A DNA stretch of 56,771 nucleotides from assembly GCA_030693045.1 (NCBI GenBank), contig JAUYBU010000048.1, forward strand, positions 1 through 56,771, in the 5' to 3' direction. The number at the start of each line of letters is the position of its first letter. The first letter of the stretch is position 1. The stretch comes from Bryobacterales bacterium (lineage in GTDB: Bacteria; Acidobacteriota; Terriglobia; Bryobacterales; Bryobacteraceae). Positions 1 to 56,771 of the stretch are shown one piece after another. Below the pieces are notes generated by a model that did not search any database, was not told the origin of the DNA, and was given only the letters and a program-made list of their open reading frames with translations. The translations under genes and the position numbers were made by a program.

Positions 1-107
1 AGCGAAGAGTGATCCAGGAAACCGGCGAACTCGGCGAAGGCGCGCTCGAAGTAAATGTTGTTCTCCCAGAGCGTATCGTCGGCGTCGATGATCAACTGCT
101 GCTGCAT
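1..107 (-). CDS. HAD-superfamily hydrolase, N-terminal fragment (continues past window start)
   Basis: Minus-strand ATG at 105-107, then MQQQLIIDADDTLWENNIYFERAFAEF. The DxDxT-type motif (DADDT) is typical of HAD phosphatases. It starts 9 nt downstream of the preceding minus-strand gene. Confidence 0.45.
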   Translation of the reverse strand, partial: MQQQLIIDADDTLWENNIYFERAFAEFAGFLDHSS

Positions 108-116
108 CGGCGCGCT

Positions 117-743
117 CTACAGGCCCAGTTTGCCTTGCCCGGATCCGTTGGTCGGAGCGACGTTCTTGATGTGCACCACGCGTTGCTGGCGGGCCGCGTA
201 AAAGGGCAGAAACTCGGCCAGGTGCCGCATGCGCGCGGTCTCCGAGCGCATTCCCAGCAGCAGGTGACGGAACTGGATCTCGGGCACCGCTTGCGCGAGA
301 TGAAAACTGAGTTCGGGCGTTTCAAGGCCGGGCGTCTCCAGGTCGAGGCCCTGGATGGCTTTGAGCGCGGTGAAGGCGGTCAGCGCCTGCTCGCGCGCCG
401 CGATGGGCGCGGGAGCGGGGTCCAGATCGTCGAAGAACTGGACGGCGGCGCGCAGGTACGCCTTCTCTTCGTTCAACAGAACGACCTCGAAACGCCGGAC
501 GCCCAGTGCGACGATATCGAAGCGTCCGTCGGCGTGGCGCTGGGTGACCTCCAGAACCCGGGCCGTGCAGCCGAGGTTGACCACGCCCTTTTCGGTGGCC
601 ATGACCACGCCGAACGCGGAGCCGTCGCGAATCGCCTCGCCGATCATCTCGCGGTAGCGCGGCTCGATAATATGGAGCGGCAACCGGTTGTGCGGCAGCA
701 GCACGACACTCAGCGGGAACAGCGGCAAGAGATCGCCCTGCAT
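117..743 (-). CDS. LON N-terminal (substrate-binding) domain protein
   Basis: 208 aa. The N-terminus LPLFPLSVVLLPHNRLPLHIIEPRYREM is the hallmark of the Lon protease N-terminal domain. There is no AAA or protease domain. Confidence 0.8.
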   Translation of the reverse strand: MQGDLLPLFPLSVVLLPHNRLPLHIIEPRYREMIGEAIRDGSAFGVVMATEKGVVNLGCTARVLEVTQRHADGRFDIVALGVRRFEVVLLNEEKAYLRAAVQFFDDLDPAPAPIAAREQALTAFTALKAIQGLDLETPGLETPELSFHLAQAVPEIQFRHLLLGMRSETARMRHLAEFLPFYAARQQRVVHIKNVAPTNGSGQGKLGL

Positions 744-787
744 GTTACCATTATGGCTTCCGAGCGCCCGGCGCGCTCGCCAGCCGC

Positions 788-1327
788 ATGATTTCGAGAC
801 TGAAGCGAACGCCTGGCATCTACCTGGTTGGCTTCATGGGCTCCGGCAAGTCGACCATCGGACGCCGCCTGGCGCAAGAGTTGGGCTGGACTTTCACCGA
901 TCTGGACCAGGATATCGAGTCGGCGCAGGGCCGCGCCATCTCGGCCATCTTCGAGCAGGATGGGGAAGAGGCGTTCCGCCGCATGGAGTCCCATGCGCTG
1001 GCCGTGCGCGTGCGCCAGGTCCGGGCGGGGACGCCGATGGTGCTGGCGCTCGGCGGCGGCGCATTCGCCGGCCAGACCAACCGCGACCTGCTCAAAGGCA
1101 ATGGCGTTTCGATCTGGCTGGACTGCCCTTTTGACTCGCTTTGGGAGCGCGTGTCGCGCGCCACGCACCGGCCGCTGGCGCGCGACCGCCGGCGCTTCGA
1201 GGAGCTGTACCAGGCGCGCCGCTCCAGTTACTCGCTGGCCGACTGCCGGATCGAGGTGTGCGGCGACAACCCCTTGGTTGCCGTCGCCGCGATTCTCGAA
1301 CTCCCCGAGTTCCACTCACTGACATGA
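788..1327 (+). CDS. aroK: shikimate kinase
   Basis: 179 aa. Walker A GFMGSGKST sits near the N-terminus and the length and layout are typical of shikimate kinase. The stop overlaps the next start (ATGA). Confidence 0.9.
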   Translation: MISRLKRTPGIYLVGFMGSGKSTIGRRLAQELGWTFTDLDQDIESAQGRAISAIFEQDGEEAFRRMESHALAVRVRQVRAGTPMVLALGGGAFAGQTNRDLLKGNGVSIWLDCPFDSLWERVSRATHRPLARDRRRFEELYQARRSSYSLADCRIEVCGDNPLVAVAAILELPEFHSLT

Positions 1328-2661
1328 CCGAAAAAACGCTTCGCAAACACGCTCTGGCGATCTTCCGCGCCGCGCTGGAGGCTTCCGATCCCGTCGAAGC
1401 CGTCCTGCGCCACGTACACGCGGAGGGCCGCTTCCTGGTGGCCGGAAAGCGCCGGTATGCGCTGGACCGGTTCCGCGAGATTCGCGTCATCGGCGCAGGC
1501 AAGGCCAGCGCGGCGATGGCGCGCGCGGTCGAGCGATTGCTCGGACGCCGGATCGCGGGCGGGTTGGTGAACGTCAAGTACGCTCACCTGGCGCCGGTCA
1601 AGCGCGTTGAGCTGAACGAGTGCGGCCATCCGCTGCCGGACGCCGCCGGAGTGGCGGGCGCGACGCGCATCGCCCGCATCGCCGAACAGGCCGGAGCGGA
1701 CGATTTGATCATCGCCCTGATGTCGGGCGGCGGATCGGCGCTGCTGCCGGCGCCCGCGCCGCCGGTCACGCTCGAGGAGAAACAGGCGGTCACAAAACTG
1801 CTGCTGGCCTGCGGGGCCAATATCCACGAGATCAACGCCGTGCGCAAACACATCTCGATGGTCAAGGGCGGGCAACTGGCGCGGCTGGCCTGGCCGGCGA
1901 CCACGCTGTGCCTGATGCTGAGCGACGTAATCGGCGACGATCTGGACGTCATCGCCAGCGGGCCCACGGCGCCGGACGCATCGACGTTCGCCTCCGCGCG
2001 CGCGATCCTGGACGGGTACGGGCTGCTGGATCGCATCCCGCTTTCGGTCCGCCAGCGCCTCGAGGCGGGCGTTGGCGGCGTTATCGCGGAAACTCCGAAG
2101 GCCGGCGACCCGGTCTTCTCGCGGGTCCAGAACCTGGTGGTGGGCAGCAACGCGCTGGCGGTGAACGCCGCCGCGCGGAAGGCGCGCGAACTGGGTTACC
2201 GCGCGCTGGTGCTGTCGTCGATGATCGAGGGGGAAACGCGCGATGTGGCGCGCGTGCACGCGGCCATCGCCAAACAGATGGTCGCCTCCGGCCAGCCGCT
2301 GAAGCCTCCCGCTTGCGTGATTTCGGGCGGCGAGACCACGGTCACGCTGAGCGGCGACGGCCTGGGCGGGCGCAACCAGGAATTCGCGCTGGCGGCGGCG
2401 ATCGACATCGCCGGGCTCGGCAATGTCCTGCTGCTGAGCGGCGGCACGGACGGCACCGACGGCCCCACCGACGCAGCCGGCGCGCTGGCCACCGGAGGCA
2501 CCATCCAACGCGCGCGGGTCGCCGGGCTCGACGCTCACGCCGCGCTGGCGCGCAACGACTCCTACCATTTCTTCGAGCCGCTCGGCGACCTCATCAAGAC
2601 CGGCCCGACCAACACCAACGTCATGGACGTGCGGCTGGTGCTGGCGGGCGGCGGAAGATAG
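1324..2661 (+). CDS. glycerate 2-kinase / hydroxypyruvate reductase family (DUF4147 + MOFRL)
   Basis: Start trimmed to MTEKTLRKHALAIF at 1324. GAGKASAAMA and the C-terminal GGTDGTDGPTDAAGA motifs are typical of MOFRL-family glycerate kinases. The longer track ORF (1141) overlaps aroK. Confidence 0.85.
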   Translation: MTEKTLRKHALAIFRAALEASDPVEAVLRHVHAEGRFLVAGKRRYALDRFREIRVIGAGKASAAMARAVERLLGRRIAGGLVNVKYAHLAPVKRVELNECGHPLPDAAGVAGATRIARIAEQAGADDLIIALMSGGGSALLPAPAPPVTLEEKQAVTKLLLACGANIHEINAVRKHISMVKGGQLARLAWPATTLCLMLSDVIGDDLDVIASGPTAPDASTFASARAILDGYGLLDRIPLSVRQRLEAGVGGVIAETPKAGDPVFSRVQNLVVGSNALAVNAAARKARELGYRALVLSSMIEGETRDVARVHAAIAKQMVASGQPLKPPACVISGGETTVTLSGDGLGGRNQEFALAAAIDIAGLGNVLLLSGGTDGTDGPTDAAGALATGGTIQRARVAGLDAHAALARNDSYHFFEPLGDLIKTGPTNTNVMDVRLVLAGGGR

Positions 2662-2675
2662 CAGGGAGGGTTATC

Positions 2676-3767
2676 GTGAAACGACGTCATTTTCTGGCAG
2701 CCCTGAGCGCGGGAGTGGCGGCCGCCGCCCCGCCCAAGAGCGCCATTCCCCGCTGGCGCGGCTTCAACCTCCTGGACTTTTTCCAGGCCTTTACCCGCGA
2801 AGGGCGGCGCCCCGCGCCCACCTCGGAGGACGAGTTCCGCTGGGTTCGCGACTGGGGCTTCAACTTCATCCGCATCCCCATGGACTACTGGCTGTGGATC
2901 GACACCGACTGGCTGAAAACCAGGAAACTCGAGCCGGACGACATGTACAGGATCAAGCCCGGCACGTTCGACGATATAGACCGGATCGTCGAGCTGGGAC
3001 GCAAGTTCGGTCTGCACGTCAACCTGAACTTCCACCGCGCACCCGGCTACTGCGTCAACAACGCCGAGCGCGAGCCGTTCGTGCTATGGAGCGACAAGCG
3101 CGCCGAGGACGCCTTCGTCCACCACTGGGCCATCTTCGCCCAGCGTTACAAAGGCGTCTCGGAGTACGACCTGAGCTTCAACCTGATCAACGAACCGCCG
3201 CGGCCGCGCGAGGGCTACCTGACCCGTGAGGACCACTACCGGGTGATGCGGCGGGCGACCGAGGAGATCCGCTCGATCAGCCCGAAGCGGCTGATTATCG
3301 TCGACGCTCTCGGTGGCACGGTGGTGGACGAGATGATCCCGGCCGGCGTGGCGCAGAGTGTCCACGCCTACTGGCCGGGTCAGGTCAGCCACTACCGCGC
3401 CTCCTGGGTGGACAAGGAATCGAAGTTCCCGATGCCCACGTGGCCGATCCTGGCCGAGGACGGCTCGGTCAAGATGGGCCGCGGGCAGCTCGACGATCGC
3501 TACGCGCCCTGGGCGGAACTGGCGAAGCAGGGCATCGGCGTGCATTGCGGTGAAGTGGGCTGCTACAACCGCACACCGCATGGAGTGGCCCTGGCCTGGC
3601 TCGAAGACGTCTTCCAGATCCTTTCCGGACACGGCATTGGTTTTGCGCTTTGGAACCTGCCCGGCGGCTTCGGCGTGCTGGACTCCGGCCGCGACGACGT
3701 GGCCTACGAAGACTGGTACGGGCGCAAGCTCGACCGCAAGCTGCTGGCACTGATGCAGAAGTACTGA
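2676..3767 (+). CDS. glycoside hydrolase family 5 (cellulase-like), Tat signal
   Basis: GTG at 2676 preceded by GGAGGG. N-terminus VKRRHFLAALSAGVAAAA is a twin-arginine signal. NLINEP (acid/base Glu) and HCGEVG (nucleophile Glu) match the GH5 pattern. The upstream 1 kb of the track ORF (1620) overlaps the previous gene in another frame. Confidence 0.8.
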   Translation: MKRRHFLAALSAGVAAAAPPKSAIPRWRGFNLLDFFQAFTREGRRPAPTSEDEFRWVRDWGFNFIRIPMDYWLWIDTDWLKTRKLEPDDMYRIKPGTFDDIDRIVELGRKFGLHVNLNFHRAPGYCVNNAEREPFVLWSDKRAEDAFVHHWAIFAQRYKGVSEYDLSFNLINEPPRPREGYLTREDHYRVMRRATEEIRSISPKRLIIVDALGGTVVDEMIPAGVAQSVHAYWPGQVSHYRASWVDKESKFPMPTWPILAEDGSVKMGRGQLDDRYAPWAELAKQGIGVHCGEVGCYNRTPHGVALAWLEDVFQILSGHGIGFALWNLPGGFGVLDSGRDDVAYEDWYGRKLDRKLLALMQKY

Positions 3768-3772
3768 GGAGC

Positions 3773-4765
3773 GTGATTGTGATCCACCGATTCATCCTGG
3801 CCGTCTGCCTGTTCCTGGTTTCGGCCAACGCGCGCGAAATCACCGTCTCCGGAACGCGCTTCCTCATTGACGGCAAGCCGTTCCCATACACCGGCATAAG
3901 CTTTTTCAACGCCATCTACAATCCGGCGTTCAACCGGAGCGGCGAAGAACGGGCGAAGTGGCTCGAGAAGTTCCAGCGCTACGGTATCAACGTTCTCCGG
4001 GTGTGGTCGCAGTGGGATTCCAAGCGCGGCTTTGTCGACGCCTGCCCGGAGTGCACGCTCTACTATCCCGACGGGCGTCTGCGCGAAGCCAGCCTCGAAC
4101 GGCTCAAACAGATCGCCGCCGATGCCGACCGCGCCGGCATGGTGATTGAGCTTGTTCTGTTCTCGCAGGAAAGCTGGCACGACCAGATCCGCCTGGGGCC
4201 GGCGGAGTCCGACCGCGCCGTCGCCGCCATAACGCGCGAGTTGAGGCCCTGGCGCAACCTGACCTTTCAGGTCTGGAACGAGTTCTCCGAACGCGTGCTC
4301 GACCACATCAAGACCATCCGGGCCAGCGATCCAAAGCGCCTGGTGACCAACTCCCCCGGTTTCGCCGGAGTGCTCGGCGACCAGGAGCAGAACCGCGCCG
4401 TCGACTACCTGACGCCGCACACCTCGCGCCAGGGGGCGGGCAAAACCTGGGAGATTGCGCCGAAAGAGATCGAGTACCTGCTGGCGCGCTACCGCAAGCC
4501 CGTAGTGGATGACGAGCCCGCGCGCAACGGCACGCCCAACTTCGGCGGGCCGAAAGAGCGGACCTGGCCGGCGGACCACATCGTACAGATCTACCAGGTG
4601 TGGCAGGCCGGGGCGCACATCACCTACCACCACGATATGTTCCAGACCGGCTACCATTCGCCCGCCGTGCCGCCGTCCGGCGTCCCGGACCCCGAGTTCA
4701 GCCCCTATCACGGCGCGGTGTTCGAGTTCATCGCGTTGCGCGAACGCTACATGCCGGCGCGCTGA
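3773..4765 (+). CDS. clan GH-A (GH5-like) glycoside hydrolase, Sec signal
   Basis: GTG at 3773. Hydrophobic signal VIVIHRFILAVCLFLVSANA. VWNEF and VVDDEP resemble the two catalytic Glu strands of (beta/alpha)8 glycosidases. Confidence 0.6.
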   Translation: MIVIHRFILAVCLFLVSANAREITVSGTRFLIDGKPFPYTGISFFNAIYNPAFNRSGEERAKWLEKFQRYGINVLRVWSQWDSKRGFVDACPECTLYYPDGRLREASLERLKQIAADADRAGMVIELVLFSQESWHDQIRLGPAESDRAVAAITRELRPWRNLTFQVWNEFSERVLDHIKTIRASDPKRLVTNSPGFAGVLGDQEQNRAVDYLTPHTSRQGAGKTWEIAPKEIEYLLARYRKPVVDDEPARNGTPNFGGPKERTWPADHIVQIYQVWQAGAHITYHHDMFQTGYHSPAVPPSGVPDPEFSPYHGAVFEFIALRERYMPAR

Positions 4766-4807
4766 CCCGCGCGGGCCCCGCGGCGCGGTCCGCTACAATG
4801 GAAGCAA

Positions 4808-5641
4808 GTGGACAAACGCCGCATGTGCCCGCACTGCCGGGCCTTCATCACTACCAGCGACCGCATCTGCCCGTACTGCGAAACCGCGGTCGGGCCGCGC
4901 GCAATCGACCGCCTGAATCCGGGCGGAGTCCTGGCGGGGTTCATCCCGCACGCCCGTTTCGTCACCGTGATGATCCTGACGATCAACGTGGGGATGTATC
5001 TGGCGACCATGTTGTTCAGCATGCGCGCGGGCTTCGACGCGATGATGGACATCGACGGCCGCACCCTGTTCATGTTCGGCGCCAAGCATCGCGAGGCGAT
5101 CTTCCTCGGGCAGTGGTGGCGCCTGGTGACCGCCGGTTTTCTGCACGGCGGGCTGTTCCACATCCTCATGAATTCCTGGGTGCTGTTCGACCTGGGCGCG
5201 CAGGTCGAGGAAATTTACGGACAGAAGCGGCTGATCGTCATCTACTTCGTTTCGACGATCGCCGGCTTTTTCGCCAGCGCGCTGTGGACTCCGGCGCTCT
5301 CGATCGGCGCTTCGGCGGGCGTGTTTGGGCTGATCGGCGCCATGATCGCGCTGGGCGCCAAGAGCAGCACGCCGCTCGGCGCGGCTATTAAGGCGCACTA
5401 CCTGCGCTGGGCCGTTTACGGCCTGCTGATGGGATTCCTTCCGTTCTTTCGCGCCGACAATGCGGCGCACCTGGGAGGCCTGGCCGCGGGCTTCGGTTGC
5501 GCCTGGATCGCCGGCATACCGCGCCTGCTCCCCGACGACTGGAGGGAGCGCATCTGGACCGCGCTCACCGCCGTTGCGCTGGCGCTGACGGCGGGTTCGT
5601 TCCTGCTGATGTTCCTGTGGTTTACGGTGTCGTCGAAGTAG
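4808..5641 (+). CDS. rhomboid-family intramembrane serine protease with N-terminal zinc ribbon
   Basis: CPHC...CPYC zinc ribbon. WWRLVTAGFLHGGLFHILMN and GASAGVFGLIGA (catalytic Ser) are rhomboid motifs. Multiple TM helices. Confidence 0.85.
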   Translation: MDKRRMCPHCRAFITTSDRICPYCETAVGPRAIDRLNPGGVLAGFIPHARFVTVMILTINVGMYLATMLFSMRAGFDAMMDIDGRTLFMFGAKHREAIFLGQWWRLVTAGFLHGGLFHILMNSWVLFDLGAQVEEIYGQKRLIVIYFVSTIAGFFASALWTPALSIGASAGVFGLIGAMIALGAKSSTPLGAAIKAHYLRWAVYGLLMGFLPFFRADNAAHLGGLAAGFGCAWIAGIPRLLPDDWRERIWTALTAVALALTAGSFLLMFLWFTVSSK

Positions 5642-6152
5642 CCGCGCCGCTTACCGCAACCCGCAGCGCTTCGCGGCAGAAGGCCGGCAGATCGTCGGGC
5701 TTGCGCGAGGTCACCAGGTTCCGGTCCACCACCACTTCGGCGTCTTCATACAGGCCGCCGGCGTTGATCACGTCGTCCTGAATGGCGAAAAAGCAGGTCG
5801 CGCGCCGCCCGCGCAGGATCCCCGCCGAACACAGAACCCACAGGCCGTGGCAAATGGCCGCCACCAGCTTGCCTTGGACGTCCATGTCCTTCACGAACTG
5901 CTTGGCTTTCGAATACCGGCGGATGAAATCCGGCGCGAATCCGCCGGGCACCACTACGCCGTCGAAATCCGAGGCGCTGACCTGCTCATACGACTTCTCG
6001 CTCACCACCGGGTAGCCCAGCTTGCTGGTGTAAGTCTCACCTGCCCTGGCGCCGATGATGACGACCTCCGCCCCCGCTTCCCGGAACCGGTAGAGCGGGT
6101 ACCAAACCTCCATCTCCTGGTAAATATTGTCAACCAGAATCGCGATGCGCAT
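5622..6152 (-). CDS. DJ-1/PfpI family protein
   Basis: 176 aa. VVPGG and the nucleophile-elbow AICHG motifs, with typical PfpI length. It overlaps the convergent rhomboid 3' end by 20 nt. Confidence 0.85.
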   Translation of the reverse strand: MRIAILVDNIYQEMEVWYPLYRFREAGAEVVIIGARAGETYTSKLGYPVVSEKSYEQVSASDFDGVVVPGGFAPDFIRRYSKAKQFVKDMDVQGKLVAAICHGLWVLCSAGILRGRRATCFFAIQDDVINAGGLYEDAEVVVDRNLVTSRKPDDLPAFCREALRVAVSGAATSTTP

Positions 6153-6168
6153 ACCGCCATTGTAACAG

Positions 6169-6289
6169 CTAGGGACAGAGGCACCCTCAACACAACTAGG
6201 GACAGAGGCACCCTCAGCGCCTGAGGGGAGTAGCCAAGAGACAGGGACGGGAGTACACCCAGCGTCAAAGAGGGTGCCTCTGTCCCTAG
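6169..6289. repeat. 21-bp repeat in three copies (two direct, one inverted)
   Basis: CTAGGGACAGAGGCACCCTCA occurs at 6169-6189 and 6196-6216. Its reverse complement (20 of 21 nt, GAGGGTGCCTCTGTCCCTAG) is at 6270-6289. It fills the gap between the CarD-like stop and the PfpI start. Confidence 0.9.
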
Positions 6290-6292
6290 TTG

Positions 6293-6802
6293 CTACAGCG
6301 GGGGGGGGAGCGTCAACGAGGCTTTCGTCAGTGAGCGCTGAAGCAGGTCGGAGGCTTCCTGCGGGCGCATGGCCCTGGATATCGACAACTCGGAGATGAG
6401 CATCTGCCGCGCGCGGTCCAGCATCTTCTTCTCGCGGAAGGAAAGCGGCTTGTCTCGCTGGAGGATCAGAAGGGTCTTCAACACCTCCGCGATCTCAAAC
6501 AGGCTCCCGCCTCGCATCTTCTCGGAGTTCTCCTTGAAACGGCCCTTCCAGTCGCTGCAAAACCGGCAACCGTTGTTCGAGAGGAAAAGCAGAATCCGGC
6601 CGATTTCCCCGTTCCGGGTCACTCGCCGCAGACCGACCTCTTCCACGTGCGAGAAGGGAACCATGACGGTCATGGTGCTGTAGGAAAGCCGAAGAAGGTA
6701 GAACCTCTCGAACTGGACCCCAGAGGGCCGGGTGGTGATGTTCTCAATCGTGCCGACGCCCTGATTGGGGTAGACTACCTTCTCCCCGATACGAAAGGTC
6801 AT
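6293..6802 (-). CDS. CarD/CdnL-family transcriptional regulator
   Basis: MTFRIGEKVVYPNQGVGTIENI matches the CarD_TRCF RNAP-interacting domain, followed by a helical C-terminal domain. Start placed at ATG 6802 (AGGGG 8 nt upstream) rather than the GTG at 6820. Confidence 0.85.
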   Translation of the reverse strand: MTFRIGEKVVYPNQGVGTIENITTRPSGVQFERFYLLRLSYSTMTVMVPFSHVEEVGLRRVTRNGEIGRILLFLSNNGCRFCSDWKGRFKENSEKMRGGSLFEIAEVLKTLLILQRDKPLSFREKKMLDRARQMLISELSISRAMRPQEASDLLQRSLTKASLTLPPPL

Positions 6803-6862
6803 GTACGGACCCCTGTACACCAGATTGTAGTTGCTGCTTACACCGTCAAAACCTGAAGGAGA

Positions 6863-6891
6863 ATCTTAATCTGAACTTATGCCGATGTCAA
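6863..6891 (-). promoter_or_regulatory. sigma-70-like promoter for the CarD-family gene
   Basis: On the minus strand TTGACA (6891-6886), a 17-nt spacer, then TAAGAT (6868-6863). It lies in the only clearly AT-rich stretch of the window (about 6840-7010), roughly 60 nt upstream of the start. Confidence 0.4.
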
Positions 6892-7134
6892 CAGAAAAGT
6901 CGGCCAACTGCAATAATGACAGGCTCTTCCACCTGGTTTTCGCATTGCGCGCCTGAAAACCCAAAAGAACTACCGTTTTTGGTAGAAGAATATGAATTCT
7001 AACTATTCACCTGGCCGAGGTGTACAGGAACTCGGACCGAAAAGGCCCGTGCTGAGGCGTGCCTCGCCCCAGCATTGCCTTGCGGCGACACCCGTAGAGG
7101 TCGGAGATATCCGACCCGATTTGCCCGGCCCAGG

Positions 7135-7971
7135 TCAGACCATGAGGCGGCGGATGAAGGTCAGGTTCCGCTTCATGTCGGCCTCGACCGAGCCTGAAGG
7201 AGAGGACGTTTCCAGGTTCAGGAAGCCTTCATAACCGATGTCGCGGATGGTCTTCATGACCAGTTGAAAGTCGATCTTGCCCTCACCCATGTAGCCCTTG
7301 TCCTTCAGGTGAATCTGGCCGATCCGCTTGGCGCCCAGCCAGCGCATCTCCTTGATGATGTCAAACCCGTTGTTGAGGGAATTCCCCACATCATAGTAGG
7401 TTTTGACGGCTTTTGAGCGCGACCGCTCCATGATCCCAACATTGTCCTCGGCGGAAATGGTGTCTTCCAAGGCGAGTATGACCTTGGCCTTTTCGGCTTC
7501 CTTTCCAAGCTCCCGCAGGACGTCGCCGACGTAGTCCTTCTCCTCTTTCGTCGTGAGCGCGCCCTTGCCGAAGCACGGCATCAGCATCACCTTGGCGTCC
7601 AGCTTCTTGGTGATGCGAATGCCATCGGCCACCCATTTCAGGCCAAGCTTATCATTCTTAAGGTAGTTAACGTGAAGAATGTCGAGGCATGTCCCGGCCA
7701 GCCGGATCTTCTGCTTCTTGGCCTCGGCCAGGTACTTGGCCTGGATTTCGGGGTTGTCCATCGGCAGTTTGTCATTGGCTGGCTTTCTGCCGAGACTGAC
7801 CTCGACGCCCTCGAATCCGAGATTCGCGGCCAGCGCGAGGGCCTCGATCTGGCCCGCCTTGCGCAGGTTCCAGTCGGTCACGCCGATGCGCAACGTCTTG
7901 CCGGCGGCAATCATGGGGCCGGCGGCGGCTGTCACCGCTCCGGTGATAAGGAATTCTCTTCGTAGCATCAT
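7135..7971 (-). CDS. sugar phosphate isomerase/epimerase (xylose isomerase-like TIM barrel), Tat signal
   Basis: 278 aa. MMLRREFLITGAVTAAAG is a twin-arginine signal. The sequence layout is typical of the AP_endonuc_2/xylose isomerase-like family. Confidence 0.8.
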   Translation of the reverse strand: MMLRREFLITGAVTAAAGPMIAAGKTLRIGVTDWNLRKAGQIEALALAANLGFEGVEVSLGRKPANDKLPMDNPEIQAKYLAEAKKQKIRLAGTCLDILHVNYLKNDKLGLKWVADGIRITKKLDAKVMLMPCFGKGALTTKEEKDYVGDVLRELGKEAEKAKVILALEDTISAEDNVGIMERSRSKAVKTYYDVGNSLNNGFDIIKEMRWLGAKRIGQIHLKDKGYMGEGKIDFQLVMKTIRDIGYEGFLNLETSSPSGSVEADMKRNLTFIRRLMV

Positions 7972-7993
7972 AAGGGTTCACTCCATCTTGGAC

Positions 7994-9046
7994 TCACTTG
8001 GGAATCTCCGCAAGCGGGATTTCGACGTGCCGGATTTTCACCCGTTTCCACGTGTAGGTAATGTGGACGTTGCCGTCCGCGCTCTGGATCACCGCGGGAT
8101 AGGAAAACTCGCCCGCCTCGGTCTCCAGCGCCAGAAAGCTGTTCCAGTTGTCGCCGTCGCTCGAGACGGCCACGTTAATTGGGCTCCGTCCCCGATTGGT
8201 GTGGTTGTACACCAGGAGGACCCGGCCGTCGCGGAGCCCCACCGTGTCGATGCCGCTATTCGGATTGGGGAGCGACGTAGCCCGGGCGGCGGTCCAGGTG
8301 CGGCCTCCATCGGCCGAATCCGCGAACGACACATAGCCGATGTCGGCTGTCGCACGCACGAACATCCGAAGCTTCCCGCCCTTGAGCGGAACGATGGCCG
8401 GCTGGATAGTGCCGTGGGTCGAGCGCCAGGCGCCCGAATCGGGAACCGTGGCGGGGCCCCCCTCGCCCGGCGACGCCGGCGCGGGAGCGGTGATCGGCCC
8501 GTGCTTGCTCCAGCTTCGGCCGTTGTCCGTGCTCCGTTCCACCCAACAGGCCCAGGAACGGTAACTCTCCACCGACGTTCCACTTACCACCGTTCCATCC
8601 GGCAGCACCAGCGGCTTATTCTTGATGGGGCCCAGCAGGCCGGCCGGCAGGTGTTCCACCCCCGACCAGGTCTTGCCCCGGTCGCCGCTCGACAGGCGTG
8701 CCGCGGTCCAGGTCTGCGGGCTCGGACCGAACTTGTAGTACAGCCACAAAACCTGGTCTTTGGTGAAAAACAGCACCGGGTTGTAGGCGGCAATGTTCGG
8801 CTCGCGCGCCATTTCAAATGGCTCGGACCAGCCCGAAGCCGTCCGGCGCGCGCCCCAGACGGCGACGTCGGGCTTGCCTTCGGCGGCGCCGCCGAACCAG
8901 GCGGCCAGAAATTCGCCAGGGCTGGTTTCCACGATGGTGGAGGCGTGGCAGGAGGGGAACGGAGCTTTCTCGTAAATGAACTCGCGCCTCGGCTCGGCCA
9001 TCGCCAGAGCGCCAGCCAGCACAAACGCCGCGGTCAATGTCTTCAT
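7994..9046 (-). CDS. BNR-repeat exo-alpha-sialidase-like glycosidase, Sec signal
   Basis: Start trimmed to MKTLTAAFVLAGALAMA (ATG 9046). Four Asp-box motifs are present: SSGDRGKTW, STDNGRSW, SADGGRTW, SSDGDNW. Confidence 0.75.
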   Translation of the reverse strand: MKTLTAAFVLAGALAMAEPRREFIYEKAPFPSCHASTIVETSPGEFLAAWFGGAAEGKPDVAVWGARRTASGWSEPFEMAREPNIAAYNPVLFFTKDQVLWLYYKFGPSPQTWTAARLSSGDRGKTWSGVEHLPAGLLGPIKNKPLVLPDGTVVSGTSVESYRSWACWVERSTDNGRSWSKHGPITAPAPASPGEGGPATVPDSGAWRSTHGTIQPAIVPLKGGKLRMFVRATADIGYVSFADSADGGRTWTAARATSLPNPNSGIDTVGLRDGRVLLVYNHTNRGRSPINVAVSSDGDNWNSFLALETEAGEFSYPAVIQSADGNVHITYTWKRVKIRHVEIPLAEIPK

Positions 9047-9113
9047 TACGTCTAATCTAGCGCATCCCGGCCGTGCCCCAGGCGGTTGGTTTTCGCTACA
9101 CTCCAAAGCGGGG

Positions 9114-9581
9114 ATGAATTCGGCGCGTCGCGTTGTCGTTCTGGTGGGCCTGCCCGGCTCGGGCAAGTCGAGCTATGTGGAACGCCTCGGCGTGACGCCG
9201 CTCTCGTCCGACCATCTGCGGCTTCTGCTGGCCGACGATGCGACGGACCAGAGCATCCACCGCGAGGTCTTCGCCACGCTCCGCTACCTGGTGCGGCGGC
9301 GCTTGGCGCTGGGCCGCGCGGTGACCTGGATTGACGCCACCAACCTGACTCCCGGAGAAAGGCGGCCCTATATTAAGCTTGCCGGTCTCTACGGGTGCGT
9401 GGCCGAGGCCGTGTTCTTCGACGTTCCGCTCGAGGTTTGCATGGAGCGCAATCGCCGCCGCGAACGCGTCGTACCGGAAGAGGCGATGCGGAAACTGGCG
9501 GCGCGCCTGGTCCCGCCATCGCTCGAGGAAGGCTTCGCCAAAATCACCGTGATCAATGCCGGAAGTGGCGAACTCCGGTGA
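9114..9581 (+). CDS. P-loop kinase (AAA_33 / polynucleotide-kinase-like ATPase)
   Basis: ATG at 9114. Walker A VGLPGSGKSS. About 155 aa, typical of small AAA_33 kinases. Confidence 0.7.
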   Translation: MNSARRVVVLVGLPGSGKSSYVERLGVTPLSSDHLRLLLADDATDQSIHREVFATLRYLVRRRLALGRAVTWIDATNLTPGERRPYIKLAGLYGCVAEAVFFDVPLEVCMERNRRRERVVPEEAMRKLAARLVPPSLEEGFAKITVINAGSGELR

Positions 9582-11112
9582 AGACCATCGCCAGGCCGAG
9601 CCGGTCGGCGGCGGCGATCACTTCGCCGTCGCGCACCGATCCGCCGGGCTGAATCACCGCCGTGATGCCGTGCTTCGCCGCTTCCTCGAGGCCGTCCGGG
9701 AAGGGGAAGAACGCGTCCGAGGCGAGCACCGTGCCCTCCAGCGGCAGCACCGCTTTCATCGCGCCCACCTTGACCGAATCCACGCGGCTCATCTGCCCCG
9801 CCCCGATCCCGGCGGTCTGCCCGGCGTGGGCGTAGACGATGGCGTTCGACTTCACGTGCTTCACCACCTTCCACGCGAAATCGAGCGCCGCCCATTCCTG
9901 CTCGGTCGGCGCGCGCTGGGTCTTCACCTGCGCCGCCGCGCGGTCGAGCTTATGGACGTCGGCGGTCTGGGCCAAAAAGCCGCCCGAGATCGATTTCATC
10001 ACCGGCTCCGCCGCCGGCAGCGGCGTCACCCGGACCAGCCGCAGGTTCCTCCGCGCGCCCAGCACGCCCAGCGCTTCGGGGGAGAAATCCGGGGCCGCGA
10101 CGGCTTCCACGAAGACCTTGGCGATCTCCTTGGCGGTCTCTTCGTCTATCGCGCGGTTGAAGGCCAGCACGCCTCCGTAGGCCGACACGGGGTCGCACTC
10201 GAAGGCGCGCCGGTAGGCGTCGGCCAGCATCCAGGCCTCGGCGCAGCCGCACGGGTTGGTGTGTTTGATGATGGCCGCCGCAGGCTGCGAGAATTCCAGA
10301 ATCAATTGCCAGGCCGCGTCCAGATCCACCAGGTTGTTGTAGGAAAGCTCCTTGCCCTGAAGCTGTCTTCCGCCGGCCACGCCGTATTCGGCCGCCGTGT
10401 AAAGCGCCGCCGACTGGTGCGGATTCTCGCCGTAGCGCAGCGCCAGCGTGCGCGGCGCGCGAATGTCGAGCACCGCCGGCAGCGCCTCCGCCGGATGGTC
10501 GCGAAACTCGCCGTCTTCCACTTCCATGCGCGCCAGGCGCGCCGTGATGGCGCGGTCGTACGCCGCGGTCAGCGCGTAGGCCTTGCGCGCCAGGTTCCAC
10601 TTCGTCTTGAGCGATAGTTCGCCGCCCGCGGCGCGCAATTCATCCAGCAGCGCGGCGTAGTCTTCCGGCGAGACCACCACGGCCACGTCCTGGTAGTTCT
10701 TGGCCGCGGCGCGAATCATGGTCGGGCCGCCGATGTCGATATTCTCGATCAGATCCTCGACCGTGGCCCCGGGCTTCGACGCGGCTTTCTCGAAGGCGTA
10801 GAGGTTCACCACCACCATGTCGATGGCCGGGATGCCGTGCGCGGCCAGCGCCTGCATGTGGTCGGCCTTCGAACGCATCGCCAGCACGCCCGCGGCGATG
10901 CGCGGATGGATGGTCTTCACGCGGCCGTCGAGCATCTCCGGAAAGCCGGTTACTTCGGCCACGTCTTTCACCGCCAGGCCGGCGTCGCGCAGCAGGCGCG
11001 CCGTGCCGCCGGTCGAGATCAGCTCAACTCCGAGTTCGGCGAGACCGCCTGCGAACTCGACCGCCCCGCTCTTGTCGGTAAGGCTCAGAATGGCGCGTTG
11101 GATCTTAGCCAT
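9553..11112 (-). CDS. purH: bifunctional AICAR formyltransferase / IMP cyclohydrolase
   Basis: About 520 aa with full-length similarity to PurH: an MGS-like N-terminus (MAKIQRAILSLTDKSG...STGGTA) and an AICARFT domain, ending ...FTGVRHFRH. Confidence 0.95.
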   Translation of the reverse strand: MAKIQRAILSLTDKSGAVEFAGGLAELGVELISTGGTARLLRDAGLAVKDVAEVTGFPEMLDGRVKTIHPRIAAGVLAMRSKADHMQALAAHGIPAIDMVVVNLYAFEKAASKPGATVEDLIENIDIGGPTMIRAAAKNYQDVAVVVSPEDYAALLDELRAAGGELSLKTKWNLARKAYALTAAYDRAITARLARMEVEDGEFRDHPAEALPAVLDIRAPRTLALRYGENPHQSAALYTAAEYGVAGGRQLQGKELSYNNLVDLDAAWQLILEFSQPAAAIIKHTNPCGCAEAWMLADAYRRAFECDPVSAYGGVLAFNRAIDEETAKEIAKVFVEAVAAPDFSPEALGVLGARRNLRLVRVTPLPAAEPVMKSISGGFLAQTADVHKLDRAAAQVKTQRAPTEQEWAALDFAWKVVKHVKSNAIVYAHAGQTAGIGAGQMSRVDSVKVGAMKAVLPLEGTVLASDAFFPFPDGLEEAAKHGITAVIQPGGSVRDGEVIAAADRLGLAMVFTGVRHFRH

Positions 11113-11143
11113 GGCTTCCCATTTTCCCACAGTGGAACCGCCC

Positions 11144-11514
11144 TCAGGCGTGGATTACCGAAACGCCGTAGGCCGCTAGGCGCGAGTCGGCGGTCATCAG
11201 CGCCAGTCCTGCGGCCTTCGCCTGCGCCACCAGCATCCGGTCGAACGGGTCGTCATGAATTCGCGGCAACGATCTGGCGAGCAGCGCGTGAATGACCTGG
11301 ATCGGAAGCGAGCGGAATCCGTTCGCTTCCAGCGCTCCCAGACGGCGCGGTTTGAATCCCGGATCAGATCCCGCGCCGGTTCGGAAAGTTCAGGCGCGTC
11401 GGCCAGCCCGGGTGGCAATTCCTCGAAGTCGCTGGCGATTCGCACCTTGCCACCCCACAACCCCGCGTGCGCGACGGCCGTTAAACCGGGGACGGAGTAC
11501 TGAGCCAACTGCAA
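11144..11514 (-). pseudogene. decayed type II toxin-antitoxin locus (Phd-like antitoxin C-terminus + PIN/VapC-like toxin, frameshifted)
   Basis: One frame (11197-11514) gives ...GLWGGKVRIASDFEELPPGLADA (antitoxin C-terminal signature), then LSEPARDLIRDSNRAVWE. A second frame (11144-11389) gives LEANGFRSLPIQVIHALLARSLPRIHDDPFDRMLVAQAKAAGLALMTADSRLAAYGVSVIHA*, a PIN C-terminal half. The PIN N-terminal acidic motif is absent. Confidence 0.55.
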
Positions 11515-11524
11515 AATTCACGCC

Positions 11525-11602
11525 CCGCTTCCTGACGGTCGCGGCTCGGTAACCTGTTGCGAATCAGTGGCGCGCTTCCGAGCCGCGACCGTCGAGGAGC
11601 GG
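11525..11602. repeat. REP-like palindromic element (CCGAGCCGCGACCGTC core)
   Basis: CCGCTTCCTGACGGTCGCGGCTCGG at 11525-11549 and the inverted copy CCGAGCCGCGACCGTCGAGGAGCGG at 11578-11602. There is a 16-bp perfect core stem and a 28-nt loop. The same core recurs at 35549-35573. Confidence 0.8.
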
Positions 11603-11626
11603 TTGAAGACGAATTTTGCTGGTGGC

Positions 11627-12760
11627 TCAGTTCTCCGTCCCCGGTTTTCCGGAGGCGATGCGGCCGAAGAACTCGAGCGAGCGTTTGGCGCACTCCTCCC
11701 AGCGAAAGCGCTTCGAGTGCTCGCGGCCGGCGGCGGCCAGCCGCTGGCGCAGCGAAGGCGAGGTGAGCAATTGCGACAACGCGCCGCGGATCTCTCCCAC
11801 ACTGCGGGGATCGACCAGGATGCCCCCTGGGCCCGCGACCTCCGGCATCGACGAGACGTTGGAGGCGACCACCGGGACACCGGCCGTGATCGCCTGCGCG
11901 ATCGGGAACCCGAAACCTTCATAAAGCGAAGGATAGGCGAACACGCTGGCGCCGGCGGTCAGCGCCGGCAGATCGCTTTCGGCGACATATCCGAGATACC
12001 GCAGGTTTGGCTGGCCCGCGCCAAGGCGCGCCAACGTAACTTCGGAGGCCCAACCGGCCGGGCCGGCAACCACCAGTTCGAAGTCCCCGCCGAACGACGG
12101 CGTCAGTTCGCTCCAGGCGTCCAGAAGACGGTCGAGGTTCTTGCGCGGCTCGACGGTACCCAGGAACAGGACGTACGGTTTGCGGAGGCCGAGACGCTCC
12201 AGGGTCTCCGCCGCCGTCTCGCGGGTGATTCGCGAGAACCGCTCATCGACGCCCGGATAGATCACCTCGACGCGTCCGGCTGGAATCCCGAGCAGGCGAA
12301 CCAGGTCCCGGCGCGTGCTCTCGGACACGGCGATCAGGCCGTCGGCGCGCCGCAGGACGTTGGCGCTAAAGCGGGCGTCGGCCTGGACGTTGCCCGCGGT
12401 GTGCAACTCCGGCAGCAGCGCCGCGGTCAGGTCGTGGACCGTGGCCGTCACGCGCGCGCGCCGGATGGGATTGCGCAACTGGTTGGTCACGTGGACCACG
12501 TCGTAGCGGGCCGCCAGGAAGTCGATGGCCGGATTGAACCGAATGTTCAGGAAGTGCAGCAGCGCCAGCCGCGGCAGCGTGGCCAGCGGCGTGAACACGC
12601 TGCGCTGGTGGGTGAGGGGCCCAAGCTCGCCGATCAGCGGAAACGCCTCGATCGACCCGGCGCCCTCGAGCCGCCGCAGATGGACCAGCCAGTGATAGAA
12701 GTAGTTCTTCACTCCGGCGCTGCGCAGCAGCAATGGGCTGGCGTCGATCAGAACGCGCAT
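11627..12760 (-). CDS. glycosyltransferase family 4 (GT1-fold, 'group 1')
   Basis: 377 aa. The C-terminal EGFGFPIAQAITAGVPVVASN motif is typical of Glycos_transf_1. Confidence 0.85.
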   Translation of the reverse strand: MRVLIDASPLLLRSAGVKNYFYHWLVHLRRLEGAGSIEAFPLIGELGPLTHQRSVFTPLATLPRLALLHFLNIRFNPAIDFLAARYDVVHVTNQLRNPIRRARVTATVHDLTAALLPELHTAGNVQADARFSANVLRRADGLIAVSESTRRDLVRLLGIPAGRVEVIYPGVDERFSRITRETAAETLERLGLRKPYVLFLGTVEPRKNLDRLLDAWSELTPSFGGDFELVVAGPAGWASEVTLARLGAGQPNLRYLGYVAESDLPALTAGASVFAYPSLYEGFGFPIAQAITAGVPVVASNVSSMPEVAGPGGILVDPRSVGEIRGALSQLLTSPSLRQRLAAAGREHSKRFRWEECAKRSLEFFGRIASGKPGTEN

Positions 12761-12880
12761 GGCTAACCCCTCATCATCGCACCGGCGGGGGTCCCGAAAC
12801 GTGCCCGCTTGTCCCGGCCGGTGTGTCGCGCGGGAACGGAGGGCGGGCGGCGGGAGATGGTTTTCCGCGAGTTACAGGTT

Positions 12881-12896
12881 TGGCAATGAAATTGCT
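12881..12896 (+). promoter_or_regulatory. sigma-54 (-24/-12) type promoter
   Basis: TGGCAA-TGAAA-TTGCT. The GG (12882-12883) and GC (12894-12895) are 12 nt apart, exactly as in the TGGCAC-N5-TTGCW consensus. It lies about 100 nt upstream of the GTG at 13000. Confidence 0.5.
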
Positions 12897-12999
12897 TAGG
12901 GAATAGTGGAAGGCCCGATCCTCGTCCCGCCGGGGTCCCCGCGTCCGACGATTCGTCTCGAACAGCGCCATTCTGCTTGAGTTCGCTGGAGGAAACAAC

Positions 13000-15900
13000 G
13001 TGCACCGCTTACACCGATTTTCGACGATACTCGCGTTTACCGCCGTCCTGCTTGGTATGGGGATGATCGCCAACGCGCAGAACTCACTGCAATTGAGCCA
13101 GACCACGCTCACTTTCAACGCTCCGGCCGGGTCGACCCCGATCCCAAGCCAGTATGTGTTCATCAGTGGCCCGCAAGGGGCAACCTACACCGCGACGATC
13201 CAATACCTACAGACCCCGAACTGGCTGTCGATAATCCCGTTAACCGGTCCCCTTCCCACCTTCGCCGAGGTACGGGCGAATCCGGCCGGACTGGCGCAGG
13301 GCAATTACGACGCCACGATTACGATTGCGGCTGCAGGCGTGCCCAACAGTCCGCAAATCATGTCGGTGCGACTCATCGTGGGCGCCGGATCGGTCGCTTC
13401 ACCGCTCACCGCCTCACCCGCGTCACTGAGCTTCACTTACACCGCCGGCGCCTTGATTCCGGCGGTCCAAAACATCACGGTGACCAGCAGTTCGGCGCAA
13501 GGGTTCTCGGTATTGCCGACCACGCAATCGGGCGGAAGCTGGCTTTCCGCAAACCCCTCGACGGCGACCACGGCGGCCACGATCTCGGTGGCGGTCAATC
13601 CGGCCGGGCTGGCGCAAGGCACCTATAATGGAACGGTCACGCTGACGCCGGCCGGATTTTTCGGGGGCGGCGCGCTGACGGTTCCGGTAATTCTTACCGT
13701 ATCCTCGACGCCCGAACTGAAGGTCGGCGCGTTGCAGCCGTTCAATTTTCAGATCGGCACGCCGACGCCCGCTTCCCAGACGCTGGCGGTCACCTCGACC
13801 GGCGCGACGTTGCCGTTTGGGGCGGCAGCCGCCACCCAGTCCGGTGGCAATTGGCTGGTCCTGAGTCCGACTGGCGGAGCGACGCCGGCGGATCTGACGG
13901 TCAGCGTCAACCCCAGCGTGCTATCCGGCCTTGCATTCGGCAGCTACAACGGTTCCATCACCATCAGCGCGCCCGGCGCCTCGAACCCGACCACCACCAT
14001 TCCGGTCACGCTGAACGTCAGCACGGCCTCGTTCGTCAACGTCACACCGGGTTCGCTCAGCTTTACGGTTCAACCGGGCGGCACCCTTCCCGCAGCGCAG
14101 AATCTCAACATCACCGGCACCATGCCGAACGTCGCCTTCACCGTCGCGGCGACGGTGACTTTGGGGGCGAACTGGCTCAGTGTCACTCCGGCCGGAGCGG
14201 GCTCGACGCCGGCCACGGTCGCGGTGAGCGTCACCGCGAATGCGCTGACCCTGCTGCCGGGCACCTATAACGGCCAGGTCACGGTGAACGCGCCCAACTC
14301 GGCGAATGTTACGACTGTCGTTCCCGTGACACTTACCGTCAGCAACACTCCTTCGCTGATCGTCAACCCGGCTTCCCTATCCTTCAACTACCAGACCGGC
14401 CGGGCGAATCCCCAGACCCAGACCATTTCCGTTTGGAGTTCCGGCATTCCGGCGCAATTCAACGTGACGGCGGCGACCGCCAAGGGCGGACAGTGGCTTC
14501 AGGCAGCTCCTTCGACGGCGACCACGCCCTGGGTGCTCAGCGTGTCGGCGAATCCCGCCGGCCTGGCCGCGGACACCTACACTGGCACGATTACGCTGAG
14601 TCCGATATCCAGCGGCGCGCCACCCGTGACAATTAACGTGACGCTGACCGTAAGCGCCACCGCGCTGCTGAACGTCAGCCCCGGGGCCGTGAGCTTCAAC
14701 CTGCCCCAGGGCACCAGCAGCTCGACGCAGAACATCGCGCTGACCAGCACCGGCGACCCGCTCAATTTCACCGCCACATCCCCGCCTCCCTCGAGCGGAG
14801 GAAACTGGCTTCTGATCGGCCCGCTGAGCGGGACCACGCCGGCCAATCTTCAGGTGTACGTGGTGCCTGGCTCGCTTGCCATCGGCGTGTATTCGGCGAC
14901 CATCACCGTGTCGGCGACGGGCGCCAACACCCAGACCATCCCGGTTTCGCTCACCGTCACCAGCGGCGCCTCGCTCAGGGCCGAGCCCGGCGCGATCAGC
15001 TTCACACAGGTGCAGGGCGGACCGGCTCCGGCCGCGCAAGTCGCCAGTCTCACAGCCTCCGGCGGCACGCCAGTGAACTTCGCGGCGTCGGCGACCACGA
15101 ATTCCTGCGGCAACTGGCTCACGGTCGAGCCGGTAAACGGCGCAACGCCGGCCCAGCTAAGGATCGTTCCGACCGCCGTGAACGTGACCGCCGGCACGCC
15201 GTGCGTCGGCGCGATCACAATCATGGCGCCCGGAACCATCAACTCTCCCCTGACCATTCCGGTCACCCTGAGCGTGGTTACGCCGCAGGTCCTGGCCGTG
15301 AACCCGGCGTCGCTGACCTTCAGCTATCGCGTGGGAGACGTTGCGCCGGCGCAGTTGTCCCTGCAGGCGACCAGCACCCCGGCGCCGGTCGGTTTCGTTC
15401 TCACCAGCGCCACGCAAAGCGGCGGCGATTGGCTGACTGCGACCACTAACAACGCCACCACCCCTGCCACCATCACTGTAGGTGTGCGGACGCAGGGTCT
15501 CACCGTGGCCGGAACCTTCACCGGGACCATCACCCTGACCTCGCCCACGGCGAGCAACAGCCCGGTGACGGTCGCCGTCACGCTGACGGTGACGGCGCTG
15601 CCGTCGCCCCAGATAACCGCGGTACGAAACGCCGCCAGTTACGCCGCCGGCCCGGTTGCGCGGGGCGAGATCATCTACATCGAGGGCGTCAACCTGGGCC
15701 CTCCAACGCTTACCACGCTCAGACTGAATGCGCAGGGGATGGTGGATACGGTGCTGGGGGAAACGCGCGTGCTGTTTGACGGCATCCCGGCGCCGCTGAT
15801 CTACGTCTCGCAACAACAGACGAGCTGCGTTGTGCCCTACTCCGTGGCCGGACTTACCGTGCGCATGCAGGTGGAATACAAGGGCCAGCTCTCGATCCCG

Positions 15901-16329
15901 ATCATGTTTGAGGTGACCGACGCCGCGCCGGGTCTGTTTACGCAAAACGTCCAGGGCAGCGGCCAGGGCGCCATCCTGAACCAGGATTACTCGCTGAACG
16001 GGCCGAACAGCCCCACCACGCGGCCCGCCGCCCTGGGGTCGGTGGTAATGATTTACGCCACCGGCGAGGGCCAGACCCTGCCGGCCGGCGTCGACGGCAG
16101 GGTGAATAACACCGGCACACTGCCGCGGCCGCTACTGCCGGTGAGCGTGACCATCGGCGGCAGTGAAGCCGAGGTTATTTACGCCGGCGCCGCGCCGAAC
16201 TTCGTCTCGGGCGCCATGCAGATCAACGTCCGCGTCCCGGCCGGCATCACGCCCGGCAATTCGATTCCGGTGCAGGTCCGCATCGGCAACCGGCTGAGCC
16301 AGTCCGGCGTGACCATGGCCGTGCAATAG
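13000..16329 (+). CDS. secreted protein with about 8 tandem Ig-like modules and a Solibacter-type C-terminal domain (TIGR03437-like)
   Basis: GTG start with GGAGGA upstream. Signal peptide HRLHRFSTILAFTAVLLGMGMIANA. Modules of about 95 aa repeat (...GG(S/N)WL...NP(A/S)GL..G.Y.G.(I/V)T(I/L)...). The C-terminus PQITAVRNAASYAAGPVARGEIIYIEG...APGLF...GAILNQD...IYATGEG...YAGAAPNFVSGAMQINVRVP matches that domain as I recall it. Confidence 0.85.
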   Translation: MHRLHRFSTILAFTAVLLGMGMIANAQNSLQLSQTTLTFNAPAGSTPIPSQYVFISGPQGATYTATIQYLQTPNWLSIIPLTGPLPTFAEVRANPAGLAQGNYDATITIAAAGVPNSPQIMSVRLIVGAGSVASPLTASPASLSFTYTAGALIPAVQNITVTSSSAQGFSVLPTTQSGGSWLSANPSTATTAATISVAVNPAGLAQGTYNGTVTLTPAGFFGGGALTVPVILTVSSTPELKVGALQPFNFQIGTPTPASQTLAVTSTGATLPFGAAAATQSGGNWLVLSPTGGATPADLTVSVNPSVLSGLAFGSYNGSITISAPGASNPTTTIPVTLNVSTASFVNVTPGSLSFTVQPGGTLPAAQNLNITGTMPNVAFTVAATVTLGANWLSVTPAGAGSTPATVAVSVTANALTLLPGTYNGQVTVNAPNSANVTTVVPVTLTVSNTPSLIVNPASLSFNYQTGRANPQTQTISVWSSGIPAQFNVTAATAKGGQWLQAAPSTATTPWVLSVSANPAGLAADTYTGTITLSPISSGAPPVTINVTLTVSATALLNVSPGAVSFNLPQGTSSSTQNIALTSTGDPLNFTATSPPPSSGGNWLLIGPLSGTTPANLQVYVVPGSLAIGVYSATITVSATGANTQTIPVSLTVTSGASLRAEPGAISFTQVQGGPAPAAQVASLTASGGTPVNFAASATTNSCGNWLTVEPVNGATPAQLRIVPTAVNVTAGTPCVGAITIMAPGTINSPLTIPVTLSVVTPQVLAVNPASLTFSYRVGDVAPAQLSLQATSTPAPVGFVLTSATQSGGDWLTATTNNATTPATITVGVRTQGLTVAGTFTGTITLTSPTASNSPVTVAVTLTVTALPSPQITAVRNAASYAAGPVARGEIIYIEGVNLGPPTLTTLRLNAQGMVDTVLGETRVLFDGIPAPLIYVSQQQTSCVVPYSVAGLTVRMQVEYKGQLSIPIMFEVTDAAPGLFTQNVQGSGQGAILNQDYSLNGPNSPTTRPAALGSVVMIYATGEGQTLPAGVDGRVNNTGTLPRPLLPVSVTIGGSEAEVIYAGAAPNFVSGAMQINVRVPAGITPGNSIPVQVRIGNRLSQSGVTMAVQ

Positions 16330-16353
16330 GAGCGGTTTGAATGAGCTTGCCGC

Positions 16354-16405
16354 GGGAAGCGCATCGCGCGCTTCCCACAGGGGCGGGTCCGGTAGGGCCC
16401 GCCCC
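16354..16405 (+). terminator. two consecutive GC-rich hairpins downstream of the Ig-repeat gene
   Basis: GGGAAGCGC-atcgc-GCGCTTCCC at 16354-16376 and GGGGCGGG-N10-CCCGCCCC at 16380-16405. No U-tract follows, so this would be a non-canonical terminator at best. Confidence 0.35.
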
Positions 16406-16456
16406 GCCTCGGACGTCCTCCCAATCTGCTACTCTGACGGTTCGAGGACCCTCACT

Positions 16457-17518
16457 ATGCGTTTCCTATTCCTTACCCTTCTCTCGGCGGCCACCCTGGC
16501 CGCGCAGGACACCAAGATTGCCGTGGTCGGCCTGGTGCATTCCCACGTTTGGGGCCACCTGGCGAAAATGATCAAGGGCGATGCGGCCAAACTTGTCGGC
16601 ATCGCCGAACCGAATCCCGAACTGGTGGCGGAAGCCAAGAAGATGGGCGCCGCCGACGCCGTTATCTTCTCCGACTATAAGAAGATGCTGGACCAGACCA
16701 AACCCCAGATCGTGTGGGCGTTCGTCGAGAACAACCGCCACCTGGAAATCGCCGAGGCGTGCGCCACGCGCAAGATCCACATCATGTTCGAAAAACCGCT
16801 GGCGGCCAGCTACAAGCAGGCGGTGGCGATCCGGGCTCTGGCGCGCAAGCACGGCATTCAGGTGCTGACCAACTACCAGATGGTCTGGTGGCCAGCCAAT
16901 TACGAGGCCAAGAAACTGGTCGAGGCCGGCGAACTCGGCAAGGTGTGGCGCGTGCGCGGCGTGGTGGGCCACGGCGGGCCGGGTTCGACGGGCCCCCGCA
17001 ACAAGTACTTCTTCGACTGGCTGACCGACCCGGTGCGGAACGGCGCCGGCGCGCTGATGGACTTCGGCTGCTACAACGCCCTGTGGAGCCTGTGGTACCT
17101 GGGAAAACCCGACTCGGTCTACGCGCAGGTCAACCACCTGCGGCCGGAAACCTTCCCCAAGGTCGAGGACAATTCGACCATGGTGCTTTCCTACAAGAAC
17201 GGCGTGGCGTTGCTGGAAGGCAGTTGGGACTTGCCGCGCAGCTTCCAGGATCTGGAAGTGTTCGGCCTGCGCGGCAGCGTTTACATGGCAAACGGAAAGG
17301 TAGAACTCAGGAAGGGACGCGAAACCAAGGAAGTTCCGCTCACGCCGCTGGGGCCCGAGCGCGCCGAACCGATCGCGTTCATGATCCACACGATCCAGTC
17401 CGGCAAGCCGATGGATGGTCTGACGGCGCTCGACATCAACGTCGACGTGGTCGAGATCATCGAGGCCGCCAAGATGTCGGTCAAGACCGGACGGGCGATT
17501 AAACTGCCTCTTCCGTAA
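16457..17518 (+). CDS. Gfo/Idh/MocA family oxidoreductase, Sec signal
   Basis: Start trimmed to MRFLFLTLLSAATLAAQD (ATG 16457). Rossmann N-terminus KIAVVGLVHSHVWGH and the EKP motif (MFEKPLA). Confidence 0.85.
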   Translation: MRFLFLTLLSAATLAAQDTKIAVVGLVHSHVWGHLAKMIKGDAAKLVGIAEPNPELVAEAKKMGAADAVIFSDYKKMLDQTKPQIVWAFVENNRHLEIAEACATRKIHIMFEKPLAASYKQAVAIRALARKHGIQVLTNYQMVWWPANYEAKKLVEAGELGKVWRVRGVVGHGGPGSTGPRNKYFFDWLTDPVRNGAGALMDFGCYNALWSLWYLGKPDSVYAQVNHLRPETFPKVEDNSTMVLSYKNGVALLEGSWDLPRSFQDLEVFGLRGSVYMANGKVELRKGRETKEVPLTPLGPERAEPIAFMIHTIQSGKPMDGLTALDINVDVVEIIEAAKMSVKTGRAIKLPLP

Positions 17519-17719
17519 GATTCTTTCTAATGTCGGGAAAAGCGAGGCCGATAAGTTCGGCAAGAGAGCGAACAAGAGAATGTTCCTCCGGACTGGCGAG
17601 CGGGCGCTTGCGGACGCCCGCTCCCCTCCCTCCGGCGGCCTTGAGCCGCCGGCCCAGTTCCACGGAACGATGCCAGCCCCTCCGGCCGGCGCTCACGTAG
17701 CGGTAGACTGGTAACGGGG

Positions 17720-18751
17720 ATGGAGAACCAGTTTGAAAACATCCGGCTGCACGTGCCGGCCGAGCGCTTCACGAACTGGGAGCATTTCATGCGCGAGGCG
17801 CCTGAATACTCCATCGGGATCGAGGTGATGGACGATACGCCCGGTCACCGCGGTCACCACGTGCACTTCGACCACCACGAGGGAGTGATCCGCGAGGCGA
17901 CCATGAGCGCCGCGATGCAGGCCTACATCGCGGTCCGTCAAGGGCGCCTGATGGGGCGATGGCTGACCCGGCAGCGCCCCGTGCAGGTCTACGTCTGGAA
18001 CGCGGACCAGGACGTATGCCTGACCGCCTTCGTGCTCGAGTACCATGCCATGCTCGAGCGGGCCGAGGGAACCCCGCTGCTGCGCTGGATTGTCCAGTAC
18101 AACAACAAGATCGATGTCTGCGGCGGCCTGTATCCGGTCAACCTCGAGGAACTGGTCCGGAACCACTTCACGTGGGTCTTCGAGCCGTACCGGCGGCAGC
18201 GCATGCAGGGCAAGATGCAAGGGGACGAGGCGCTCATCCGAAACACCATTCGGGAGGTCTGCGACCGCCTGCTGGACCTGATCGACGGGAGGGCCGGCAT
18301 CGCGCCCATCACCGCCGAGCCGGAGATCCTCTACCAGTCGCCCCACAACTTCGTCATTGCCGACGAGAAGGGCGATCCAAGCTCCCGGTTGGTCCTGGCG
18401 GCCGAAGGCCACACCAACCTCATCAGCCTGGTGTGCACGCGGCCCAACGGCCGGCACACCTACAGCGTCATTCGCGGCTCACCCTACGATGAGGATACTT
18501 TTCAGGTCACCAAGCTCATCCAGGCCTTCCAGGCCGCCGAGGATCTGCCCGATGCCAGGATCTGGGGAGGCTCGAATCTCGCCGCCGGCTCCGACAGCGA
18601 GTTCGGCAGCAGCCTGCACTGGACCACTCTAAAGGAGATCGCCGAGGAGATCGTCGCAACCGCCTCCCAAAAAATGCGTCAGCCTGGTATGGCCCCTTTT
18701 TCGGTGACGGCAGCGCCCCTCGGCTCTCAAAAAGGGGCCATACCAGGCTGA
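17720..18751 (+). CDS. hypothetical protein (His-rich HRGHHVHFDHHEG motif; possible distant DHH/DHHA1-like features)
   Basis: 343-aa ORF with normal composition and no family I recognise with confidence. FDHH and the C-terminal WGGSNLAAGS loosely recall the DHH and GGGHxxAAG motifs. The last 26 or so codons are encoded by the inverted repeat at 18670-18760. Confidence 0.55.
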   Translation: MENQFENIRLHVPAERFTNWEHFMREAPEYSIGIEVMDDTPGHRGHHVHFDHHEGVIREATMSAAMQAYIAVRQGRLMGRWLTRQRPVQVYVWNADQDVCLTAFVLEYHAMLERAEGTPLLRWIVQYNNKIDVCGGLYPVNLEELVRNHFTWVFEPYRRQRMQGKMQGDEALIRNTIREVCDRLLDLIDGRAGIAPITAEPEILYQSPHNFVIADEKGDPSSRLVLAAEGHTNLISLVCTRPNGRHTYSVIRGSPYDEDTFQVTKLIQAFQAAEDLPDARIWGGSNLAAGSDSEFGSSLHWTTLKEIAEEIVATASQKMRQPGMAPFSVTAAPLGSQKGAIPG

Positions 18752-18779
18752 CGCATTTTTCTAGGGCTGACGCATTATT
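18670..18779. repeat. 32-bp perfect inverted repeat plus a partial third copy
   Basis: AAAAATGCGTCAGCCTGGTATGGCCCCTTTTT at 18670-18701 and its exact reverse complement at 18729-18760, with a 27-nt loop. GGCTGACGCATT is repeated again at 18765-18776. It lies between two convergent ORFs. Confidence 0.9.
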
Positions 18780-21421
18780 AGGCCGGAGGGCAGATCCTCG
18801 CCGAAAACCCGGCCCATCGAGGCCAGGTCCCGCTGCGGCGCCCCATCCAGGATGGCCAGCCAGCGTTCCGGCCGATCCGCTTCCTCCAGGCGCCGGCGAA
18901 CCAGCGCCAAGGTAGCGCCGGGCAAGTCCCGGCCTGCCTGGCCGGTCCGGCGGGCGATGGAAGCGATGGCCTCCAGCGCGGCCGGCGGCGGCGGCTTCAG
19001 CGCCAGCAACCCTTCAGTCCAGCGCGCGGCGGTAGAGGGCGGCAGCACCTGGTTCATCGGCCCATAGAACAACTCGCGAGCCCCCAGGCGCGCCAGGCAC
19101 CAAAACTCGCTTTCCCGCACGTCTCCCTTGCGGGCCCGGGCCAGCAGCGCTTCCCCCAATTCGGTCTTGGACTGGAGCGGCAGCAGTTCCAGGCTGGCCG
19201 CCGCGCACCACATCTCGCGAAGCAGGCTCGAGTTCACACGGGGCGGCTTGCCGCGGGCCAGCAGCACCGGCGCCAGCCGCTGGAACAACTCAACCTGCTG
19301 GTTGCGGTTCAGGCCGCCGGCGACGCGTCCCCAGAAGATCCACTCCTCGATCTGGTTCTGCACCTGGTTGGCGAAAGCCAGTCCCGCGGCATGGATGCGG
19401 CGGATCTGCTCGATGCGGTAGTCGTCGCCCGGATAGCCGAAGCCCGGGCGCAGGCACAATCCGCACAGATTCAGCCAGCGCGCTTCGAGCGCCGGCGAGC
19501 GGCGCCGCCCCTGGGCCTGTTCCAGCAAAGTGTCCGCCAGACGTCGAATGGCGTCCAGTGGCCACGCCGCGCGTCCCAAGCCGAGCAGTCGCTCCAGCCG
19601 TCCGGGCAGCTCTTCCGGCGTCACGGGGTCCGGGGCGTCCGAAAATACGCCGCCAACCAATGCCTCGGCCTGGCCCAGCGCCTCTTCGCTCACCAGGGTG
19701 GCCGCGCGCGGGGCGGGCGCGCTTTCCTGGGCCTGCTTACGAAGCTCGAACTCCAGCCGCCAGCGGTGCTCGCTGACCTTCGATTGGCACCAGATTTCGA
19801 GCGTTCCGACTTCGCTCAGCCGTGCGCCCAGTTTCACCGGCACCAGTTGACCGCCGGCGGGTTTGCCGAAACGGATGACGGAGTTCAGCGGCGCGTGCGG
19901 GTGCAGGTCGTCGTCGCCGGGCGCGAACTCGACGATGTCGCCCAGGCGGTCGCCGGTGCGATTGAGCGAGCTGAACAGGCGGAACGAGACGGCCCGGTTT
20001 GCCACCAGGTCCAGGCCCGGGAGATCCAGTTCCAGCGCCTGGCCCTCTTCCGTGCCGCGAGGCGTCAGGCAAACCGTGCGGATCCGGCCCTGAGGGCCGT
20101 CGATGCCGATGAAGTAGGTTCGCGGCAGGCCGCCACGGACCATCAGCCCCGCGCCGGTCGAGCGCACGTAGGAGTAGTAGGCGGCGCCCACCGCGACGGC
20201 CAGGTCGAGGTCGTGGTTCTCGAAAACCGCGGGCCTGCGCCCGTGCCACTGCTCGAAAACTTCCACCACCCGGTCGCGCAGGATCTCGGGAATGAAGAAG
20301 CCGCCGTTGAAGAGAATGGCGTCCGGCCGCGCGCCCGCGCCGGCCAGGAATGCCGCCAGGTGGCGCGTGACGGCGGGGTCGGAGACATATGGCAGGCCGG
20401 CTTCCTGGAACAGGCTGCGGTCCTCCTCCCGCGGCCGTTCCTGGGGCCCGCAAAAGGGCAAGAAACCTTCCAGGGCGAGTTCGAGCGCTTCCTCGCGGAG
20501 GATTTGGGCGCGCAGCGTTCCGCCGATGAGCGAGGAACCGCCGCCCAGCACGGTGATCTCGACGTTCTTCAGCTTTGCATCCGACAGCAGTTTCTCTTTC
20601 GCCGCGGCGCATTGCCGGCGCAAAGCGCTGCGCTGGCGCACGGAGAGCGGTTTGCCGAGCTTGCTTTCCACCAGCCAGGCAAGCGTCAGGTCGAGATTGT
20701 CGCCGCCCAGCAGCAGGTGCCGGCCGACGGCGGTGCGCGTGAAATCGATCTGGTCGCCTTGCCGCGAGACGCGGATCAGCGTGAAGTCGCTGGTGCCTCC
20801 CCCGACGTCGCACACCAGCACCACCTGGCCGTCGAACAGGCTCTTGCGCGACTGGTCCAGGTGGTTGGCGATCCAGGAATAAAACGCGGCGGCGGGTTCC
20901 TCGATCAGGCTCAGGCGCTCGATGCCGGCCTGGCGCGCGGCCTCGACGGTCAGCTCACGGGCCTCTTCGTCGAACGACGCCGGCACCGTGAGAACCACTT
21001 CCTGTTCGGCCAGCGCGCCCAGTCCGTTCTGGCTCCAGGCGCCGGCCAGATGGGCCAGCACGCGCGACGAGACGTCCACCGGCGAGAGCGCGCGGCCGCC
21101 TTCGCCGGCGTCCCAGGGCAGAATCTTGGCAGTGCGGTCCACATCCGGATTCGACAGCCAGCTCTTGGCCGAGTGTACCGAGCGGGTGGGCACCAGCGCG
21201 CCTTGCTCGCGCGCGTAGGCTCCCACGAAGGTCTGATCGCCCAGAAACAGAAACGACGGCAGCGTACGCTGCGCTTCGGTGCGGCCCGGCGCCACCACCT
21301 GCGGGATGCTCAGCGTGTGAATGGGCGGGAAATCCGCGTCCCCGGCCTCGCGCGGGTCCACATAGGCCAGCGCCGAGTTGGTGGTGCCCAGATCGATTCC
21401 GATGAAGTGTTTGAGTTCCAA
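18761..21421 (-). CDS. atypical long Hsp70-family protein (actin-like ATPase + beta-sandwich + about 330-aa helical C-terminal region)
   Basis: The N-terminus FIGIDLGTTNSALAYV and DVGGGTSDFTLI are Hsp70 phosphate-binding motifs. 886 aa. Apparent TTG start 6 nt after the DUF2760 stop. Confidence 0.85.
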   Translation of the reverse strand: MELKHFIGIDLGTTNSALAYVDPREAGDADFPPIHTLSIPQVVAPGRTEAQRTLPSFLFLGDQTFVGAYAREQGALVPTRSVHSAKSWLSNPDVDRTAKILPWDAGEGGRALSPVDVSSRVLAHLAGAWSQNGLGALAEQEVVLTVPASFDEEARELTVEAARQAGIERLSLIEEPAAAFYSWIANHLDQSRKSLFDGQVVLVCDVGGGTSDFTLIRVSRQGDQIDFTRTAVGRHLLLGGDNLDLTLAWLVESKLGKPLSVRQRSALRRQCAAAKEKLLSDAKLKNVEITVLGGGSSLIGGTLRAQILREEALELALEGFLPFCGPQERPREEDRSLFQEAGLPYVSDPAVTRHLAAFLAGAGARPDAILFNGGFFIPEILRDRVVEVFEQWHGRRPAVFENHDLDLAVAVGAAYYSYVRSTGAGLMVRGGLPRTYFIGIDGPQGRIRTVCLTPRGTEEGQALELDLPGLDLVANRAVSFRLFSSLNRTGDRLGDIVEFAPGDDDLHPHAPLNSVIRFGKPAGGQLVPVKLGARLSEVGTLEIWCQSKVSEHRWRLEFELRKQAQESAPAPRAATLVSEEALGQAEALVGGVFSDAPDPVTPEELPGRLERLLGLGRAAWPLDAIRRLADTLLEQAQGRRRSPALEARWLNLCGLCLRPGFGYPGDDYRIEQIRRIHAAGLAFANQVQNQIEEWIFWGRVAGGLNRNQQVELFQRLAPVLLARGKPPRVNSSLLREMWCAAASLELLPLQSKTELGEALLARARKGDVRESEFWCLARLGARELFYGPMNQVLPPSTAARWTEGLLALKPPPPAALEAIASIARRTGQAGRDLPGATLALVRRRLEEADRPERWLAILDGAPQRDLASMGRVFGEDLPSGLIMRQP

Positions 21422-21427
21422 GGCGCG

Positions 21428-21967
21428 CTACTCGATTTCGATTTCGGCCGGCGCCACCAGGCTCGCTTCCTGCCTGGCGCCCAGCGGCGGCAAATCGGCC
21501 CGTTCGGCGCGCCAGCCCTTGTGCCGCAGCGTGCCGCCGGCGGCTTTTCCGTCGGGCGGAACCTTGCCGATGAAGCGCACGGCGCCGGGCGCCTGGGCTT
21601 GCGGGCCGGCCAGGTCCAGGCGCGTCGGCGTGCCCTCGACACCGTCGATCACCGGCGCGAGCTTCACGTGCCGGTCCAGCGCCTGCCGGCACTTGGGGTG
21701 TAAATCGCGGACCGCCGCGCCGACCTGCTCGTCGGAATAGCCCGCGATGTCCTCCATCAGGAAGTCGACCAGCCGCGCCTCGCTCTGAAGGATGCCCAGC
21801 AACTGAAGCGCGCCATCGGCGGCCGTGGTCCGGCGCGCCGGTTCGGCCGGCCGCGGTGTGGTCTTCGGCTTGGGCATGAGTCCGAGTTCGGAGGCGATGC
21901 CGGCGGTGAGCGCGCCGCGCGCGAGAATGCTGAAGAAACTGCGAAACGCCAACGCAATGCGGCTCAA
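21428..21967 (-). CDS. DUF2760-like protein
   Basis: 179 aa. ALQLLGILQSEARLVDFLMEDIAGYSDEQVGAAVRDLHPKCRQAL matches my recollection of the DUF2760 core, a family usually found next to atypical Hsp70 genes. TTG start in the track. Confidence 0.7.
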   Translation of the reverse strand: MSRIALAFRSFFSILARGALTAGIASELGLMPKPKTTPRPAEPARRTTAADGALQLLGILQSEARLVDFLMEDIAGYSDEQVGAAVRDLHPKCRQALDRHVKLAPVIDGVEGTPTRLDLAGPQAQAPGAVRFIGKVPPDGKAAGGTLRHKGWRAERADLPPLGARQEASLVAPAEIEIE

Positions 21968-22084
21968 AGGATGTCCCCCAAGTTCTTAGGATACGACACG
22001 GGGTGGTGGATATTCACAGGTAGAGTCGAGGATGCGCGCGGGTATTGACGCAACAGGCCGCCCCGTTTCCCATCCCCGCTCATC

Positions 22085-22418
22085 AAACCGGACGTGCCCA
22101 TTTCGAGCATCCGGCTTTCCGACCGGCTTCATCGCCGGCTCACCCACGCGCGGCCCTGGGCCCCTGGAGCCGTACAACGCCCAAAGGGCCATCCACCCGT
22201 TCCCTCGGGAACTGGCGGGCGCCTTGCGAGGACACCTTGTGCCGCATTCTCGAGAAATTGCGCGCACGATCGTACACGTATTCGTCGACCGCCCGATACG
22301 CCCGGCTCTTGCTCGCCATGCCAAAGTACTGCCGCCAGCCGCCTAACTTCCGGTTCAGCTTTTGACAGACTTCCGTCCCGGCCGCGACGTTCCGGCGTCC
22401 GGGCGGCCATCGCTGCAC
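22085..22418 (-). mobile_element. 5'-truncated group II intron remnant (maturase-domain fragment + domain V hairpin)
   Basis: Minus-strand frame 22140-22418 reads ...CQKLNRKLGGWRQYFGMASKSRAYRAVDEYVYDRARNFSRMRHKV..., resembling the group II intron maturase-specific domain. No RT domains lie upstream. At 22085-22117 (minus) the RNA AAGCCGGAUGCUCGAAAUGGGCACGUCCGGUUU closely resembles canonical domain V. Confidence 0.55.
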
Positions 22419-22445
22419 TTGGCAACTGAGTGAAGAGTATTCGGT

Positions 22446-24257
22446 TTACGCGCTGGCCGGCGCGAAGCGCACGCGCAACTCCGCGTCCTTCACCGCGCGC
22501 AGGCGGATGGCGAGCTTTCGGCGTCCGCGATTGGAGGCCTGCTTCTCCGGATTCGGCGAGGTGGCCAGCGGCGTCGCTTCCTGGACTTCGAAGACCGCGC
22601 CGGCCGGAGATTCGATCTTGGCCAATAGTCTCTTACCGTTCCGCTTGAGAGTGGCCTCGGTCCGGTCCGCGCCGAGCACGACTTCCGCCGGAGTGTGCGC
22701 GAACCACCACACCTCGGCGGGCGCGTTGGCTTGCACGCGGTCGGCCACCGTGACGGCGGATCGGTTCTCCATCGTGAAGGTCCGTTGGACGCCGCGGGCG
22801 TGCCTGGCGTAGGCCGCGGTCAGGTCCACCACGGCGGTGGTGCGCTGGGGGCGCGAGTCGAACTGGACGATCCTGGCGACAGCTTTCAGATCCTGGTCCG
22901 GTTCCGCGCCCGGATTGATCACCAGCGTGTTGTGGCCCTCGGCCCGGATGCGGTAATAGTGCCACTTCGGATTGTGATGCTGGTGCGCGAGATAGGTTTC
23001 GTGATCGACGCCGCCGTCGATGATCCAGCGTTCGCCGGAGGCTTCCAGGATGAAGGTGCCCAGGTCCAGATGCCGGTGGCCGCTGAGGTTGCTGTTGTCG
23101 CCCGCCTGTACGGCCAGGACCAGGGCGTTCGGGTCGGTCCAGGAGCTGCGCATCGATACGCACTCGGCCGCGCGAAAGTACTTGTCCAGCGGCAACCGCG
23201 CCGGGTCGAAGCCGCTGCTGGCGTCGAACCACAGCAGATCGAGAAAACCGCCGCCCGGCATCGGCCGCGCCAGTTCGCTCGACCGGAACCAGTTGTACTC
23301 CGGCCGGCGGAACCGGCGGCCCATCCAGAAGTGCATGGGGGTGGACAAGCGCCGCAGACCGCAATCGGCGAAATCGAACGACATTCGGTCCGCGCCCCCC
23401 ATGTAGATCTGGTACAGGCCGCTTTGCGCGAAGCCGTCGATTTTCGACAACTCGAAGTCCGTGCCCAGCGCGGTTTCCAGCGACGACAGGAACAGGATGT
23501 TGAACCGGGCGCCATAGTCCCAGTAAGTAGCTCCCTCGGTGCCGGCGCCGTCGGGAGCGTAATGCCGCATGGCCAGCGGCAGACTCTGTCGCGCGTTCTG
23601 GAGAATCGCCCGCGCCAGTTCGGGCTCTTCATCGGCGATCGCCAGGGCGCCGATGCCGAGCCCGCCGTTGCAGACCTGGTTCCAGTTGTTGTCGCGCTTG
23701 TGCCAGCCGTTGGCGCTCGCGTAGACTGCCATGCCGGGCTTCAGGCCCAGCGTCACAATGGCCTGGCGGAGCGTCTGGCGCTGAGACGCTGTCCAGTCGG
23801 CGAACAGCCAGTCGTAGGCCAGCGCGAAGGCGTAGGTCATTTCCGCGGAATCCAGGAAGTGCTTGGGGTTCCAGTCCTTAAACTGCGCGGCGGCTTCCAG
23901 TTCCTTCCAGGCGCGGTCGCGGTAACGCCGGTCGCCTTCCAGGCGGTAAACAAGGGCCAGCGCCTGCACTCGCTCTTTCACCCGGCGGCTGACGGACAGA
24001 AGCCGCAACCCGTCCGGGATTAGGTAGATCGAGGGCGCTTCTTTCAGGGCGTTGTCCGCGTCTTCGCGGACGGCCTGATAGCAGAGCCTGGCGGTGGGCT
24101 CGGATTCGATGAGCCGTTTGAGACTAGCGAACGTGCGCTCATCCGCCATCAGGCGCGGGTGCGATCTCTTGAGCGTCGCCAGCACATCGCCCTCGGCCAG
24201 GCCGGCGCCCGCGAACACGGTCCCGGCGAAATGCCGCCGCGTCAGTTGAGCGGGCAT
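22446..24257 (-). CDS. heparinase II/III-like polysaccharide lyase, Tat signal
   Basis: 603 aa. MPAQLTRRHFAGTVFAGAGLA is a twin-arginine signal. Alpha/alpha-toroid N-half (WNQVCNGGLGIGALAI) and a heparinase II/III-like C-half (GHRHLDLGTF). Confidence 0.8.
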   Translation of the reverse strand: MPAQLTRRHFAGTVFAGAGLAEGDVLATLKRSHPRLMADERTFASLKRLIESEPTARLCYQAVREDADNALKEAPSIYLIPDGLRLLSVSRRVKERVQALALVYRLEGDRRYRDRAWKELEAAAQFKDWNPKHFLDSAEMTYAFALAYDWLFADWTASQRQTLRQAIVTLGLKPGMAVYASANGWHKRDNNWNQVCNGGLGIGALAIADEEPELARAILQNARQSLPLAMRHYAPDGAGTEGATYWDYGARFNILFLSSLETALGTDFELSKIDGFAQSGLYQIYMGGADRMSFDFADCGLRRLSTPMHFWMGRRFRRPEYNWFRSSELARPMPGGGFLDLLWFDASSGFDPARLPLDKYFRAAECVSMRSSWTDPNALVLAVQAGDNSNLSGHRHLDLGTFILEASGERWIIDGGVDHETYLAHQHHNPKWHYYRIRAEGHNTLVINPGAEPDQDLKAVARIVQFDSRPQRTTAVVDLTAAYARHARGVQRTFTMENRSAVTVADRVQANAPAEVWWFAHTPAEVVLGADRTEATLKRNGKRLLAKIESPAGAVFEVQEATPLATSPNPEKQASNRGRRKLAIRLRAVKDAELRVRFAPASA

Positions 24258-24259
24258 CG

Positions 24260-25204
24260 TTATCCGACCCGTCCCTTGGTTTCACCCCACTGGGCCGCCA
24301 CCACTTTGCCGCGCTCGGAAAGTTCCTTGAACTCGGCCGGCGAGAGCGGTTTGAAGGTCCGCACCGCCGCGAGGCCCTGGCGCATCTCTTCAACCGTGCG
24401 GAAGCCGACGGCGGCGACCGCAACCTCGGGCAGGCTCCAGACGTAGCGCATGGCCGGCACGTAGTCGGCGGATGAGGAGAGGCGCGCGCCGGCCGGTCCG
24501 CGAACCGGGCCGCCCAACGCCTTCATCGCGATCACGCCGATGCCGCGGCGTTTGGCTTCCGGCAGGATCTTGCTCTCGAGGTTGTAGACGTGCCGGTCGA
24601 CGAAGTTGAGCACCCCCATGAACAGATCGAACTGGCCGGTGTCGAAAGCTTTGAGCGTTCGGTCGGGGAACGAATGAGTCGAGCAGCCGATGTGGCGGAT
24701 CATTCCCTGCTTCTTGGCTTCCATCAGCGCGCCGAGCGCGCCCTTTTCCGAGAGCACGGCGTCGATGTCGGGCCAGCGGTCGTGGCGGCCGATGTTGTGG
24801 TAGTGCACGCAGTCGAGGTGGTCGGTCTGCAACCGGCGCAGGCTTTCGCGGATCTGGCCCATCGCCTCTTCTCGAGTGCGCGTCTCGATTTTGGAAATCA
24901 GGAAAACCTTGTCGCGCTTTCCCTTGAGCGCGCGGCCGACCTTCTCTTCCGACTGCCCGTAGTTGGGCGCCGTATCGATGAAGTTGATGCCGCTGTCAAT
25001 GCCTTCGGCGACGATGCGATCCACCGTCGTCTGGTCCGAGGCGGGCTGCCCAATGTGCTGAGCGCCCCACCCCAGAATGCTCGCTTCAAACCCAACCTTG
25101 CCCAGACGCCGCTTGGGCATGTCTCCGGTTTTCGCCGCGCCTTCGGCCAGCATGGGCGAGGCAGCCAGCAGCTTTGAAAAATCACGCCGTGTAAGGAATC
25201 TCAT
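24260..25204 (-). CDS. aldo/keto reductase, Tat signal
   Basis: Start trimmed to MRFLTRRDFSKLLAASPMLAEGAA (ATG 25204). AKR motifs GINFIDTAPNYG and HYHNI. Confidence 0.85.
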   Translation of the reverse strand: MRFLTRRDFSKLLAASPMLAEGAAKTGDMPKRRLGKVGFEASILGWGAQHIGQPASDQTTVDRIVAEGIDSGINFIDTAPNYGQSEEKVGRALKGKRDKVFLISKIETRTREEAMGQIRESLRRLQTDHLDCVHYHNIGRHDRWPDIDAVLSEKGALGALMEAKKQGMIRHIGCSTHSFPDRTLKAFDTGQFDLFMGVLNFVDRHVYNLESKILPEAKRRGIGVIAMKALGGPVRGPAGARLSSSADYVPAMRYVWSLPEVAVAAVGFRTVEEMRQGLAAVRTFKPLSPAEFKELSERGKVVAAQWGETKGRVG

Positions 25205-25220
25205 AAACTTGATCTTATAC

Positions 25221-26452
25221 TCAAATTTCGCCGGCGCGCTTGAGCCACTGGCCGACCATGGCGTCAAGGTCCTTTCGCTGCTGCGCGTAGGCCCCGTCGT
25301 CGAGCAGGTTGCGCATCTGGTACGGGTCCTTCTGATTGTCGTAGAGCAGCCATGGATTCAGATCGCGCCCGGCCTCTTTTTTCACATACGTGAAGCGGTC
25401 GGTGCGGACGCCTCGCCAGCCGCCCGCGGCGTTCCGGGCGGCCTTTTTCCCGCCGGGGGCGCCGCCGATGGCCATGATGAAAGCGGATTCGGGACCGCGC
25501 GCGTCCTTGCCCCGCAGAACCGCCGACAGATCCGCGCCCTGCATCCGGGCCGGCACGGATTGGCCCGCCAACCCGAGCAGCGTGGGCGTGATGTCGACGG
25601 TCGAGAAGAGCGTATCCAGACGCCGCCCGGCCGGAATGCCGGCGGGCCAGCGGATGACGAACGGCACGTTGATCGACTCTTTCCACGGTTTCCGTTTCGC
25701 CGTCAGGCCGAAAGAGCCGAGCATGTCGCCGTGATCGCTGCTGTAACAGACGATGGTGTTCTCGGCGATTCCAAGCTGGGCCAGTTTCGTCATCAGCCGG
25801 CCCATCTCCTGGTCCAGCGCGGTTACGTGCGAAAAGTACCCGACGTGGTTCTGGCGCCACTGTCGCGTGTCGGCCTCTTTCGGGACGTTCGGCCGAAGCT
25901 TGATGCGCTCGGGCGAGTACATGTCCACGAAGCGTTGCGGCGCTTCCGTGTAAGGCGCATGGGGCGGATGCCAGGACAGGAACACGCAGAAGGGACTGCG
26001 CGCGTTCTTCTCGATGAACTCCATGGTCAGGTCCATCTGGCCCGTCGGAGCATAGCCGGGAATCACGATCTCCTTGCCGCTGTCGTCGAAGTAGCGCGTG
26101 TCGTAGCGCGAGCGGTAGTTGTGGCACACGCGCCAGTAATCGAAACCGTGGCGATAAGGGCCCGGCGGCACGATCTTTCCCGCGCCCTGACCCGAATGGC
26201 GATGCCACTTGCCGACATAGCCGGTCGCGTAGCCGGCCTTTTTCAACAGGCCGGCGATGGTGATCTCCGAGGTGGGAAGCCCCCGGTGCCCGCCACCGAC
26301 GTTGGTGGTGACCGTGTTGGCCTGCGGGTAGCGGCCCGTCAGCAGGCTGGCGCGGTGGGGTGAGCAGAGCGATTGGTCTGCCTGGGCGTCGCCGCGGCGC
26401 CTAATGCTCCGAGAAAATCCCGGCGAGTCAGATCGAAGGTATTGGATGTCAC
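25221..26452 (-). pseudogene. sulfatase, disrupted (internal deletion + frameshift near the N-terminus)
   Basis: The GTG at 26452 overlaps the upstream stop (GTGA) and encodes the Tat signal VTSNTFDLTRRDFLGALGAAATP, but that frame stops at 26339. A different frame carries CSPHRASLLTGRYP (CxPxR formylglycine motif, Cys codon 26364-26366) and continues into the 341-aa sulfatase body (GYVGKWH...). The roughly 45 aa that normally separate the signal from CxPxR, including the metal-binding DD motif, are missing. Confidence 0.6.
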
Positions 26453-27531
26453 TTCAAGCCTCCCTTCCAGGCCGCCAGTAGCTCCGCTTCCTTGCGCGGC
26501 TGGGGCCCCGCGAGCTTGGTTCGCCCGCCTTCACCCTGCGTTTTGTACCAGGCGAGCGTGTCCCGGACCGTGTCCTGGTATGGGCGGAATTTCAGCCCCG
26601 CCTTGACCGCGCGCGCATTCTTCCACGTGTGGAACCCGCGCGTGTCGCCCCGGTACGGCGCCCAGATCGGGAAAACCCCTTCGCCTTGTTTGGCGACCCA
26701 ATCGCCTGGGACCCATGTCAGCGCGCTCTTGTTCGAACCGGCCTTGCGGCAGGCTTCCAGAAGATCGCCCCACGCCAGACGGCTCGCCGGCCCGGTCGCA
26801 TTGAACACGTCCATGACACGGTTCTCGACCAGGGTGACCAGCCACGCGCCGAGATCGCGCACGTCGATGAACTGCACCGGGTCACCCGGCGCTCCAGGCG
26901 CGAGCACTTCTCCGCCGCGGTCGATCCGCACGGGCCAGTAGGCGAACCGCCCGCTAGGGTCGTCGGGCCCGACGATGTAGCCCGGCCGCACGACGGTGGC
27001 GCGCGCCGGCAGCGCGTCCCGCACGGCCTTTTCGCACAGCGCCTTCAGCGCGCCGAAGGTCTGTTCGGTGATGGTTTCGACGGTCGGGTCGGCGATGGCG
27101 GCGAGCTTCGCCGTCTCGTCCTGATTTTCAATACTGTTATCCGCGTACACCGAAATCGACGAGATGAGAATGTAGTGCTTGACGTTGGGCGCCAGCAGCC
27201 GGGCCGAGGCTCCGACCTGTCGCGGGAAGTATCCCGAGTTGTCGATCACGGCGTCCCACTGGCGGCCCCGGAGCGCCTTGAGGCCCTCGCCCTTGTCCGG
27301 GTCGCGGTCGCCCTGCAACTTCTCGATGTCGGGGAACAGCCCGGGCCGGGTCTTGCCGCGGTTGAACAGCGTCAACTGGTGACCGCGCGCCCGCACCGCC
27401 TCGACCGTCGCCGGGCCAAGAAATCCCGTGCCGCCCAGGATCAGGATCCGCTTCTTCGCAGGCGTCGCCGCCAGCGCCGCCACGCTCCCCAGCAAATCCC
27501 GGCGAGTCGGGCCGCGTGGGTTCACGCTCAC
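26449..27531 (-). CDS. NAD-dependent epimerase/dehydratase (SDR) family protein, Tat signal
   Basis: GTG at 27531 overlaps the upstream stop (GTGA). VSVNPRGPTRRDLLGSVAALAATPA signal, then the Rossmann motif ILILGGTGFLG. Confidence 0.8.
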   Translation of the reverse strand: MSVNPRGPTRRDLLGSVAALAATPAKKRILILGGTGFLGPATVEAVRARGHQLTLFNRGKTRPGLFPDIEKLQGDRDPDKGEGLKALRGRQWDAVIDNSGYFPRQVGASARLLAPNVKHYILISSISVYADNSIENQDETAKLAAIADPTVETITEQTFGALKALCEKAVRDALPARATVVRPGYIVGPDDPSGRFAYWPVRIDRGGEVLAPGAPGDPVQFIDVRDLGAWLVTLVENRVMDVFNATGPASRLAWGDLLEACRKAGSNKSALTWVPGDWVAKQGEGVFPIWAPYRGDTRGFHTWKNARAVKAGLKFRPYQDTVRDTLAWYKTQGEGGRTKLAGPQPRKEAELLAAWKGGLK

Positions 27532-28790
27532 TTCCCGTCTCCTTTGCGAGCCTGGTTGAGGATCTGGCGCAGCCTTTGGCCCACCATCAAATCCTCGCCC
27601 GGTTGCATGGTCATCGAGATGATGCGGATGGAGTCGTTCTTGCGCGGCGTCTTCCGGTCGCCGCCGTAAACCGCGGACACCATGCTCGGATTGTTCGCGG
27701 TCAGGACTTCGATGCGCGGATCGCCTTCGCGCAACTTGCGGTCGCAGTCGGCGACGGTGAAGCCCCATTTCTGCTCGTCCCAAGTGACCACCAAGGTGGG
27801 GTAGCGGTTGCCGCCCTGCGGAATCTCGATCTTGGTTTGAACGTCCGGAACCGTGTCCACCAGCTTCTGGATGCGCTTGACGCGCTCGCCCCACTGGCGA
27901 TTGAGCGCGTCGAGGTCCATCTTCATCCACGCTTCCACCGCCGCCAGGCAGCCCATGATCTCTTCTTTGCCCACCTTCATCGCGCGGCACACGGCGCCTT
28001 CCCACGGGCTGCTATTGGCCAGGGCGGCTTCGATCAGATCTTTGCGGCCTAGAAGCAGGCCCGAGCATTGCGGCCCGCAAAGCCCCTTGCCGCCGCTGAA
28101 GGTATAGAGATCGATTCCCATCTTGGCGTACAGCTTAAGATTCCCGATCGGCGGGATGCCCGCGGCGTCATCCAATAACAGCGGCACCTTGGCGGCCCTG
28201 GCGATGTCCACGGCCTTCTGGAGCCGCTCGCCCAGCGCCGTGGTGTAGATCATCGCGGTGTCGGCGTTGATGGCGGTCTGTAGTTCGTCGTGAGTGCGGA
28301 CCACTACCAGCTTGCCTCCGGCCAGCCGGAGGGCGCTGTCGAACGCGCTGCGGCCGCCGAACATGACCACTTCGCTCTTGAGCCCGGTGGTGTCGGGAAG
28401 CTGCCAAATTCGCGCCGGATCGGCGCCCGCGATGCAGGCCGCCGTGGCCGCGGCCATGGCTCCGGCGGCGCCGGAGGTGACCATGCCGGATTCGGCGCCC
28501 GATAGCTCGGCCAGCCGTTTGCCCACCGCGCGCTGCAATTCGTACATGTCCACGAAATACATCGCCGCTTGCGTCTTGGCCGCGCGGACTTCGGCGAGTT
28601 CCAGCGAACCGCTCAGGTAGGTCCAGGTGCCCCGTGCGTTGATGAACGGCCGGACTCCGATGCGCGCGTAGATGTTGTTGCGCGCGCCCCAGGTTTTGGC
28701 CCAAAGCTGGCGGGCGTTCACCGAGCCAAGCAGCGGCAGCGCGGCTACCCATTTCACGAATGCGCGGCGGTTGAATCGAGTCGAATTCAT
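27528..28790 (-). CDS. SelA-like / DgaE-like PLP-dependent enzyme, Tat signal
   Basis: ATG at 28790 (GGAGG upstream) overlaps the upstream stop (ATGA). MNSTRFNRRAFVKWVAALPLLGS signal. FSGGKGLCGPQ carries the PLP-lysine motif typical of the SelA-like family. Confidence 0.7.
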   Translation of the reverse strand: MNSTRFNRRAFVKWVAALPLLGSVNARQLWAKTWGARNNIYARIGVRPFINARGTWTYLSGSLELAEVRAAKTQAAMYFVDMYELQRAVGKRLAELSGAESGMVTSGAAGAMAAATAACIAGADPARIWQLPDTTGLKSEVVMFGGRSAFDSALRLAGGKLVVVRTHDELQTAINADTAMIYTTALGERLQKAVDIARAAKVPLLLDDAAGIPPIGNLKLYAKMGIDLYTFSGGKGLCGPQCSGLLLGRKDLIEAALANSSPWEGAVCRAMKVGKEEIMGCLAAVEAWMKMDLDALNRQWGERVKRIQKLVDTVPDVQTKIEIPQGGNRYPTLVVTWDEQKWGFTVADCDRKLREGDPRIEVLTANNPSMVSAVYGGDRKTPRKNDSIRIISMTMQPGEDLMVGQRLRQILNQARKGDGK

Positions 28791-30211
28791 TGTGTTACCT
28801 CCTTGCGGGCAATGGCAATCAGCGACGTCGGGCCCCAGGGCAGAAGAGGATCGATTCTTCGCCAGAGCCAGACAAATCGCTCGAAGAACAGGAGCGAGAG
28901 GCGGCCGACCCGCGGCCGCTTCAGAATACGCGACTTCAGGAGCCAACCGGGACGCGAGATGCGATTGAAATCGACGATCCGCTCGACCTGGAGGCCGGCC
29001 TCGCGGATTCGCGCTTCCAAATCCCGGCGCGAGTAGCGGCGGTGATGGCCCAGAACGGCGTCCAACCGCCCGTAGAGTTCCGGGCCGTTGGGGACCAGGA
29101 TGATGGCCCGGCCGCCCGGTTCGAGCGCCTCGCGGATGTTCTCGAGCGCCGCCAGGTCGTCTTCGATGTGCTCCAGCACGTTGAGGCAGATCACGGTGTC
29201 AACCGAGCCGGCGAAGCGGCGGAAATGCTCGGAGTTCGACAGGTCGCAGACCGCCGTTTCCAGGTTGGGCCGGTGGCGCAGGCGGGTGCGAAGACGCAGC
29301 AGGTGTTCGGCGTCGATGTCGGTAGCGATGTAGCGCTCGCGCCGCCGCGCCAGTTGCCGGCTCAGATTGCCCATGCCGGCGCCGATCTCCAGAACGCGCC
29401 GGCCCACGAAAGGCGCTATGGTGTCCGCCATCCAGCGGTTGAAGCGAGGGGTGGCGGCGAATTCATCCAGGATCTCGGCGCCCGCGTCCGTGTACAGGTC
29501 GCGCGTGACCCAATTGCGAAGAATCACCAGGACCGCCGCGAATGCGTCCCCAGCGCCGATTTTCTTTCCATCCTCGTAGGTGCGCCCTTCGTAGCTGATG
29601 GGCACTTCGTAAATGCGCGCCTGCCGCTTGGCGAGTTTGATGGTGATTTCGGGTTCGATGCCGAACCGGTCGCTGCGAATTGGAATGGTCTTCACCAGGG
29701 AGGTGCGGAACGCCTTGTAACAGGTTTCGACATCGGTGAGGTTGAGATCGGCGGCGATGTTGCACAGCGTGGTCAGGATGTGATTGGCCACCGAGTGCCA
29801 GAAATACAGAACGCGACGCCGGCCCGAACTGGCGAAGCGGGAACCGTAAACCGCGTCGGCGACACCGTCCAGCAAGGGTTCCAGGAGCCGGCCGTATTCG
29901 CCGGGATTGTATTCGAGGTCGGCGTCCTGGATCAGGGAGAACTCGCCGCGCGCTTCACCCAGCGCCCGGCGCACGGCGGCGCCCTTGCCGCGGTTGCGGT
30001 CCAACCGCACCAGTTGGATCAGGCCCGGGTGCTGTTGCGACACGCTCTCGACCACCGCGGCCGAATCGTCGGTGGAGCCGTCGTCCACCACGATGATCTC
30101 GCGCTCGAGGCCGGCGGGCAGCGGCGCCGCCAGGACCCTTTCCAGAATCGTGCCGACGTATTCCTCCTCGTTATAGACGGGGACGAGAATCGAGAGCAGA
30201 CCGGACTGCAT
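28787..30211 (-). CDS. glycosyltransferase family 2 fused to a class I SAM-dependent methyltransferase
   Basis: LSILVPVYNEEEYV...VVDDGSTDDS...QDADLEY are GT2 motifs. The C-terminal half has VLEIGAGMGNL...LNVLEHIEDD, a methyltransferase fold. Confidence 0.85.
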   Translation of the reverse strand: MQSGLLSILVPVYNEEEYVGTILERVLAAPLPAGLEREIIVVDDGSTDDSAAVVESVSQQHPGLIQLVRLDRNRGKGAAVRRALGEARGEFSLIQDADLEYNPGEYGRLLEPLLDGVADAVYGSRFASSGRRRVLYFWHSVANHILTTLCNIAADLNLTDVETCYKAFRTSLVKTIPIRSDRFGIEPEITIKLAKRQARIYEVPISYEGRTYEDGKKIGAGDAFAAVLVILRNWVTRDLYTDAGAEILDEFAATPRFNRWMADTIAPFVGRRVLEIGAGMGNLSRQLARRRERYIATDIDAEHLLRLRTRLRHRPNLETAVCDLSNSEHFRRFAGSVDTVICLNVLEHIEDDLAALENIREALEPGGRAIILVPNGPELYGRLDAVLGHHRRYSRRDLEARIREAGLQVERIVDFNRISRPGWLLKSRILKRPRVGRLSLLFFERFVWLWRRIDPLLPWGPTSLIAIARKEVTQ

Positions 30212-30300
30212 GAACCTACGATGCTAGCACTCGGCCGCGGCTTCTGGAATCCGCCGGCCGCTCCCGAGAGCGCGTGAGAGAATCCTGCGGGCGGGCCGGG

Positions 30301-30579
30301 CTACTTGAGCCCCAGGTGAGCTTCGACGCGCGTGAGCCGGTTGTCGAATTCGATGACCTTGCCGATGAGCAGGTCGATCTTGGCTTCGACGCTGTCCAGG
30401 CGGCGCTCGATCGCGGCGAAACGCCGGTCTATTTCGGCGCGGAGGGCGCCGATGTGGGCCATGACGTCGTTGACCCGGTTGTTCATGTTGCTGTTGTTCA
30501 GCAAGACCCCGATCAGCACGATGATAATCGTAGTGATCGGCATTACCGCGACGGAGACAAAGAATTGCATGTCGCTCAT
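30301..30579 (-). CDS. small membrane-anchored coiled-coil protein (paralog A)
   Basis: 92 aa with an N-terminal TM helix (FFVSVAVMPITTIIIVLIGVLL), then a heptad-like region ending GKVIEFDNRLTRVEAHLGLK. It is a tandem paralog of 30671-30946. Confidence 0.6.
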   Translation of the reverse strand: MSDMQFFVSVAVMPITTIIIVLIGVLLNNSNMNNRVNDVMAHIGALRAEIDRRFAAIERRLDSVEAKIDLLIGKVIEFDNRLTRVEAHLGLK

Positions 30580-30670
30580 GGCTGCCCCCAGTATATCGCA
30601 GTCCCGCCCGCGGCCGATTCTCTATCGGCGTTGTGGGGGGCGCTGCCGGGCTGACCCGGGCCGGCCCGGG

Positions 30671-30946
30671 CTACTTGAGCCCCAGGTGAGCTTCGACGCG
30701 CGTGAGCCGGTTGTCGAATTCGATGACCTTGCCGGTGAGCAGGTCGATCTTGGTTTCGACACTGTCGAGCCTGCGCTCGACAGCGGCGAAGCGCCGCTCC
30801 ATCTCGGCGCGAAAATCGGCCATGCGCCCGAGCACGTCCTGACGAAGATCGGACAGGCGTGAATTGTTCAGCAGAATCCCGATCATGACCACGATGACCG
30901 TTGGCACGGTCGCCAGCGCGATGGTGAGCAGTTGCGTGTCGCTCAT
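30671..30946 (-). CDS. small membrane-anchored coiled-coil protein (paralog B)
   Basis: 91 aa with the same architecture and the same last 22 residues as paralog A. Confidence 0.6.
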   Translation of the reverse strand: MSDTQLLTIALATVPTVIVVMIGILLNNSRLSDLRQDVLGRMADFRAEMERRFAAVERRLDSVETKIDLLTGKVIEFDNRLTRVEAHLGLK

Positions 30947-31006
30947 AGCTGTCTTTAGTGTACCGCAGTCCCGCCCGCGGCCGATGCCGCCCCAGGGCAG
31001 TGCGCC

Positions 31007-32767
31007 CTACAGAACCGGTTCCAGAGCCAGGGATTGGAAGTACATCAGATAGTGGTCGGACGCGGCGGCGGGCCATATGGCGACCTTGTACTCGCCCGCT
31101 TTGGCGATCTTCACGACGCCCAGATCGAAGGTCTTGTACTGATACCAATCGCCCGTCGGCTCCACCACGCCTGTGAGTGACTGCGGGCCGATCGCCACGA
31201 CGTACTTGCTCTGCCCCCAATCCCGCCGGGCGGCATAGCGAATACTCACTTTGTAGGTTCCCGCCTGGCTCACCAGCAGACGCCAGGTGATCGAGTCCTC
31301 CGGGCCGGTCCACTTCGAGATATGGAACTTTCCGTCACGGTTAAACCGCTTCACCGCCTTCCCGGCGGTCACTGCTCCCAAGTAGTCCAACTCGAAGGCC
31401 GAGTCACTGCCCTGAGTGATAAGCGGCGGGTCCGCGTTGGGCGGGCCAGACACATCCAGCACCACCACTGTGTCGTCTTCATCCGGGCTCTTGGCCGGCA
31501 GCGCAACCGAGATAACACGGTTTTCCCGGCTCACCGCCAGCTCGCGGGACGGATCGACCAGCAGGTACGCGGACCGAACCTGGTTGTTCAAACCGCTCAA
31601 TCGCAGCACCGCGTCGGCGGGCCAACTGAACACGTGCAGGTAGACCTTCTCTCCCTTCACCGTGCAGCGTCCCCAGGGAAACTCCGCCAGCGGGCAGGCC
31701 GATGTTCCGTAGATGCTATCGCCGTTCTTCCGCATCCAAGCGCCCACTTTTTCCAGCACGGCGACGCTGGGCGGCGGTATGGTCCCATCGGCCATCGGTC
31801 CGATGTTGAGCAGATAGTTACCGCCCTTGCCCACGATCTCGACCAGCCGTTGGATCACGTTGCCGGCCGTCTTCCATTGCTGGTCGAACTTACTGTAGCC
31901 CCAGGTTGTGTTCAGAGTTTGCGGCGTCTCCCAGTACTCCTCCAGTCCTCCGGTTGGCATGCCGTTGTCGTTCATGTTCTGGTAATCGCCCATCAGCTCC
32001 TGACCGTAGTTACCCACGCGCCCGTTGATCAGGCAGCGCGGCTGCAAACCGCGAACCAGGTTCACGAAGTCCTGCGCCTGCCGCGGCGTGTTGAGGCCGC
32101 GGTCGAACCAGACTAGCCCGAGTGGACCGTAGTCTGTCAGCAACTCGCGGACCTGCGGCTTGGATTTCTGTTCCAGGTAACGCTCGAAATCCTTCTTGGT
32201 TCTGTCGTAGTCCCAGTTATTGCCGTAACCGTCCGGGTGGTCCCAGTCTTCGCGATGCGAATAGTAAACGCAGAACCGGATGCCCGCTTTCCGGCAGGCT
32301 TCGGATAGCTCCTTCAGCGGGTCTCGCTTGAAAGGCGTCCAGTCCACGATGTTAGACTCACTGACTCGCGAATGGTACATCGCGAAACCATCGTGGTGCT
32401 TGGCGGTGATCACCAAATACTTCATCCCCGCCGCCTTGGCCAGACTCACCCACTGTTCGGCATTGAACTTGACGGGATTCATCCGCCGCGCCATCTCCCG
32501 GTATTCCTTCACCGGAATATTGAATCGCTGCATGATCCATTCGCCCTCGTCGCCGACGGGCACGCGCTGGCCTTTCCATTCGCCGGCCGGAAGCGAATAC
32601 GGGCCCCAATGGATAAACATTCCGAGCTTGTCTTGCCGGAACCACCGAATGCGCTCTTCGGCACTGACGGATGTGTCCGCCGGATTGACTTGACCGCTCA
32701 AGTTCGATCCCCAACCGGCCCCCATCAGACCGGCCAGGATCGACACGATGGCAATTCTATCTCTCAT
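31007..32767 (-). CDS. alpha-L-fucosidase (GH29) with C-terminal beta-sandwich/CBM-like region, Sec signal
   Basis: Start trimmed to MRDRIAIVSILAGLMGAGWG (ATG 32767). GMFIHWGPYS and TAKHHDGFAMY are GH29 motifs. Confidence 0.85.
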   Translation of the reverse strand: MRDRIAIVSILAGLMGAGWGSNLSGQVNPADTSVSAEERIRWFRQDKLGMFIHWGPYSLPAGEWKGQRVPVGDEGEWIMQRFNIPVKEYREMARRMNPVKFNAEQWVSLAKAAGMKYLVITAKHHDGFAMYHSRVSESNIVDWTPFKRDPLKELSEACRKAGIRFCVYYSHREDWDHPDGYGNNWDYDRTKKDFERYLEQKSKPQVRELLTDYGPLGLVWFDRGLNTPRQAQDFVNLVRGLQPRCLINGRVGNYGQELMGDYQNMNDNGMPTGGLEEYWETPQTLNTTWGYSKFDQQWKTAGNVIQRLVEIVGKGGNYLLNIGPMADGTIPPPSVAVLEKVGAWMRKNGDSIYGTSACPLAEFPWGRCTVKGEKVYLHVFSWPADAVLRLSGLNNQVRSAYLLVDPSRELAVSRENRVISVALPAKSPDEDDTVVVLDVSGPPNADPPLITQGSDSAFELDYLGAVTAGKAVKRFNRDGKFHISKWTGPEDSITWRLLVSQAGTYKVSIRYAARRDWGQSKYVVAIGPQSLTGVVEPTGDWYQYKTFDLGVVKIAKAGEYKVAIWPAAASDHYLMYFQSLALEPVL

Positions 32768-32840
32768 AAGTGGATGTCCTTTCACGGCACCTACAGCGCC
32801 TCCCAGTATACAACGAGTGATGAGGCCGATCATCGAGAAC

Positions 32841-34178
32841 TCACCGCCGGGCCAGTAACTGCCCTCTCACAAAGAACGCCCTGCCGACAGCCAGTAACAC
32901 GGCACAACTGACCACCAGCTTGACCTCGAACAGCCAGACGGAACTGACGCCCGCCGGAGGCACGAAGGAAAACGCCAGCCCGGCGGCCGTCACCGCCGCT
33001 CCCGACATCCCGCTCCAGCGGTGACCGTGTTTCCAGGCCGTCGCGAACAGGTACAGGAACGGGATGAAGTAAGTGATGACGGTCATGTCGACCAGTAACT
33101 GGTAGGCGGTGCGGAGATTCTCGCCAAGCTGCATCACCACCAGGAAAATCGTGCAAGCGGCGCCCTGCGTGAGCAGGGCCACGTGAGGCGTCCCCCAACG
33201 CGGGTGCAGCCTGGCAAAGGACGCCGGAAGATAACGGTCCAGGCCGATGACGAAGGCGAGCCTGGCGCCTCCACTCATCCACGCGCCGAACTGTCCCGCA
33301 AACCCGAGCGCGATCAGTGCCGCCAGAACCGGCGCGATCCAATAAATGCCCAGCCCGCTTGCGGCCGCCTCGCCGGCTTGCGCGAGGCCCGTGACGACGC
33401 TGACCCGCTCGGGCGGAAGCAGAACCAGAATGGCGAGCGTTCCCAGCACGTAAAAGCCCGCGATGGCCAGTCCGCTGATCCAGGCGGCGCGGCGCACCGT
33501 GCGGCGCGGGTCGCGGATCTCACCGCACAGGATGGCGCCTAGTTCCAGCCCGCCGAAGGCAAAGGCGATCTGCGACCAGAAATTCAGGCTGGTCCAGTTC
33601 CACGCGGGCACGACGTCGAGGCGCGTGGCGGCGCCGTGCCTCGCGAATGCTACCGCGCCCGCCGCAATCAGGCCCGCACCGGCCGCGCAGGTGGCCAGCG
33701 CTCCCAGGTTCTGGGTCCACTTACCCACGCGCAGGCCCACCAGGTTGGTCGCCAGCACCAGCCACAGGACCATCAGGGAAGCGGTCACCACCACCAAGCG
33801 ATTCTCGGCCAGAGCCGCATACTCGCTGCCGCCGGTGTAGAGCGCCGTCCCCACCCCCGCCATCAACAGGTTGGGAAAGTAGAACAGGTTACTGATCCAG
33901 TAACACCAGCCGCACAGAAAACCGTGCCAATCGCCAAAGCTGTGCGCGGTCCAATTGTAGATGCCGCCCTCTTCGGGGAACCGCGCCGTGAGGCCGGCGA
34001 CGGAAAGCGCCAAAGGGACAAAAAAGAATACCGCCGCGCCGGCCCACAGCGCCAGCGAGCCGGGACCGATGTGCGCGGCGGTCGCCAGCCAGCGGATGCT
34101 GGCGACCGCGGCGATGTTGAACAGGATCAGGTCCCGCAGTCCCAGTTCGCGCCGCAGCGACGGTGGCGGTTCCGGCAT
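32841..34178 (-). CDS. APC-family amino acid/polyamine permease
   Basis: 445 aa and about 12 TM helices. N-terminal RELGLRDLILFNIAAVASIRW is typical of the APC superfamily. Confidence 0.85.
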   Translation of the reverse strand: MPEPPPSLRRELGLRDLILFNIAAVASIRWLATAAHIGPGSLALWAGAAVFFFVPLALSVAGLTARFPEEGGIYNWTAHSFGDWHGFLCGWCYWISNLFYFPNLLMAGVGTALYTGGSEYAALAENRLVVVTASLMVLWLVLATNLVGLRVGKWTQNLGALATCAAGAGLIAAGAVAFARHGAATRLDVVPAWNWTSLNFWSQIAFAFGGLELGAILCGEIRDPRRTVRRAAWISGLAIAGFYVLGTLAILVLLPPERVSVVTGLAQAGEAAASGLGIYWIAPVLAALIALGFAGQFGAWMSGGARLAFVIGLDRYLPASFARLHPRWGTPHVALLTQGAACTIFLVVMQLGENLRTAYQLLVDMTVITYFIPFLYLFATAWKHGHRWSGMSGAAVTAAGLAFSFVPPAGVSSVWLFEVKLVVSCAVLLAVGRAFFVRGQLLARR

Positions 34179-34186
34179 GTTTCATG

Positions 34187-35503
34187 CTACCTTGCCGCGG
34201 CAGCGGCGTCGAAAGCTCTGCCGTAGAAATCCTCACTGCCAAAGTTACCCGACTTGAGCACCATCGGGATACATCGCCCTTCCAAGGGAAGACAAAGTGG
34301 CACCCCCGGTTGGATGTTCTTTCCCACCGCCAGGCCGCGGATCCGCAGCCGCCGGCAGAGCGCGCTCGAAGTTTCGCCACCCGCGCTCACCAGAACATCC
34401 GGCGGGACGGTCTCGATGGCCCGCGCGGCAACGTCAGCCAGTCCCGCGGCAATCTTCAGCCCCAACTCGGCAGGGCTCCAGCCCCTTTCCACGCCCCACT
34501 TCTGCGCGGCAATGAGGTCCGCCGGAGCCGAACGGGTCTTCAGCAATACCGTTTGATTGCCAGCCAATGCCCTCCCGATCGGCCCGGCCAGTTGGGCGGC
34601 ATCTCCACAGGCGAGGGCGCGCGCCTCCACCTCAAAGACATTGGCGCCCTGCCGGGAGAGCCACTCGTTCTGCGCTGCCGTCGCAACCGAACAACTTCCC
34701 GCCACCACCAGCCGGCCCCGGCCCGGCGCGCGCAACCGATCCGGCCACAAGGCGCCCGGGGCGGGTGTGAACCAGCCTCGCCGATTCCAGGCGGCGGGCA
34801 GGTGCCGGCCAAACGTCGAACTCCCGCTCACCAACCGATAATCCGCGGCAGCTTCGCACAATTCGGCCGCGTGTTCTTCACTCAGACAATCGAGAATCGA
34901 GATCGAGATCCCGTTTGCCTGCTGCTCCCGCCAGGATTGGCGAATGGCGTCGGCGCCCCGATCGACCACTTCGTGGGGAGTCAGGCCCACCCGCCGGTAA
35001 GTCTGCCGGCTCAGCCACCGGACCAGATTCGAGTCGGTCATGGGAGTCAGCGGGTGGCTGCGCATCGGCGACTCGGAAAGCAATTCTTCCTTCACGAAGT
35101 GATGTCCCCGATATGTGGTGCGGCCATTCACCGGCAGCGCCGGAAGAGCGACCGTGAACGGCTCACCCAGGATCTCCATGGCGGCGTCCAGGGAAGGCCC
35201 GATGTTGCCCGCCTCCGTTGAGTCGAAGGTGCTGCAATATTTGATTTCTATGGTACGAGGTTCCCATTCGGCGGCCAGGCTCACAGCGGCCGCGGTCTTT
35301 TGTTTCGCCACTTCGGGGGGGAGCGCCCTCGTCGCCGTCGCCAGGATGACCGCCTCGGGCGGCGGCGCACAACACAAAAGGTCTTCGGGAGAGGATGCGT
35401 CGAGCAGCAGGACCGTCCGGACCCCCTGATCCGCCAGCATTCCCGCCAGATCCGACGCGCCCGTGTCGTCGTCGGCGATGCCCGCAAACAGAACTCGTTT
35501 CAT
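34187..35503 (-). CDS. four-carbon acid sugar kinase family protein (DUF1537; OtnK/DtnK-like)
   Basis: Start trimmed to MKRVLFAGIADDDTGASDLAGML (ATG 35503). The ADDxTGAxD N-terminus and two-domain length fit the family. Confidence 0.8.
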   Translation of the reverse strand: MKRVLFAGIADDDTGASDLAGMLADQGVRTVLLLDASSPEDLLCCAPPPEAVILATATRALPPEVAKQKTAAAVSLAAEWEPRTIEIKYCSTFDSTEAGNIGPSLDAAMEILGEPFTVALPALPVNGRTTYRGHHFVKEELLSESPMRSHPLTPMTDSNLVRWLSRQTYRRVGLTPHEVVDRGADAIRQSWREQQANGISISILDCLSEEHAAELCEAAADYRLVSGSSTFGRHLPAAWNRRGWFTPAPGALWPDRLRAPGRGRLVVAGSCSVATAAQNEWLSRQGANVFEVEARALACGDAAQLAGPIGRALAGNQTVLLKTRSAPADLIAAQKWGVERGWSPAELGLKIAAGLADVAARAIETVPPDVLVSAGGETSSALCRRLRIRGLAVGKNIQPGVPLCLPLEGRCIPMVLKSGNFGSEDFYGRAFDAAAAAR

Positions 35504-35548
35504 GGCCGTGGCCTTCCTCCTCGCAATAATAACTATGCCAGTTCGGCA

Positions 35549-35728
35549 CCGCTCCCTGACGGTCGCGGCTCGGAATCGTGTTCCGAGCCGTGAGCGGGAG
35601 ACGGGACTGAGTCTATCCGCCCGGGCCTGGTACTTCCCTCGAGCGAAGGTCCCCGACACCGTGTATCGGCAACAGCCACTCGGCTGACTTACGAGCGCCT
35701 CCCACCGTGAGCGGGAGACGGGACTGAG
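35549..35728. repeat. REP-like element plus a 24-bp direct repeat
   Basis: CCGCTCCCTGACGGTCGCGGCTCGG at 35549-35573 has the same core as 11525-11549. It is followed by the partial inverted CCGAGCCG. CCGTGAGCGGGAGACGGGACTGAG occurs at 35588-35611 and again at 35705-35728. Confidence 0.8.
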
Positions 35729-35796
35729 ACTGAGACGATCCGCCAGGGTACGGCATTGCCGTCGCGGTCGGCGAATATCGGCGAGCCCCGCATCGG

Positions 35797-35898
35797 ATGG
35801 CGGTTGTGTACGAGAAAGGCGAAACTGAGATAATCACGATACATCCGCTGAGCCAGGCGGACGTTGAGAGCAAGCTCCGGAGCGGACGATGGAAATGA
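35797..35898 (+). pseudogene. possible DUF4258-like toxin remnant (C-terminal 33 codons only)
   Basis: MAVVYEKGETEIITIHPLSQADVESKLRSGRWK*. The stop overlaps the DUF2283 start by 10 nt. The frame is open back to 35732 but has no plausible full-length N-terminus, and the upstream DNA is repeat sequence. Confidence 0.3.
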
Positions 35899-36089
35899 CG
35901 GCGACAGAACCTGTTGTTCGGTACGATCCCGAATCCGATGTTCTTTACGTCGTGGCCGCGGCCGGCGAGGTCGCGCGTGCGGCTGAAGTCTCGCCTGGTG
36001 TGACCATCGAGTACAACGACAACGGGAACGTCATCGGCGTCGAGATCTTGCGCGCATCCCTGCATGCCAAGCAGGCCGGGGTGATCTGA
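35889..36089 (+). CDS. DUF2283 domain protein (antitoxin-like partner of DUF4258)
   Basis: 66 aa. VRYDPESDVLYVV...TIEYNDNGNVIGVEIL matches the DUF2283 pattern (YDxExDxLYI ... G.ivGiEi). Confidence 0.7.
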   Translation: MEMTATEPVVRYDPESDVLYVVAAAGEVARAAEVSPGVTIEYNDNGNVIGVEILRASLHAKQAGVI

Positions 36090-36097
36090 GATCCCAC

Positions 36098-38518
36098 TCA
36101 GCGCACGGCGTCCTCGACCTGGTCCAGCCAGTCCGGACGGCGCAGCACGTCGCGGGGGCGCGCGCCGTCGGGCGGGCCGATGATGCCTTCCCTCTGCATG
36201 ATGTCGAGGATGCGGGCGGCGCGGCCGTAGCCCAAACGCAGGCGGCGTTGCAGGGTGGAGGTGGACGCCTTGCCCATCTCGCAGACCACGCGGACGGCCT
36301 CTTCGTATAGCGGGTCGGTCTGGCCTTCGAACTCGCCCTCGCCGTCGTCCTCGGAGGGGTCGGGCGAAATCAGGAAGGTCTCGTCGTAGTCGGGCTGCGC
36401 CTGCTCCTTCCAGAAATCGACCACGCGGTTGATCTCGGCCTCGGTCACCAGCGCGCCATGCACGCGGGTGAGCCGCGACGAGCCCGGCGGCAGGAACAGC
36501 ATGTCGCCCTTGCCCAGCAGGTGTTCGGCGCCCATGACGTCGAGCACCGTGCGCGAGTCCACCCGGGTGGCCACGCGGAAGCTGATGCGCGCCGGGAAGT
36601 TGGCCTTGATCAAGCCGGTGATGACGTCGACGCTGGGCCGCTGCGTGGCCAGCACCAGGTGCATGCCGACGGCGCGCGCCATCTGCGCCAGGCGGCAGAC
36701 CGACTCCTCGACGTTGGCGCGCTCCACCATCATCAGGTCGGACAATTCGTCGATGAAAATGATCACGAACGGCAGCGGCTGAAGTTCTTCCTCCTCGATC
36801 TCGGTTTCCGGGAACAGGTTGCGCGGCTCCGCTTTCAGCCGCGCCACTTTGCGATTGAACTGCTCGATGTTGCGCACGCCTTGCGAGGCCAGCAGCTTCA
36901 ACCGCCGGTCCATCTCGAAGACCGCGTTGCGCAAGGCGTTGGAAGCCTTCTTGGAATCGGTGATGACCGGCGTGAGCAGGTGCGGAATCCCCTCGTAGAT
37001 GCCCAATTCGACGCGCTTCGGATCGATCATGATGATGCGCACTTCGTCGGGCGTGGTCTTGTAGAGGATCGACATGATCATCGAGTTGAGCATGACGCTC
37101 TTGCCCGCGCCGGTGGAGCCGGCGATCAACAGGTGCGGCATCGATTCCAGCGACGAGACGCGGATCCGCCCGGCGATGTCCTTGCCCAGCGAGAAGGTCA
37201 GCCGGCTGGGTGCATCCTGAAATTCGTCCGACTCGATCACCTGCCGCAGACAAATGATCTCGCGTTTCTTGTTCGGCACTTCCAGGCCCACGGTCGGTTT
37301 GCCCGGGATGCGCTCGATCAGAATCGATTCGGCCTGCAAGCCCAGGCACAGATCCTCGGTCAGCGTGATAATTCGGCTGTACTTGATGCCGGCTTCCGGC
37401 TTGAACTCGAAGGTGGTGACGACCGGGCCGGGATTGATCTGGGTGACCGAGCCGAGAACGTTGAACTCCTCGAACTTGGACTTGATGCGGGCGGCGATCT
37501 CCTGCAGTTCCGCGGTGTCATAGGGCGGCCGCCCCGAAGCTTCGTTGAGCAGATCGGTGGGCGGCCGCCGGAACGGTTTTCGAACTCGCGGCTTGCTGGC
37601 CGGCGCCGCCGCCACCGCGGTCGCCGGCATTTCCTGAACCGGAGCTTCTTCGGCGGCCTCGACAATCGGCGCAGACTGCTCGAGCGTCTCCGGTTCGGGG
37701 AGCCGTCCGGGTTGCTCGTCCAGAGCGTGAATCGGGATGGCCGCGGCCGCCGGTTCGGGTTCCTCCCAGGGCGGCTGATAGGCCGGGCCGTTGTAAGGCT
37801 CAGACCCAACCGAGGCGGACGCCGCGGCCGGCATCCCGGAAGGTTGCCGTTCGGCCTTGCGCCGGGCGCGCGCTTCGGCGCGGGCCGCGGCCTTGGCTTT
37901 TTCTTTCGCGGCTTTGCGGGCGCGGCGCGCGACGCCCCACGCGGTCCACCACTCTCCCACCTGGTGGATCCACTGCAACGGAGCGCCAACCCACGCCGGC
38001 AGGCTGGCCAGCGAAAACGACGAAACCAGGTACAGCGAGACGAAAAGGCAAACGGCGATCAGAATCGCCGCGCCGGCAAGATTCAGCTCTTCCACCAGGC
38101 CGCGGGCCATGAGCACGCCCACCGTGCCGCCGGCCGAGATTGCGCCGCCAAAGACGGTCCAGCCCGGGATCAGCGAGGCCGCCGTACACAGCGACGCAAG
38201 CAGAATGACCGAGCCCAGAACCTTCACCGGACTCGATTCAATGGTCTGGCAGCGGACCCACCGCCATGCCACCAGCAGGAACAGTACGGGCAACAGAAAG
38301 GCGGCCAGACCGAGCGTCTGGAGCGCGAAGTCGGCCCAGACGGCGCCCGGACGGCCGATCAGGTTGACCGCGCGCGGCGAACCCGTAGCCGTGTTCCAAG
38401 AAGGATCTTCAGGGTGATACGAGACCAGGCTCAGCGTCATCGCCAGCGCCAGTGCCAGGAAGACGACACCTGCAACTTCATTGAGCCGACCGTGCGAAGT
38501 CGGTCCTAAAAGCTTCAT
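36098..38518 (-). CDS. ftsK: DNA translocase FtsK
   Basis: 806 aa. N-terminal TM helices, a Pro/Ala-rich linker, Walker A GSTGAGKS, and a gamma winged-helix STSTLQRRLRLGYGRAARILDIM. Confidence 0.95.
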   Translation of the reverse strand: MKLLGPTSHGRLNEVAGVVFLALALAMTLSLVSYHPEDPSWNTATGSPRAVNLIGRPGAVWADFALQTLGLAAFLLPVLFLLVAWRWVRCQTIESSPVKVLGSVILLASLCTAASLIPGWTVFGGAISAGGTVGVLMARGLVEELNLAGAAILIAVCLFVSLYLVSSFSLASLPAWVGAPLQWIHQVGEWWTAWGVARRARKAAKEKAKAAARAEARARRKAERQPSGMPAAASASVGSEPYNGPAYQPPWEEPEPAAAAIPIHALDEQPGRLPEPETLEQSAPIVEAAEEAPVQEMPATAVAAAPASKPRVRKPFRRPPTDLLNEASGRPPYDTAELQEIAARIKSKFEEFNVLGSVTQINPGPVVTTFEFKPEAGIKYSRIITLTEDLCLGLQAESILIERIPGKPTVGLEVPNKKREIICLRQVIESDEFQDAPSRLTFSLGKDIAGRIRVSSLESMPHLLIAGSTGAGKSVMLNSMIMSILYKTTPDEVRIIMIDPKRVELGIYEGIPHLLTPVITDSKKASNALRNAVFEMDRRLKLLASQGVRNIEQFNRKVARLKAEPRNLFPETEIEEEELQPLPFVIIFIDELSDLMMVERANVEESVCRLAQMARAVGMHLVLATQRPSVDVITGLIKANFPARISFRVATRVDSRTVLDVMGAEHLLGKGDMLFLPPGSSRLTRVHGALVTEAEINRVVDFWKEQAQPDYDETFLISPDPSEDDGEGEFEGQTDPLYEEAVRVVCEMGKASTSTLQRRLRLGYGRAARILDIMQREGIIGPPDGARPRDVLRRPDWLDQVEDAVR

Positions 38519-38524
38519 TGCCGC

Positions 38525-39343
38525 TCAGGGGCGGACGAAGATAGCCAGGGCAATTACTATTATGCCAAAAAAAATCCGATAGTAAATGAAGAAGTTGAGG
38601 TTGTGCCGGCGGAGGAAGTTGAGCAGGAACCCAATCACCAGGCAGCCGGTCACCGCGCTGACGGTCATGCCGATGGCAAACGGCGCCACTTCGATCCGGC
38701 CGCCGTGCTTGTGGACATCCCAGAACGCCTTGAACGCCGCGGCGGCGATGGCGGGCGTCGAGAGCAGGAACGAGAATCGCGCGGCGGCTTCGCGGTTCAG
38801 GTTCCGGAACAGCCCGGCGGTGATGGTGATCCCGCTGCGCGAGGTGCCGGGCACGATGGCCAGCGCCTGCGAAACGCCGATGATCATTGCATCCAGAAAG
38901 GAAACCGAGCCCACGTCTTTGCCGCCGCGTCCGACTTTCTCGGCCACCCACATGAGGATGCCAACCCCGATCAGCATCGAGCCGATCAGGACGTGATTCA
39001 CCCGCAGCGTTTCTTCGGCCAGATCTTTGAAGGCGTAGCCCAGCACGCCGATGGGCAGCGAGGCGGCGGCCAGCATCCACAACATTCGGGGGCTCTTCTT
39101 GAGTTCGGCGTTGCCGCCCCAGTCCCGGCCGAAAGCCTGCGCGGTCAACTGCACCCAGTCGCGGAAGAAGTACGCCAGCACCGCGGCGAGCGTGCCGAAG
39201 TGCAGTGCGATGTCGAAGGTCAGACCCTGATCTTTCCAGCCGAAAAGCCACGGGGCCAGCGCCAGATGGGCGGAACTGCTGATGGGGAGAAACTCGGTCA
39301 GGCCCTGCACTATGGCCAGGATCACGATCTGCAGTAGAGGCAT
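38525..39343 (-). CDS. uppP: undecaprenyl-diphosphate phosphatase
   Basis: 272 aa. LTEFLPISSSAHL and PGTSRSGITI are BacA/UppP motifs. Confidence 0.95.
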   Translation of the reverse strand: MPLLQIVILAIVQGLTEFLPISSSAHLALAPWLFGWKDQGLTFDIALHFGTLAAVLAYFFRDWVQLTAQAFGRDWGGNAELKKSPRMLWMLAAASLPIGVLGYAFKDLAEETLRVNHVLIGSMLIGVGILMWVAEKVGRGGKDVGSVSFLDAMIIGVSQALAIVPGTSRSGITITAGLFRNLNREAAARFSFLLSTPAIAAAAFKAFWDVHKHGGRIEVAPFAIGMTVSAVTGCLVIGFLLNFLRRHNLNFFIYYRIFFGIIVIALAIFVRP

Positions 39344-39401
39344 GGTTGGGCTTAAGCCATGGTAGCGCAGGATGACGCGGGAGGCTGAGAAACGGCGCCC
39401 C

Positions 39402-41333
39402 TCAGTAGCTCGCCGCGCCTTTCAGGTCCACCACGGCTTCGGTTATCTGGCCCAGGTACTTGCCGTCGGCGACCACGTCGGCGGCGATGGCGAAGCGCGT
39501 GGCGTGCGGCGTCCAACTCTTGGGAATCGCGATGCTGACGCCCTGCTCGCCGGCCGAATTGGCTGGCACCTCAAACTTCACGACGCCGGGCTCGATCTTC
39601 CATTCCGGCGGCGTCACCAGCGCCACCTCGATTTTCATCGGCGACGGTTTGTAGTTCTGCGCGTGAACTCGCAGTCGGAGCGTTTCACCGGGCGCCGCCA
39701 GAACCTGGTACGGATACAGGCGGACCCAGCTCGGGTCGAGGCCGAAGTTGGTCATCCCATCGGGCAACAGGTCGGAGAAGAACTGCTGCTGCCGGCGAAG
39801 GTTCTTCTCGGTGGCCAGCATCATTTCCTTGGTCACCGCGTACGGCCGGCCGTGTCCGGGCGCGATCAGCGCGGGCTCGCGCTCGATCAGGTTGCGGATC
39901 GACTTCACGTGGCTGTCGCTTTCGACGTGGTTGCGGAAGATAAGGTTGTGCCGCATGACGCCGTCCTTGCGCCCGCTGTCGAAAAACGCGTCTCCGGTGA
40001 AGGCCACCCGGTTGCCGTCGATGACGCCGAACATGGCCATCTGATATTCGGTGTGGCCGGGCGAGTGCGTGACCTCGAACTCGAACTCCTCCCAGCGGAA
40101 CTTCTCGCCGTGCCGGAACGTGCGCGACACCTTGAACGGCTCGCTGAGAATGCACCCCAGGTTGTAGCCGCGAGGGTTCTTGAAGACGTCCACCATGTTC
40201 TCGTAGCACCAGACCTTGGCTCCATGCCGGCGGATCAGGTGTGGGAAACCGTTGACGTGATCGTCGTGCATGTGGCTGGGCATCACCACGTCGATGGACT
40301 TCAATCCGAAGCCGCGCTTCAACTCGTCGATGGAATGTTCGACGAAGCGGATGCGGTCGGTCACCGCGGTGGCGCGCTCGAAGTTGCCGAAGTGTACGCC
40401 GGAAGCCGAACCGTAGTCGATGAACAGCGCCTTGCCGCTGTCGCTGATAATCGCATAGAACGAGGAGGTCGTCTGGTAGTGCGCCACCAGGTGCGGCGAG
40501 ACCGCGAAGGGCTTGTTCTGGGCGCTGGGCGGGTTGTTGTTCTGGAAGCGGTAGTAGTCGGTGAGCCGGCTGGAGGTGGCCTGGATGGCCGGTGCCGGGT
40601 CCGTCATCGGCTCGCCGTGCGAGGGGCAAAGCAGAGCCGGTTTTTGCTCCGCCAAGCGGTCGAGCGAATAGATGCCCAGGTCCACGCCTTCGGCGCCCCC
40701 GTAGTTCACCTGCGTGTCGAACAGCGTCTGGATCTTGCCGGGCGCGTAGATCAGGTCGCCGGTGAACGCCGTCAATCGGCCGTCAACCGTCGCCAGCAGG
40801 CTGATGGAGCCGAGCGTGTGCCCGGGCGTCGGCAGGATGAAGAAGTCGGTATTGCGCCAGCGGAAGGTCGAGTAATCGGCCAGCGCCCTGGCAACTCGCA
40901 CGTTGCGCGTCAGCGTGTAGAAGTCGTTACGAACATAGTAGAGGTGAAACGCGCGGCGATTGCGCCAGTAGTTTTCGGCGTCGCTGAACAGGTGTTTCTC
41001 GTGCGCCGGGACGGCGATGGGAATGCCTCTTGCGTTTGCCTTGTGATCTCCCTGGCACTGGTCGCGGTGGTGATGCGTGTGCAGGATGAAATCGATTTTG
41101 GAGATCCCGAGCGCGGGAAGGTGATCCAGGATCCTGCCGCTTCCGAAATCGATCAGGACGCAATTTACGCCGTCCTTAATCACATATACATTGCAGGTGT
41201 CCTCGAACATCCAGAGGTTGCCGGTGATCTGGCGCGGCTTCACGGCGGGTGCGAACCCGGTGGAAGGAGCGGTGGGGGCGGCTCCAGCAACCGCCGCCGA
41301 TTCGAGAAAATCTCGACGGGTGGTCTGGCTCAT
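39402..41333 (-). CDS. tandem MBL-fold metallo-hydrolase with C-terminal beta-sandwich, Tat signal
   Basis: MSQTTRRDFLESAAVAGAAP signal. Two HxHxDH-type motifs (HTHHHRDQ and SHMHDDHVNG) are separated by about 280 aa. Confidence 0.8.
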   Translation of the reverse strand: MSQTTRRDFLESAAVAGAAPTAPSTGFAPAVKPRQITGNLWMFEDTCNVYVIKDGVNCVLIDFGSGRILDHLPALGISKIDFILHTHHHRDQCQGDHKANARGIPIAVPAHEKHLFSDAENYWRNRRAFHLYYVRNDFYTLTRNVRVARALADYSTFRWRNTDFFILPTPGHTLGSISLLATVDGRLTAFTGDLIYAPGKIQTLFDTQVNYGGAEGVDLGIYSLDRLAEQKPALLCPSHGEPMTDPAPAIQATSSRLTDYYRFQNNNPPSAQNKPFAVSPHLVAHYQTTSSFYAIISDSGKALFIDYGSASGVHFGNFERATAVTDRIRFVEHSIDELKRGFGLKSIDVVMPSHMHDDHVNGFPHLIRRHGAKVWCYENMVDVFKNPRGYNLGCILSEPFKVSRTFRHGEKFRWEEFEFEVTHSPGHTEYQMAMFGVIDGNRVAFTGDAFFDSGRKDGVMRHNLIFRNHVESDSHVKSIRNLIEREPALIAPGHGRPYAVTKEMMLATEKNLRRQQQFFSDLLPDGMTNFGLDPSWVRLYPYQVLAAPGETLRLRVHAQNYKPSPMKIEVALVTPPEWKIEPGVVKFEVPANSAGEQGVSIAIPKSWTPHATRFAIAADVVADGKYLGQITEAVVDLKGAASY

Positions 41334-41383
41334 AGCGCCATCTATTGTATTCCCTCTGTTAGCATCAACGTTGGAGCCTGATC

Positions 41384-42625
41384 ATGACCTCCCGCGAACG
41401 CGTTCTCGCCGCCATCGCTCACAAGGAGCCGGATCGCTTGCCGATCGACCAGGGATCGATGCGCTCGACCGGCATCATGGCCATCGCCTACAACCGGCTC
41501 AGCGAGCACCTTCGGATCGGCGGGCCGCCGGCCCGGCTGTATGACCTGGTGCAGCAGTTGGCGCAGCCCGACGACTGGTACCTGGAGCGGTTCCATGTCG
41601 ACGCGGTAGACCTCGGCCGCGCTTTCGAGCCGCGCGAAAGCTGGCAGCCGTGGACCTTGCCCGATGGCAGCCAGGCGCTGGCTCCGGGCTGGTTCCGGGC
41701 CGAACGCGAAAATGGCGCGACGATCTGCCGCGACGCCGCCGGGATCGTCATCGGACGCATGCCTGACGGCGCATTGTACATCGACCAGGCCGTCTGGCCG
41801 CTCTCCGGGCCCGGCGGCCTGGACGCCTGCGAGCCGCTGCCGGAGAAGATGGCGCAAGTCATCTGGGCGGCGTTGCCGACTGCGCCGTTCGACTGGCCGC
41901 TCACCAGCGAGCGCCTCGACGAAGTCGCACTGGCCGCGCGCCGCTTTCACGATTCCACCGACCGCGCCGTCTCGGTGGCCGTCGGATGCAACCTGCTCGA
42001 GTGGAGCCAATTCCTGTTCGGGATGGAAAACACGTTCGCTTACATGGCGGGCGAGAAACGCAAATTCGCCAGTTTCCTGGACCGGCTGACGGAACTCCAC
42101 CTGGAGAACCTGCGGCGCCTGCTGCCCTGCCTGCGCGGGGCGATCGACATCCTGGTGGTGGGCGACGATCTGGGCATGCAGAGCGGGCCGCAGATGTCGC
42201 GCGCCATGTATCGCGAGCTGTTTTTCCCGCGCCACCGGCGCATTTACGAGTATGCAAAACGCGAAAGCGGCGCCCATCTGTTCATGCACAACTGCGGCGG
42301 CATCTACGAGCTGATCCCGGACCTGATCGAAGCCGGCGTCGAAATCTTCAACCCCGTGCAAACATCCGCCCGGCGCATGGAGCCCGAGCGGCTCAAGCGG
42401 GAATTCGGGCGCGACTGCACTTTCTGGGGCGGCGGTTGCGACACCCAGCAGATCCTGCCAAAGGGAACGCCGGGGCAGGTTCGCGACGACGTGCGGCGGC
42501 GCATCGACACATTCGCGCCGGGCGGCGGTTTCGTGTGGGCTCCGGTGCACAACATCCTGGCCGACGTGCCGCCGGAAAACATCGTCGCGATGCTGGATGC
42601 CGCTTACGAATTTGGCTCAGGCTGA
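41384..42625 (+). CDS. uroporphyrinogen decarboxylase (URO-D) family protein (MtaA/CmuA-like)
   Basis: 413 aa. N-terminal MTSRERVLAAIAHKEPDRLPID and overall layout are typical of URO-D-fold methyltransferase/decarboxylase homologs. Specific function is unknown. Confidence 0.75.
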   Translation: MTSRERVLAAIAHKEPDRLPIDQGSMRSTGIMAIAYNRLSEHLRIGGPPARLYDLVQQLAQPDDWYLERFHVDAVDLGRAFEPRESWQPWTLPDGSQALAPGWFRAERENGATICRDAAGIVIGRMPDGALYIDQAVWPLSGPGGLDACEPLPEKMAQVIWAALPTAPFDWPLTSERLDEVALAARRFHDSTDRAVSVAVGCNLLEWSQFLFGMENTFAYMAGEKRKFASFLDRLTELHLENLRRLLPCLRGAIDILVVGDDLGMQSGPQMSRAMYRELFFPRHRRIYEYAKRESGAHLFMHNCGGIYELIPDLIEAGVEIFNPVQTSARRMEPERLKREFGRDCTFWGGGCDTQQILPKGTPGQVRDDVRRRIDTFAPGGGFVWAPVHNILADVPPENIVAMLDAAYEFGSG

Positions 42626-42649
42626 CGTGTGCCACAGGTGTGGCACACG
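42626..42649. terminator. bidirectional hairpin between convergent genes
   Basis: CGTGTGCCACA-GG-TGTGGCACACG is a perfect 11-nt-arm palindrome. It starts 1 nt after the URO-D-family stop and ends 6 nt before the PBP stop. Confidence 0.5.
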
Positions 42650-42655
42650 CTTCCG

Positions 42656-43846
42656 TTAGTCGCCGCAGCAAGTCGGCGCGCTGACCAGCGGACGGGAGGC
42701 GCGAAGCGAGTAGTTGTGCCGCGCCAGTTCGGCATAGACCTTGCCGGCAATACCCGAGGCAATGGGGCCGCTGACGCCCCGGGCACCGGTCAGCATCACC
42801 ACCACCACCAGTTTCCGGTTGCCGATTTCGTTGAAGGAACCGAACCAGCCCATGTGCGCGCCCCTGGCGTAGTCGGTGCAAGTGCCGGTCTTGCCGTAAA
42901 TCGGCTCGCTGGCCCGATAGGCGGCGCGGCGCGCGGTGCCTCGCTCGACGGCGGCGCGCATTCCCTGCTTCAACTCGCCGAGCCAGTCGGCGATGCCGAG
43001 ATCCCGCTTGACCCGTGGCGTGAGGCCGGCAAGCTCCTGCGGCGTGCGCGGGTATTGCAGGTAGTACAGCGTCCCGCCGTTGGCCACGGCGCCGACCAGC
43101 GCGGCCAATTGCAGCGGCGTGAGCGAGATGCCGGAACCGAAGCTGGTCATCATCCCGACTCCGCCGTCGCGCGGCGGCGCCGACGGCAGAACGCCGGGCT
43201 GCTCACCGGCGATGTTCCAGCCTGCGTTCTCGCCCAGGCCGAGCAAGCGGGCGTGGCGCGTCACGCGGTCGAAACCGAGCTTCTTGCCAAGCGCGGCGAA
43301 GTAGCCGTTGGTCGAGTGCGCTATGGCATAGACCAGGCTGGATAGCGCCTTGGTTGTGAGCCGGAACGGGCCGCTGGTCGGGATCGCTTCTTCCTGCAAT
43401 GCGGCCAGCGTGGTCACCAGTTTGACGGTCGAGCACGGCTGGTAGCCGCTCGAAAGCGCCAGTTTCTGGTTGACGATGCTGAGAACCCGGCCGTTGTCCG
43501 GGTCGGTGACGACGACGGTCCCGTTGTAGGCCCCCAGGCCGGCGACGGCGGCGCGGCGGACGTCCAGGTCTTCGCCGTCCACGTTGTCTTCGGCCGTGGA
43601 GTCGGCAAACGTGGGTTCCTTCCAAGGCCCGCGGTAGGTCGCCGGCTGAGCCGGTTTGCGCTTTGCCGGCGTGCGCTTCTTCGCCTTCCGGGGCGGCGTT
43701 TTCGGTCTGGACGAATGCGCCACCACCGGCGGGCGGCTCGGCGGCCGGCTCGCTGGCTTCGCGGGGGCGGCCGCCCGGGCGGCGATACAAAAACTCAACA
43801 GAATGAATAAAACAAGGGATCTTCGCATTGTTTCGGGCAAAGACAA
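42656..43846 (-). CDS. penicillin-binding protein transpeptidase-domain protein
   Basis: SxxK (STVK), SxN (STN) and KTG (GKTGTC) motifs in the right order. Signal peptide and a Lys/Pro-rich linker. The start could instead be the internal ATG at 43828. Confidence 0.75.
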   Translation of the reverse strand: MSLPETMRRSLVLFILLSFCIAARAAAPAKPASRPPSRPPVVAHSSRPKTPPRKAKKRTPAKRKPAQPATYRGPWKEPTFADSTAEDNVDGEDLDVRRAAVAGLGAYNGTVVVTDPDNGRVLSIVNQKLALSSGYQPCSTVKLVTTLAALQEEAIPTSGPFRLTTKALSSLVYAIAHSTNGYFAALGKKLGFDRVTRHARLLGLGENAGWNIAGEQPGVLPSAPPRDGGVGMMTSFGSGISLTPLQLAALVGAVANGGTLYYLQYPRTPQELAGLTPRVKRDLGIADWLGELKQGMRAAVERGTARRAAYRASEPIYGKTGTCTDYARGAHMGWFGSFNEIGNRKLVVVVMLTGARGVSGPIASGIAGKVYAELARHNYSLRASRPLVSAPTCCGD

Positions 43847-43991
43847 AACCTCACTCGGCCAATTCCGGAGGGATTCAAACCGGGGTCAGCTTGCGAGTTT
43901 CAGGATAGCCGGGCCTTATCATTATGGACGAGTCACACCGCCGAGTCAATCATTTTCTGACGTTTTTGTTGTATCGCCGCCGCCCCCGGTC

Positions 43992-44846
43992 TTAGGGCAG
44001 CTTAATTTCAACGCTGGAGCGGACCTTGTCCATCCACGCGCGCCAGCGCTGGTCCTTGAGTTCGGTGTAGAGATCGCTTTTGACCTGCTCGTAGGTTTGG
44101 GTGTCGCTTTCATCCACCCGGAAGATGTAGAAGCCGTTGGGGAGGCGGAGGGGTCCCACTATGGCGCCGGCTTTGGCCCCGAGCACGGCTTTCTTGATCT
44201 CCTCCGGATAGTTGTCGACGCCGCGAATGGTTCCGAAGTCGCCGTCCTTGGCAACCGATTCGGCGTGCTCGGAGTGCTGTTTGACGAGTGCGACAAAGTC
44301 GGCGCCCGCCCGGAGTTCCCGGACCAGTTTCTCCGCCTTGGCCAGCGCCTCCGCCTCAGACATGATCTTGGCGCCTTTCGGGTCGACCGGTTTGGGCGGG
44401 TTCGCCATGAACGGCAAATAGATCACCTTGACCTTTGCCGAAGCGAATCGGCTCCGGTTGTCGTCGTAGTACTTGCGCTGTTCATCCGGCATAACGTCGA
44501 GCTGGGAGTACCCGGCGGTCAACTGGCCTTCGGCGAGGATCTGCATACGGATGAGGCGAAGGCGTTCGCGCTGCGGACTTTGCTGGTCGAGTTTGGCGGC
44601 CTCGGCCAGCCCGGCCAGCCGCTGGATGAAGCCGTAGTAGCGGAGCAACTCCATCGGATTCTTCTTCAGCGTTTCCTGCAACGCCGGCGCGGAACTCGTC
44701 ACCACATGTTGCAGTTCCGCCGCCGTCACTTTCACGCCGTCGACGATGCCGATCACCGTCTCCGGAGGAACCTTCATGGGGTCGGCCGGCGTCTGGGCCC
44801 ACAGGCAGCCGCCCAGCAAAATCGGCAAGCACAGAATCTTTCGCAT
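43992..44846 (-). CDS. peptidyl-prolyl cis-trans isomerase (SurA/PrsA-like, parvulin domain)
   Basis: 284 aa. Signal peptide MRKILCLPILLGGCLWA (possible lipobox). SurA-N-like helical region, then parvulin-like ...GDFGTIRG... Confidence 0.75.
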   Translation of the reverse strand: MRKILCLPILLGGCLWAQTPADPMKVPPETVIGIVDGVKVTAAELQHVVTSSAPALQETLKKNPMELLRYYGFIQRLAGLAEAAKLDQQSPQRERLRLIRMQILAEGQLTAGYSQLDVMPDEQRKYYDDNRSRFASAKVKVIYLPFMANPPKPVDPKGAKIMSEAEALAKAEKLVRELRAGADFVALVKQHSEHAESVAKDGDFGTIRGVDNYPEEIKKAVLGAKAGAIVGPLRLPNGFYIFRVDESDTQTYEQVKSDLYTELKDQRWRAWMDKVRSSVEIKLP

Positions 44847-45009
44847 CTACCTCTATGATTTCCCGAAACGGGGCTCCCAGTCAAAGAGGCGGGCCAGCCG
44901 CCAGCGGTTTCGAAAAGTCGGGGACGGACACTGGCGGGCGGCGCTCAGCGGGCCGGCGGCGGGCGGGCCGCCAACCCCGGCCGCGCACTGGGATATCCTG
45001 GTGGAGGCG

Positions 45010-45435
45010 ATGTCGATCAAACAGGCCAGTTACCTTCTTCACCTGCAAACCCGCGGCAAGGGGCTCTACGAGTTCACCGGCCAGGTGGCGGCGTGGCTTC
45101 GAGAACGGGGCGCGGACAACGGGCTGCTGACGATTTTTTGCCAGCACACGTCGGCCTCCCTGGTCATTCAAGAGAACGCCGACCCGGATGTGATGACCGA
45201 TCTGGACGACTTTTTCAGCCGCATCGCGCCGGAAGACAGTCGTCTGTACAAGCACACCATCGAGGGTCCCGACGATATGCCGGCCCACATCCGCGCCGCG
45301 CTCACGCAGACGCAAGTGTCGATCCCGGTGGTCGAGGGCCGCATGGCGCTCGGCGCCTGGCAGGGCATCTTTCTGTTCGAGCACCGCGCGGGCAGCCACC
45401 GCCGCAGCGTCCTGTTGCACCTGATGGGCCAATAG
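45010..45435 (+). CDS. YjbQ/UPF0047 family protein (secondary thiamine-phosphate synthase)
   Basis: Start trimmed to MSIKQASYLL (ATG 45010). CQHTSASLVIQENADPDV and GPDDMPAHIRAAL are family motifs. Confidence 0.85.
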   Translation: MSIKQASYLLHLQTRGKGLYEFTGQVAAWLRERGADNGLLTIFCQHTSASLVIQENADPDVMTDLDDFFSRIAPEDSRLYKHTIEGPDDMPAHIRAALTQTQVSIPVVEGRMALGAWQGIFLFEHRAGSHRRSVLLHLMGQ

Positions 45436-45495
45436 GGCGCTCGCATCTGGGTTATCATGTCCTCATCAGGACGTTTCACGTCACAAGGAGCGGCG

Positions 45496-46473
45496 ATGAG
45501 CATTTCACGACGAGAGTTTCTGGAGACCGCGGCGGTGGGCGCGGTGGCGGCGAACGCGGTCGCGGAAGTCGACGCAAAGACCGGGATGCCGATGCGCGTT
45601 CTGGGGCGCACCGGCTTCAAGGTGTCGCTTCTCGGGTTCGGCGGGGGCAGCCGGTTCCTCATGTACAAGGAGGAGGACAAGGCCGCCCAAGCGCTGCACA
45701 AGGCGCTCGACCTGGGCATCAATTATGTCGACTCAGCGGCGACTTACGGCGATGGGAAGAGCGAGGAATTCATCGGCAAGTTTCTGGGCCAGCGGCGCAA
45801 GGACGTCTGGCTGGTCACCAAGGTCGGCCCGCGCAAGGGGGACGAGGCCATGCGCCAGATCGAGCGCAGCCTCAAGCTGCTGCGCACCGACCATGTGAAT
45901 CTGCTGCACATCCACAGCCTGCTGGACGAGAAGGACCTGGGCGAGATCCAAGCCAAGGACGGCGTGCTGAACGTGCTTTACAAACTGCGCGACCAGAAGG
46001 TCGCGCGGAATATCGGCATCACCTGCCACGGCGACCCGGCGGTTCTCAAGTTGGCGCTCGAGCGGCACGACTTCGACTCCACGCAGATGGCGCTCAACGC
46101 GGCCAGACAGGGCCAGGGGCGCGGCGGCGGAGCGCCGAAGCCGGGCGAGCCGCTGCCGGAAGGCAGTTTTGAAACCGTCGCGCTGCCGGTGGCTTTGAAG
46201 AAGAAAATGGGCATCACCGCCATGAAGGTATTTGCCCAGGAGCGGATCGTCGGCAAGGCGCCGGTGGAGAAACTGCTGAGCTATGTGTGGTCGCTCCCGG
46301 TGGCGGCGGCGATGGCCGGCATGCCGAAGCTGGAGCACATCGAGGAGAACATCCGCCTCGCCAAAGCGTTCAAACCGATGCCGCCCGCCGAAATGCGCTT
46401 CCTTTCCGCGAACCTCTCCGAGCGGTACAAATTGGCCATCGACCGGTACTTCCTGGACCACGTCGACGCATAG
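45496..46473 (+). CDS. aldo/keto reductase, Tat signal
   Basis: ATG 45496 with AAGGAG upstream. MSISRREFLETAAVGAVAANA signal. GINYVDSAATYG and LLHIHS are AKR motifs. Confidence 0.85.
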   Translation: MSISRREFLETAAVGAVAANAVAEVDAKTGMPMRVLGRTGFKVSLLGFGGGSRFLMYKEEDKAAQALHKALDLGINYVDSAATYGDGKSEEFIGKFLGQRRKDVWLVTKVGPRKGDEAMRQIERSLKLLRTDHVNLLHIHSLLDEKDLGEIQAKDGVLNVLYKLRDQKVARNIGITCHGDPAVLKLALERHDFDSTQMALNAARQGQGRGGGAPKPGEPLPEGSFETVALPVALKKKMGITAMKVFAQERIVGKAPVEKLLSYVWSLPVAAAMAGMPKLEHIEENIRLAKAFKPMPPAEMRFLSANLSERYKLAIDRYFLDHVDA

Positions 46474-46669
46474 GGCGGGGCAGGCGGTTCCGCCTGTCTG
46501 GCACGCCAAACGGCCCGCCCCAGTGTGCCCGGAAGGAGCGGGCCCCGGCGTGAGACCGGACAGCCGCAGCAGACTATCGGGTCGATTACTTCCTTGACTT
46601 GGCCTCCCGTCACGTGTTTGAATTTCTATCGAGGCGATAATCACCATCAACTCGCATGGTGAGGGTACC

Positions 46670-47098
46670 GTGAAAATCAGCACCAGGGTGCAATACGCAC
46701 TTCGCATGATGGCCGACGTTGCCAGGAACGGCGGCCAGGGAGAAGTTGTACCCGTCGGAGACATCGCCCGCCGCCAGAATCTCTCCAGGCTCTATCTTTC
46801 CCAACTGACGGTCCCGCTCAAGAACGCCGGCTTGCTGAAGAGCGTTTGGGGCAACAAAGGGGGCTTCGTACTTGGCCGGCCGGCAGGAGTAATCAAGGTG
46901 CTGGACATCATGGAGGCCGTGGACGGCCCGGTCTGCCTGATCGACTGCATTTACGATCCCACCTACTGCGATCGAACCGCGAATTGCGAATGCATACGAG
47001 TCTGGCGCGAGGTCAACGAAGGGATCGTCCGGACTCTGTCGAGTTGCACGCTGGAAGATCTCATCCACCCCAAAATAAACTCTGGAGCCCGGTCATGA
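46670..47098 (+). CDS. Rrf2-family transcriptional regulator (Cys-rich, probably cluster-binding)
   Basis: GTG start. MKISTRVQYALRMMADVA wHTH N-terminus. Cys cluster CLIDCIYDPTYCDRTANCEC at the position of the IscR/NsrR ligands. Confidence 0.85.
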   Translation: MKISTRVQYALRMMADVARNGGQGEVVPVGDIARRQNLSRLYLSQLTVPLKNAGLLKSVWGNKGGFVLGRPAGVIKVLDIMEAVDGPVCLIDCIYDPTYCDRTANCECIRVWREVNEGIVRTLSSCTLEDLIHPKINSGARS

Positions 47099-47646
47099 CC
47101 GCAACCGCGACGGCTACCACGCCGATCGAGAGGAAAGTGCACCAGACCGTCGTCCGCCTCATGCAAGGGGACCTGACGGCGCTGGAGGTAGACGCCTTCG
47201 TCCACTACGCCAAGGAGAATCTGGAACTCGGTTCCGGCTACGGGACCGCCATCCAGAGCCGCGGGGGCGGAGCGGTGAAGAAGGAAGTGGAAAAGATCGG
47301 CGGCATCCGGATGGGCGAGGCGGTGATGACCACGGCCGGCGGGATGGCGGCGAAACATATCATTCACGCCTGCGGGCCGAAATTCCAGGAATCGGACACG
47401 GAGGGCAAACTCCGCGACTGCATGAATTCGGCGCTGCAAATCGCCCGGGAGAACGGCCTGAAAAGCGTCGCCTTCCCGCCCATGGGCGCCGGGTTCTATG
47501 GCGTGCCCCTGGCGCTTTCCGCGCAAGTGATGATCGACGCGATCCGCAGCGCCGCCGCGGCCGGGACGCCGCCCGAAGTGATCATCATCTGCACGGTTGA
47601 CGGACGCGACTTCCTGGCATTCAAGAACCAGGTCGGGGCTCTTTGA
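47095..47646 (+). CDS. macro-domain protein (divergent motifs)
   Basis: The ATG overlaps the Rrf2 stop (ATGA). LMQGDLTALEVDAFVHYAKENLELGSGYGTAI...HIIHACGPKF aligns to the macro-domain pattern (qGDIt..vDAIVNAAN..l.gGgGV.gAI...HavGP), but the NAAN position reads HYAK. Confidence 0.75.
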   Translation: MTATATATTPIERKVHQTVVRLMQGDLTALEVDAFVHYAKENLELGSGYGTAIQSRGGGAVKKEVEKIGGIRMGEAVMTTAGGMAAKHIIHACGPKFQESDTEGKLRDCMNSALQIARENGLKSVAFPPMGAGFYGVPLALSAQVMIDAIRSAAAAGTPPEVIIICTVDGRDFLAFKNQVGAL

Positions 47647-47658
47647 CGAAAGGACGGC

Positions 47659-48351
47659 ATGGAATTGGATACCACTAGCCCGCTCTTGCACTTCGCGGAA
47701 GACAAGCTTCAGATCTTCGCGCTGTCCTTCAAGGCGCTGGTCTACATCCTGAAGATTCGCTGGATATTGAAATTTCCCGCCGGCAAAGACCGCCAGGCGC
47801 CCGGCGGGAGCCCTGACACGAGCGCGCAAAAGGGAGCGATCCACTCCCTATTTAACATCGCGTTGCCCTGGGAGATGGCCAGCACGCGCCAGCACCCATT
47901 CTTCTATGTCCAATTCGTGATCTTCCACATTGGCGTCGCCGCCTCCATTCTCATGTCGCTTCTAATTCCCTACGTTCCGGAATGGATCGCGGGCAGGGCC
48001 GCGGTGGTCGCGCTTCAGTCGATCTTCGCCGCGGCATTCCTGGTGGGGCTGGTCCGAATGGCGCGGCGTCTCACCGATCCATACATCCGCGGCATCAGCA
48101 CCCCGGACGATTATTTCTCGCTGGCACTGCTGGTGGTCTGGCTCGGGTTCAGTTTTCTGGCGGCGCCGAATGACCGTCAGTCCGGCGAGTGGCCGCTGCT
48201 GGCGTACTTCTTCCTGACGGCCTTCTTCCTGGTTTACGTTCCTTTCAGCAAGATCTCGCACTATCTTTTCTACCCGTTCGCGCGCTGGTATCTCGGCAGG
48301 ACGCTGGGGCACAGAGGCGTTTATCCGGTGAAATCGGGGGCGCGCGCATGA
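47659..48351 (+). CDS. NarI/DsrM-like membrane protein (nitrate reductase gamma-subunit fold), copy 1
   Basis: 230 aa and about 5 TM helices. Conserved His in helices (VIFHIG; FSKISHYLFYPF) resemble the heme-b ligand positions of the NarI/DsrM/HmeC family. Confidence 0.65.
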   Translation: MELDTTSPLLHFAEDKLQIFALSFKALVYILKIRWILKFPAGKDRQAPGGSPDTSAQKGAIHSLFNIALPWEMASTRQHPFFYVQFVIFHIGVAASILMSLLIPYVPEWIAGRAAVVALQSIFAAAFLVGLVRMARRLTDPYIRGISTPDDYFSLALLVVWLGFSFLAAPNDRQSGEWPLLAYFFLTAFFLVYVPFSKISHYLFYPFARWYLGRTLGHRGVYPVKSGARA

Positions 48352-50075
48352 GCGAGACAAGATCCTACAAGGCGCAGAAACTGGTCGAGCGGCTGCAAGT
48401 CAAGGTCAACCGCCAGATCATGCTCTCGCTCGAGGCGTGCGTGCATTGCGGCCTATGCACGGACCAATGCCACTACGTGCTGTCCAATCCGGGAGACGTG
48501 ACTTATGCCCCGGCCTACAAGGCGGACAGAATCCGAAAGCTGTTCAAGGCGCACATCGACTGGACGGGCAAGACGCTCCCCTGGTGGGTCGGCGCCAAGA
48601 GCGTTTACACGGACCAGGAATTGGAGGATCTCAAGGACACGGTCTTCGGCAAATGCACCAACTGCCGGCGCTGTTCGCTCAACTGCCCGATGGGCGTCGA
48701 CATGGCGGTATTCAACCGCATGGCGCGCGGGTTGCTGGTGCATGTCGGCGTGATGCCCGAGGGCGTGGCGGTGGTGGCCAAGGACCAGTGGGAAATCGGC
48801 AACCAGATGGGAGTGCTCAAGGAAGACTACCTCGAGACACTCACTTGGATGGAGGAAGAGTTACAGTCCGAGTACAACGATCACTCGATCCGGATTCCGA
48901 TCGACAAGATGGATGCCGATGTGGTCTACTCGATCAATCCGCGCGAGGCCAAATACGACCCTCGCACGATTGCCGAGGCGGCGGCCATCTTCCACTTCGC
49001 CGGCGAAAACTGGACCATGCCCAGCCAAGGCTGGGACATGACTAACTTCGGCCTGTTTAACGGCGACGACGAGTTGGGCGGCGCGGTGGGCGGCCGGTTG
49101 TATGACGCGGTCGAGCGGCTGCGCGGCAAGAAGCTGGTGATTTCCGAATGCGGGCACGGGTTCCGCTCGACCCGCTGCGAAGCGCCGAACTGGGGCAAGC
49201 GGGACGTGGCTTTCCCGATGGAAAGCGCCGTCATCACCATGCTCGGCTACATCAAGCAAGGCCGCATCCAGGTGGACAAGAGCAAGAACTCCGAGCCGGT
49301 TACCTACCACGATTCCTGCAACAACGCACGCAGTTGCGGCATGACGGAGGAACCTCGCGAACTGCTGAACCTGGTGTGTTCGGATTTCCGCGAGATGCAC
49401 CCCAACCGCGCCGAGAACTTCTGCTGCACCGGCGGCGGCGGCGCGATGTCGATGACCGAGTACGCTCCGCGGCGTCTCAAGTCGGCCCGGATCAAGGCCG
49501 ATCAACTGAAGGCCACCGGCGCTAAGATCGTTGTCACTTCCTGTCACAACTGCGTGGATGGCCTGTTCGATCTGATCAAGCACTACAAGCTCGACATGCA
49601 GGTGAAACTGCTGGTGAACCTGGTTGCCAGCGCGCTGGTGGTTCCGGAACGCCCCTCCAGGAAGATGAGGCCGCTGGAGGGATACAAGATTCTGGTCATC
49701 GACGACGAGCCGGATATCAGGGTCTACCTGGGCAAGATCTTCAAGGATCAGGGCTGCCTGGTCACCGAAGCGCCCGACGCCAACCAGGGCATGCGCGCCA
49801 TCAAGGCCGACAGACCCGATCTGGTCACGCTGGACCTGATTCTCCCTTACATGACGGGCGAGAAGCTGTACTGGGAATTGCGCAAGGACCAGAAGACCGC
49901 GGACCTGCCGGTGGTTATCGTGTCCGGGTATGCGGCGGTGGACTCGCCGAGGATCGACTTCTTCGGATTCCTTGCCGAAAAGCGTCTGCCGCAGCCCAAC
50001 GGATTCCTAGAAAAGCCGGTTGACCCGGAGAAGTTGATCGAGACGGTGCGGGCCGTTCTCCTGGAGAAGGCGTGA
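48348..50075 (+). CDS. HdrD/DsrK-like CCG-domain iron-sulfur protein fused to a C-terminal response-regulator receiver domain
   Basis: The ATG overlaps the upstream stop (ATGA). Two ferredoxin-type motifs (CVHCGLCTDQC, CTNCRRCSLNCP). CCG-type motifs (ECGHG, HDSCN, FCCTGGGG, SCHNC). The C-terminal about 125 aa, KILVIDDEPDIR...DLVTLDLILP...VVIVSG...EKP, has all canonical receiver residues. Confidence 0.8.
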   Translation: MSETRSYKAQKLVERLQVKVNRQIMLSLEACVHCGLCTDQCHYVLSNPGDVTYAPAYKADRIRKLFKAHIDWTGKTLPWWVGAKSVYTDQELEDLKDTVFGKCTNCRRCSLNCPMGVDMAVFNRMARGLLVHVGVMPEGVAVVAKDQWEIGNQMGVLKEDYLETLTWMEEELQSEYNDHSIRIPIDKMDADVVYSINPREAKYDPRTIAEAAAIFHFAGENWTMPSQGWDMTNFGLFNGDDELGGAVGGRLYDAVERLRGKKLVISECGHGFRSTRCEAPNWGKRDVAFPMESAVITMLGYIKQGRIQVDKSKNSEPVTYHDSCNNARSCGMTEEPRELLNLVCSDFREMHPNRAENFCCTGGGGAMSMTEYAPRRLKSARIKADQLKATGAKIVVTSCHNCVDGLFDLIKHYKLDMQVKLLVNLVASALVVPERPSRKMRPLEGYKILVIDDEPDIRVYLGKIFKDQGCLVTEAPDANQGMRAIKADRPDLVTLDLILPYMTGEKLYWELRKDQKTADLPVVIVSGYAAVDSPRIDFFGFLAEKRLPQPNGFLEKPVDPEKLIETVRAVLLEKA

Positions 50076-50080
50076 GACCC

Positions 50081-50171
50081 AATTTCGGGGACAGGCTACG
50101 AAATCCCGAAACTCGGCTTCGCGTCGCTGCCGGCAGGGTATTTCGGGATTTCGTAGCCTGTCCCCGAAATT
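50081..50171. repeat. 31-bp perfect inverted repeat
   Basis: AATTTCGGGGACAGGCTACGAAATCCCGAAA at 50081-50111 and its exact reverse complement at 50141-50171, with a 29-nt loop. It starts 6 nt after the stop at 50075 and ends 22 nt before the kinase ATG. Confidence 0.9.
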
Positions 50172-50192
50172 CGCTCTGAAAGGACGGTCGCA

Positions 50193-51629
50193 ATGACGGT
50201 TCAGCTCGACGGACTGGAAAACGCCGGCAGGCGGCTGTTTGACGAAGCTCCCTGCTACATCTCGATTCAGGACCGGGAATTTCGCGTTATCGACGCGAAC
50301 CGGGCGGTGTTGGAGGGGTTCGGCGACGCGATCTCCAAGAACTGCTATGCGGTCTTCAAGGGCCGGCGGGAGCGCTGCACGGAATGCCCGGTGGCGCACA
50401 CTTTCGAAGACGGCCGCGAACACTGCATCGAGGAAGTGATCTTCGACAGCCGGGGCTTGCCGCACGAGGTGATTGTCCGCACGCGGCCGCTGCGTGATGC
50501 GAGCGGCGCTGTCACGGCGGTGATGCAACTGTTCACCGACATTACCGTGCAGAAGGAATTGGAACACCGCCTGCACGAAAGCCTCAATCGTTTTCACAGC
50601 CTCTTCGACATTTCGCCTTGCTTCGTTTCGGTCCAGAACCGGGACCTGCGCGTGGTGGAGGCGAACACCCAATTCAAAGAGACTTTCGGAAACCCGGCGG
50701 GCAGACACTGCTACGAGATCTACAAGCGACACAAGGAGCGTTGCCCCGAGTGTCCGGTGCTGGAGTCATTCGCCGACGGCAAGGCGCATACCCGCGAGAG
50801 CGTCTGGGTGGACAGAAGCGGAAAAGAAGTGTTGGTGGTGGTGCAGACGGCGCCGATCCGCGACTCCCTCGGCAATGTCGTCGATGTGATGAAGGTGTCC
50901 ACCGACATCACCGAGGTCCGCGTGCTTCAGGACCAGCTCGCCTCTCTGGGCAAACTGGTCGGCGGCATCGCCCACAGCGTCAAGAACGTGCTCGAGGGGT
51001 TGCGCGGCGGCGTCTATATCGTCAATCTCGGGTTCCGCGATAACAATCAGGAGGACATTCGCACGGGCTGGGCCATGGTGGAGCGAAACGTCGCACGCAT
51101 CTCCAGCATGGTGATGGACATGCTCTACTGCGCCAAGGACCGCTCGCCGCGCCGGCTTCCGGTTTCGCTTCCCTCCGTGCTGGGCGAGGTTGTCGAGCTG
51201 TTCCGGCCACGCGCGACCGAATGCGGCATCCGGCTGGAAACGGAGGTCGCCGAGGGAGATTGCGTCGTGCCCGGCGAGCCGAAGGACATCCACTCGCTGA
51301 TCTCGAACCTGATCACGAACGCCATTGACGCATGTTGTTCCGAGCAGGACGGGAAGAAGCCGCACCGCGTGCTGGCGCGCGTACGCCGCGACGGAGATTG
51401 GGCCGTGCTGGAAGTGGAAGACAACGGCGCGGGCATGGACGAAGAGGCGCACGGGAAGCTGTTCACCACCTTCTACTCGACCAAGGGCGCATACGGCACC
51501 GGCCTGGGATTGCTGGTTTCCCACAAAGTGGCGACCGAGCATGGCGGAACGATTTCGGCCCGGTCGGCGCCGGGTGAAGGCGCCACATTCACGGTGAAAC
51601 TCCCCCTCCAAACCGGAGAGACCAAATGA
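50193..51629 (+). CDS. sensor histidine kinase with two Cys-rich PAS-like modules (cytoplasmic)
   Basis: 478 aa with no TM segment. Two similar N-terminal modules, each with 4 Cys. H-box IAHSVKNVLEGL, N-box ITNAIDAC, G-boxes EDNGAGMD and GTGLGL. Confidence 0.85.
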   Translation: MTVQLDGLENAGRRLFDEAPCYISIQDREFRVIDANRAVLEGFGDAISKNCYAVFKGRRERCTECPVAHTFEDGREHCIEEVIFDSRGLPHEVIVRTRPLRDASGAVTAVMQLFTDITVQKELEHRLHESLNRFHSLFDISPCFVSVQNRDLRVVEANTQFKETFGNPAGRHCYEIYKRHKERCPECPVLESFADGKAHTRESVWVDRSGKEVLVVVQTAPIRDSLGNVVDVMKVSTDITEVRVLQDQLASLGKLVGGIAHSVKNVLEGLRGGVYIVNLGFRDNNQEDIRTGWAMVERNVARISSMVMDMLYCAKDRSPRRLPVSLPSVLGEVVELFRPRATECGIRLETEVAEGDCVVPGEPKDIHSLISNLITNAIDACCSEQDGKKPHRVLARVRRDGDWAVLEVEDNGAGMDEEAHGKLFTTFYSTKGAYGTGLGLLVSHKVATEHGGTISARSAPGEGATFTVKLPLQTGETK

Positions 51630-52030
51630 AGAAGATACTCGTCGTTGACGATGAAGAAGACGTTCGCACTTACCTTGGCAGGCTCTTCCAGGAGAGCGGC
51701 TATGAGGTCGCCTGCGCCGGTGACGGCAACCAGGCGCTCGAGCAGGTCGAGAAGGAAAGACCGGACCTCATCACGCTCGATCTTTCGATGCCCGCGAAGT
51801 CGGGAGTGAAGTTTTACCGCGAGATCAAGGCGAAACCGGAACTGAGCGGCGTCGCGGTGGTTCTTGTAACCGGCGTCACCGGTCCGGGCGGTAGTGCGGC
51901 CGACACCGAGCGCTTTTACAGCACCAGGCGCCAGACGCCACCGCCGGACGGTTTCATAGCCAAGCCCATAGACCGCGAGGAAATACTCGACATCGTGAGC
52001 CGGCTGATTGGCCCCGGAGAACGGGCATGA
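51626..52030 (+). CDS. single-domain response regulator (receiver only)
   Basis: The ATG overlaps the kinase stop (ATGA). KILVVDDEEDVR...DLITLDLSMP...VLVTG...AKP. Confidence 0.9.
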   Translation: MKKILVVDDEEDVRTYLGRLFQESGYEVACAGDGNQALEQVEKERPDLITLDLSMPAKSGVKFYREIKAKPELSGVAVVLVTGVTGPGGSAADTERFYSTRRQTPPPDGFIAKPIDREEILDIVSRLIGPGERA

Positions 52031-52929
52031 CGCTGGCCGTGTATGTGATCATCTATGCCGCCGCGCTGGTCTTCCTGATCGCCTCGGTGGTGCGCGCGGT
52101 CCGGTACGCCAGGCTTCCGCTGCATTTGCGCTGGGAACTGTACCCTGTACCTCACGAGGAGCCCGAACGCGTGAAGCACGGAGGTTCTTACTTCGAAAAA
52201 GTGGACTGGTGGGAGAAACCGACTCACTTCAACTGGTGGGGCGAGGTGAAATTCATGACCCCCGAGATGCTCTTTCTGAAGGGCCTTTGGGAGTTCAATC
52301 GCAGTCTCTGGTTCCGCTCGTTCCCGTTCCATTTCGGCTTGTACCTGGTCCTCGCCACGATCGGGCTTCTGATCGCCAGCGTGCTGATTGGAACCTCCGC
52401 GCTGCACGCCTGCTACATGCTGACCGGGATCGCCGGCGCGGCGTTGACGGTTGCGGGCGCACTGGGCTTGCTCCTGCGCCGGTTGACGGACCCGAACCTC
52501 AAGAACGGCACTACGCCGGCCGACATATTCAACCTGGTATTCTTCGTCGTGGTCTTCGGCCTGCTCGCCGCCGGTTACCTGACGGCGGGGGCGAGCTTTC
52601 CGGGCATGTTGGTGCTGGTGCACGGCCTGCTGACTTTCAATGTGAGCGTCGATATCCCGCTGGTGCTCGCAGCGGGCCTGGTGCTGGGCGCTCTTCTCGC
52701 CGCTTACATCCCGCTTACTCACATGTCGCACTTCATCGCGAAGTACTTCACCTATCACTCGATACGCTGGGACGACGCGCCGAATCGTGGCGACGTCAGG
52801 CTGGCGAGGAGGATCGCCGCGAACCTTACTTACCGGCCGACATGGGCGGCGCCTCATATCGGCGCCGATGGCAAGAAGACCTGGGCCGAAATCGCGACCA
52901 CGAATCCAGCGTCAGGGACGAAGAAATGA
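52027..52929 (+). CDS. NarI/DsrM-like membrane protein, copy 2
   Basis: The ATG overlaps the upstream stop (ATGA). 300 aa, multi-TM. FPFHFGLY and IPLTHMSHFIAKYFTYHSIRWDD are typical of the DsrM/HmeC-type family. Confidence 0.75.
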   Translation: MTLAVYVIIYAAALVFLIASVVRAVRYARLPLHLRWELYPVPHEEPERVKHGGSYFEKVDWWEKPTHFNWWGEVKFMTPEMLFLKGLWEFNRSLWFRSFPFHFGLYLVLATIGLLIASVLIGTSALHACYMLTGIAGAALTVAGALGLLLRRLTDPNLKNGTTPADIFNLVFFVVVFGLLAAGYLTAGASFPGMLVLVHGLLTFNVSVDIPLVLAAGLVLGALLAAYIPLTHMSHFIAKYFTYHSIRWDDAPNRGDVRLARRIAANLTYRPTWAAPHIGADGKKTWAEIATTNPASGTKK

Positions 52930-54536
52930 AGAAGGCTCCAGTCCGGCTGGACGATCTTGCCGGCGCCGGGAAAAGGCCTCTGATCCATCTAGAGAACGAA
53001 GATCTGATGTCATTGCCCGCGCCCCTCGACCATCCTTCGAAGGATCACAACTGGCCGCCGCTCTCCGCGCAGGCCGGAGAGAAATTCGAGTGCTTCCTCG
53101 ACGACACGTGCGCGGTGAGCATTCCGCAACCGAAAACCAAGGAGGAAGAAGACGCACTGGTGGCCAAGTTCCTCTCCGGGTTGGACAAGCTCTTTGTCAA
53201 GGAGAATAACTGGAGCTTTCTTCAACCCCTGCTGCTGACCATGGAGCATTGCGCCAAGTGCCAGACGTGTTCCGAGGCGTGTCACATCTATGAAGCGTCG
53301 GGCCGGGAAGAGATCTACCGGCCGACCTTTCGCTCCGAAATCCTCCGGCGGCTGTACTTCAAGTACGTGAAACACGGAGGCATGCTTTCCTCCTGGCAGC
53401 ATGGAGCGATCACGCTGAACTGGCCTCTGGTGGCCCGGCTGATCGAACTGTCGTACCGCTGTAACCTCTGCCGCCGCTGTGCGCAGACCTGCCCTATCGG
53501 CGTCGACAACGGACTGGTAGCGCACGAACTCAGGAAGTTATTCAGCCAGGAAATGGGGATCGCGCCGAAAGAGATTCACGACAACGGCTCGATGCTTCAG
53601 CTCAGGGTCGGCTCTTCGACCGGCATGAACTCCGAAGTGGTCAAGGACAACATCGAGTTCATTGACGAGGACATCAGCGAGAAGGCCGGCATCCATGTGG
53701 AGACCCCGTGGGACGTCGAGGGCGCCGACGTGCTGCTGATTCACAACGCCGGCGAGATCATGGCCTGGCCCGAGAATCCCGGCGCGTTCGCCCTGATTCT
53801 CAACGCCGCCGGCATCAAGTGGACCCTGTCTTCCGAGATCGCCGGTTACGACTCCATCAACTACGGCCTGTGGTACGACGACGCCCAGTTCGCGCGCGTC
53901 GCGATCAAGCACGCCGAGGCGGCCAAGAAGCTGAAGGTAAAAAAGATCGTTCTGGGCGAATGCGGGCATGCGCACAAAGCGCTCTCCGTCATCGCGGACC
54001 GGATCCTCACCGGCGACCTGAACATCCCGCGCGAAAGTTCCATGACCCTGCTGCGCGACATCGTGATGAGCGATCGCATTAAGCTCGATCCCAGTCGGAA
54101 CGACTTTCCCGTGACGCTGCACGATCCCTGCAACCTGGTGCGGCTGATGGGCGTGGTGGAACCGCAGCGCGAGATCGTCCGCAAGATCTGTCCCAAGTTC
54201 CGGGAGATGGAGCCTCACGGCGTGGACAATTACTGTTGCGGCGGCGGAAGCGGCTTCGCCATTATGAGCGGCCACAATTTCGCCGACTGGCGATTCCACG
54301 TCTCCGGCCGGAAGAAGATCGAGCAGATCCTCAACGCCTTCGCCAACTGCACGGATGCCTCCATTCCGAAGTACGTCTGCGCCCCGTGCAGCAACTGCAA
54401 GGGGATGATCCGAGACATGATCGCGTACTACAATCTCTGGGAGAGCAACCGGATTCACTATGGCGGCCTGGTGGAACTGATCGTCAACGCCATGGTGGAC
54501 GTGAAGCCGGGTTTCATCGATTGGGAGTGGCGCTGA
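52926..54536 (+). CDS. HdrD/DsrK-like CCG-domain iron-sulfur protein, copy 2
   Basis: The ATG overlaps the upstream stop (ATGA). CAKCQTCSEAC and CNLCRRCAQTCP ferredoxin motifs. ECGHAHK, HDPCN, YCCGGGSG and CAPCSNC are CCG motifs. No receiver domain. Confidence 0.8.
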   Translation: MKKAPVRLDDLAGAGKRPLIHLENEDLMSLPAPLDHPSKDHNWPPLSAQAGEKFECFLDDTCAVSIPQPKTKEEEDALVAKFLSGLDKLFVKENNWSFLQPLLLTMEHCAKCQTCSEACHIYEASGREEIYRPTFRSEILRRLYFKYVKHGGMLSSWQHGAITLNWPLVARLIELSYRCNLCRRCAQTCPIGVDNGLVAHELRKLFSQEMGIAPKEIHDNGSMLQLRVGSSTGMNSEVVKDNIEFIDEDISEKAGIHVETPWDVEGADVLLIHNAGEIMAWPENPGAFALILNAAGIKWTLSSEIAGYDSINYGLWYDDAQFARVAIKHAEAAKKLKVKKIVLGECGHAHKALSVIADRILTGDLNIPRESSMTLLRDIVMSDRIKLDPSRNDFPVTLHDPCNLVRLMGVVEPQREIVRKICPKFREMEPHGVDNYCCGGGSGFAIMSGHNFADWRFHVSGRKKIEQILNAFANCTDASIPKYVCAPCSNCKGMIRDMIAYYNLWESNRIHYGGLVELIVNAMVDVKPGFIDWEWR

Positions 54537-54923
54537 GCGCGCCTTCGAGGACAGCTTCGATCTTGCGGCGCAATTCGGCCGCAAGACGTGGGCGGGCACG
54601 ATGAAGTCGCACGCCCCCGGGTCGTCGGCGACATTCACCGGAATGCCGCGCCGCTTCGCCTCGCGCTCGACACGCCGGTTTGCTTCACGGCAGTTGGTGG
54701 CCGCATATGCGAGACAGGCATCCTTCAAGTCCGAGGGACGAAACGCCCGCCCGATCCGTGTTACGGGTAGCGCGTCGAATTCGGCGGCCCAGGCGGGCGA
54801 GACGACGCTGACTCGCGCTCCCGCCTCGATCAGGCCTTTCGCTTTCCGCAGCCCCACCTTCCCGGCCCCCACCACCACGACGGCCTTTCCTCTCAGGTCA
54901 AGGAATATCGGATAGTGGCGCAT
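54514..54923 (-). pseudogene. SirC/CysG-N-like precorrin-2 dehydrogenase, apparently frameshifted and truncated
   Basis: MRHYPIFLDLRGKAVVVVGAGKVGLRKAKGLIEAGARV...NVADDPGACDFIVPAHV is a typical N-terminus. The expected RGxLxIAISTxGxSP segment is missing. The following family motif (LAAELRRKIEAVLEG) is in another frame and stops at 54514. The original frame runs on antisense through the neighbouring gene. Confidence 0.5.
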
Positions 54924-55254
54924 GAGGGTCCCTTCCACCGTATCGCGGCAGTTGCCCGTCCATCCACAACGGTAGCCAGCCCTTTTTGGCCGGCTTGAGC
55001 CGCGGACGCTCCCGCGCGGCGGCCAGGGCGGAGAAGCGGTCCAGGTGGAACTCCGCCGGCGGGGAAACTCGCGCGCCAGGTGGCGCATGTGGGCGATGGG
55101 GCGCGTGGCGTCGATGACGGCCGTCTCCAGCTCGCGCACGGCTTCCAGCCGCGGCAGGAAGGGCCCCAGGTTCCTGGTCCGGAAGACGAATCCATCGACG
55201 GCCGCCGGGCGAAGATCCACGGTGCGGGGCTGGCGCGTTAACTGGCCGGTGCGA

Positions 55255-55944
55255 TCATGCGCTGAACTTGTAGCCGAGGCCGCGCAGCGTGAGGATGAAG
55301 CGCGGATGCCGCGGGTCGTCCTCCACCTTCTGGCGCAGCCAAGTGACATGCACGTCCACGGTGCGGGTGGTGGGCAGGGCGTCATAGCCCCACACCTCCC
55401 GTAGCAGCTCCTCGCGGGTGATCAGCGTGCCGCGGCGCTCGATGAGATATCGCAGGAGCTGGAACTCGCGCGCCGACAGGGGAACGGACTGGCCGCCGCG
55501 CGTCACCTGGCCAGCGCGGAAGTCCACCGTGGCGCCGCCGAAGCCGAAGGTGGCGGGCGTGGCGGGCGCCCCGTTGCGGCCGGCGCGGCGCAGCAAGGCT
55601 TGGATGCGCGCCATCAGCTCCGGGAACTCAAACGGCTTGGTGAGATAGTCGTCGGCCCCAAGCTGGAGCCCCACCACCTTGTCGACCAATTGGCCGCGCG
55701 CCGTCAGCATCAGAATCGGCGTGGCGATGTCCTGCCGGCGCAGGGCGCGGCAGATGTCCAGGCCGGACTTGCGCGGCAGCATGAGGTCCAAGAGGATGAG
55801 ATCATGCGCGGCCTCCAGTGCCGCGGCCAGGCCGGATTCGCCGTCGGTGCGCGAATCCACGGTGTAGCATTCGGCCAGCAGCCGGTCGGTGAGCGTGAGG
55901 ACCAGTCCGGGCTCGTCCTCGATCAGCAGGATGCGGGGGTTCAA
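55255..55944 (-). CDS. OmpR/PhoB-type response regulator
   Basis: 229 aa. ILLIEDEPGL...DLILLDLMLP receiver, then a winged-helix C-terminus (LSAREFQLLRYL...RGLGYKF). Confidence 0.9.
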   Translation of the reverse strand: MNPRILLIEDEPGLVLTLTDRLLAECYTVDSRTDGESGLAAALEAAHDLILLDLMLPRKSGLDICRALRRQDIATPILMLTARGQLVDKVVGLQLGADDYLTKPFEFPELMARIQALLRRAGRNGAPATPATFGFGGATVDFRAGQVTRGGQSVPLSAREFQLLRYLIERRGTLITREELLREVWGYDALPTTRTVDVHVTWLRQKVEDDPRHPRFILTLRGLGYKFSA

Positions 55945-56771
55945 GATGCCTCCTGGGAACAGGTGGGCAAAGTCAGCAGAAAGCGCGCGCCGCCGGAGGT
56001 CCGGTTTTCGGCGGTGAGCGTTCCGCCGTGGGATTCGGCGATGCGCCGCGCAAGCGTCAGGCCGAGGCCGAAGCCGCGCGTCTGGGCGTCCAGCGCCGCC
56101 CGGCCGCGGTAGAAGGGCTCGAACAGGTGCGGCAGGTCCTCGGCGGCGAAACCCCGGCCGCGATCGCTGACGGTGATCTGCACCTGGCCGTCCCGGCGCG
56201 CGGCGACCAGCTCGATGCGGCCTCCGGCGCCGCCATGCAGGGCGGCGTTGGCGATGAGGTTGCGGAGGCAGTGGGTAAGGGCCGCGGAGTCGGCCGGAAC
56301 AGGCGGCAACCCGGGCTCCAGGCGGAGGTCGAGCGCGACCTGGTTTTCCCGCAACTCGGCGGAGCAGGCCTGGACGGCGGCCTGTAGGATAGGCTCGAGT
56401 TCGGCCGGCCGCGGTGGTGGCTCCACGCGCCCGCTCCGGATGTCGGCGTAACGCAGGATCTGCTCCACCATGGCGGTCAGGCGGCGGCCCTCGGACTGGA
56501 TCAGCGCGCCGTACTGGCGGACCTGCGGCGGGGCGGCGACCACGCCATCGGCCAGGTTGCCGGCGGCGGCGCCGATGACCGAGAGCGGCGTGCGTAGCTC
56601 GTGGGAAACGCCGGCGACAAATTCCATCTGCCGGCGGGCCAGCCGCTCGGCGCGGCGCGTGGCCACCGTGAGGGCGGCCAGGGCGGCGGCCAGCAGCATC
56701 AGCACGGCGGCGCTTAGGGTCAGATTGCGGTAGCGCGTGACCGCGACGGCCTGCTCCAGCCCGCCGGAGCG
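55941..56771 (-). CDS. sensor histidine kinase (N-terminus beyond window end)
   Basis: HisKA H-box FVAGVSHELRTPL and HATPase motifs (NLIANAALHG, DRGRGF, GFGLGL). The reading frame stays open upstream of the track start to the window edge and includes a TM helix. The stop overlaps the regulator start. Confidence 0.85.
   Translation of the reverse strand, partial: RSGGLEQAVAVTRYRNLTLSAAVLMLLAAALAALTVATRRAERLARRQMEFVAGVSHELRTPLSVIGAAAGNLADGVVAAPPQVRQYGALIQSEGRRLTAMVEQILRYADIRSGRVEPPPRPAELEPILQAAVQACSAELRENQVALDLRLEPGLPPVPADSAALTHCLRNLIANAALHGGAGGRIELVAARRDGQVQITVSDRGRGFAAEDLPHLFEPFYRGRAALDAQTRGFGLGLTLARRIAESHGGTLTAENRTSGGARFLLTLPTCSQEAS

Follow-up and report, generated by a model that had tools for sequence, protein, structure and literature searches.

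The window (the whole 56.8-kb stretch of Bryobacterales DNA that was analyzed, 56,771 nt) contains a cluster of eight genes on the plus strand. They encode an Rrf2 regulator (g1, 46670–47098), a macro-domain protein (g2, 47095–47646), a NarI-type membrane protein similar to HmcE, TmcC, and DsrM (g3, 47659–48351), an Fe-S/CCG protein with a C-terminal receiver (g4, or F::REC, 48348–50075), a PAS histidine kinase (g5, 50193–51629), a stand-alone receiver (g6, 51626–52030), and paralogues of DsrM (g7, "DsrM2," 52027–52929) and DsrK (g8, "DsrK2," 52926–54536). All eight ORFs proposed by an earlier, sequence-only reading of this DNA were confirmed, as were, by Pfam and NCBIfam profile HMMs, the domain sets predicted for their products. 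The five claimed 4-nt ATGA start/stop overlaps are found exactly at 47095, 48348, 51626, 52027, and 52926, and the remaining two junctions are gaps of 12 nt (g2–g3) and 117 nt (g4–g5). No plus-strand terminator-like site was detected inside the cluster, and co-transcription of the eight genes is likely.

Five of these genes, encoding the Macro protein, the HmcE-like protein, the HmcF-like protein fused to a receiver, the kinase, and the lone receiver, constitute the conserved unit. They keep the same order and fixed offsets in at least 70 of 81 loci, which represent at least 12 phylum-level groups. Such recurrence, in about 70 genomes that are independent of each other, goes far beyond what chance would produce. 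Thus, the neighborhood check across phyla bears out the proposal of one conserved functional unit, but not its extent of eight genes: the second membrane/CCG pair (g7/g8) is present in 14 of the 81 loci, and an Rrf2 gene immediately precedes the Macro gene in 23. The Rrf2 gene, the DsrM2K2 pair, and a hairpin between g4 and g5 are lineage-specific additions.

The hairpin had been described as long and perfect. The palindrome (50075–50177; arms 50075–50111 and 50141–50177, loop of 29 nt) is real and has 37-nt arms, but these are 95% complementary, with 31 bp forming a perfect match. Its predicted RNA fold is very stable (−70.5 kcal/mol, z = −7.4) and, together with the 117-nt gap, splits the cluster. 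This could mean that the genes are unrelated adjacent transcription units; alternatively, the Macro gene could mark a defense/ADP-ribosylation island, as macro domains are known from conflict systems. We consider both variants very improbable. The hairpin is missing from all 86 related loci, where the median g4–g5 gap is 25 nt, and 36 metagenome contigs carry its arm, in several instances paired into a palindrome around a loop of another length. It is an inserted dispersed repeat of the REP/MITE type, recently acquired, and not the element of the system that it had been taken for. The fixed gene order, the five overlaps, and the lack of an internal terminator-like site also argue against separate units, while a PADLOC search yielded no match to a defense family beyond generic receiver similarity.

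The product of g1 belongs to the Rrf2 family of transcription regulators (Pfam Rrf2, E = 6.8e-34) and scores under the NCBIfam equivalog cut-offs for IscR, CymR, NsrR, and RirA. All 29 homologues compared share its cysteines C93, C100, and C106, and it probably binds an Fe-S cluster. Approximately 20 nt upstream of the start codon there is a conserved box, ATCAACTCG (46646–46654, plus strand). This 9-mer is found at the identical offset upstream of Rrf2 in eight acidobacterial loci (L002, L007, L009, L016–L019, and L021), in one of which (L019) it lies within a 9-nt inverted repeat. The box is a candidate operator or leader element.

The cytoplasmic g2 protein (Pfam Macro, E = 4.4e-28; closest solved structure TTHA0132, 2dx6, 2.2e-25) is a core member of the cassette, its gene directly preceding that of the HmcE-like protein in 72 of 81 loci. 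It keeps the GD.T motif and the Gly-rich loops, with (H)YA(K) in place of the NAAN motif; judging by these motifs, the domain is probably nucleotide-binding rather than hydrolytic.

The membrane protein g3, another core member, has five hydrophobic segments and a weak Pfam match to Nitrate_red_gam (18.4 bits, under the cut-off of 22.9). Its NCBIfam matches, HmcE (1.1e-16) and TmcC (2.1e-12), are both under cut-off, and in hhalign it aligns with genuine DsrM at a probability of 95.6% (E = 1.1e-8). Histidines H90 and H201 are invariant, whereas the second His pair of DsrM is missing. It is a probable mono-heme cytochrome b of the HmcE/TmcC/DsrM-like type with five transmembrane segments.

Its partner g4 is the signature protein of the cassette, an HmcF/TmcB-like Fe-S/CCG protein (Pfam Fer4_8, CCG, and Response_reg) whose NCBIfam scores for HmcF (348 bits), TmcB (317), and DsrK (247) are all under the equivalog cut-offs. 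The receiver is most similar to the DVU0259 family (7.6e-23). Two CX2CX2CX3C motifs, SECGH (C268), the CCG motif (C324...C359C360...C399xxC402), and the receiver residues D453, D496, and K556 are all invariant. The first two motifs are of the [4Fe-4S] type, the SECGH cysteine is the catalytic one, and the CCG motif is that of a noncubane cluster. In the AlphaFold2 model (pLDDT 79.7), residues 436–439 form a disordered linker, and Foldseek relates the CCG part to LutA and the remainder to CheY-like receivers. The full fusion is encoded in at least 80 species genomes at 63–91% identity, and relatives of g4 are encoded in 401. By sequence, the first pair is thus closest to HmcE/HmcF and TmcC/TmcB. 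The suggestion that a NarI-like/CCG pair is tied to two-component signaling is borne out in the most direct form, by fusion of a receiver to the CCG protein.

The kinase g5 (PAS_4/PAS_9 matched twice; HATPase_c, 2.2e-26) contains no hydrophobic segment. H261 is 99% conserved, and the cysteines C21, C51, C62, and C65, as well as C143, C173, C184, and C187, show 72–97% conservation in 75 homologues. The Cys-rich PAS kinase of the earlier reading is therefore patterned, with four conserved cysteines per PAS domain, and we describe it as a soluble histidine kinase with two Cys4-PAS domains that belongs to the core; a search for solved relatives of the PAS pair found none. The stand-alone receiver g6 (Response_reg, 1.6e-22) is a paralogue of the g4 receiver (38% identity, E = 4e-32), and its best NCBIfam match is DVU0259_DivK (3.5e-29), with 101 bits where the cut-off is 160. 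This Tmc-linked, DVU0259-type receiver is also a core member; ORF clustering recovers it in 56 of 81 loci. Pfam detected no Hpt domain in the eight proteins; instead of the phosphorelay claimed earlier, the cluster encodes a branched two-component system with one kinase and two receivers.

In the second pair, the g7 protein matches Nitrate_red_gam above the cut-off (8.4e-10, 39.1 bits) and DsrM in hhalign (probability 98.4%, E = 4.6e-15), and it keeps one His pair; outside the core, it has been added chiefly in Acidobacteriota and Binatota. The g8 protein (Fer4_8 and CCG) has DsrK as its best NCBIfam match (4.8e-97) at 325 bits, under the cut-off of 400. By comparison, genuine DsrK encoded in a dsrMKJOP operon reaches 716 bits, and the DsrK2 next to it 336. 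The g8 protein contains GECGH (C346) along with the CCG motif and two ferredoxin motifs. Both CCG proteins retain (S/G)ECGH and a single CCG motif, as in proteins of the DsrC-trisulfide reductase type; together with two ferredoxin motifs, this signature is common to DsrK, HmcF, and TmcB (Barbosa et al., 2024). This pair is a DsrMK paralogue already named DsrM2K2 in peatland Acidobacteria. The order dsrM2-dsrK2-dsrV listed for the MAG SbA5 by Hausmann (2018), where dsrV is named, is matched by the window, where a convergent gene for a DsrV-like precorrin-2 dehydrogenase (54514–54923, minus strand; NAD_binding_7, 1.8e-31) lies 3' of the cluster. Here the gene is disrupted by an internal deletion and a frameshift, with its halves in different frames and about 14 residues missing, and in L005 it is intact at the same position; dsrV is a siroheme-synthesis gene linked to dsr clusters. 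Hence both pairs fall into characterized families. The composition as a whole still appears undescribed: we found no paper on the receiver fusion or the five-gene cassette, and the portions of the DsrM2K2 literature available to us do not describe the two-component/macro cassette in front of that pair.

Pfam analysis of the other genes of the window found no dsrAB, dsrC, apr, sat, hdrA, or narGH. The observation that no catalytic partner is visible therefore holds for this DNA, but not for relatives, in which the cassette directly adjoins at least one of sat, dsrC, dsrT, dsrMKJOP, dsrAB, dsrN, dsrL, and aprBA. For example, in L001 the genes dsrC-dsrT-dsrMKJOP-sat lead directly into Macro-E-F::REC-HK-REC-M2-K2, and in L004 and L005 aprBA ... 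dsrN-sat lie 5' of the cassette. Overall, 19 of 81 loci have Dsr, Sat, or Apr genes no more than 10 kb away, among them loci of Zixibacteria and Ignavibacteria with dsrAB; sat had no cassette next to it in the single acidobacterial MAG for which oxic/anoxic transcriptomes are published. Such partners in related genomes are what the earlier reading had itself named as refuting evidence. They speak against an orphan system without a pathway partner and point to a widely conserved, as yet uncharacterized cassette that serves dissimilatory sulfur (Dsr) metabolism as an accessory. The divergence of F::REC between phyla (64–75% identity) is similar to that of genuine DsrK from the same loci (73–77%), which fits joint inheritance or transfer.

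The dsr adjacency might nonetheless be secondary, the core being a quinone-linked thiol/disulfide or Fe-S stress module that in this window works without any Dsr pathway. The window indeed has no Dsr pathway genes save the broken dsrV-like one, and 62 of 81 loci, many of them on short contigs, have no dsr, sat, or apr gene within 10 kb. Several loci (L002, L018–L021) adjoin genes for cytochrome oxidase, ferrochelatase, and a GlcD-CCG fusion, and a 96%-identical cassette occurs in different flanks. A stress role would also suit the Rrf2 regulator, as members of this family commonly report Fe-S, NO, or cysteine status. We consider this explanation unlikely, because adjacency to dsr, sat, and apr genes recurs in several phyla in tight, operon-like order, the phyla with the cassette are largely the newly recognized dsrAB-bearing lineages (Acidobacteriota, Zixibacteria, and others), and the best family matches are all proteins of sulfate respiration.

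Among known systems, hmc-rrf1-rrf2 and the Tmc-linked DVU0259 receivers of Desulfovibrio are the nearest precedents. HmcF and HmcE of the HmcABCDEF complex (Desulfovibrio vulgaris Hildenborough) are the best NCBIfam matches of g4 and g3 and form a pair of a CCG Fe-S protein and a NarI-related cytochrome b; HmcF, like g4, has one CCG motif and a T/GECGH-type cysteine. HmcEF likewise has an Rrf2-family regulator and a receiver protein (Rrf1) associated with it. Both rrf1 and rrf2 regulate the hmc operon, and the Rrf2 family takes its name from the Rrf2 of hmc-rrf1-rrf2, so a connection between Rrf2, a receiver, and an HmcEF-type pair is not unprecedented. However, the multiheme cytochrome c HmcA, as well as HmcB, HmcC, and HmcD, is missing here and in relatives, and the scores are far under the equivalog cut-offs (348 vs. 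750 for HmcF, 61 vs. 275 for HmcE). Furthermore, the cassette differs in its core, which includes a macro-domain protein and a PAS kinase of its own, in the fusion of the receiver to the F subunit, and in the single His pair kept by the E subunit.

TmcB and TmcC of TmcABCD (DVU0263–0266) are the second-best matches of g4 and g3, and DVU0259-family single-domain response regulators are the best match of both receivers, although at 81 and 101 bits against the cut-off of 160. By locus-tag order, DVU0259 presumably lies just upstream of the tmc genes; if so, Desulfovibrio would have the same parts unfused. TmcA and TmcD are missing here, and tmc in turn has no macro domain, Cys4-PAS kinase, or fused receiver. 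DsrM and DsrK are the best matches of g7 and g8, of which g8 keeps the GECGH and CCG motifs, but DsrJOP are missing from the window and identity to genuine DsrK is about 30% (325 bits for g8 vs. 716). HdrED of Methanosarcina and NarI of nitrate reductase share the NarI-fold b-type cytochrome and the CCG Fe-S subunit; HdrD has two CCG motifs rather than one, NarGH is missing here, and the substrate differs.

An enzyme homologue wired to a PAS kinase is known from H2 sensing by the regulatory [NiFe] hydrogenase HoxBC with the kinase HoxJ and the regulator HoxA. By analogy, the HmcE/F-like pair could be an enzyme-derived redox sensor of the quinone pool or DsrC that carries no bulk flux, with the fused receiver acting as a redox-modulated phosphate sink or integrator in the branched two-component system, and output through the free receiver and an adjacent Cys-rich transcription factor. 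A redox substrate would then control signaling in both cases, although the protein families are unrelated and HoxBC contacts its kinase and carries no receiver. The catalytic job is already covered in genomes that also encode genuine DsrMKJOP, the membrane subunit has lost one heme-ligand pair, and Pfam finds no DNA-binding output domain in the core two-component system. Moreover, the core is never without signaling proteins and as a rule has a Cys-rich regulator as well, which can be Rrf2, a PAS-containing sigma54 activator, HTH_17-Cys-REC, or MerR-Cys. Such a role is nevertheless rather unlikely: in two-component logic a receiver takes the signal and controls the domain fused to it, whereas a sensor should contact the kinase input. 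All catalytic residues of the pair are invariant, though they would be equally so in an enzyme-derived sensor.

We favor a catalytic role and propose, at about even chances, that the region encodes an accessory, signal-controlled electron-transfer module of dissimilatory sulfur metabolism. The NCBIfam best matches (HmcF/TmcB/DsrK for g4, DsrK for g8) support the family assignment, and the conserved receiver Asp and Lys and kinase His support signaling. By exchanging electrons, the membrane/CCG pair would link the menaquinone pool to a carrier in the cytoplasm (a thiol, disulfide, or trisulfide, with DsrC the most likely candidate), in the manner of DsrMK; DsrMKJOP is a menadiol:DsrC-trisulfide oxidoreductase (Barbosa et al., 2024). 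As g4 and g8 score under the curated HmcF, TmcB, and DsrK cut-offs, the substrate may differ, and as g3 and g7 keep one of the two DsrM His pairs, quinone coupling may be atypical. Through its Cys4-PAS domains, the kinase may sense O2, metal status, or the redox state of the cytoplasm and phosphorylate both the CCG-fused and the free receiver. With the enzyme itself serving as output domain of a response regulator, phosphorylation would switch the activity or assembly of the redox pair. In this acidobacterial lineage, an Rrf2 repressor of the Fe-S type encoded 5' of the core would add transcriptional control, and the DsrM2K2 pair encoded 3' of it may be the target of the free receiver. In our best reading, the cassette would thus connect the quinone pool of sulfur-metabolizing bacteria with a thiol or trisulfide in the cytoplasm through an electron link that is gated by phosphorylation.

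The eight open reading frames of the cluster, all on the + strand, coincide exactly with the genes delimited in the sequence-only reading, as do five ATGA overlaps between stop and start codons, at 47095, 48348, 51626, 52027, and 52926. The remaining junctions are gaps of 12 nt between g2 and g3 and 117 nt between g4 and g5. Profile searches with Pfam recovered every predicted domain, one of them below the cut-off. Thus, g1 (46670–47098) encodes an Rrf2 regulator (6.8e-34), g2 (47095–47646) a Macro protein (4.4e-28), and g3 (47659–48351) a NarI/DsrM-like membrane protein whose Nitrate_red_gam match of 18.4 bits lies under the cut-off of 22.9. The product of g4 (48348–50075), denoted F::REC, combines Fer4_8 and CCG (2.4e-11) with a C-terminal Response_reg domain. 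It is followed by a histidine kinase with two PAS domains and HATPase_c (2.2e-26) encoded by g5 (50193–51629), a lone receiver with a Response_reg domain (g6, 51626–52030), a DsrM-like protein with a Nitrate_red_gam match of 39.1 bits, over the same cut-off of 22.9 (g7, 52027–52929), and a DsrK-like protein with Fer4_8 and CCG (1.6e-7) domains (g8, 52926–54536). Five hydrophobic segments are present in g3 and five or six in g7, with none in the kinase or the macro protein. The cluster had been read as a phosphorelay, but no Hpt domain was found with Pfam in any of the eight proteins or among their conserved neighbors; therefore, g5, g4, and g6 constitute a branched two-component system of one kinase and two receivers. 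Rfam and PADLOC runs on the cluster added nothing to this domain picture. The idea of the macro domain as a marker of a defense island was rejected, PADLOC giving only a weak generic receiver similarity for g6.

Several other genes of the window were noted. Just past the cluster, the opposite strand carries a separate pair of an OmpR-type response regulator and a histidine kinase (55255–56705, −); the regulator has a syntenic counterpart in the related locus L007, and nothing indicates that the pair belongs to the cassette. An exported metallo-beta-lactamase-fold protein with a weak TAT-signal match (39402–41333, −), an exported aldo/keto reductase with an N-terminal signal-like region (45457–46473, +), and a URO-D-like gene (41384–42625) are, as far as we can tell, unrelated to it.

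A database search with g4 yielded more than 3,700 proteins at E ≤ 1e-10, and the best 120 of these are all Fer4–CCG–receiver fusions with 72–95% identity. After clustering at 50%, a single full-length fused representative remained among the matches listed (P0121, 53% identity), the next full-length relatives being unfused proteins of 410–460 aa with 36–44% identity. Scanning a single genome for each species, we detected a g4 relative in 401 genomes. For the best 80 loci, the match runs through the receiver (residues 1–571) at 63–91% identity, and record titles assign them to Acidobacteriota, Binatota, Zixibacteria, Ignavibacteria, Calditrichota, and Planctomycetota, as well as Thermodesulfobacteriota, Gemmatimonadota, Poribacteria, Abyssobacteria, Eiseniibacteria, and others.

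Clustering of all ORFs from 81 non-redundant loci, checked by tblastn, revealed a core of five genes at fixed offsets from the start of F::REC (81/81 loci): Macro at about −1250 (72/81), the HmcE-like subunit at about −700 (75/81), the Cys4-PAS kinase at about +1800 (73/81), and the lone receiver at about +3250 (56/81). Core genes that are missing are mostly so at contig ends. The proposed unit of eight genes is not what is conserved, as the g7/g8 pair follows the core in just 14 of the 81 loci, chiefly in Acidobacteriota and Binatota, and Rrf2 is present in 23. The gene ahead of Macro varies, usually encoding a Cys-rich regulator: besides Rrf2 (23/81) and sat (6/81), this position is taken by a 71-aa protein (12/81), usually after a sigma54 activator with LMWPc and PAS domains, by an HTH_17 protein with a Cys-rich region and a receiver (11/81), or by a MerR protein with a Cys-rich region (2/81). 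The variable front gene and the limited occurrence of g7/g8 argue that the eight-gene arrangement is, as judged from gene order, a lineage-specific elaboration of the five-gene cassette.

Outside Acidobacteriota, other Cys-rich regulators hold the Rrf2 position, as though one redox-sensing transcription factor had been exchanged for non-orthologous ones. The sigma54 activator, with its phosphatase-like LMWPc domain and Cys-bearing PAS domain, accompanies the 71-aa protein at L036, L038, L046, and L057; the HTH_17 protein, whose linker is Cys-rich and which has a receiver-like domain, was observed at L039, L056, L059, and L071, and the MerR protein with a Cys-rich tail at L043 and L053. In a further locus (L123; ena:ERZ25039554 contig_21681), with a kinase 96% identical to g5, the flanks of the cassette are wholly different, so that it seems to be mobile as one block. 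F::REC is in two pieces there, the probable cause being a frameshift in a long-read assembly. No exact counterpart of the g8 product is on record.

The closest NCBIfam families of g3 and g4 are HmcE/HmcF and TmcC/TmcB, proteins of sulfate respiration. Scored against the curated cut-offs, g4 reaches 348 of 750 bits for HmcF, 317 of 735 for TmcB, and 247 of 400 for DsrK, and g8, with DsrK as its best match, 325 of 400; neither protein thereby qualifies as an equivalog of HmcF, TmcB, or DsrK. As a control, the genuine DsrK from the dsrMKJOP operon of the Binatota locus L001 scores 716 against the same 400, and the adjoining DsrK2 336. The mutual identity of DsrK, DsrK2, and F::REC is just 27–31%, and they are separate paralogous subfamilies within one family.

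DsrMKJOP is a menadiol:DsrC-trisulfide oxidoreductase, and a single CCG motif with a conserved cysteine in a T/GECGH motif is common to DsrK, HmcF, and TmcB (Barbosa et al., 2024). Two CX2CX2CX3C [4Fe-4S] motifs are found at the N-terminus of g4 (C31/34/37/41 and C103/106/109/113) and in g8 (C109/112/115/119 and C179/182/185/189). The single CCG motif (C-Xn-CC-Xn-CXXC) comprises C324, C359–C360, and C399xxC402 in g4, where it is spelled CCT rather than CCG, and C402, C437–C438(G), and C485xxC488 in g8. The remaining cysteine lies in SECGH in g4 (C268, 100% conserved) and in GECGH in g8 (C346). The ferredoxin, SECGH, and CCG motif residues of g4 are invariant across 83 homologs, and both proteins carry the DsrK/HmcF/TmcB-type signature intact. 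The AlphaFold (AF2) model of g4 (pLDDT 79.7) consists of a CCG-type body, a disordered linker (436–439), and a CheY-like domain; in Foldseek, the body matches LutA (TMt 0.64) and the tail matches receivers (TMt 0.8–0.9). The predicted model and these matches add confirmation of the domain assignment only. A sequence search of the PDB found no structure of DsrK, HmcF, or TmcB, the sole match being an Fe-S-binding reductase (9ojn, 3e-11).

Profile–profile comparison of the g3 and g7 families with genuine DsrM gave probabilities of 95.6% (E 1e-8) and 98.4% (E 5e-15), respectively, and identifies both as members of the NarI/DsrM cytochrome b family, homologous to DsrM. Histidines aligned with H133 and H275 of DsrM are found in g3 (H90/H201) and g7 (H102/H235), with none in either protein at the positions of H143 and H257, the second heme-ligand pair. 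This suggests that g3 and g7 are mono-heme cytochromes b with an atypical quinone site. By analogy with H56/H205 of NarI, the pair kept would presumably hold the cytoplasm-proximal heme.

The sequence-only reading had stressed that the catalytic partner is missing. This is correct for the window, where Pfam revealed no dsr, apr, sat, hdrA, or nar gene among 20 neighboring ORFs, but in related genomes the cassette adjoins dsr, sat, and apr genes. In L001, dsrL-like, dsrC, dsrT, dsrM, dsrK, dsrJ, dsrO, dsrP, and sat are directly followed by Macro, the HmcE-like gene (E), F::REC, the kinase, the receiver, dsrM2, and dsrK2. In L004 (Bryobacteraceae), aprA and aprB, and further on dsrN and sat, precede the cassette, and in L005 (88% identity) dsrN and sat come first, then the cassette and a convergent precorrin-2 dehydrogenase gene. 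Loci of Zixibacteria and Ignavibacteria contain dsrAB (NIR_SIR domains), dsrL-like, dsrN, and dsrMKJOP within 10 kb. Within the DNA available around each cassette, dsr, sat, or apr genes were found in 19 of 81 loci. Hence, the view of an orphan module had to be abandoned, known partners being located nearby in relatives. One of the main rival readings, a module for quinone/thiol homeostasis in general that has no tie to sulfur respiration, is supported by the lack of Dsr pathway genes in the window and by those loci where the cassette lies beside cytochrome oxidase genes; we regard this explanation as rather unlikely. Between phyla, F::REC retains 64–75% identity vs. 73–77% for the genuine DsrK of the same loci, and this roughly equal divergence fits their joint inheritance or transfer.

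DsrMK paralogs named dsrM2/dsrK2 and a precorrin-2 dehydrogenase homolog named dsrV were described in peatland Acidobacteria, and dsrV, dsrK2, and dsrM2 are consecutive in the table for MAG SbA5 (Hausmann et al., 2018). The order of g7, g8, and a dsrV-like gene corresponds to SBA5_810017/16/15, the likeness being one of gene order. We assign g7 and g8 to DsrM2K2, as they form an adjacent pair beside a dsrV-like gene, and in L001, L004, and L005 the pair occurs with sat, dsrN, and dsrMKJOP. The dsrV-like gene of the window (54514–54923, −), convergent with g8, is disrupted: the N-terminal part ends at 54585, the C-terminal part (54594–54514) is in another frame and overlaps the end of g8, and about 14 residues are missing. 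It is intact at the same place in L005, and here is either a pseudogene or an assembly error. In the supplement on the acidobacterial MAG CO124 (Dyksma and Pester, 2023), consulted for expression data, conserved g4 peptides and the term "Macro domain" are absent, and the neighbor of sat encodes a TPR protein. In several loci of Acidobacteriota and Binatota (L004, 3588–5579; L005, 1008–3033; also L001, 17375–20863), sat/dsrN and the cassette have recurrent neighbors encoding a DVU0150-family protein, a TauE-type permease, DUF4881, and a PEP-utilizing (PPDK_N) protein. These may be the "syntenic genes of unknown function" of Hausmann et al. (2018, Fig. 2).

The g5 kinase has a phospho-acceptor, H261, conserved at 99%, and four conserved cysteines in each PAS domain (C21/51/62/65 and C143/173/184/187); no solved structure matched this Cys4-PAS pair by sequence. 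In the g4 receiver, D452/D453, D496, and K556 are invariant or near-invariant, and g6 contains the corresponding DDE...TLD...KP residues, so that the kinase and both receivers have the residues of a two-component system. The two receivers are paralogs, 38% identical (4e-32), and share the DVU0259 family as their best NCBIfam match (7.6e-23 for g4, 3.5e-29 for g6).

The g1 protein is predicted to be an Fe-S-binding Rrf2 regulator, combining the Rrf2 fold with three conserved cysteine ligands (C93, C100, and C106, invariant in 29 homologs); NCBIfam gave no equivalog match to IscR, NsrR, CymR, or RirA. A 9-mer box, ATCAACTCG, is located at 46646–46654, upstream of the g1 start; counting the window, nine acidobacterial loci have it about 15–25 nt ahead of the start codon of Rrf2 (L002 at 8260, L007 at 8299, L009 at 1723, L016 at 1340, L017 at 8267, L018 at 8260, L019 at 8237, and L021 at 8254). 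In some loci it sits within a palindrome, e.g., GACCGAGTT-N4-AACTCGGTC in L019, and we consider it a candidate Rrf2 operator. The g2 protein has the macro fold with its phosphate loops, and keeps the adenine-binding Asp and both glycine loops. Its NAAN motif, with the catalytic/ribose-binding Asn of the MacroD/AF1521-type hydrolase signature, is replaced by HYAK, the pattern x-Y-A-x being conserved in 73 homologs, and its best NCBIfam scores are at most 111 bits vs. cut-offs of at least 200. The NAAN asparagines are missing, and for g2 regulation through nucleotide binding is a likelier role than hydrolysis.

The long hairpin between g4 and g5 (50075–50177; −70.5 kcal/mol, z = −7.4) is real, with a perfect stem of 31 bp, but it is no part of the conserved system. 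It was not found in any of 86 related loci, including the 91%-identical L007, and in relatives g4 and g5 are separated by a median of 25 nt. The 25-nt arm of the hairpin was located on 36 metagenome contigs (groundwater, sediment, and peat); in five cases it forms an inverted pair, the loop measuring 6 to 38 nt. The hairpin is a dispersed REP/MITE-like repeat inserted in the one sizeable intergenic gap. A terminator, an attenuator, and a riboswitch were all rejected, given no T-run, no Rfam family, and no conservation. Between g4 and g5, the insertion may still influence how stable the mRNA is or how it is processed.

There is a regulatory precedent in Desulfovibrio. We take rrf1 to be a response-regulator gene and, by locus-tag order, DVU0259 to lie just upstream of the tmc genes (DVU0263–0266). 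According to a source citing Keon et al. (1997), the Rrf2 family is named after rrf2 of D. vulgaris, where rrf1 and rrf2 are located downstream of hmcABCDEF and both regulate hmc. With Rrf2 and rrf1 beside hmc, and with receivers of the DVU0259 family, the pairing of Rrf2 and single-domain receivers with a module of the HmcEF/TmcBC type is thus an old one. In contrast to HmcABCDEF and TmcABCD, with their periplasmic multiheme cytochrome c and the HmcA–D, TmcA, and TmcD genes, none of these genes is present in the window, and no conserved neighbor cluster of these types was found in the 81 loci. New here are the covalent attachment of a receiver to the catalytic subunit, a soluble kinase of the module's own with two Cys4-PAS domains, the obligatory macro-domain protein, and the loss of all periplasmic subunits. 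In the open-access literature, we found no paper that mentions DsrK along with a receiver domain, and none that combines dissimilatory sulfate reduction with both a macro domain and a histidine kinase. Nothing was found there on the fusion to the receiver, on the cassette, or on the neighborhood of DVU0259 and tmc, and the genomic surveys consulted do not describe the cassette. The composition had been called unfamiliar, and we indeed found no description of it, but the Dsr, Hmc, and Tmc families, DsrM2K2, and dsrV already have names, and the regulation has its Desulfovibrio precedent. The cassette is a distinct, widespread variant whose Fe-S catalytic subunit doubles as a response regulator, and it is apparently undescribed so far.

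With moderate confidence, we propose that the cassette is a Dsr-linked, signal-controlled electron-transfer module. The E/F pair would shuttle electrons between menaquinone and a cytoplasmic thiol/trisulfide carrier, most likely DsrC, and the g5 kinase would sense cytoplasmic redox, O2, or metal status via its Cys4-PAS domains. Because in two-component logic a receiver controls the domain attached to it, phosphorylation of the receiver on F would switch the activity or assembly of the pair. DsrM2K2 may be the target of the free receiver g6, or g6 may serve as a sink for phosphate; Rrf2 would provide transcriptional control, and the macro protein would act as a nucleotide-binding regulator more likely than as a hydrolase. 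That the E/F pair is instead an enzyme-derived redox sensor or a phosphate sink seems to us rather unlikely. Within the electron-transfer reading, a bolder version is tentative at best: the Fe-S catalytic subunit of a quinone-linked respiratory oxidoreductase would, for the first time, itself be a response regulator. Phosphorylation would need only seconds to switch the electron flow between menaquinone and DsrC or a different thiol carrier, and the non-hydrolytic macro domain would sense a nucleotide (e.g., APS, AMP, or ADP-ribose) and feed the same switch.

Little is known of how dissimilatory sulfate/sulfite reduction is controlled, above all in the recently found lineages of soil and sediment that respire oxygen as well and whose genomes do not reveal the direction of the Dsr pathway. 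Even the Dsr-linked regulators already known (DsrT, DsrD, Rrf1/Rrf2) are little understood. The cassette joins a thiol-reducing Fe-S protein of the Hmc/Tmc type to a phospho-receiver, and is conserved about as strongly as DsrK; in many cases it is embedded in dsr/sat/apr clusters. Should it prove a sensor, it would still yield a set of marker genes and well-defined biochemical experiments. Should phosphorylation gate the enzyme, this would be a new mode of respiratory control and a handle on when its carriers reduce or oxidize sulfur: a post-translational valve to start, stop, or reverse sulfur respiration in the newly recognized, often facultatively aerobic Dsr lineages among Acidobacteriota, Zixibacteria, Ignavibacteria, and others. 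The cassette provides a concrete route to how newly found Dsr-bearing lineages control sulfur respiration.

Follow-up and report, generated by a model that had tools for sequence, protein, structure and literature searches.

A Two-Component Receiver Domain Fused to a DsrK/HmcF-Type Iron-Sulfur Subunit: Gene Context, Distribution and Possible Role

The Gene Cassette

The window analysed here is the whole 56,771-nucleotide stretch of contig JAUYBU010000048.1 from a Bryobacterales bacterium. It carries, on the forward strand, a cassette in which a CCG-type iron-sulfur protein is fused to a receiver domain (CCG::REC, the target). The genes are arranged in the order transcription factor, Macro-domain protein, HmcE-like membrane subunit, CCG::REC, kinase and stand-alone receiver (REC2). 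The transcription factor varies, but the order from the Macro gene to REC2 is kept across phyla, and it is often followed by a DsrMK-like pair. The cassette was seen in Acidobacteriota, Gemmatimonadota, Planctomycetota, Zixibacteria, Ignavibacteria, Myxococcota and other groups.

The first cassette gene in this lineage (46670..47098, +) encodes a transcription factor of the Rrf2 family whose C-terminal half is rich in cysteine (Pfam Rrf2, E = 6.8e-34). An Rrf2 gene lies upstream in the loci of Acidobacteriota and Myxococcota, while in other phyla its place is taken by a sigma-54 activator or a MerR-type protein. No DNA-binding response regulator was found within the cassette. The second gene (47098..47646, +) encodes a small Macro-domain protein (Pfam Macro, E = 4.3e-28); Macro domains bind or hydrolyse ADP-ribose. 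A tblastn search of the 80 loci located a Macro gene directly before the membrane-subunit gene in 77, and the three loci without a match begin too near a contig end. The closest solved structures are TTHA0132, the macro domain of PARP14 and MacroD2. The Macro protein was also considered as a thiol substrate, and this was rejected because it has no conserved cysteine.

The third gene (47659..48351, +) encodes an integral membrane subunit resembling HmcE, TmcC and NarI. The NCBIfam matches to HmcE (E = 1.1e-16) and TmcC (E = 2.1e-12) both lie below the curated cut-offs, and Pfam Nitrate_red_gam is matched with an E value of 0.0017. The protein is 46–71% identical across the 80 loci. Since only two histidines (H90 and H201) are invariant, two haems are not assured. 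This subunit is presumed to be the quinone-side partner of the target.

Between the target and the kinase gene lies an inverted repeat (50075..50177) with 37-nt arms that are 95% complementary. It is unique in the window, and its predicted RNA fold has an energy of −70.5 kcal/mol (z = −7.4). A conserved regulatory RNA was rejected as an explanation, as nine related loci have no comparable repeat and no Rfam family scored above its gathering score. Judging from these loci, the repeat is specific to this lineage.

The Iron-Sulfur Part of the Target

The target gene (48348-50075, +) encodes 575 amino acids, and its translation contains no internal stop. Its ATG overlaps the stop codon of the membrane-subunit gene. 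The catalytic iron-sulfur part comprises residues 1–435 (48348..49652, +) and is recognised by Pfam Fer4_8 (residues 28–117, E = 2.4e-10) and Pfam CCG (residues 318–402, E = 2.4e-11), the latter being the sole CCG match. Two [4Fe-4S] motifs of the form CX2CX2CX3C, namely C31-C34-C37-C41 (48438-48470, +) and C103-C106-C109-C113 (48654-48686, +), are present as the initial annotation had claimed, with their cysteines conserved in 65 of 65 orthologues. The same annotation had counted two CCG motifs, but only one is complete. This five-Cys motif, Cys324 to Cys402 (49317-49553, +), is made up of C324/C330, C359-C360 and C399-x2-C402, all invariant in the 65 orthologues, and reads CCT-GGGG rather than CCG. 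The second motif is reduced to C277 and the cysteine of a SECGH sequence, Cys268 (49149-49151, +), which is likewise invariant. Altogether, the 16 cysteines of the iron-sulfur part are 100% conserved among the 65 full-length orthologues.

The cysteine of the T/GECGH sequence is catalytic, is regarded as a remnant of the second CCG motif and serves as a membership criterion for DsrK, HmcF and TmcB (PMC10861901). The chemistry of DsrK and the role of the GECGH cysteine are covered in PMC10861901 and bioRxiv 10.64898/2026.08.25.746951. The original label of an HdrD/DsrK-type protein therefore holds in its second half: one CCG motif with an ECGH cysteine is the DsrK/HmcF/TmcB pattern, not the two-motif pattern of HdrD (PMC10861901). 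When scored with the NCBIfam equivalog models for HmcF, TmcB and DsrK (NF045711, NF045724 and NF045796), the target reached 348, 317 and 247 bits, respectively, below the cut-offs of 750, 735 and 400 bits. By these motifs and scores, the target is a distinct family inside the DsrK/HmcF/TmcB-type group.

A structure model built from 83 sequences has a mean pLDDT of 89 and a pTM of 0.72, whereas an earlier model made from only 15 close sequences was poor (pLDDT 66). A Foldseek search with the iron-sulfur part placed EtfD of Mycobacterium smegmatis (PDB 9ojn) first, with 469 aligned columns and E = 5e-16; LutA and HdrB came next. EtfD is also the best PDB match by sequence, at 17% identity. It differs from the target in having a fused membrane domain and no receiver, and it passes electrons from ETF to menaquinone. 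EtfD is not a thiol reductase, which counts against the thiol chemistry proposed below.

The Fused Receiver

The receiver domain, residues 447–572, together with the stop codon occupies 49686..50075 (+) and is matched by Pfam Response_reg (residues 448–567, E = 1.6e-17). The strings that had been quoted for a canonical receiver are all there: the acidic pair D452/D453 in VIDDEP (49701-49706, +), the phospho-acceptor D496 in VTLDLILP (49833-49835, +), S526 in VVIVSG and K556 in EKP. The switch aromatic is F553. Among the 65 full-length orthologues, D452, D453, D496 and T/S526 are present in all, and K556 and Y/F553 in 64 each. The receiver as a whole is conserved at 31–72%, against 67–85% for the iron-sulfur part, a difference that counts against the mechanism proposed below; in non-acidobacterial loci the domain is only 28–40% identical. 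The alignment indicates that the catalytic residues of the fused receiver are under strong purifying selection. The best curated receiver model is DVU0259 (NCBIfam NF045717), yet the score of 81 bits lies below the family cut-off of 160.

In the structure model, the receiver forms five strand-helix units (residues 447–574, pLDDT 80–93), and Foldseek gave target-normalised TM-scores of 0.82–0.88 to Spo0F, RR468, PhoB and CheY. It is joined to the iron-sulfur part by a flexible linker, residues 436–446 (49653..49685, +), of variable length and low pLDDT (below 50 at residues 437–439). Across the orthologues, the segment between residues 431 and 447 is anywhere between 15 and 74 residues long; this variation speaks against a rigid, occluding arrangement. 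A confident docking of the receiver onto the catalytic part was not seen in the model at its pTM of 0.72.

Distribution of the Fusion

The best 120 protein clusters, at 72–95% identity, all carry both the CCG part and the receiver. In the 80 loci retained, each from a species genome, the two parts form a single continuous ORF in 64. Two loci (L071 and L075) are naturally split, with CCG and REC encoded by separate neighbouring genes, and nine lack the receiver. Fused forms span at least 10 phylum-level groups and are found in more than 120 protein clusters (metagenomic) from five sources. The architecture had been called unusual; as far as this meant rare, the counts say otherwise. In a neighbour-joining tree, the fused sequences P0121 and L076 are at the base, and the unfused and split forms are nested inside. 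In a library clustered at 50% identity, the best 150 included just one further full-length fusion, P0121, and no receiver was found on more distant CCG relatives in that set. On these comparisons, the fusion is confined to one orthologous family and is both real and old. Full-text literature searches found no published mention of a receiver fused to a DsrK/HmcF-type protein.

The Kinase, the Second Receiver and the DsrMK-Like Pair

The adjacent kinase of the initial annotation is a soluble histidine kinase (50193..51629, +) with two PAS domains (Pfam PAS_4, two stretches), the phospho-accepting H261 and an ATPase domain (Pfam HATPase_c, E = 2.2e-26). H261 is 100% conserved in 53 orthologues. 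Each PAS domain contains four conserved cysteines, of which C51, C62, C65, C143, C173, C184 and C187 are kept in at least 96% of these orthologues and C21 in 81%. No solved homologue was found for the four-Cys PAS domains, which are plausible sensors of redox state, O2 or NO. Whether the receiver is fused or split, the kinase gene comes after it in nearly all loci. The nine receiver-less loci have neither a kinase nor a receiver gene beside the module.

REC2 (51626..52030, +; Pfam Response_reg, E = 1.6e-22) is the first of a run of overlapping genes that extends through the next two. DVU0259 (NF045717) is again the best NCBIfam match, although the score is below the cut-off (101 versus 160 bits). 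REC2 and the fused receiver are paralogs that are 38% identical and share the same unusual segment from beta4 to beta5. Their alpha1 helices are similar, with an identity of 0.55 compared with 0.40 for the whole domain, in line with a kinase common to both. A locus-specific alpha1 match was considered as a sign of a shared kinase and set aside as weak, since the similarity is 0.55 within a locus and 0.49 between loci.

The next two genes encode a second NarI-like membrane subunit, which is DsrM-like (NarI2; 52027..52929, +; Pfam Nitrate_red_gam, E = 8.4e-10), and a DsrK-like paralog of 536 amino acids (DsrK2; 52926..54536, +; NCBIfam DsrK, 325 bits against a cut-off of 400). These genes are paired in many loci. 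The paralog is 29% identical to the iron-sulfur part of the target and, as had been noted and as Pfam bears out, has no receiver. The receiver was also absent from the best 120 clusters of its family when a DsrK2+REC2 chimera was used as the query. Independent receiver fusions in the paralog family were therefore rejected (0/120).

Comparison with Known Systems

The best curated matches of the target are HmcF and TmcB of the Hmc and Tmc complexes of Desulfovibrio (Nitratidesulfovibrio) vulgaris. Like the target, both have one CCG motif and a T/GECGH cysteine (PMC10861901). Both also pair with a NarI-like membrane subunit (HmcE and TmcC). However, no multihaem cytochrome c or other Hmc/Tmc subunit genes were found within the flanks of the target. 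The cassette has a Macro gene instead, and its receiver is fused rather than separately encoded. Downstream of hmcF, D. vulgaris has rrf1 and rrf2, two regulators of hmc expression, and Rrf1 (DVU_0530) is classed among the CheY-like receiver proteins. Keon et al. (1997) are said to have described Rrf1 as receiver-only. DVU0259, the best curated receiver family match, presumably lies beside the tmc genes.

DsrK of DsrMK(JOP) has the same cofactor motifs and catalytic cysteine motif and a membrane partner of the cytochrome b type; the target differs by its receiver, by having no dsrJOP nearby and by a DsrK score below the cut-off. Subunits of this type carry out the last stage of sulfite respiration, and the substrate that defines DsrK is DsrC-trisulfide. 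HdrD of the methanogen HdrED belongs to the same superfamily as the target; both have the CCG fold, two clusters of the ferredoxin type and a membrane partner of the cytochrome b type. CoM-S-S-CoB is the substrate of HdrD, which carries two full CCG motifs against one in the target. As for receivers, the closest parallel to the proposed control is with CheB-type response regulators, in which receiver and enzyme share one chain and phosphorylation is expected to relieve or impose inhibition. The target departs from them in that its receiver stands at the C-terminus and its output is a redox iron-sulfur subunit belonging to a membrane complex, and there is no homology between the output domains.

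The DsrC Link and the Likely Substrate

A dsrC or dsrAB gene adjoins the module in 13 loci. In four of them (L070, L074, L079 and L080) dsrC lies directly 3' of the CCG gene, in three (L043, L053 and L065) dsrAB or dsrC lies beside the cassette, and in L026, L027, L039 and L057 a tandem-DsrC protein is encoded upstream. In acidobacterial MAGs, dsrM2/dsrK2 paralogs have been described upstream of dsrAB (bioRxiv 10.1101/197269), and the module of L065, directly upstream of dsrAB, fits this description of dsrM2K2. The nearest relatives outside the family, at 43–44% identity, are a CCG::DsrC fusion (P0127) and an operon family (P0126 and P0341). They have the iron-sulfur part and the small membrane partner in common with the target, but a DsrC-like protein instead of the receiver and neither a kinase nor a Macro gene. 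The sister family operon has the order dsrC-membrane-CCG, and P0127 carries its DsrC-like domain at the C-terminal position where the target has the receiver. The 56.8-kb window itself contains no dsrC or dsrAB. From this gene context, the substrate is most likely a sulfur-carrying DsrC or a DsrC-like protein.

Proposed Mechanism

The reading that we favour, with a probability of about one half, is that the kinase acts through the built-in receiver to gate a quinone-linked reductase of the DsrC type at the level of the protein. Together with its HmcE-like partner, the target would make up a two-subunit iron-sulfur oxidoreductase linked to quinone, in which it would be the catalytic subunit on the cytoplasmic side. 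Its two [4Fe-4S] clusters would feed one CCG-bound non-cubane cluster beside the catalytic cysteine of SECGH. The adjacent kinase is the probable phospho-donor, and its sites of phosphorylation would be Asp496 in the fused receiver and Asp52 in REC2. Phosphorylation would alter the alpha4-beta5-alpha5 face of the receiver through the switch formed by Thr/Ser526 and Tyr/Phe553, and the altered face may open or block the dock of the substrate or shift the oligomeric state. We infer that enzyme activity would change as a result, so that the passage of electrons between quinone pool and substrate would be switched on the enzyme itself. A one-component regulator outside this circuit, which in this lineage is Rrf2, would take care of transcribing the operon. 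The non-transcriptional output suggested by the initial annotation is favoured by the context, which includes two receivers without a DNA-binding regulator, transcription factors that vary with lineage and receiver-less orthologues without the kinase. The existence of orthologues without receiver or kinase also means that the enzyme works without this control. A wider version is offered only tentatively: the Cys-rich-PAS kinase would switch a respiratory DsrC-type reductase, and REC2 may in addition balance two DsrMK-type modules, e.g., between reductive and oxidative operation or between sulfur and oxygen respiration.

The strongest competing explanation, in our view unlikely, is that the fused receiver is a phosphate sink. 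It would compete with REC2 for the phosphoryl groups of the kinase, with REC2 being the true output that acts, e.g., on the DsrMK-like pair or another target. The rate of accepting or removing phosphate would be set by the redox state of the iron-sulfur part, so that the quinone pool would tune the level of phosphorylated REC2. Each cassette does have two paralogous receivers and one kinase, and relay and sink proteins such as hybrid kinases and CheV typically have their receivers at the C-terminus. REC2 overlaps the NarI2-DsrK2 run here, is contiguous with it in at least eight other loci and directly follows DsrK2 in L032 and L052. However, many REC2 loci have no NarI2-DsrK2 within 8 kb, and no DsrK2::REC fusion occurs in the best 120 DsrK2 orthologue clusters. 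Moreover, if the receiver were a sink and nothing else, there would be no need for it to be fused to one particular enzyme in 64 genomes from at least 10 phylum-level groups.

It is improbable that the enzyme is instead the sensor input of the kinase. Here the receiver would mainly tether the soluble kinase to the membrane complex, and the CCG site would change the redox state of the four-Cys sites in the PAS domains, either by reduction or by oxidation. The complex would in this way report the redox state of the quinone pool to the kinase, as an enzymatic counterpart of ArcB-type quinone sensing. The retention of four cysteines per PAS domain (seven of the eight in at least 96%), the co-occurrence of kinase and receiver with the module and the thiol/disulfide chemistry that CCG proteins of this type perform on protein substrates would all agree with this. 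Yet orthologues that are 72–81% identical lack the kinase, so the conserved substrate must be something else. The spacing C-x29-C-x10-C-x2-C looks more like a metal or iron-sulfur site than a disulfide pair, and no precedent is known for a tether-only receiver that retains the switch aromatic along with its five catalytic residues.

That the receiver is a structural or assembly pseudo-receiver, no longer phosphorylated and used for dimerisation or partner docking, is very improbable. It evolves much faster than the iron-sulfur part and has an atypical beta4-beta5 segment, albeit one common to REC2; against this, the catalytic residues and switch aromatic are kept as given above despite 28–40% identity in the non-acidobacterial loci, and a kinase with an invariant phospho-His adjoins the receiver in nearly all loci. 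An assembly artefact that joined two genes through a missed stop or frameshift has a negligible chance, natural splits (L071 and L075) and a frameshift-like break in one long-read MAG (L062) notwithstanding, and was rejected because the ORF in the window is continuous and the identical fused design recurs in 64 independent genome assemblies and in the more than 120 clusters from five sources.

Implications

How the flow of electrons through complexes of the DsrMK type is controlled is a standing question in dissimilatory sulfur metabolism. To our knowledge, two-component systems are known nearly solely as transcription switches, with CheB, diguanylate cyclases and a few other enzymes as exceptions. 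If it does regulate, a receiver in a respiratory iron-sulfur subunit would be a new class of output that couples a redox or O2 signal to respiration quickly and at the protein level. The fused, split and receiver-less natural forms provide a ready comparative system.

The fusion also permits a Rosetta-stone argument that HmcF-type subunits are physically linked to receiver proteins. If the wider version above is true, the Rrf1 encoded beside hmcF in Desulfovibrio would act on HmcF itself and not on transcription. The phyla that host the cassette are dominant in soils, wetlands and sediments, and carbon turnover is affected by their sulfur cycling. Switching between oxygen and sulfate respiration is known from at least one acidobacterium (PMC10564751). 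The wider version would also mean that dissimilatory sulfur electron flow is under phosphorylation control in the many newly recognised Dsr-bearing phyla.

Domain Organization of the Fusion Protein

The gene at 48348-50075 (+) encodes 575 residues in a reading frame without interruption. The preceding gene (47659-48351) ends in a stop codon that overlaps this gene's ATG. Three domains were recognised by Pfam: a 4Fe-4S dicluster (residues 28-117), a single CCG domain (318-402) and a receiver (448-567, E 1.6e-17). The two 4Fe-4S motifs and the receiver proposed in the initial annotation are thus borne out, and the receiver strings quoted there (VIDDEP, VTLDLILP, VVIVSG and EKP) were all found. 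Its count of two CCG motifs has to be given up. Only one complete motif is present (C324/C330, C359-C360, C399-x2-C402), and the second has shrunk to the invariant SECGH cysteine C268 plus C277. One CCG motif together with such an ECGH-type cysteine is the signature of DsrK, HmcF and TmcB; HdrD and HdrB carry two CCG motifs (PMC10861901). HdrD proper is therefore excluded by the single motif. Motifs and fold fit the DsrK/HmcF/TmcB group. The best curated matches of the protein, HmcF (348 bits), TmcB (317) and DsrK (247), are each under the respective equivalog cut-off, so that it belongs to none of the three curated equivalogs. The DsrK-like paralog at 52926-54536 (536 residues) is 29% identical over the Fe-S part and has no receiver, as had been stated.

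A first structure model based on 15 close sequences was poor. The model from 83 sequences had a mean pLDDT of 89 with both domains confident, a pTM of only 0.72 and a linker pLDDT of <50. In Foldseek searches, the Fe-S/CCG part aligned with EtfD of M. smegmatis, LutA and HdrB, and the C-terminal part resembled Spo0F, RR468, PhoB and CheY (target-normalised TM-scores 0.82-0.88). By every criterion of sequence and fold the fused domain is a receiver; its closest curated relative is the DVU0259 family, with a score under the cut-off.

Distribution and Evolution of the Fusion

CCG and receiver Pfam domains were found in all of the best 120 protein clusters (72-95% identity, 555-600 residues; ENA, JGI, NCBI and Logan), which are annotated merely as "response regulator" by NCBI and as "Fe-S oxidoreductase/CheY-like" by JGI. 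A genome scan with one genome per species yielded 297 relatives, and the counts given here rest on the best 80 of them. The gene is fused and complete in 64 loci, fused but cut at a contig end in 4, apparently frameshifted in one long-read MAG (L062) and without a receiver in nine; in the remaining two (L071 and L075), the Fe-S protein and a receiver of 137-141 residues are separate adjacent genes. These 80 loci come from Acidobacteriota, Gemmatimonadota, Planctomycetota, Zixibacteria, Ignavibacteria/Kapaibacteria, Myxococcota, Syntrophaceae-like Deltaproteobacteria, Calditrichaeota, Abyssobacteria and others. Clustering of a library at 50% identity reduces the fused form to essentially one family: among the best 150 representatives, P0121 (53% identity) is the sole other full-length fused one, and none of the more distant CCG relatives (27-44% identity) has a receiver. 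The architecture had been called unusual. With 64 of the best 80 loci fused it is not rare, but the literature searches found no paper mentioning a receiver-fused DsrK/HmcF-type subunit. It is a genuine and broadly distributed architecture that is so far uncharacterised.

A quick neighbour-joining tree, computed from distances in the Fe-S part and rooted on the DsrK-like paralog, carries no support values. The fused members P0121 and L076 lie at the base of the family, the sister group consists of dsrC-operon and DsrC-fusion proteins, and the receiver-less and split forms are nested within fused clades. From this branching order, the fusion looks ancestral to the family; later events would be joint losses of receiver and kinase and one or more fissions.

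Gene Context

The order of the cassette was established by tblastn of the neighbouring proteins of the window against the 80 loci. It is fixed: Macro gene, HmcE-like membrane protein, fusion protein, PAS-PAS histidine kinase and a stand-alone receiver, REC2. A second pair, NarI-like and DsrK-like, is often present, either after the cassette, inverted or upstream. The nine receiver-less loci retain the Macro, HmcE-like and CCG genes, and none has a kinase or receiver gene beside this module, which indicates that receiver, kinase and REC2 travel as a package. Additional components were seen at some loci. In L047 (8001-12339), a second receiver gene lies right behind the fused one, with more on the opposite strand, and the upstream regions of L060, L061 and L067 hold a second kinase and two stand-alone receivers ahead of the DsrMK-like pair.

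No DNA-binding response regulator was found in the cassette. The gene ahead of Macro encodes a transcription factor whose family differs by lineage. It belongs to the Rrf2 family in this window, as in many loci of Acidobacteriota and Myxococcota. Outside the Acidobacteriota, 15 loci have a sigma-54 activator with PAS and, at its N-terminus, a low-molecular-weight phosphatase/ArsC-like domain, and about 20 have MerR-type proteins, either a MerR-HTH protein whose receiver is degenerate (14 loci) or a MerR protein (8 loci). In Gemmatimonadota and Planctomycetota, the gene between REC2 and the DsrMK-like pair encodes a MerR-like protein whose C-terminal tail is Cys-rich. Examples of these regulators are L012 1536-3281, L014 5872-6639, L015 5841-6350 and L033 12073-12615. 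This context favours a non-transcriptional output of the fused receiver, as the initial annotation had supposed. The Rrf2-family regulator of the window (46670-47098), whose stop abuts the Macro start, has a dense cysteine cluster (C-x3-C-x6-C-x5-C-x-C) in its C-terminal half and probably belongs to the Fe-S-sensing members of its family.

In 77 of the 80 loci, fused or not, the Macro gene (47098-47646 in the window) immediately precedes the HmcE-like gene; the other three begin too near a contig end to show it. Macro domains bind or hydrolyse ADP-ribose. The Macro protein has no conserved Cys. The sister family has dsrC where the Macro gene sits, and an ADP-ribosylglycohydrolase gene lies near its operon in a Zixibacteria genome. 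The HmcE-like subunit (47659-48351) matches the HmcE and TmcC curated models, in both cases under the cut-off. In cytochromes b of the NarI/DsrM type, two haems are bound by four His; since only H90 and H201 are invariant across 63 orthologues, this subunit may bind a single haem.

The gap between the fusion gene and the kinase gene is filled by an inverted repeat (50075-50177) with 37-nt arms that are 95% complementary. Its RNA fold has an energy of -70.5 kcal/mol (z -7.4), and it is unique within the window. Nine related loci have no counterpart, and no Rfam family scored above its gathering threshold. The repeat may represent a palindromic insertion specific to this lineage, or a hairpin for processing or stabilising the transcript.

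A precorrin-2 dehydrogenase/siroheme-synthase N-terminal-like gene (~54540-54923, -; NAD_binding_7, DsrV/SirC-type) is convergent with the DsrK-like gene and faces its 3' end. Similarity is lost after ~115 residues and a SirC-like C-terminal stretch lies in another frame; this gene may be frameshifted or truncated. An OmpR-type response regulator (55255-55944, -) and a histidine kinase (55941-56705, -), both identified from translation only, lie downstream and are unrelated. The rest of the window holds housekeeping and carbohydrate genes: FtsK, BacA, a metallo-beta-lactamase-fold protein, a URO-D-like protein, an alpha-L-fucosidase and an amino-acid permease.

Likely Substrate and Related Systems

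Four receiver-less loci from Thermodesulfovibrionia/Nitrospirota (L070, L074, L079 and L080) have a canonical dsrC, with both C-terminal Cys, directly after the CCG gene. The dsrAB-like genes of a Terracidiphilus MAG (L065) come shortly after the module, an arrangement termed dsrM2/dsrK2 by Hausmann et al. (bioRxiv 10.1101/197269). Two fused Syntrophaceae-like loci (L043 and L053) read dsrA-dsrB-...-dsrC-Macro-HmcE-fusion-kinase-REC2-NarI-DsrK, and a tandem-DsrC protein is encoded upstream in four fused loci. The sister family (43% identity; L081-L083) has the operon dsrC-membrane protein-CCG with a convergent cysteine desulfurase gene. In P0127 (44% identity), a DsrC-like domain without the C-terminal Cys pair is fused at the position of the receiver. 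Taken together, these neighbours and the P0127 fusion point to a DsrC-type, protein-bound sulfur substrate. However, the top structural match is EtfD, which belongs to the CCG proteins but is no thiol reductase. Neither dsrC nor dsrAB occurs within the 56.8-kb window. Because the DsrC-like domain of P0127 is homologous to the substrate of DsrK-type proteins, its location gives an indirect hint that the C-terminus may lie near the substrate dock.

Hmc and Tmc complexes include cytochrome c genes; none was seen in the flanks of the fusion, which is therefore not assigned to either complex. In D. vulgaris, rrf1 and rrf2 follow hmcF and are described as regulators of hmc expression, and Rrf1 (DVU_0530) is treated among the CheY-like receiver proteins. 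Rrf1 is a receiver-only protein, and DVU0258-0260 adjoin tmc. The parallel is striking, as the cassette from Rrf2 to the HmcE-like protein and the HmcF-type fusion holds the same parts as hmcF-rrf1-rrf2. The fusion and its natural split forms provide a Rosetta-stone argument that receivers of this kind would act on the HmcF-type subunit itself.

Possible Mode of Action

The reading that we prefer, with a probability of roughly one half, is that the kinase (50193-51629) phosphorylates Asp496 and that the receiver gates a quinone-linked DsrK-type reductase. This reductase would be formed by the HmcE-like subunit and the fusion protein. The kinase, in which no membrane segment was seen and whose His261 is invariant in 53 orthologues, would be soluble and would perceive a redox-related signal through its Cys-rich PAS domains. 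Once phosphorylated, the receiver would control substrate access or oligomeric state in a CheB-like manner, and transcription would be left to Rrf2 separately.

REC2 (51626-52030) is a paralog of the fused receiver with 38% identity and the same unusual beta4-to-beta5 segment. Kinase specificity is usually carried by the alpha1 helices of receivers, and those of the two domains are more alike than the whole domains, with a small within-locus excess. It is conceivable, though rather doubtful, that the fused receiver serves as a phosphate sink tuned by redox state and thereby determines how much REC2 is phosphorylated.

The PAS domains of the kinase (residues 1-246, 50193-50930) have four Cys each in a C-x29-C-x10-C-x2-C pattern (C21/51/62/65 and C143/173/184/187). 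In the 53 orthologues, C21 is conserved at 81% and each of the other seven at >=96%. No solved homologue of these domains was found; the pattern is probably a metal or Fe-S sensing site. An unlikely arrangement is that the receiver tethers the kinase while the CCG site sets the thiol state of the PAS domains, which would make the enzyme the sensor.

All 65 full-length orthologues share the acidic pair and the acceptor Asp and have Thr or Ser at position 526; 64 retain Lys556, and 64 the switch aromatic at 553. The linker from the Fe-S part varies between 15 and 74 residues. In non-acidobacterial loci, the receiver is only 28-40% identical to that of the window (Fe-S part 67-85%). Retention of the active site despite such divergence describes a predicted working phospho-acceptor rather than a pseudo-receiver, and leaves very little probability for a non-phosphorylated, structural domain. 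That the fusion is an artefact, from a missed stop or a frameshift, can be dismissed given the continuous frame and its recurrence in most loci.

Orthologues of 72-81% identity exist without a kinase. They argue that the enzyme has a conserved substrate of its own and that the two-component system is a control layer added to it. The fusion thus brings known parts, a DsrK/HmcF-type subunit and a receiver, into a new combination.
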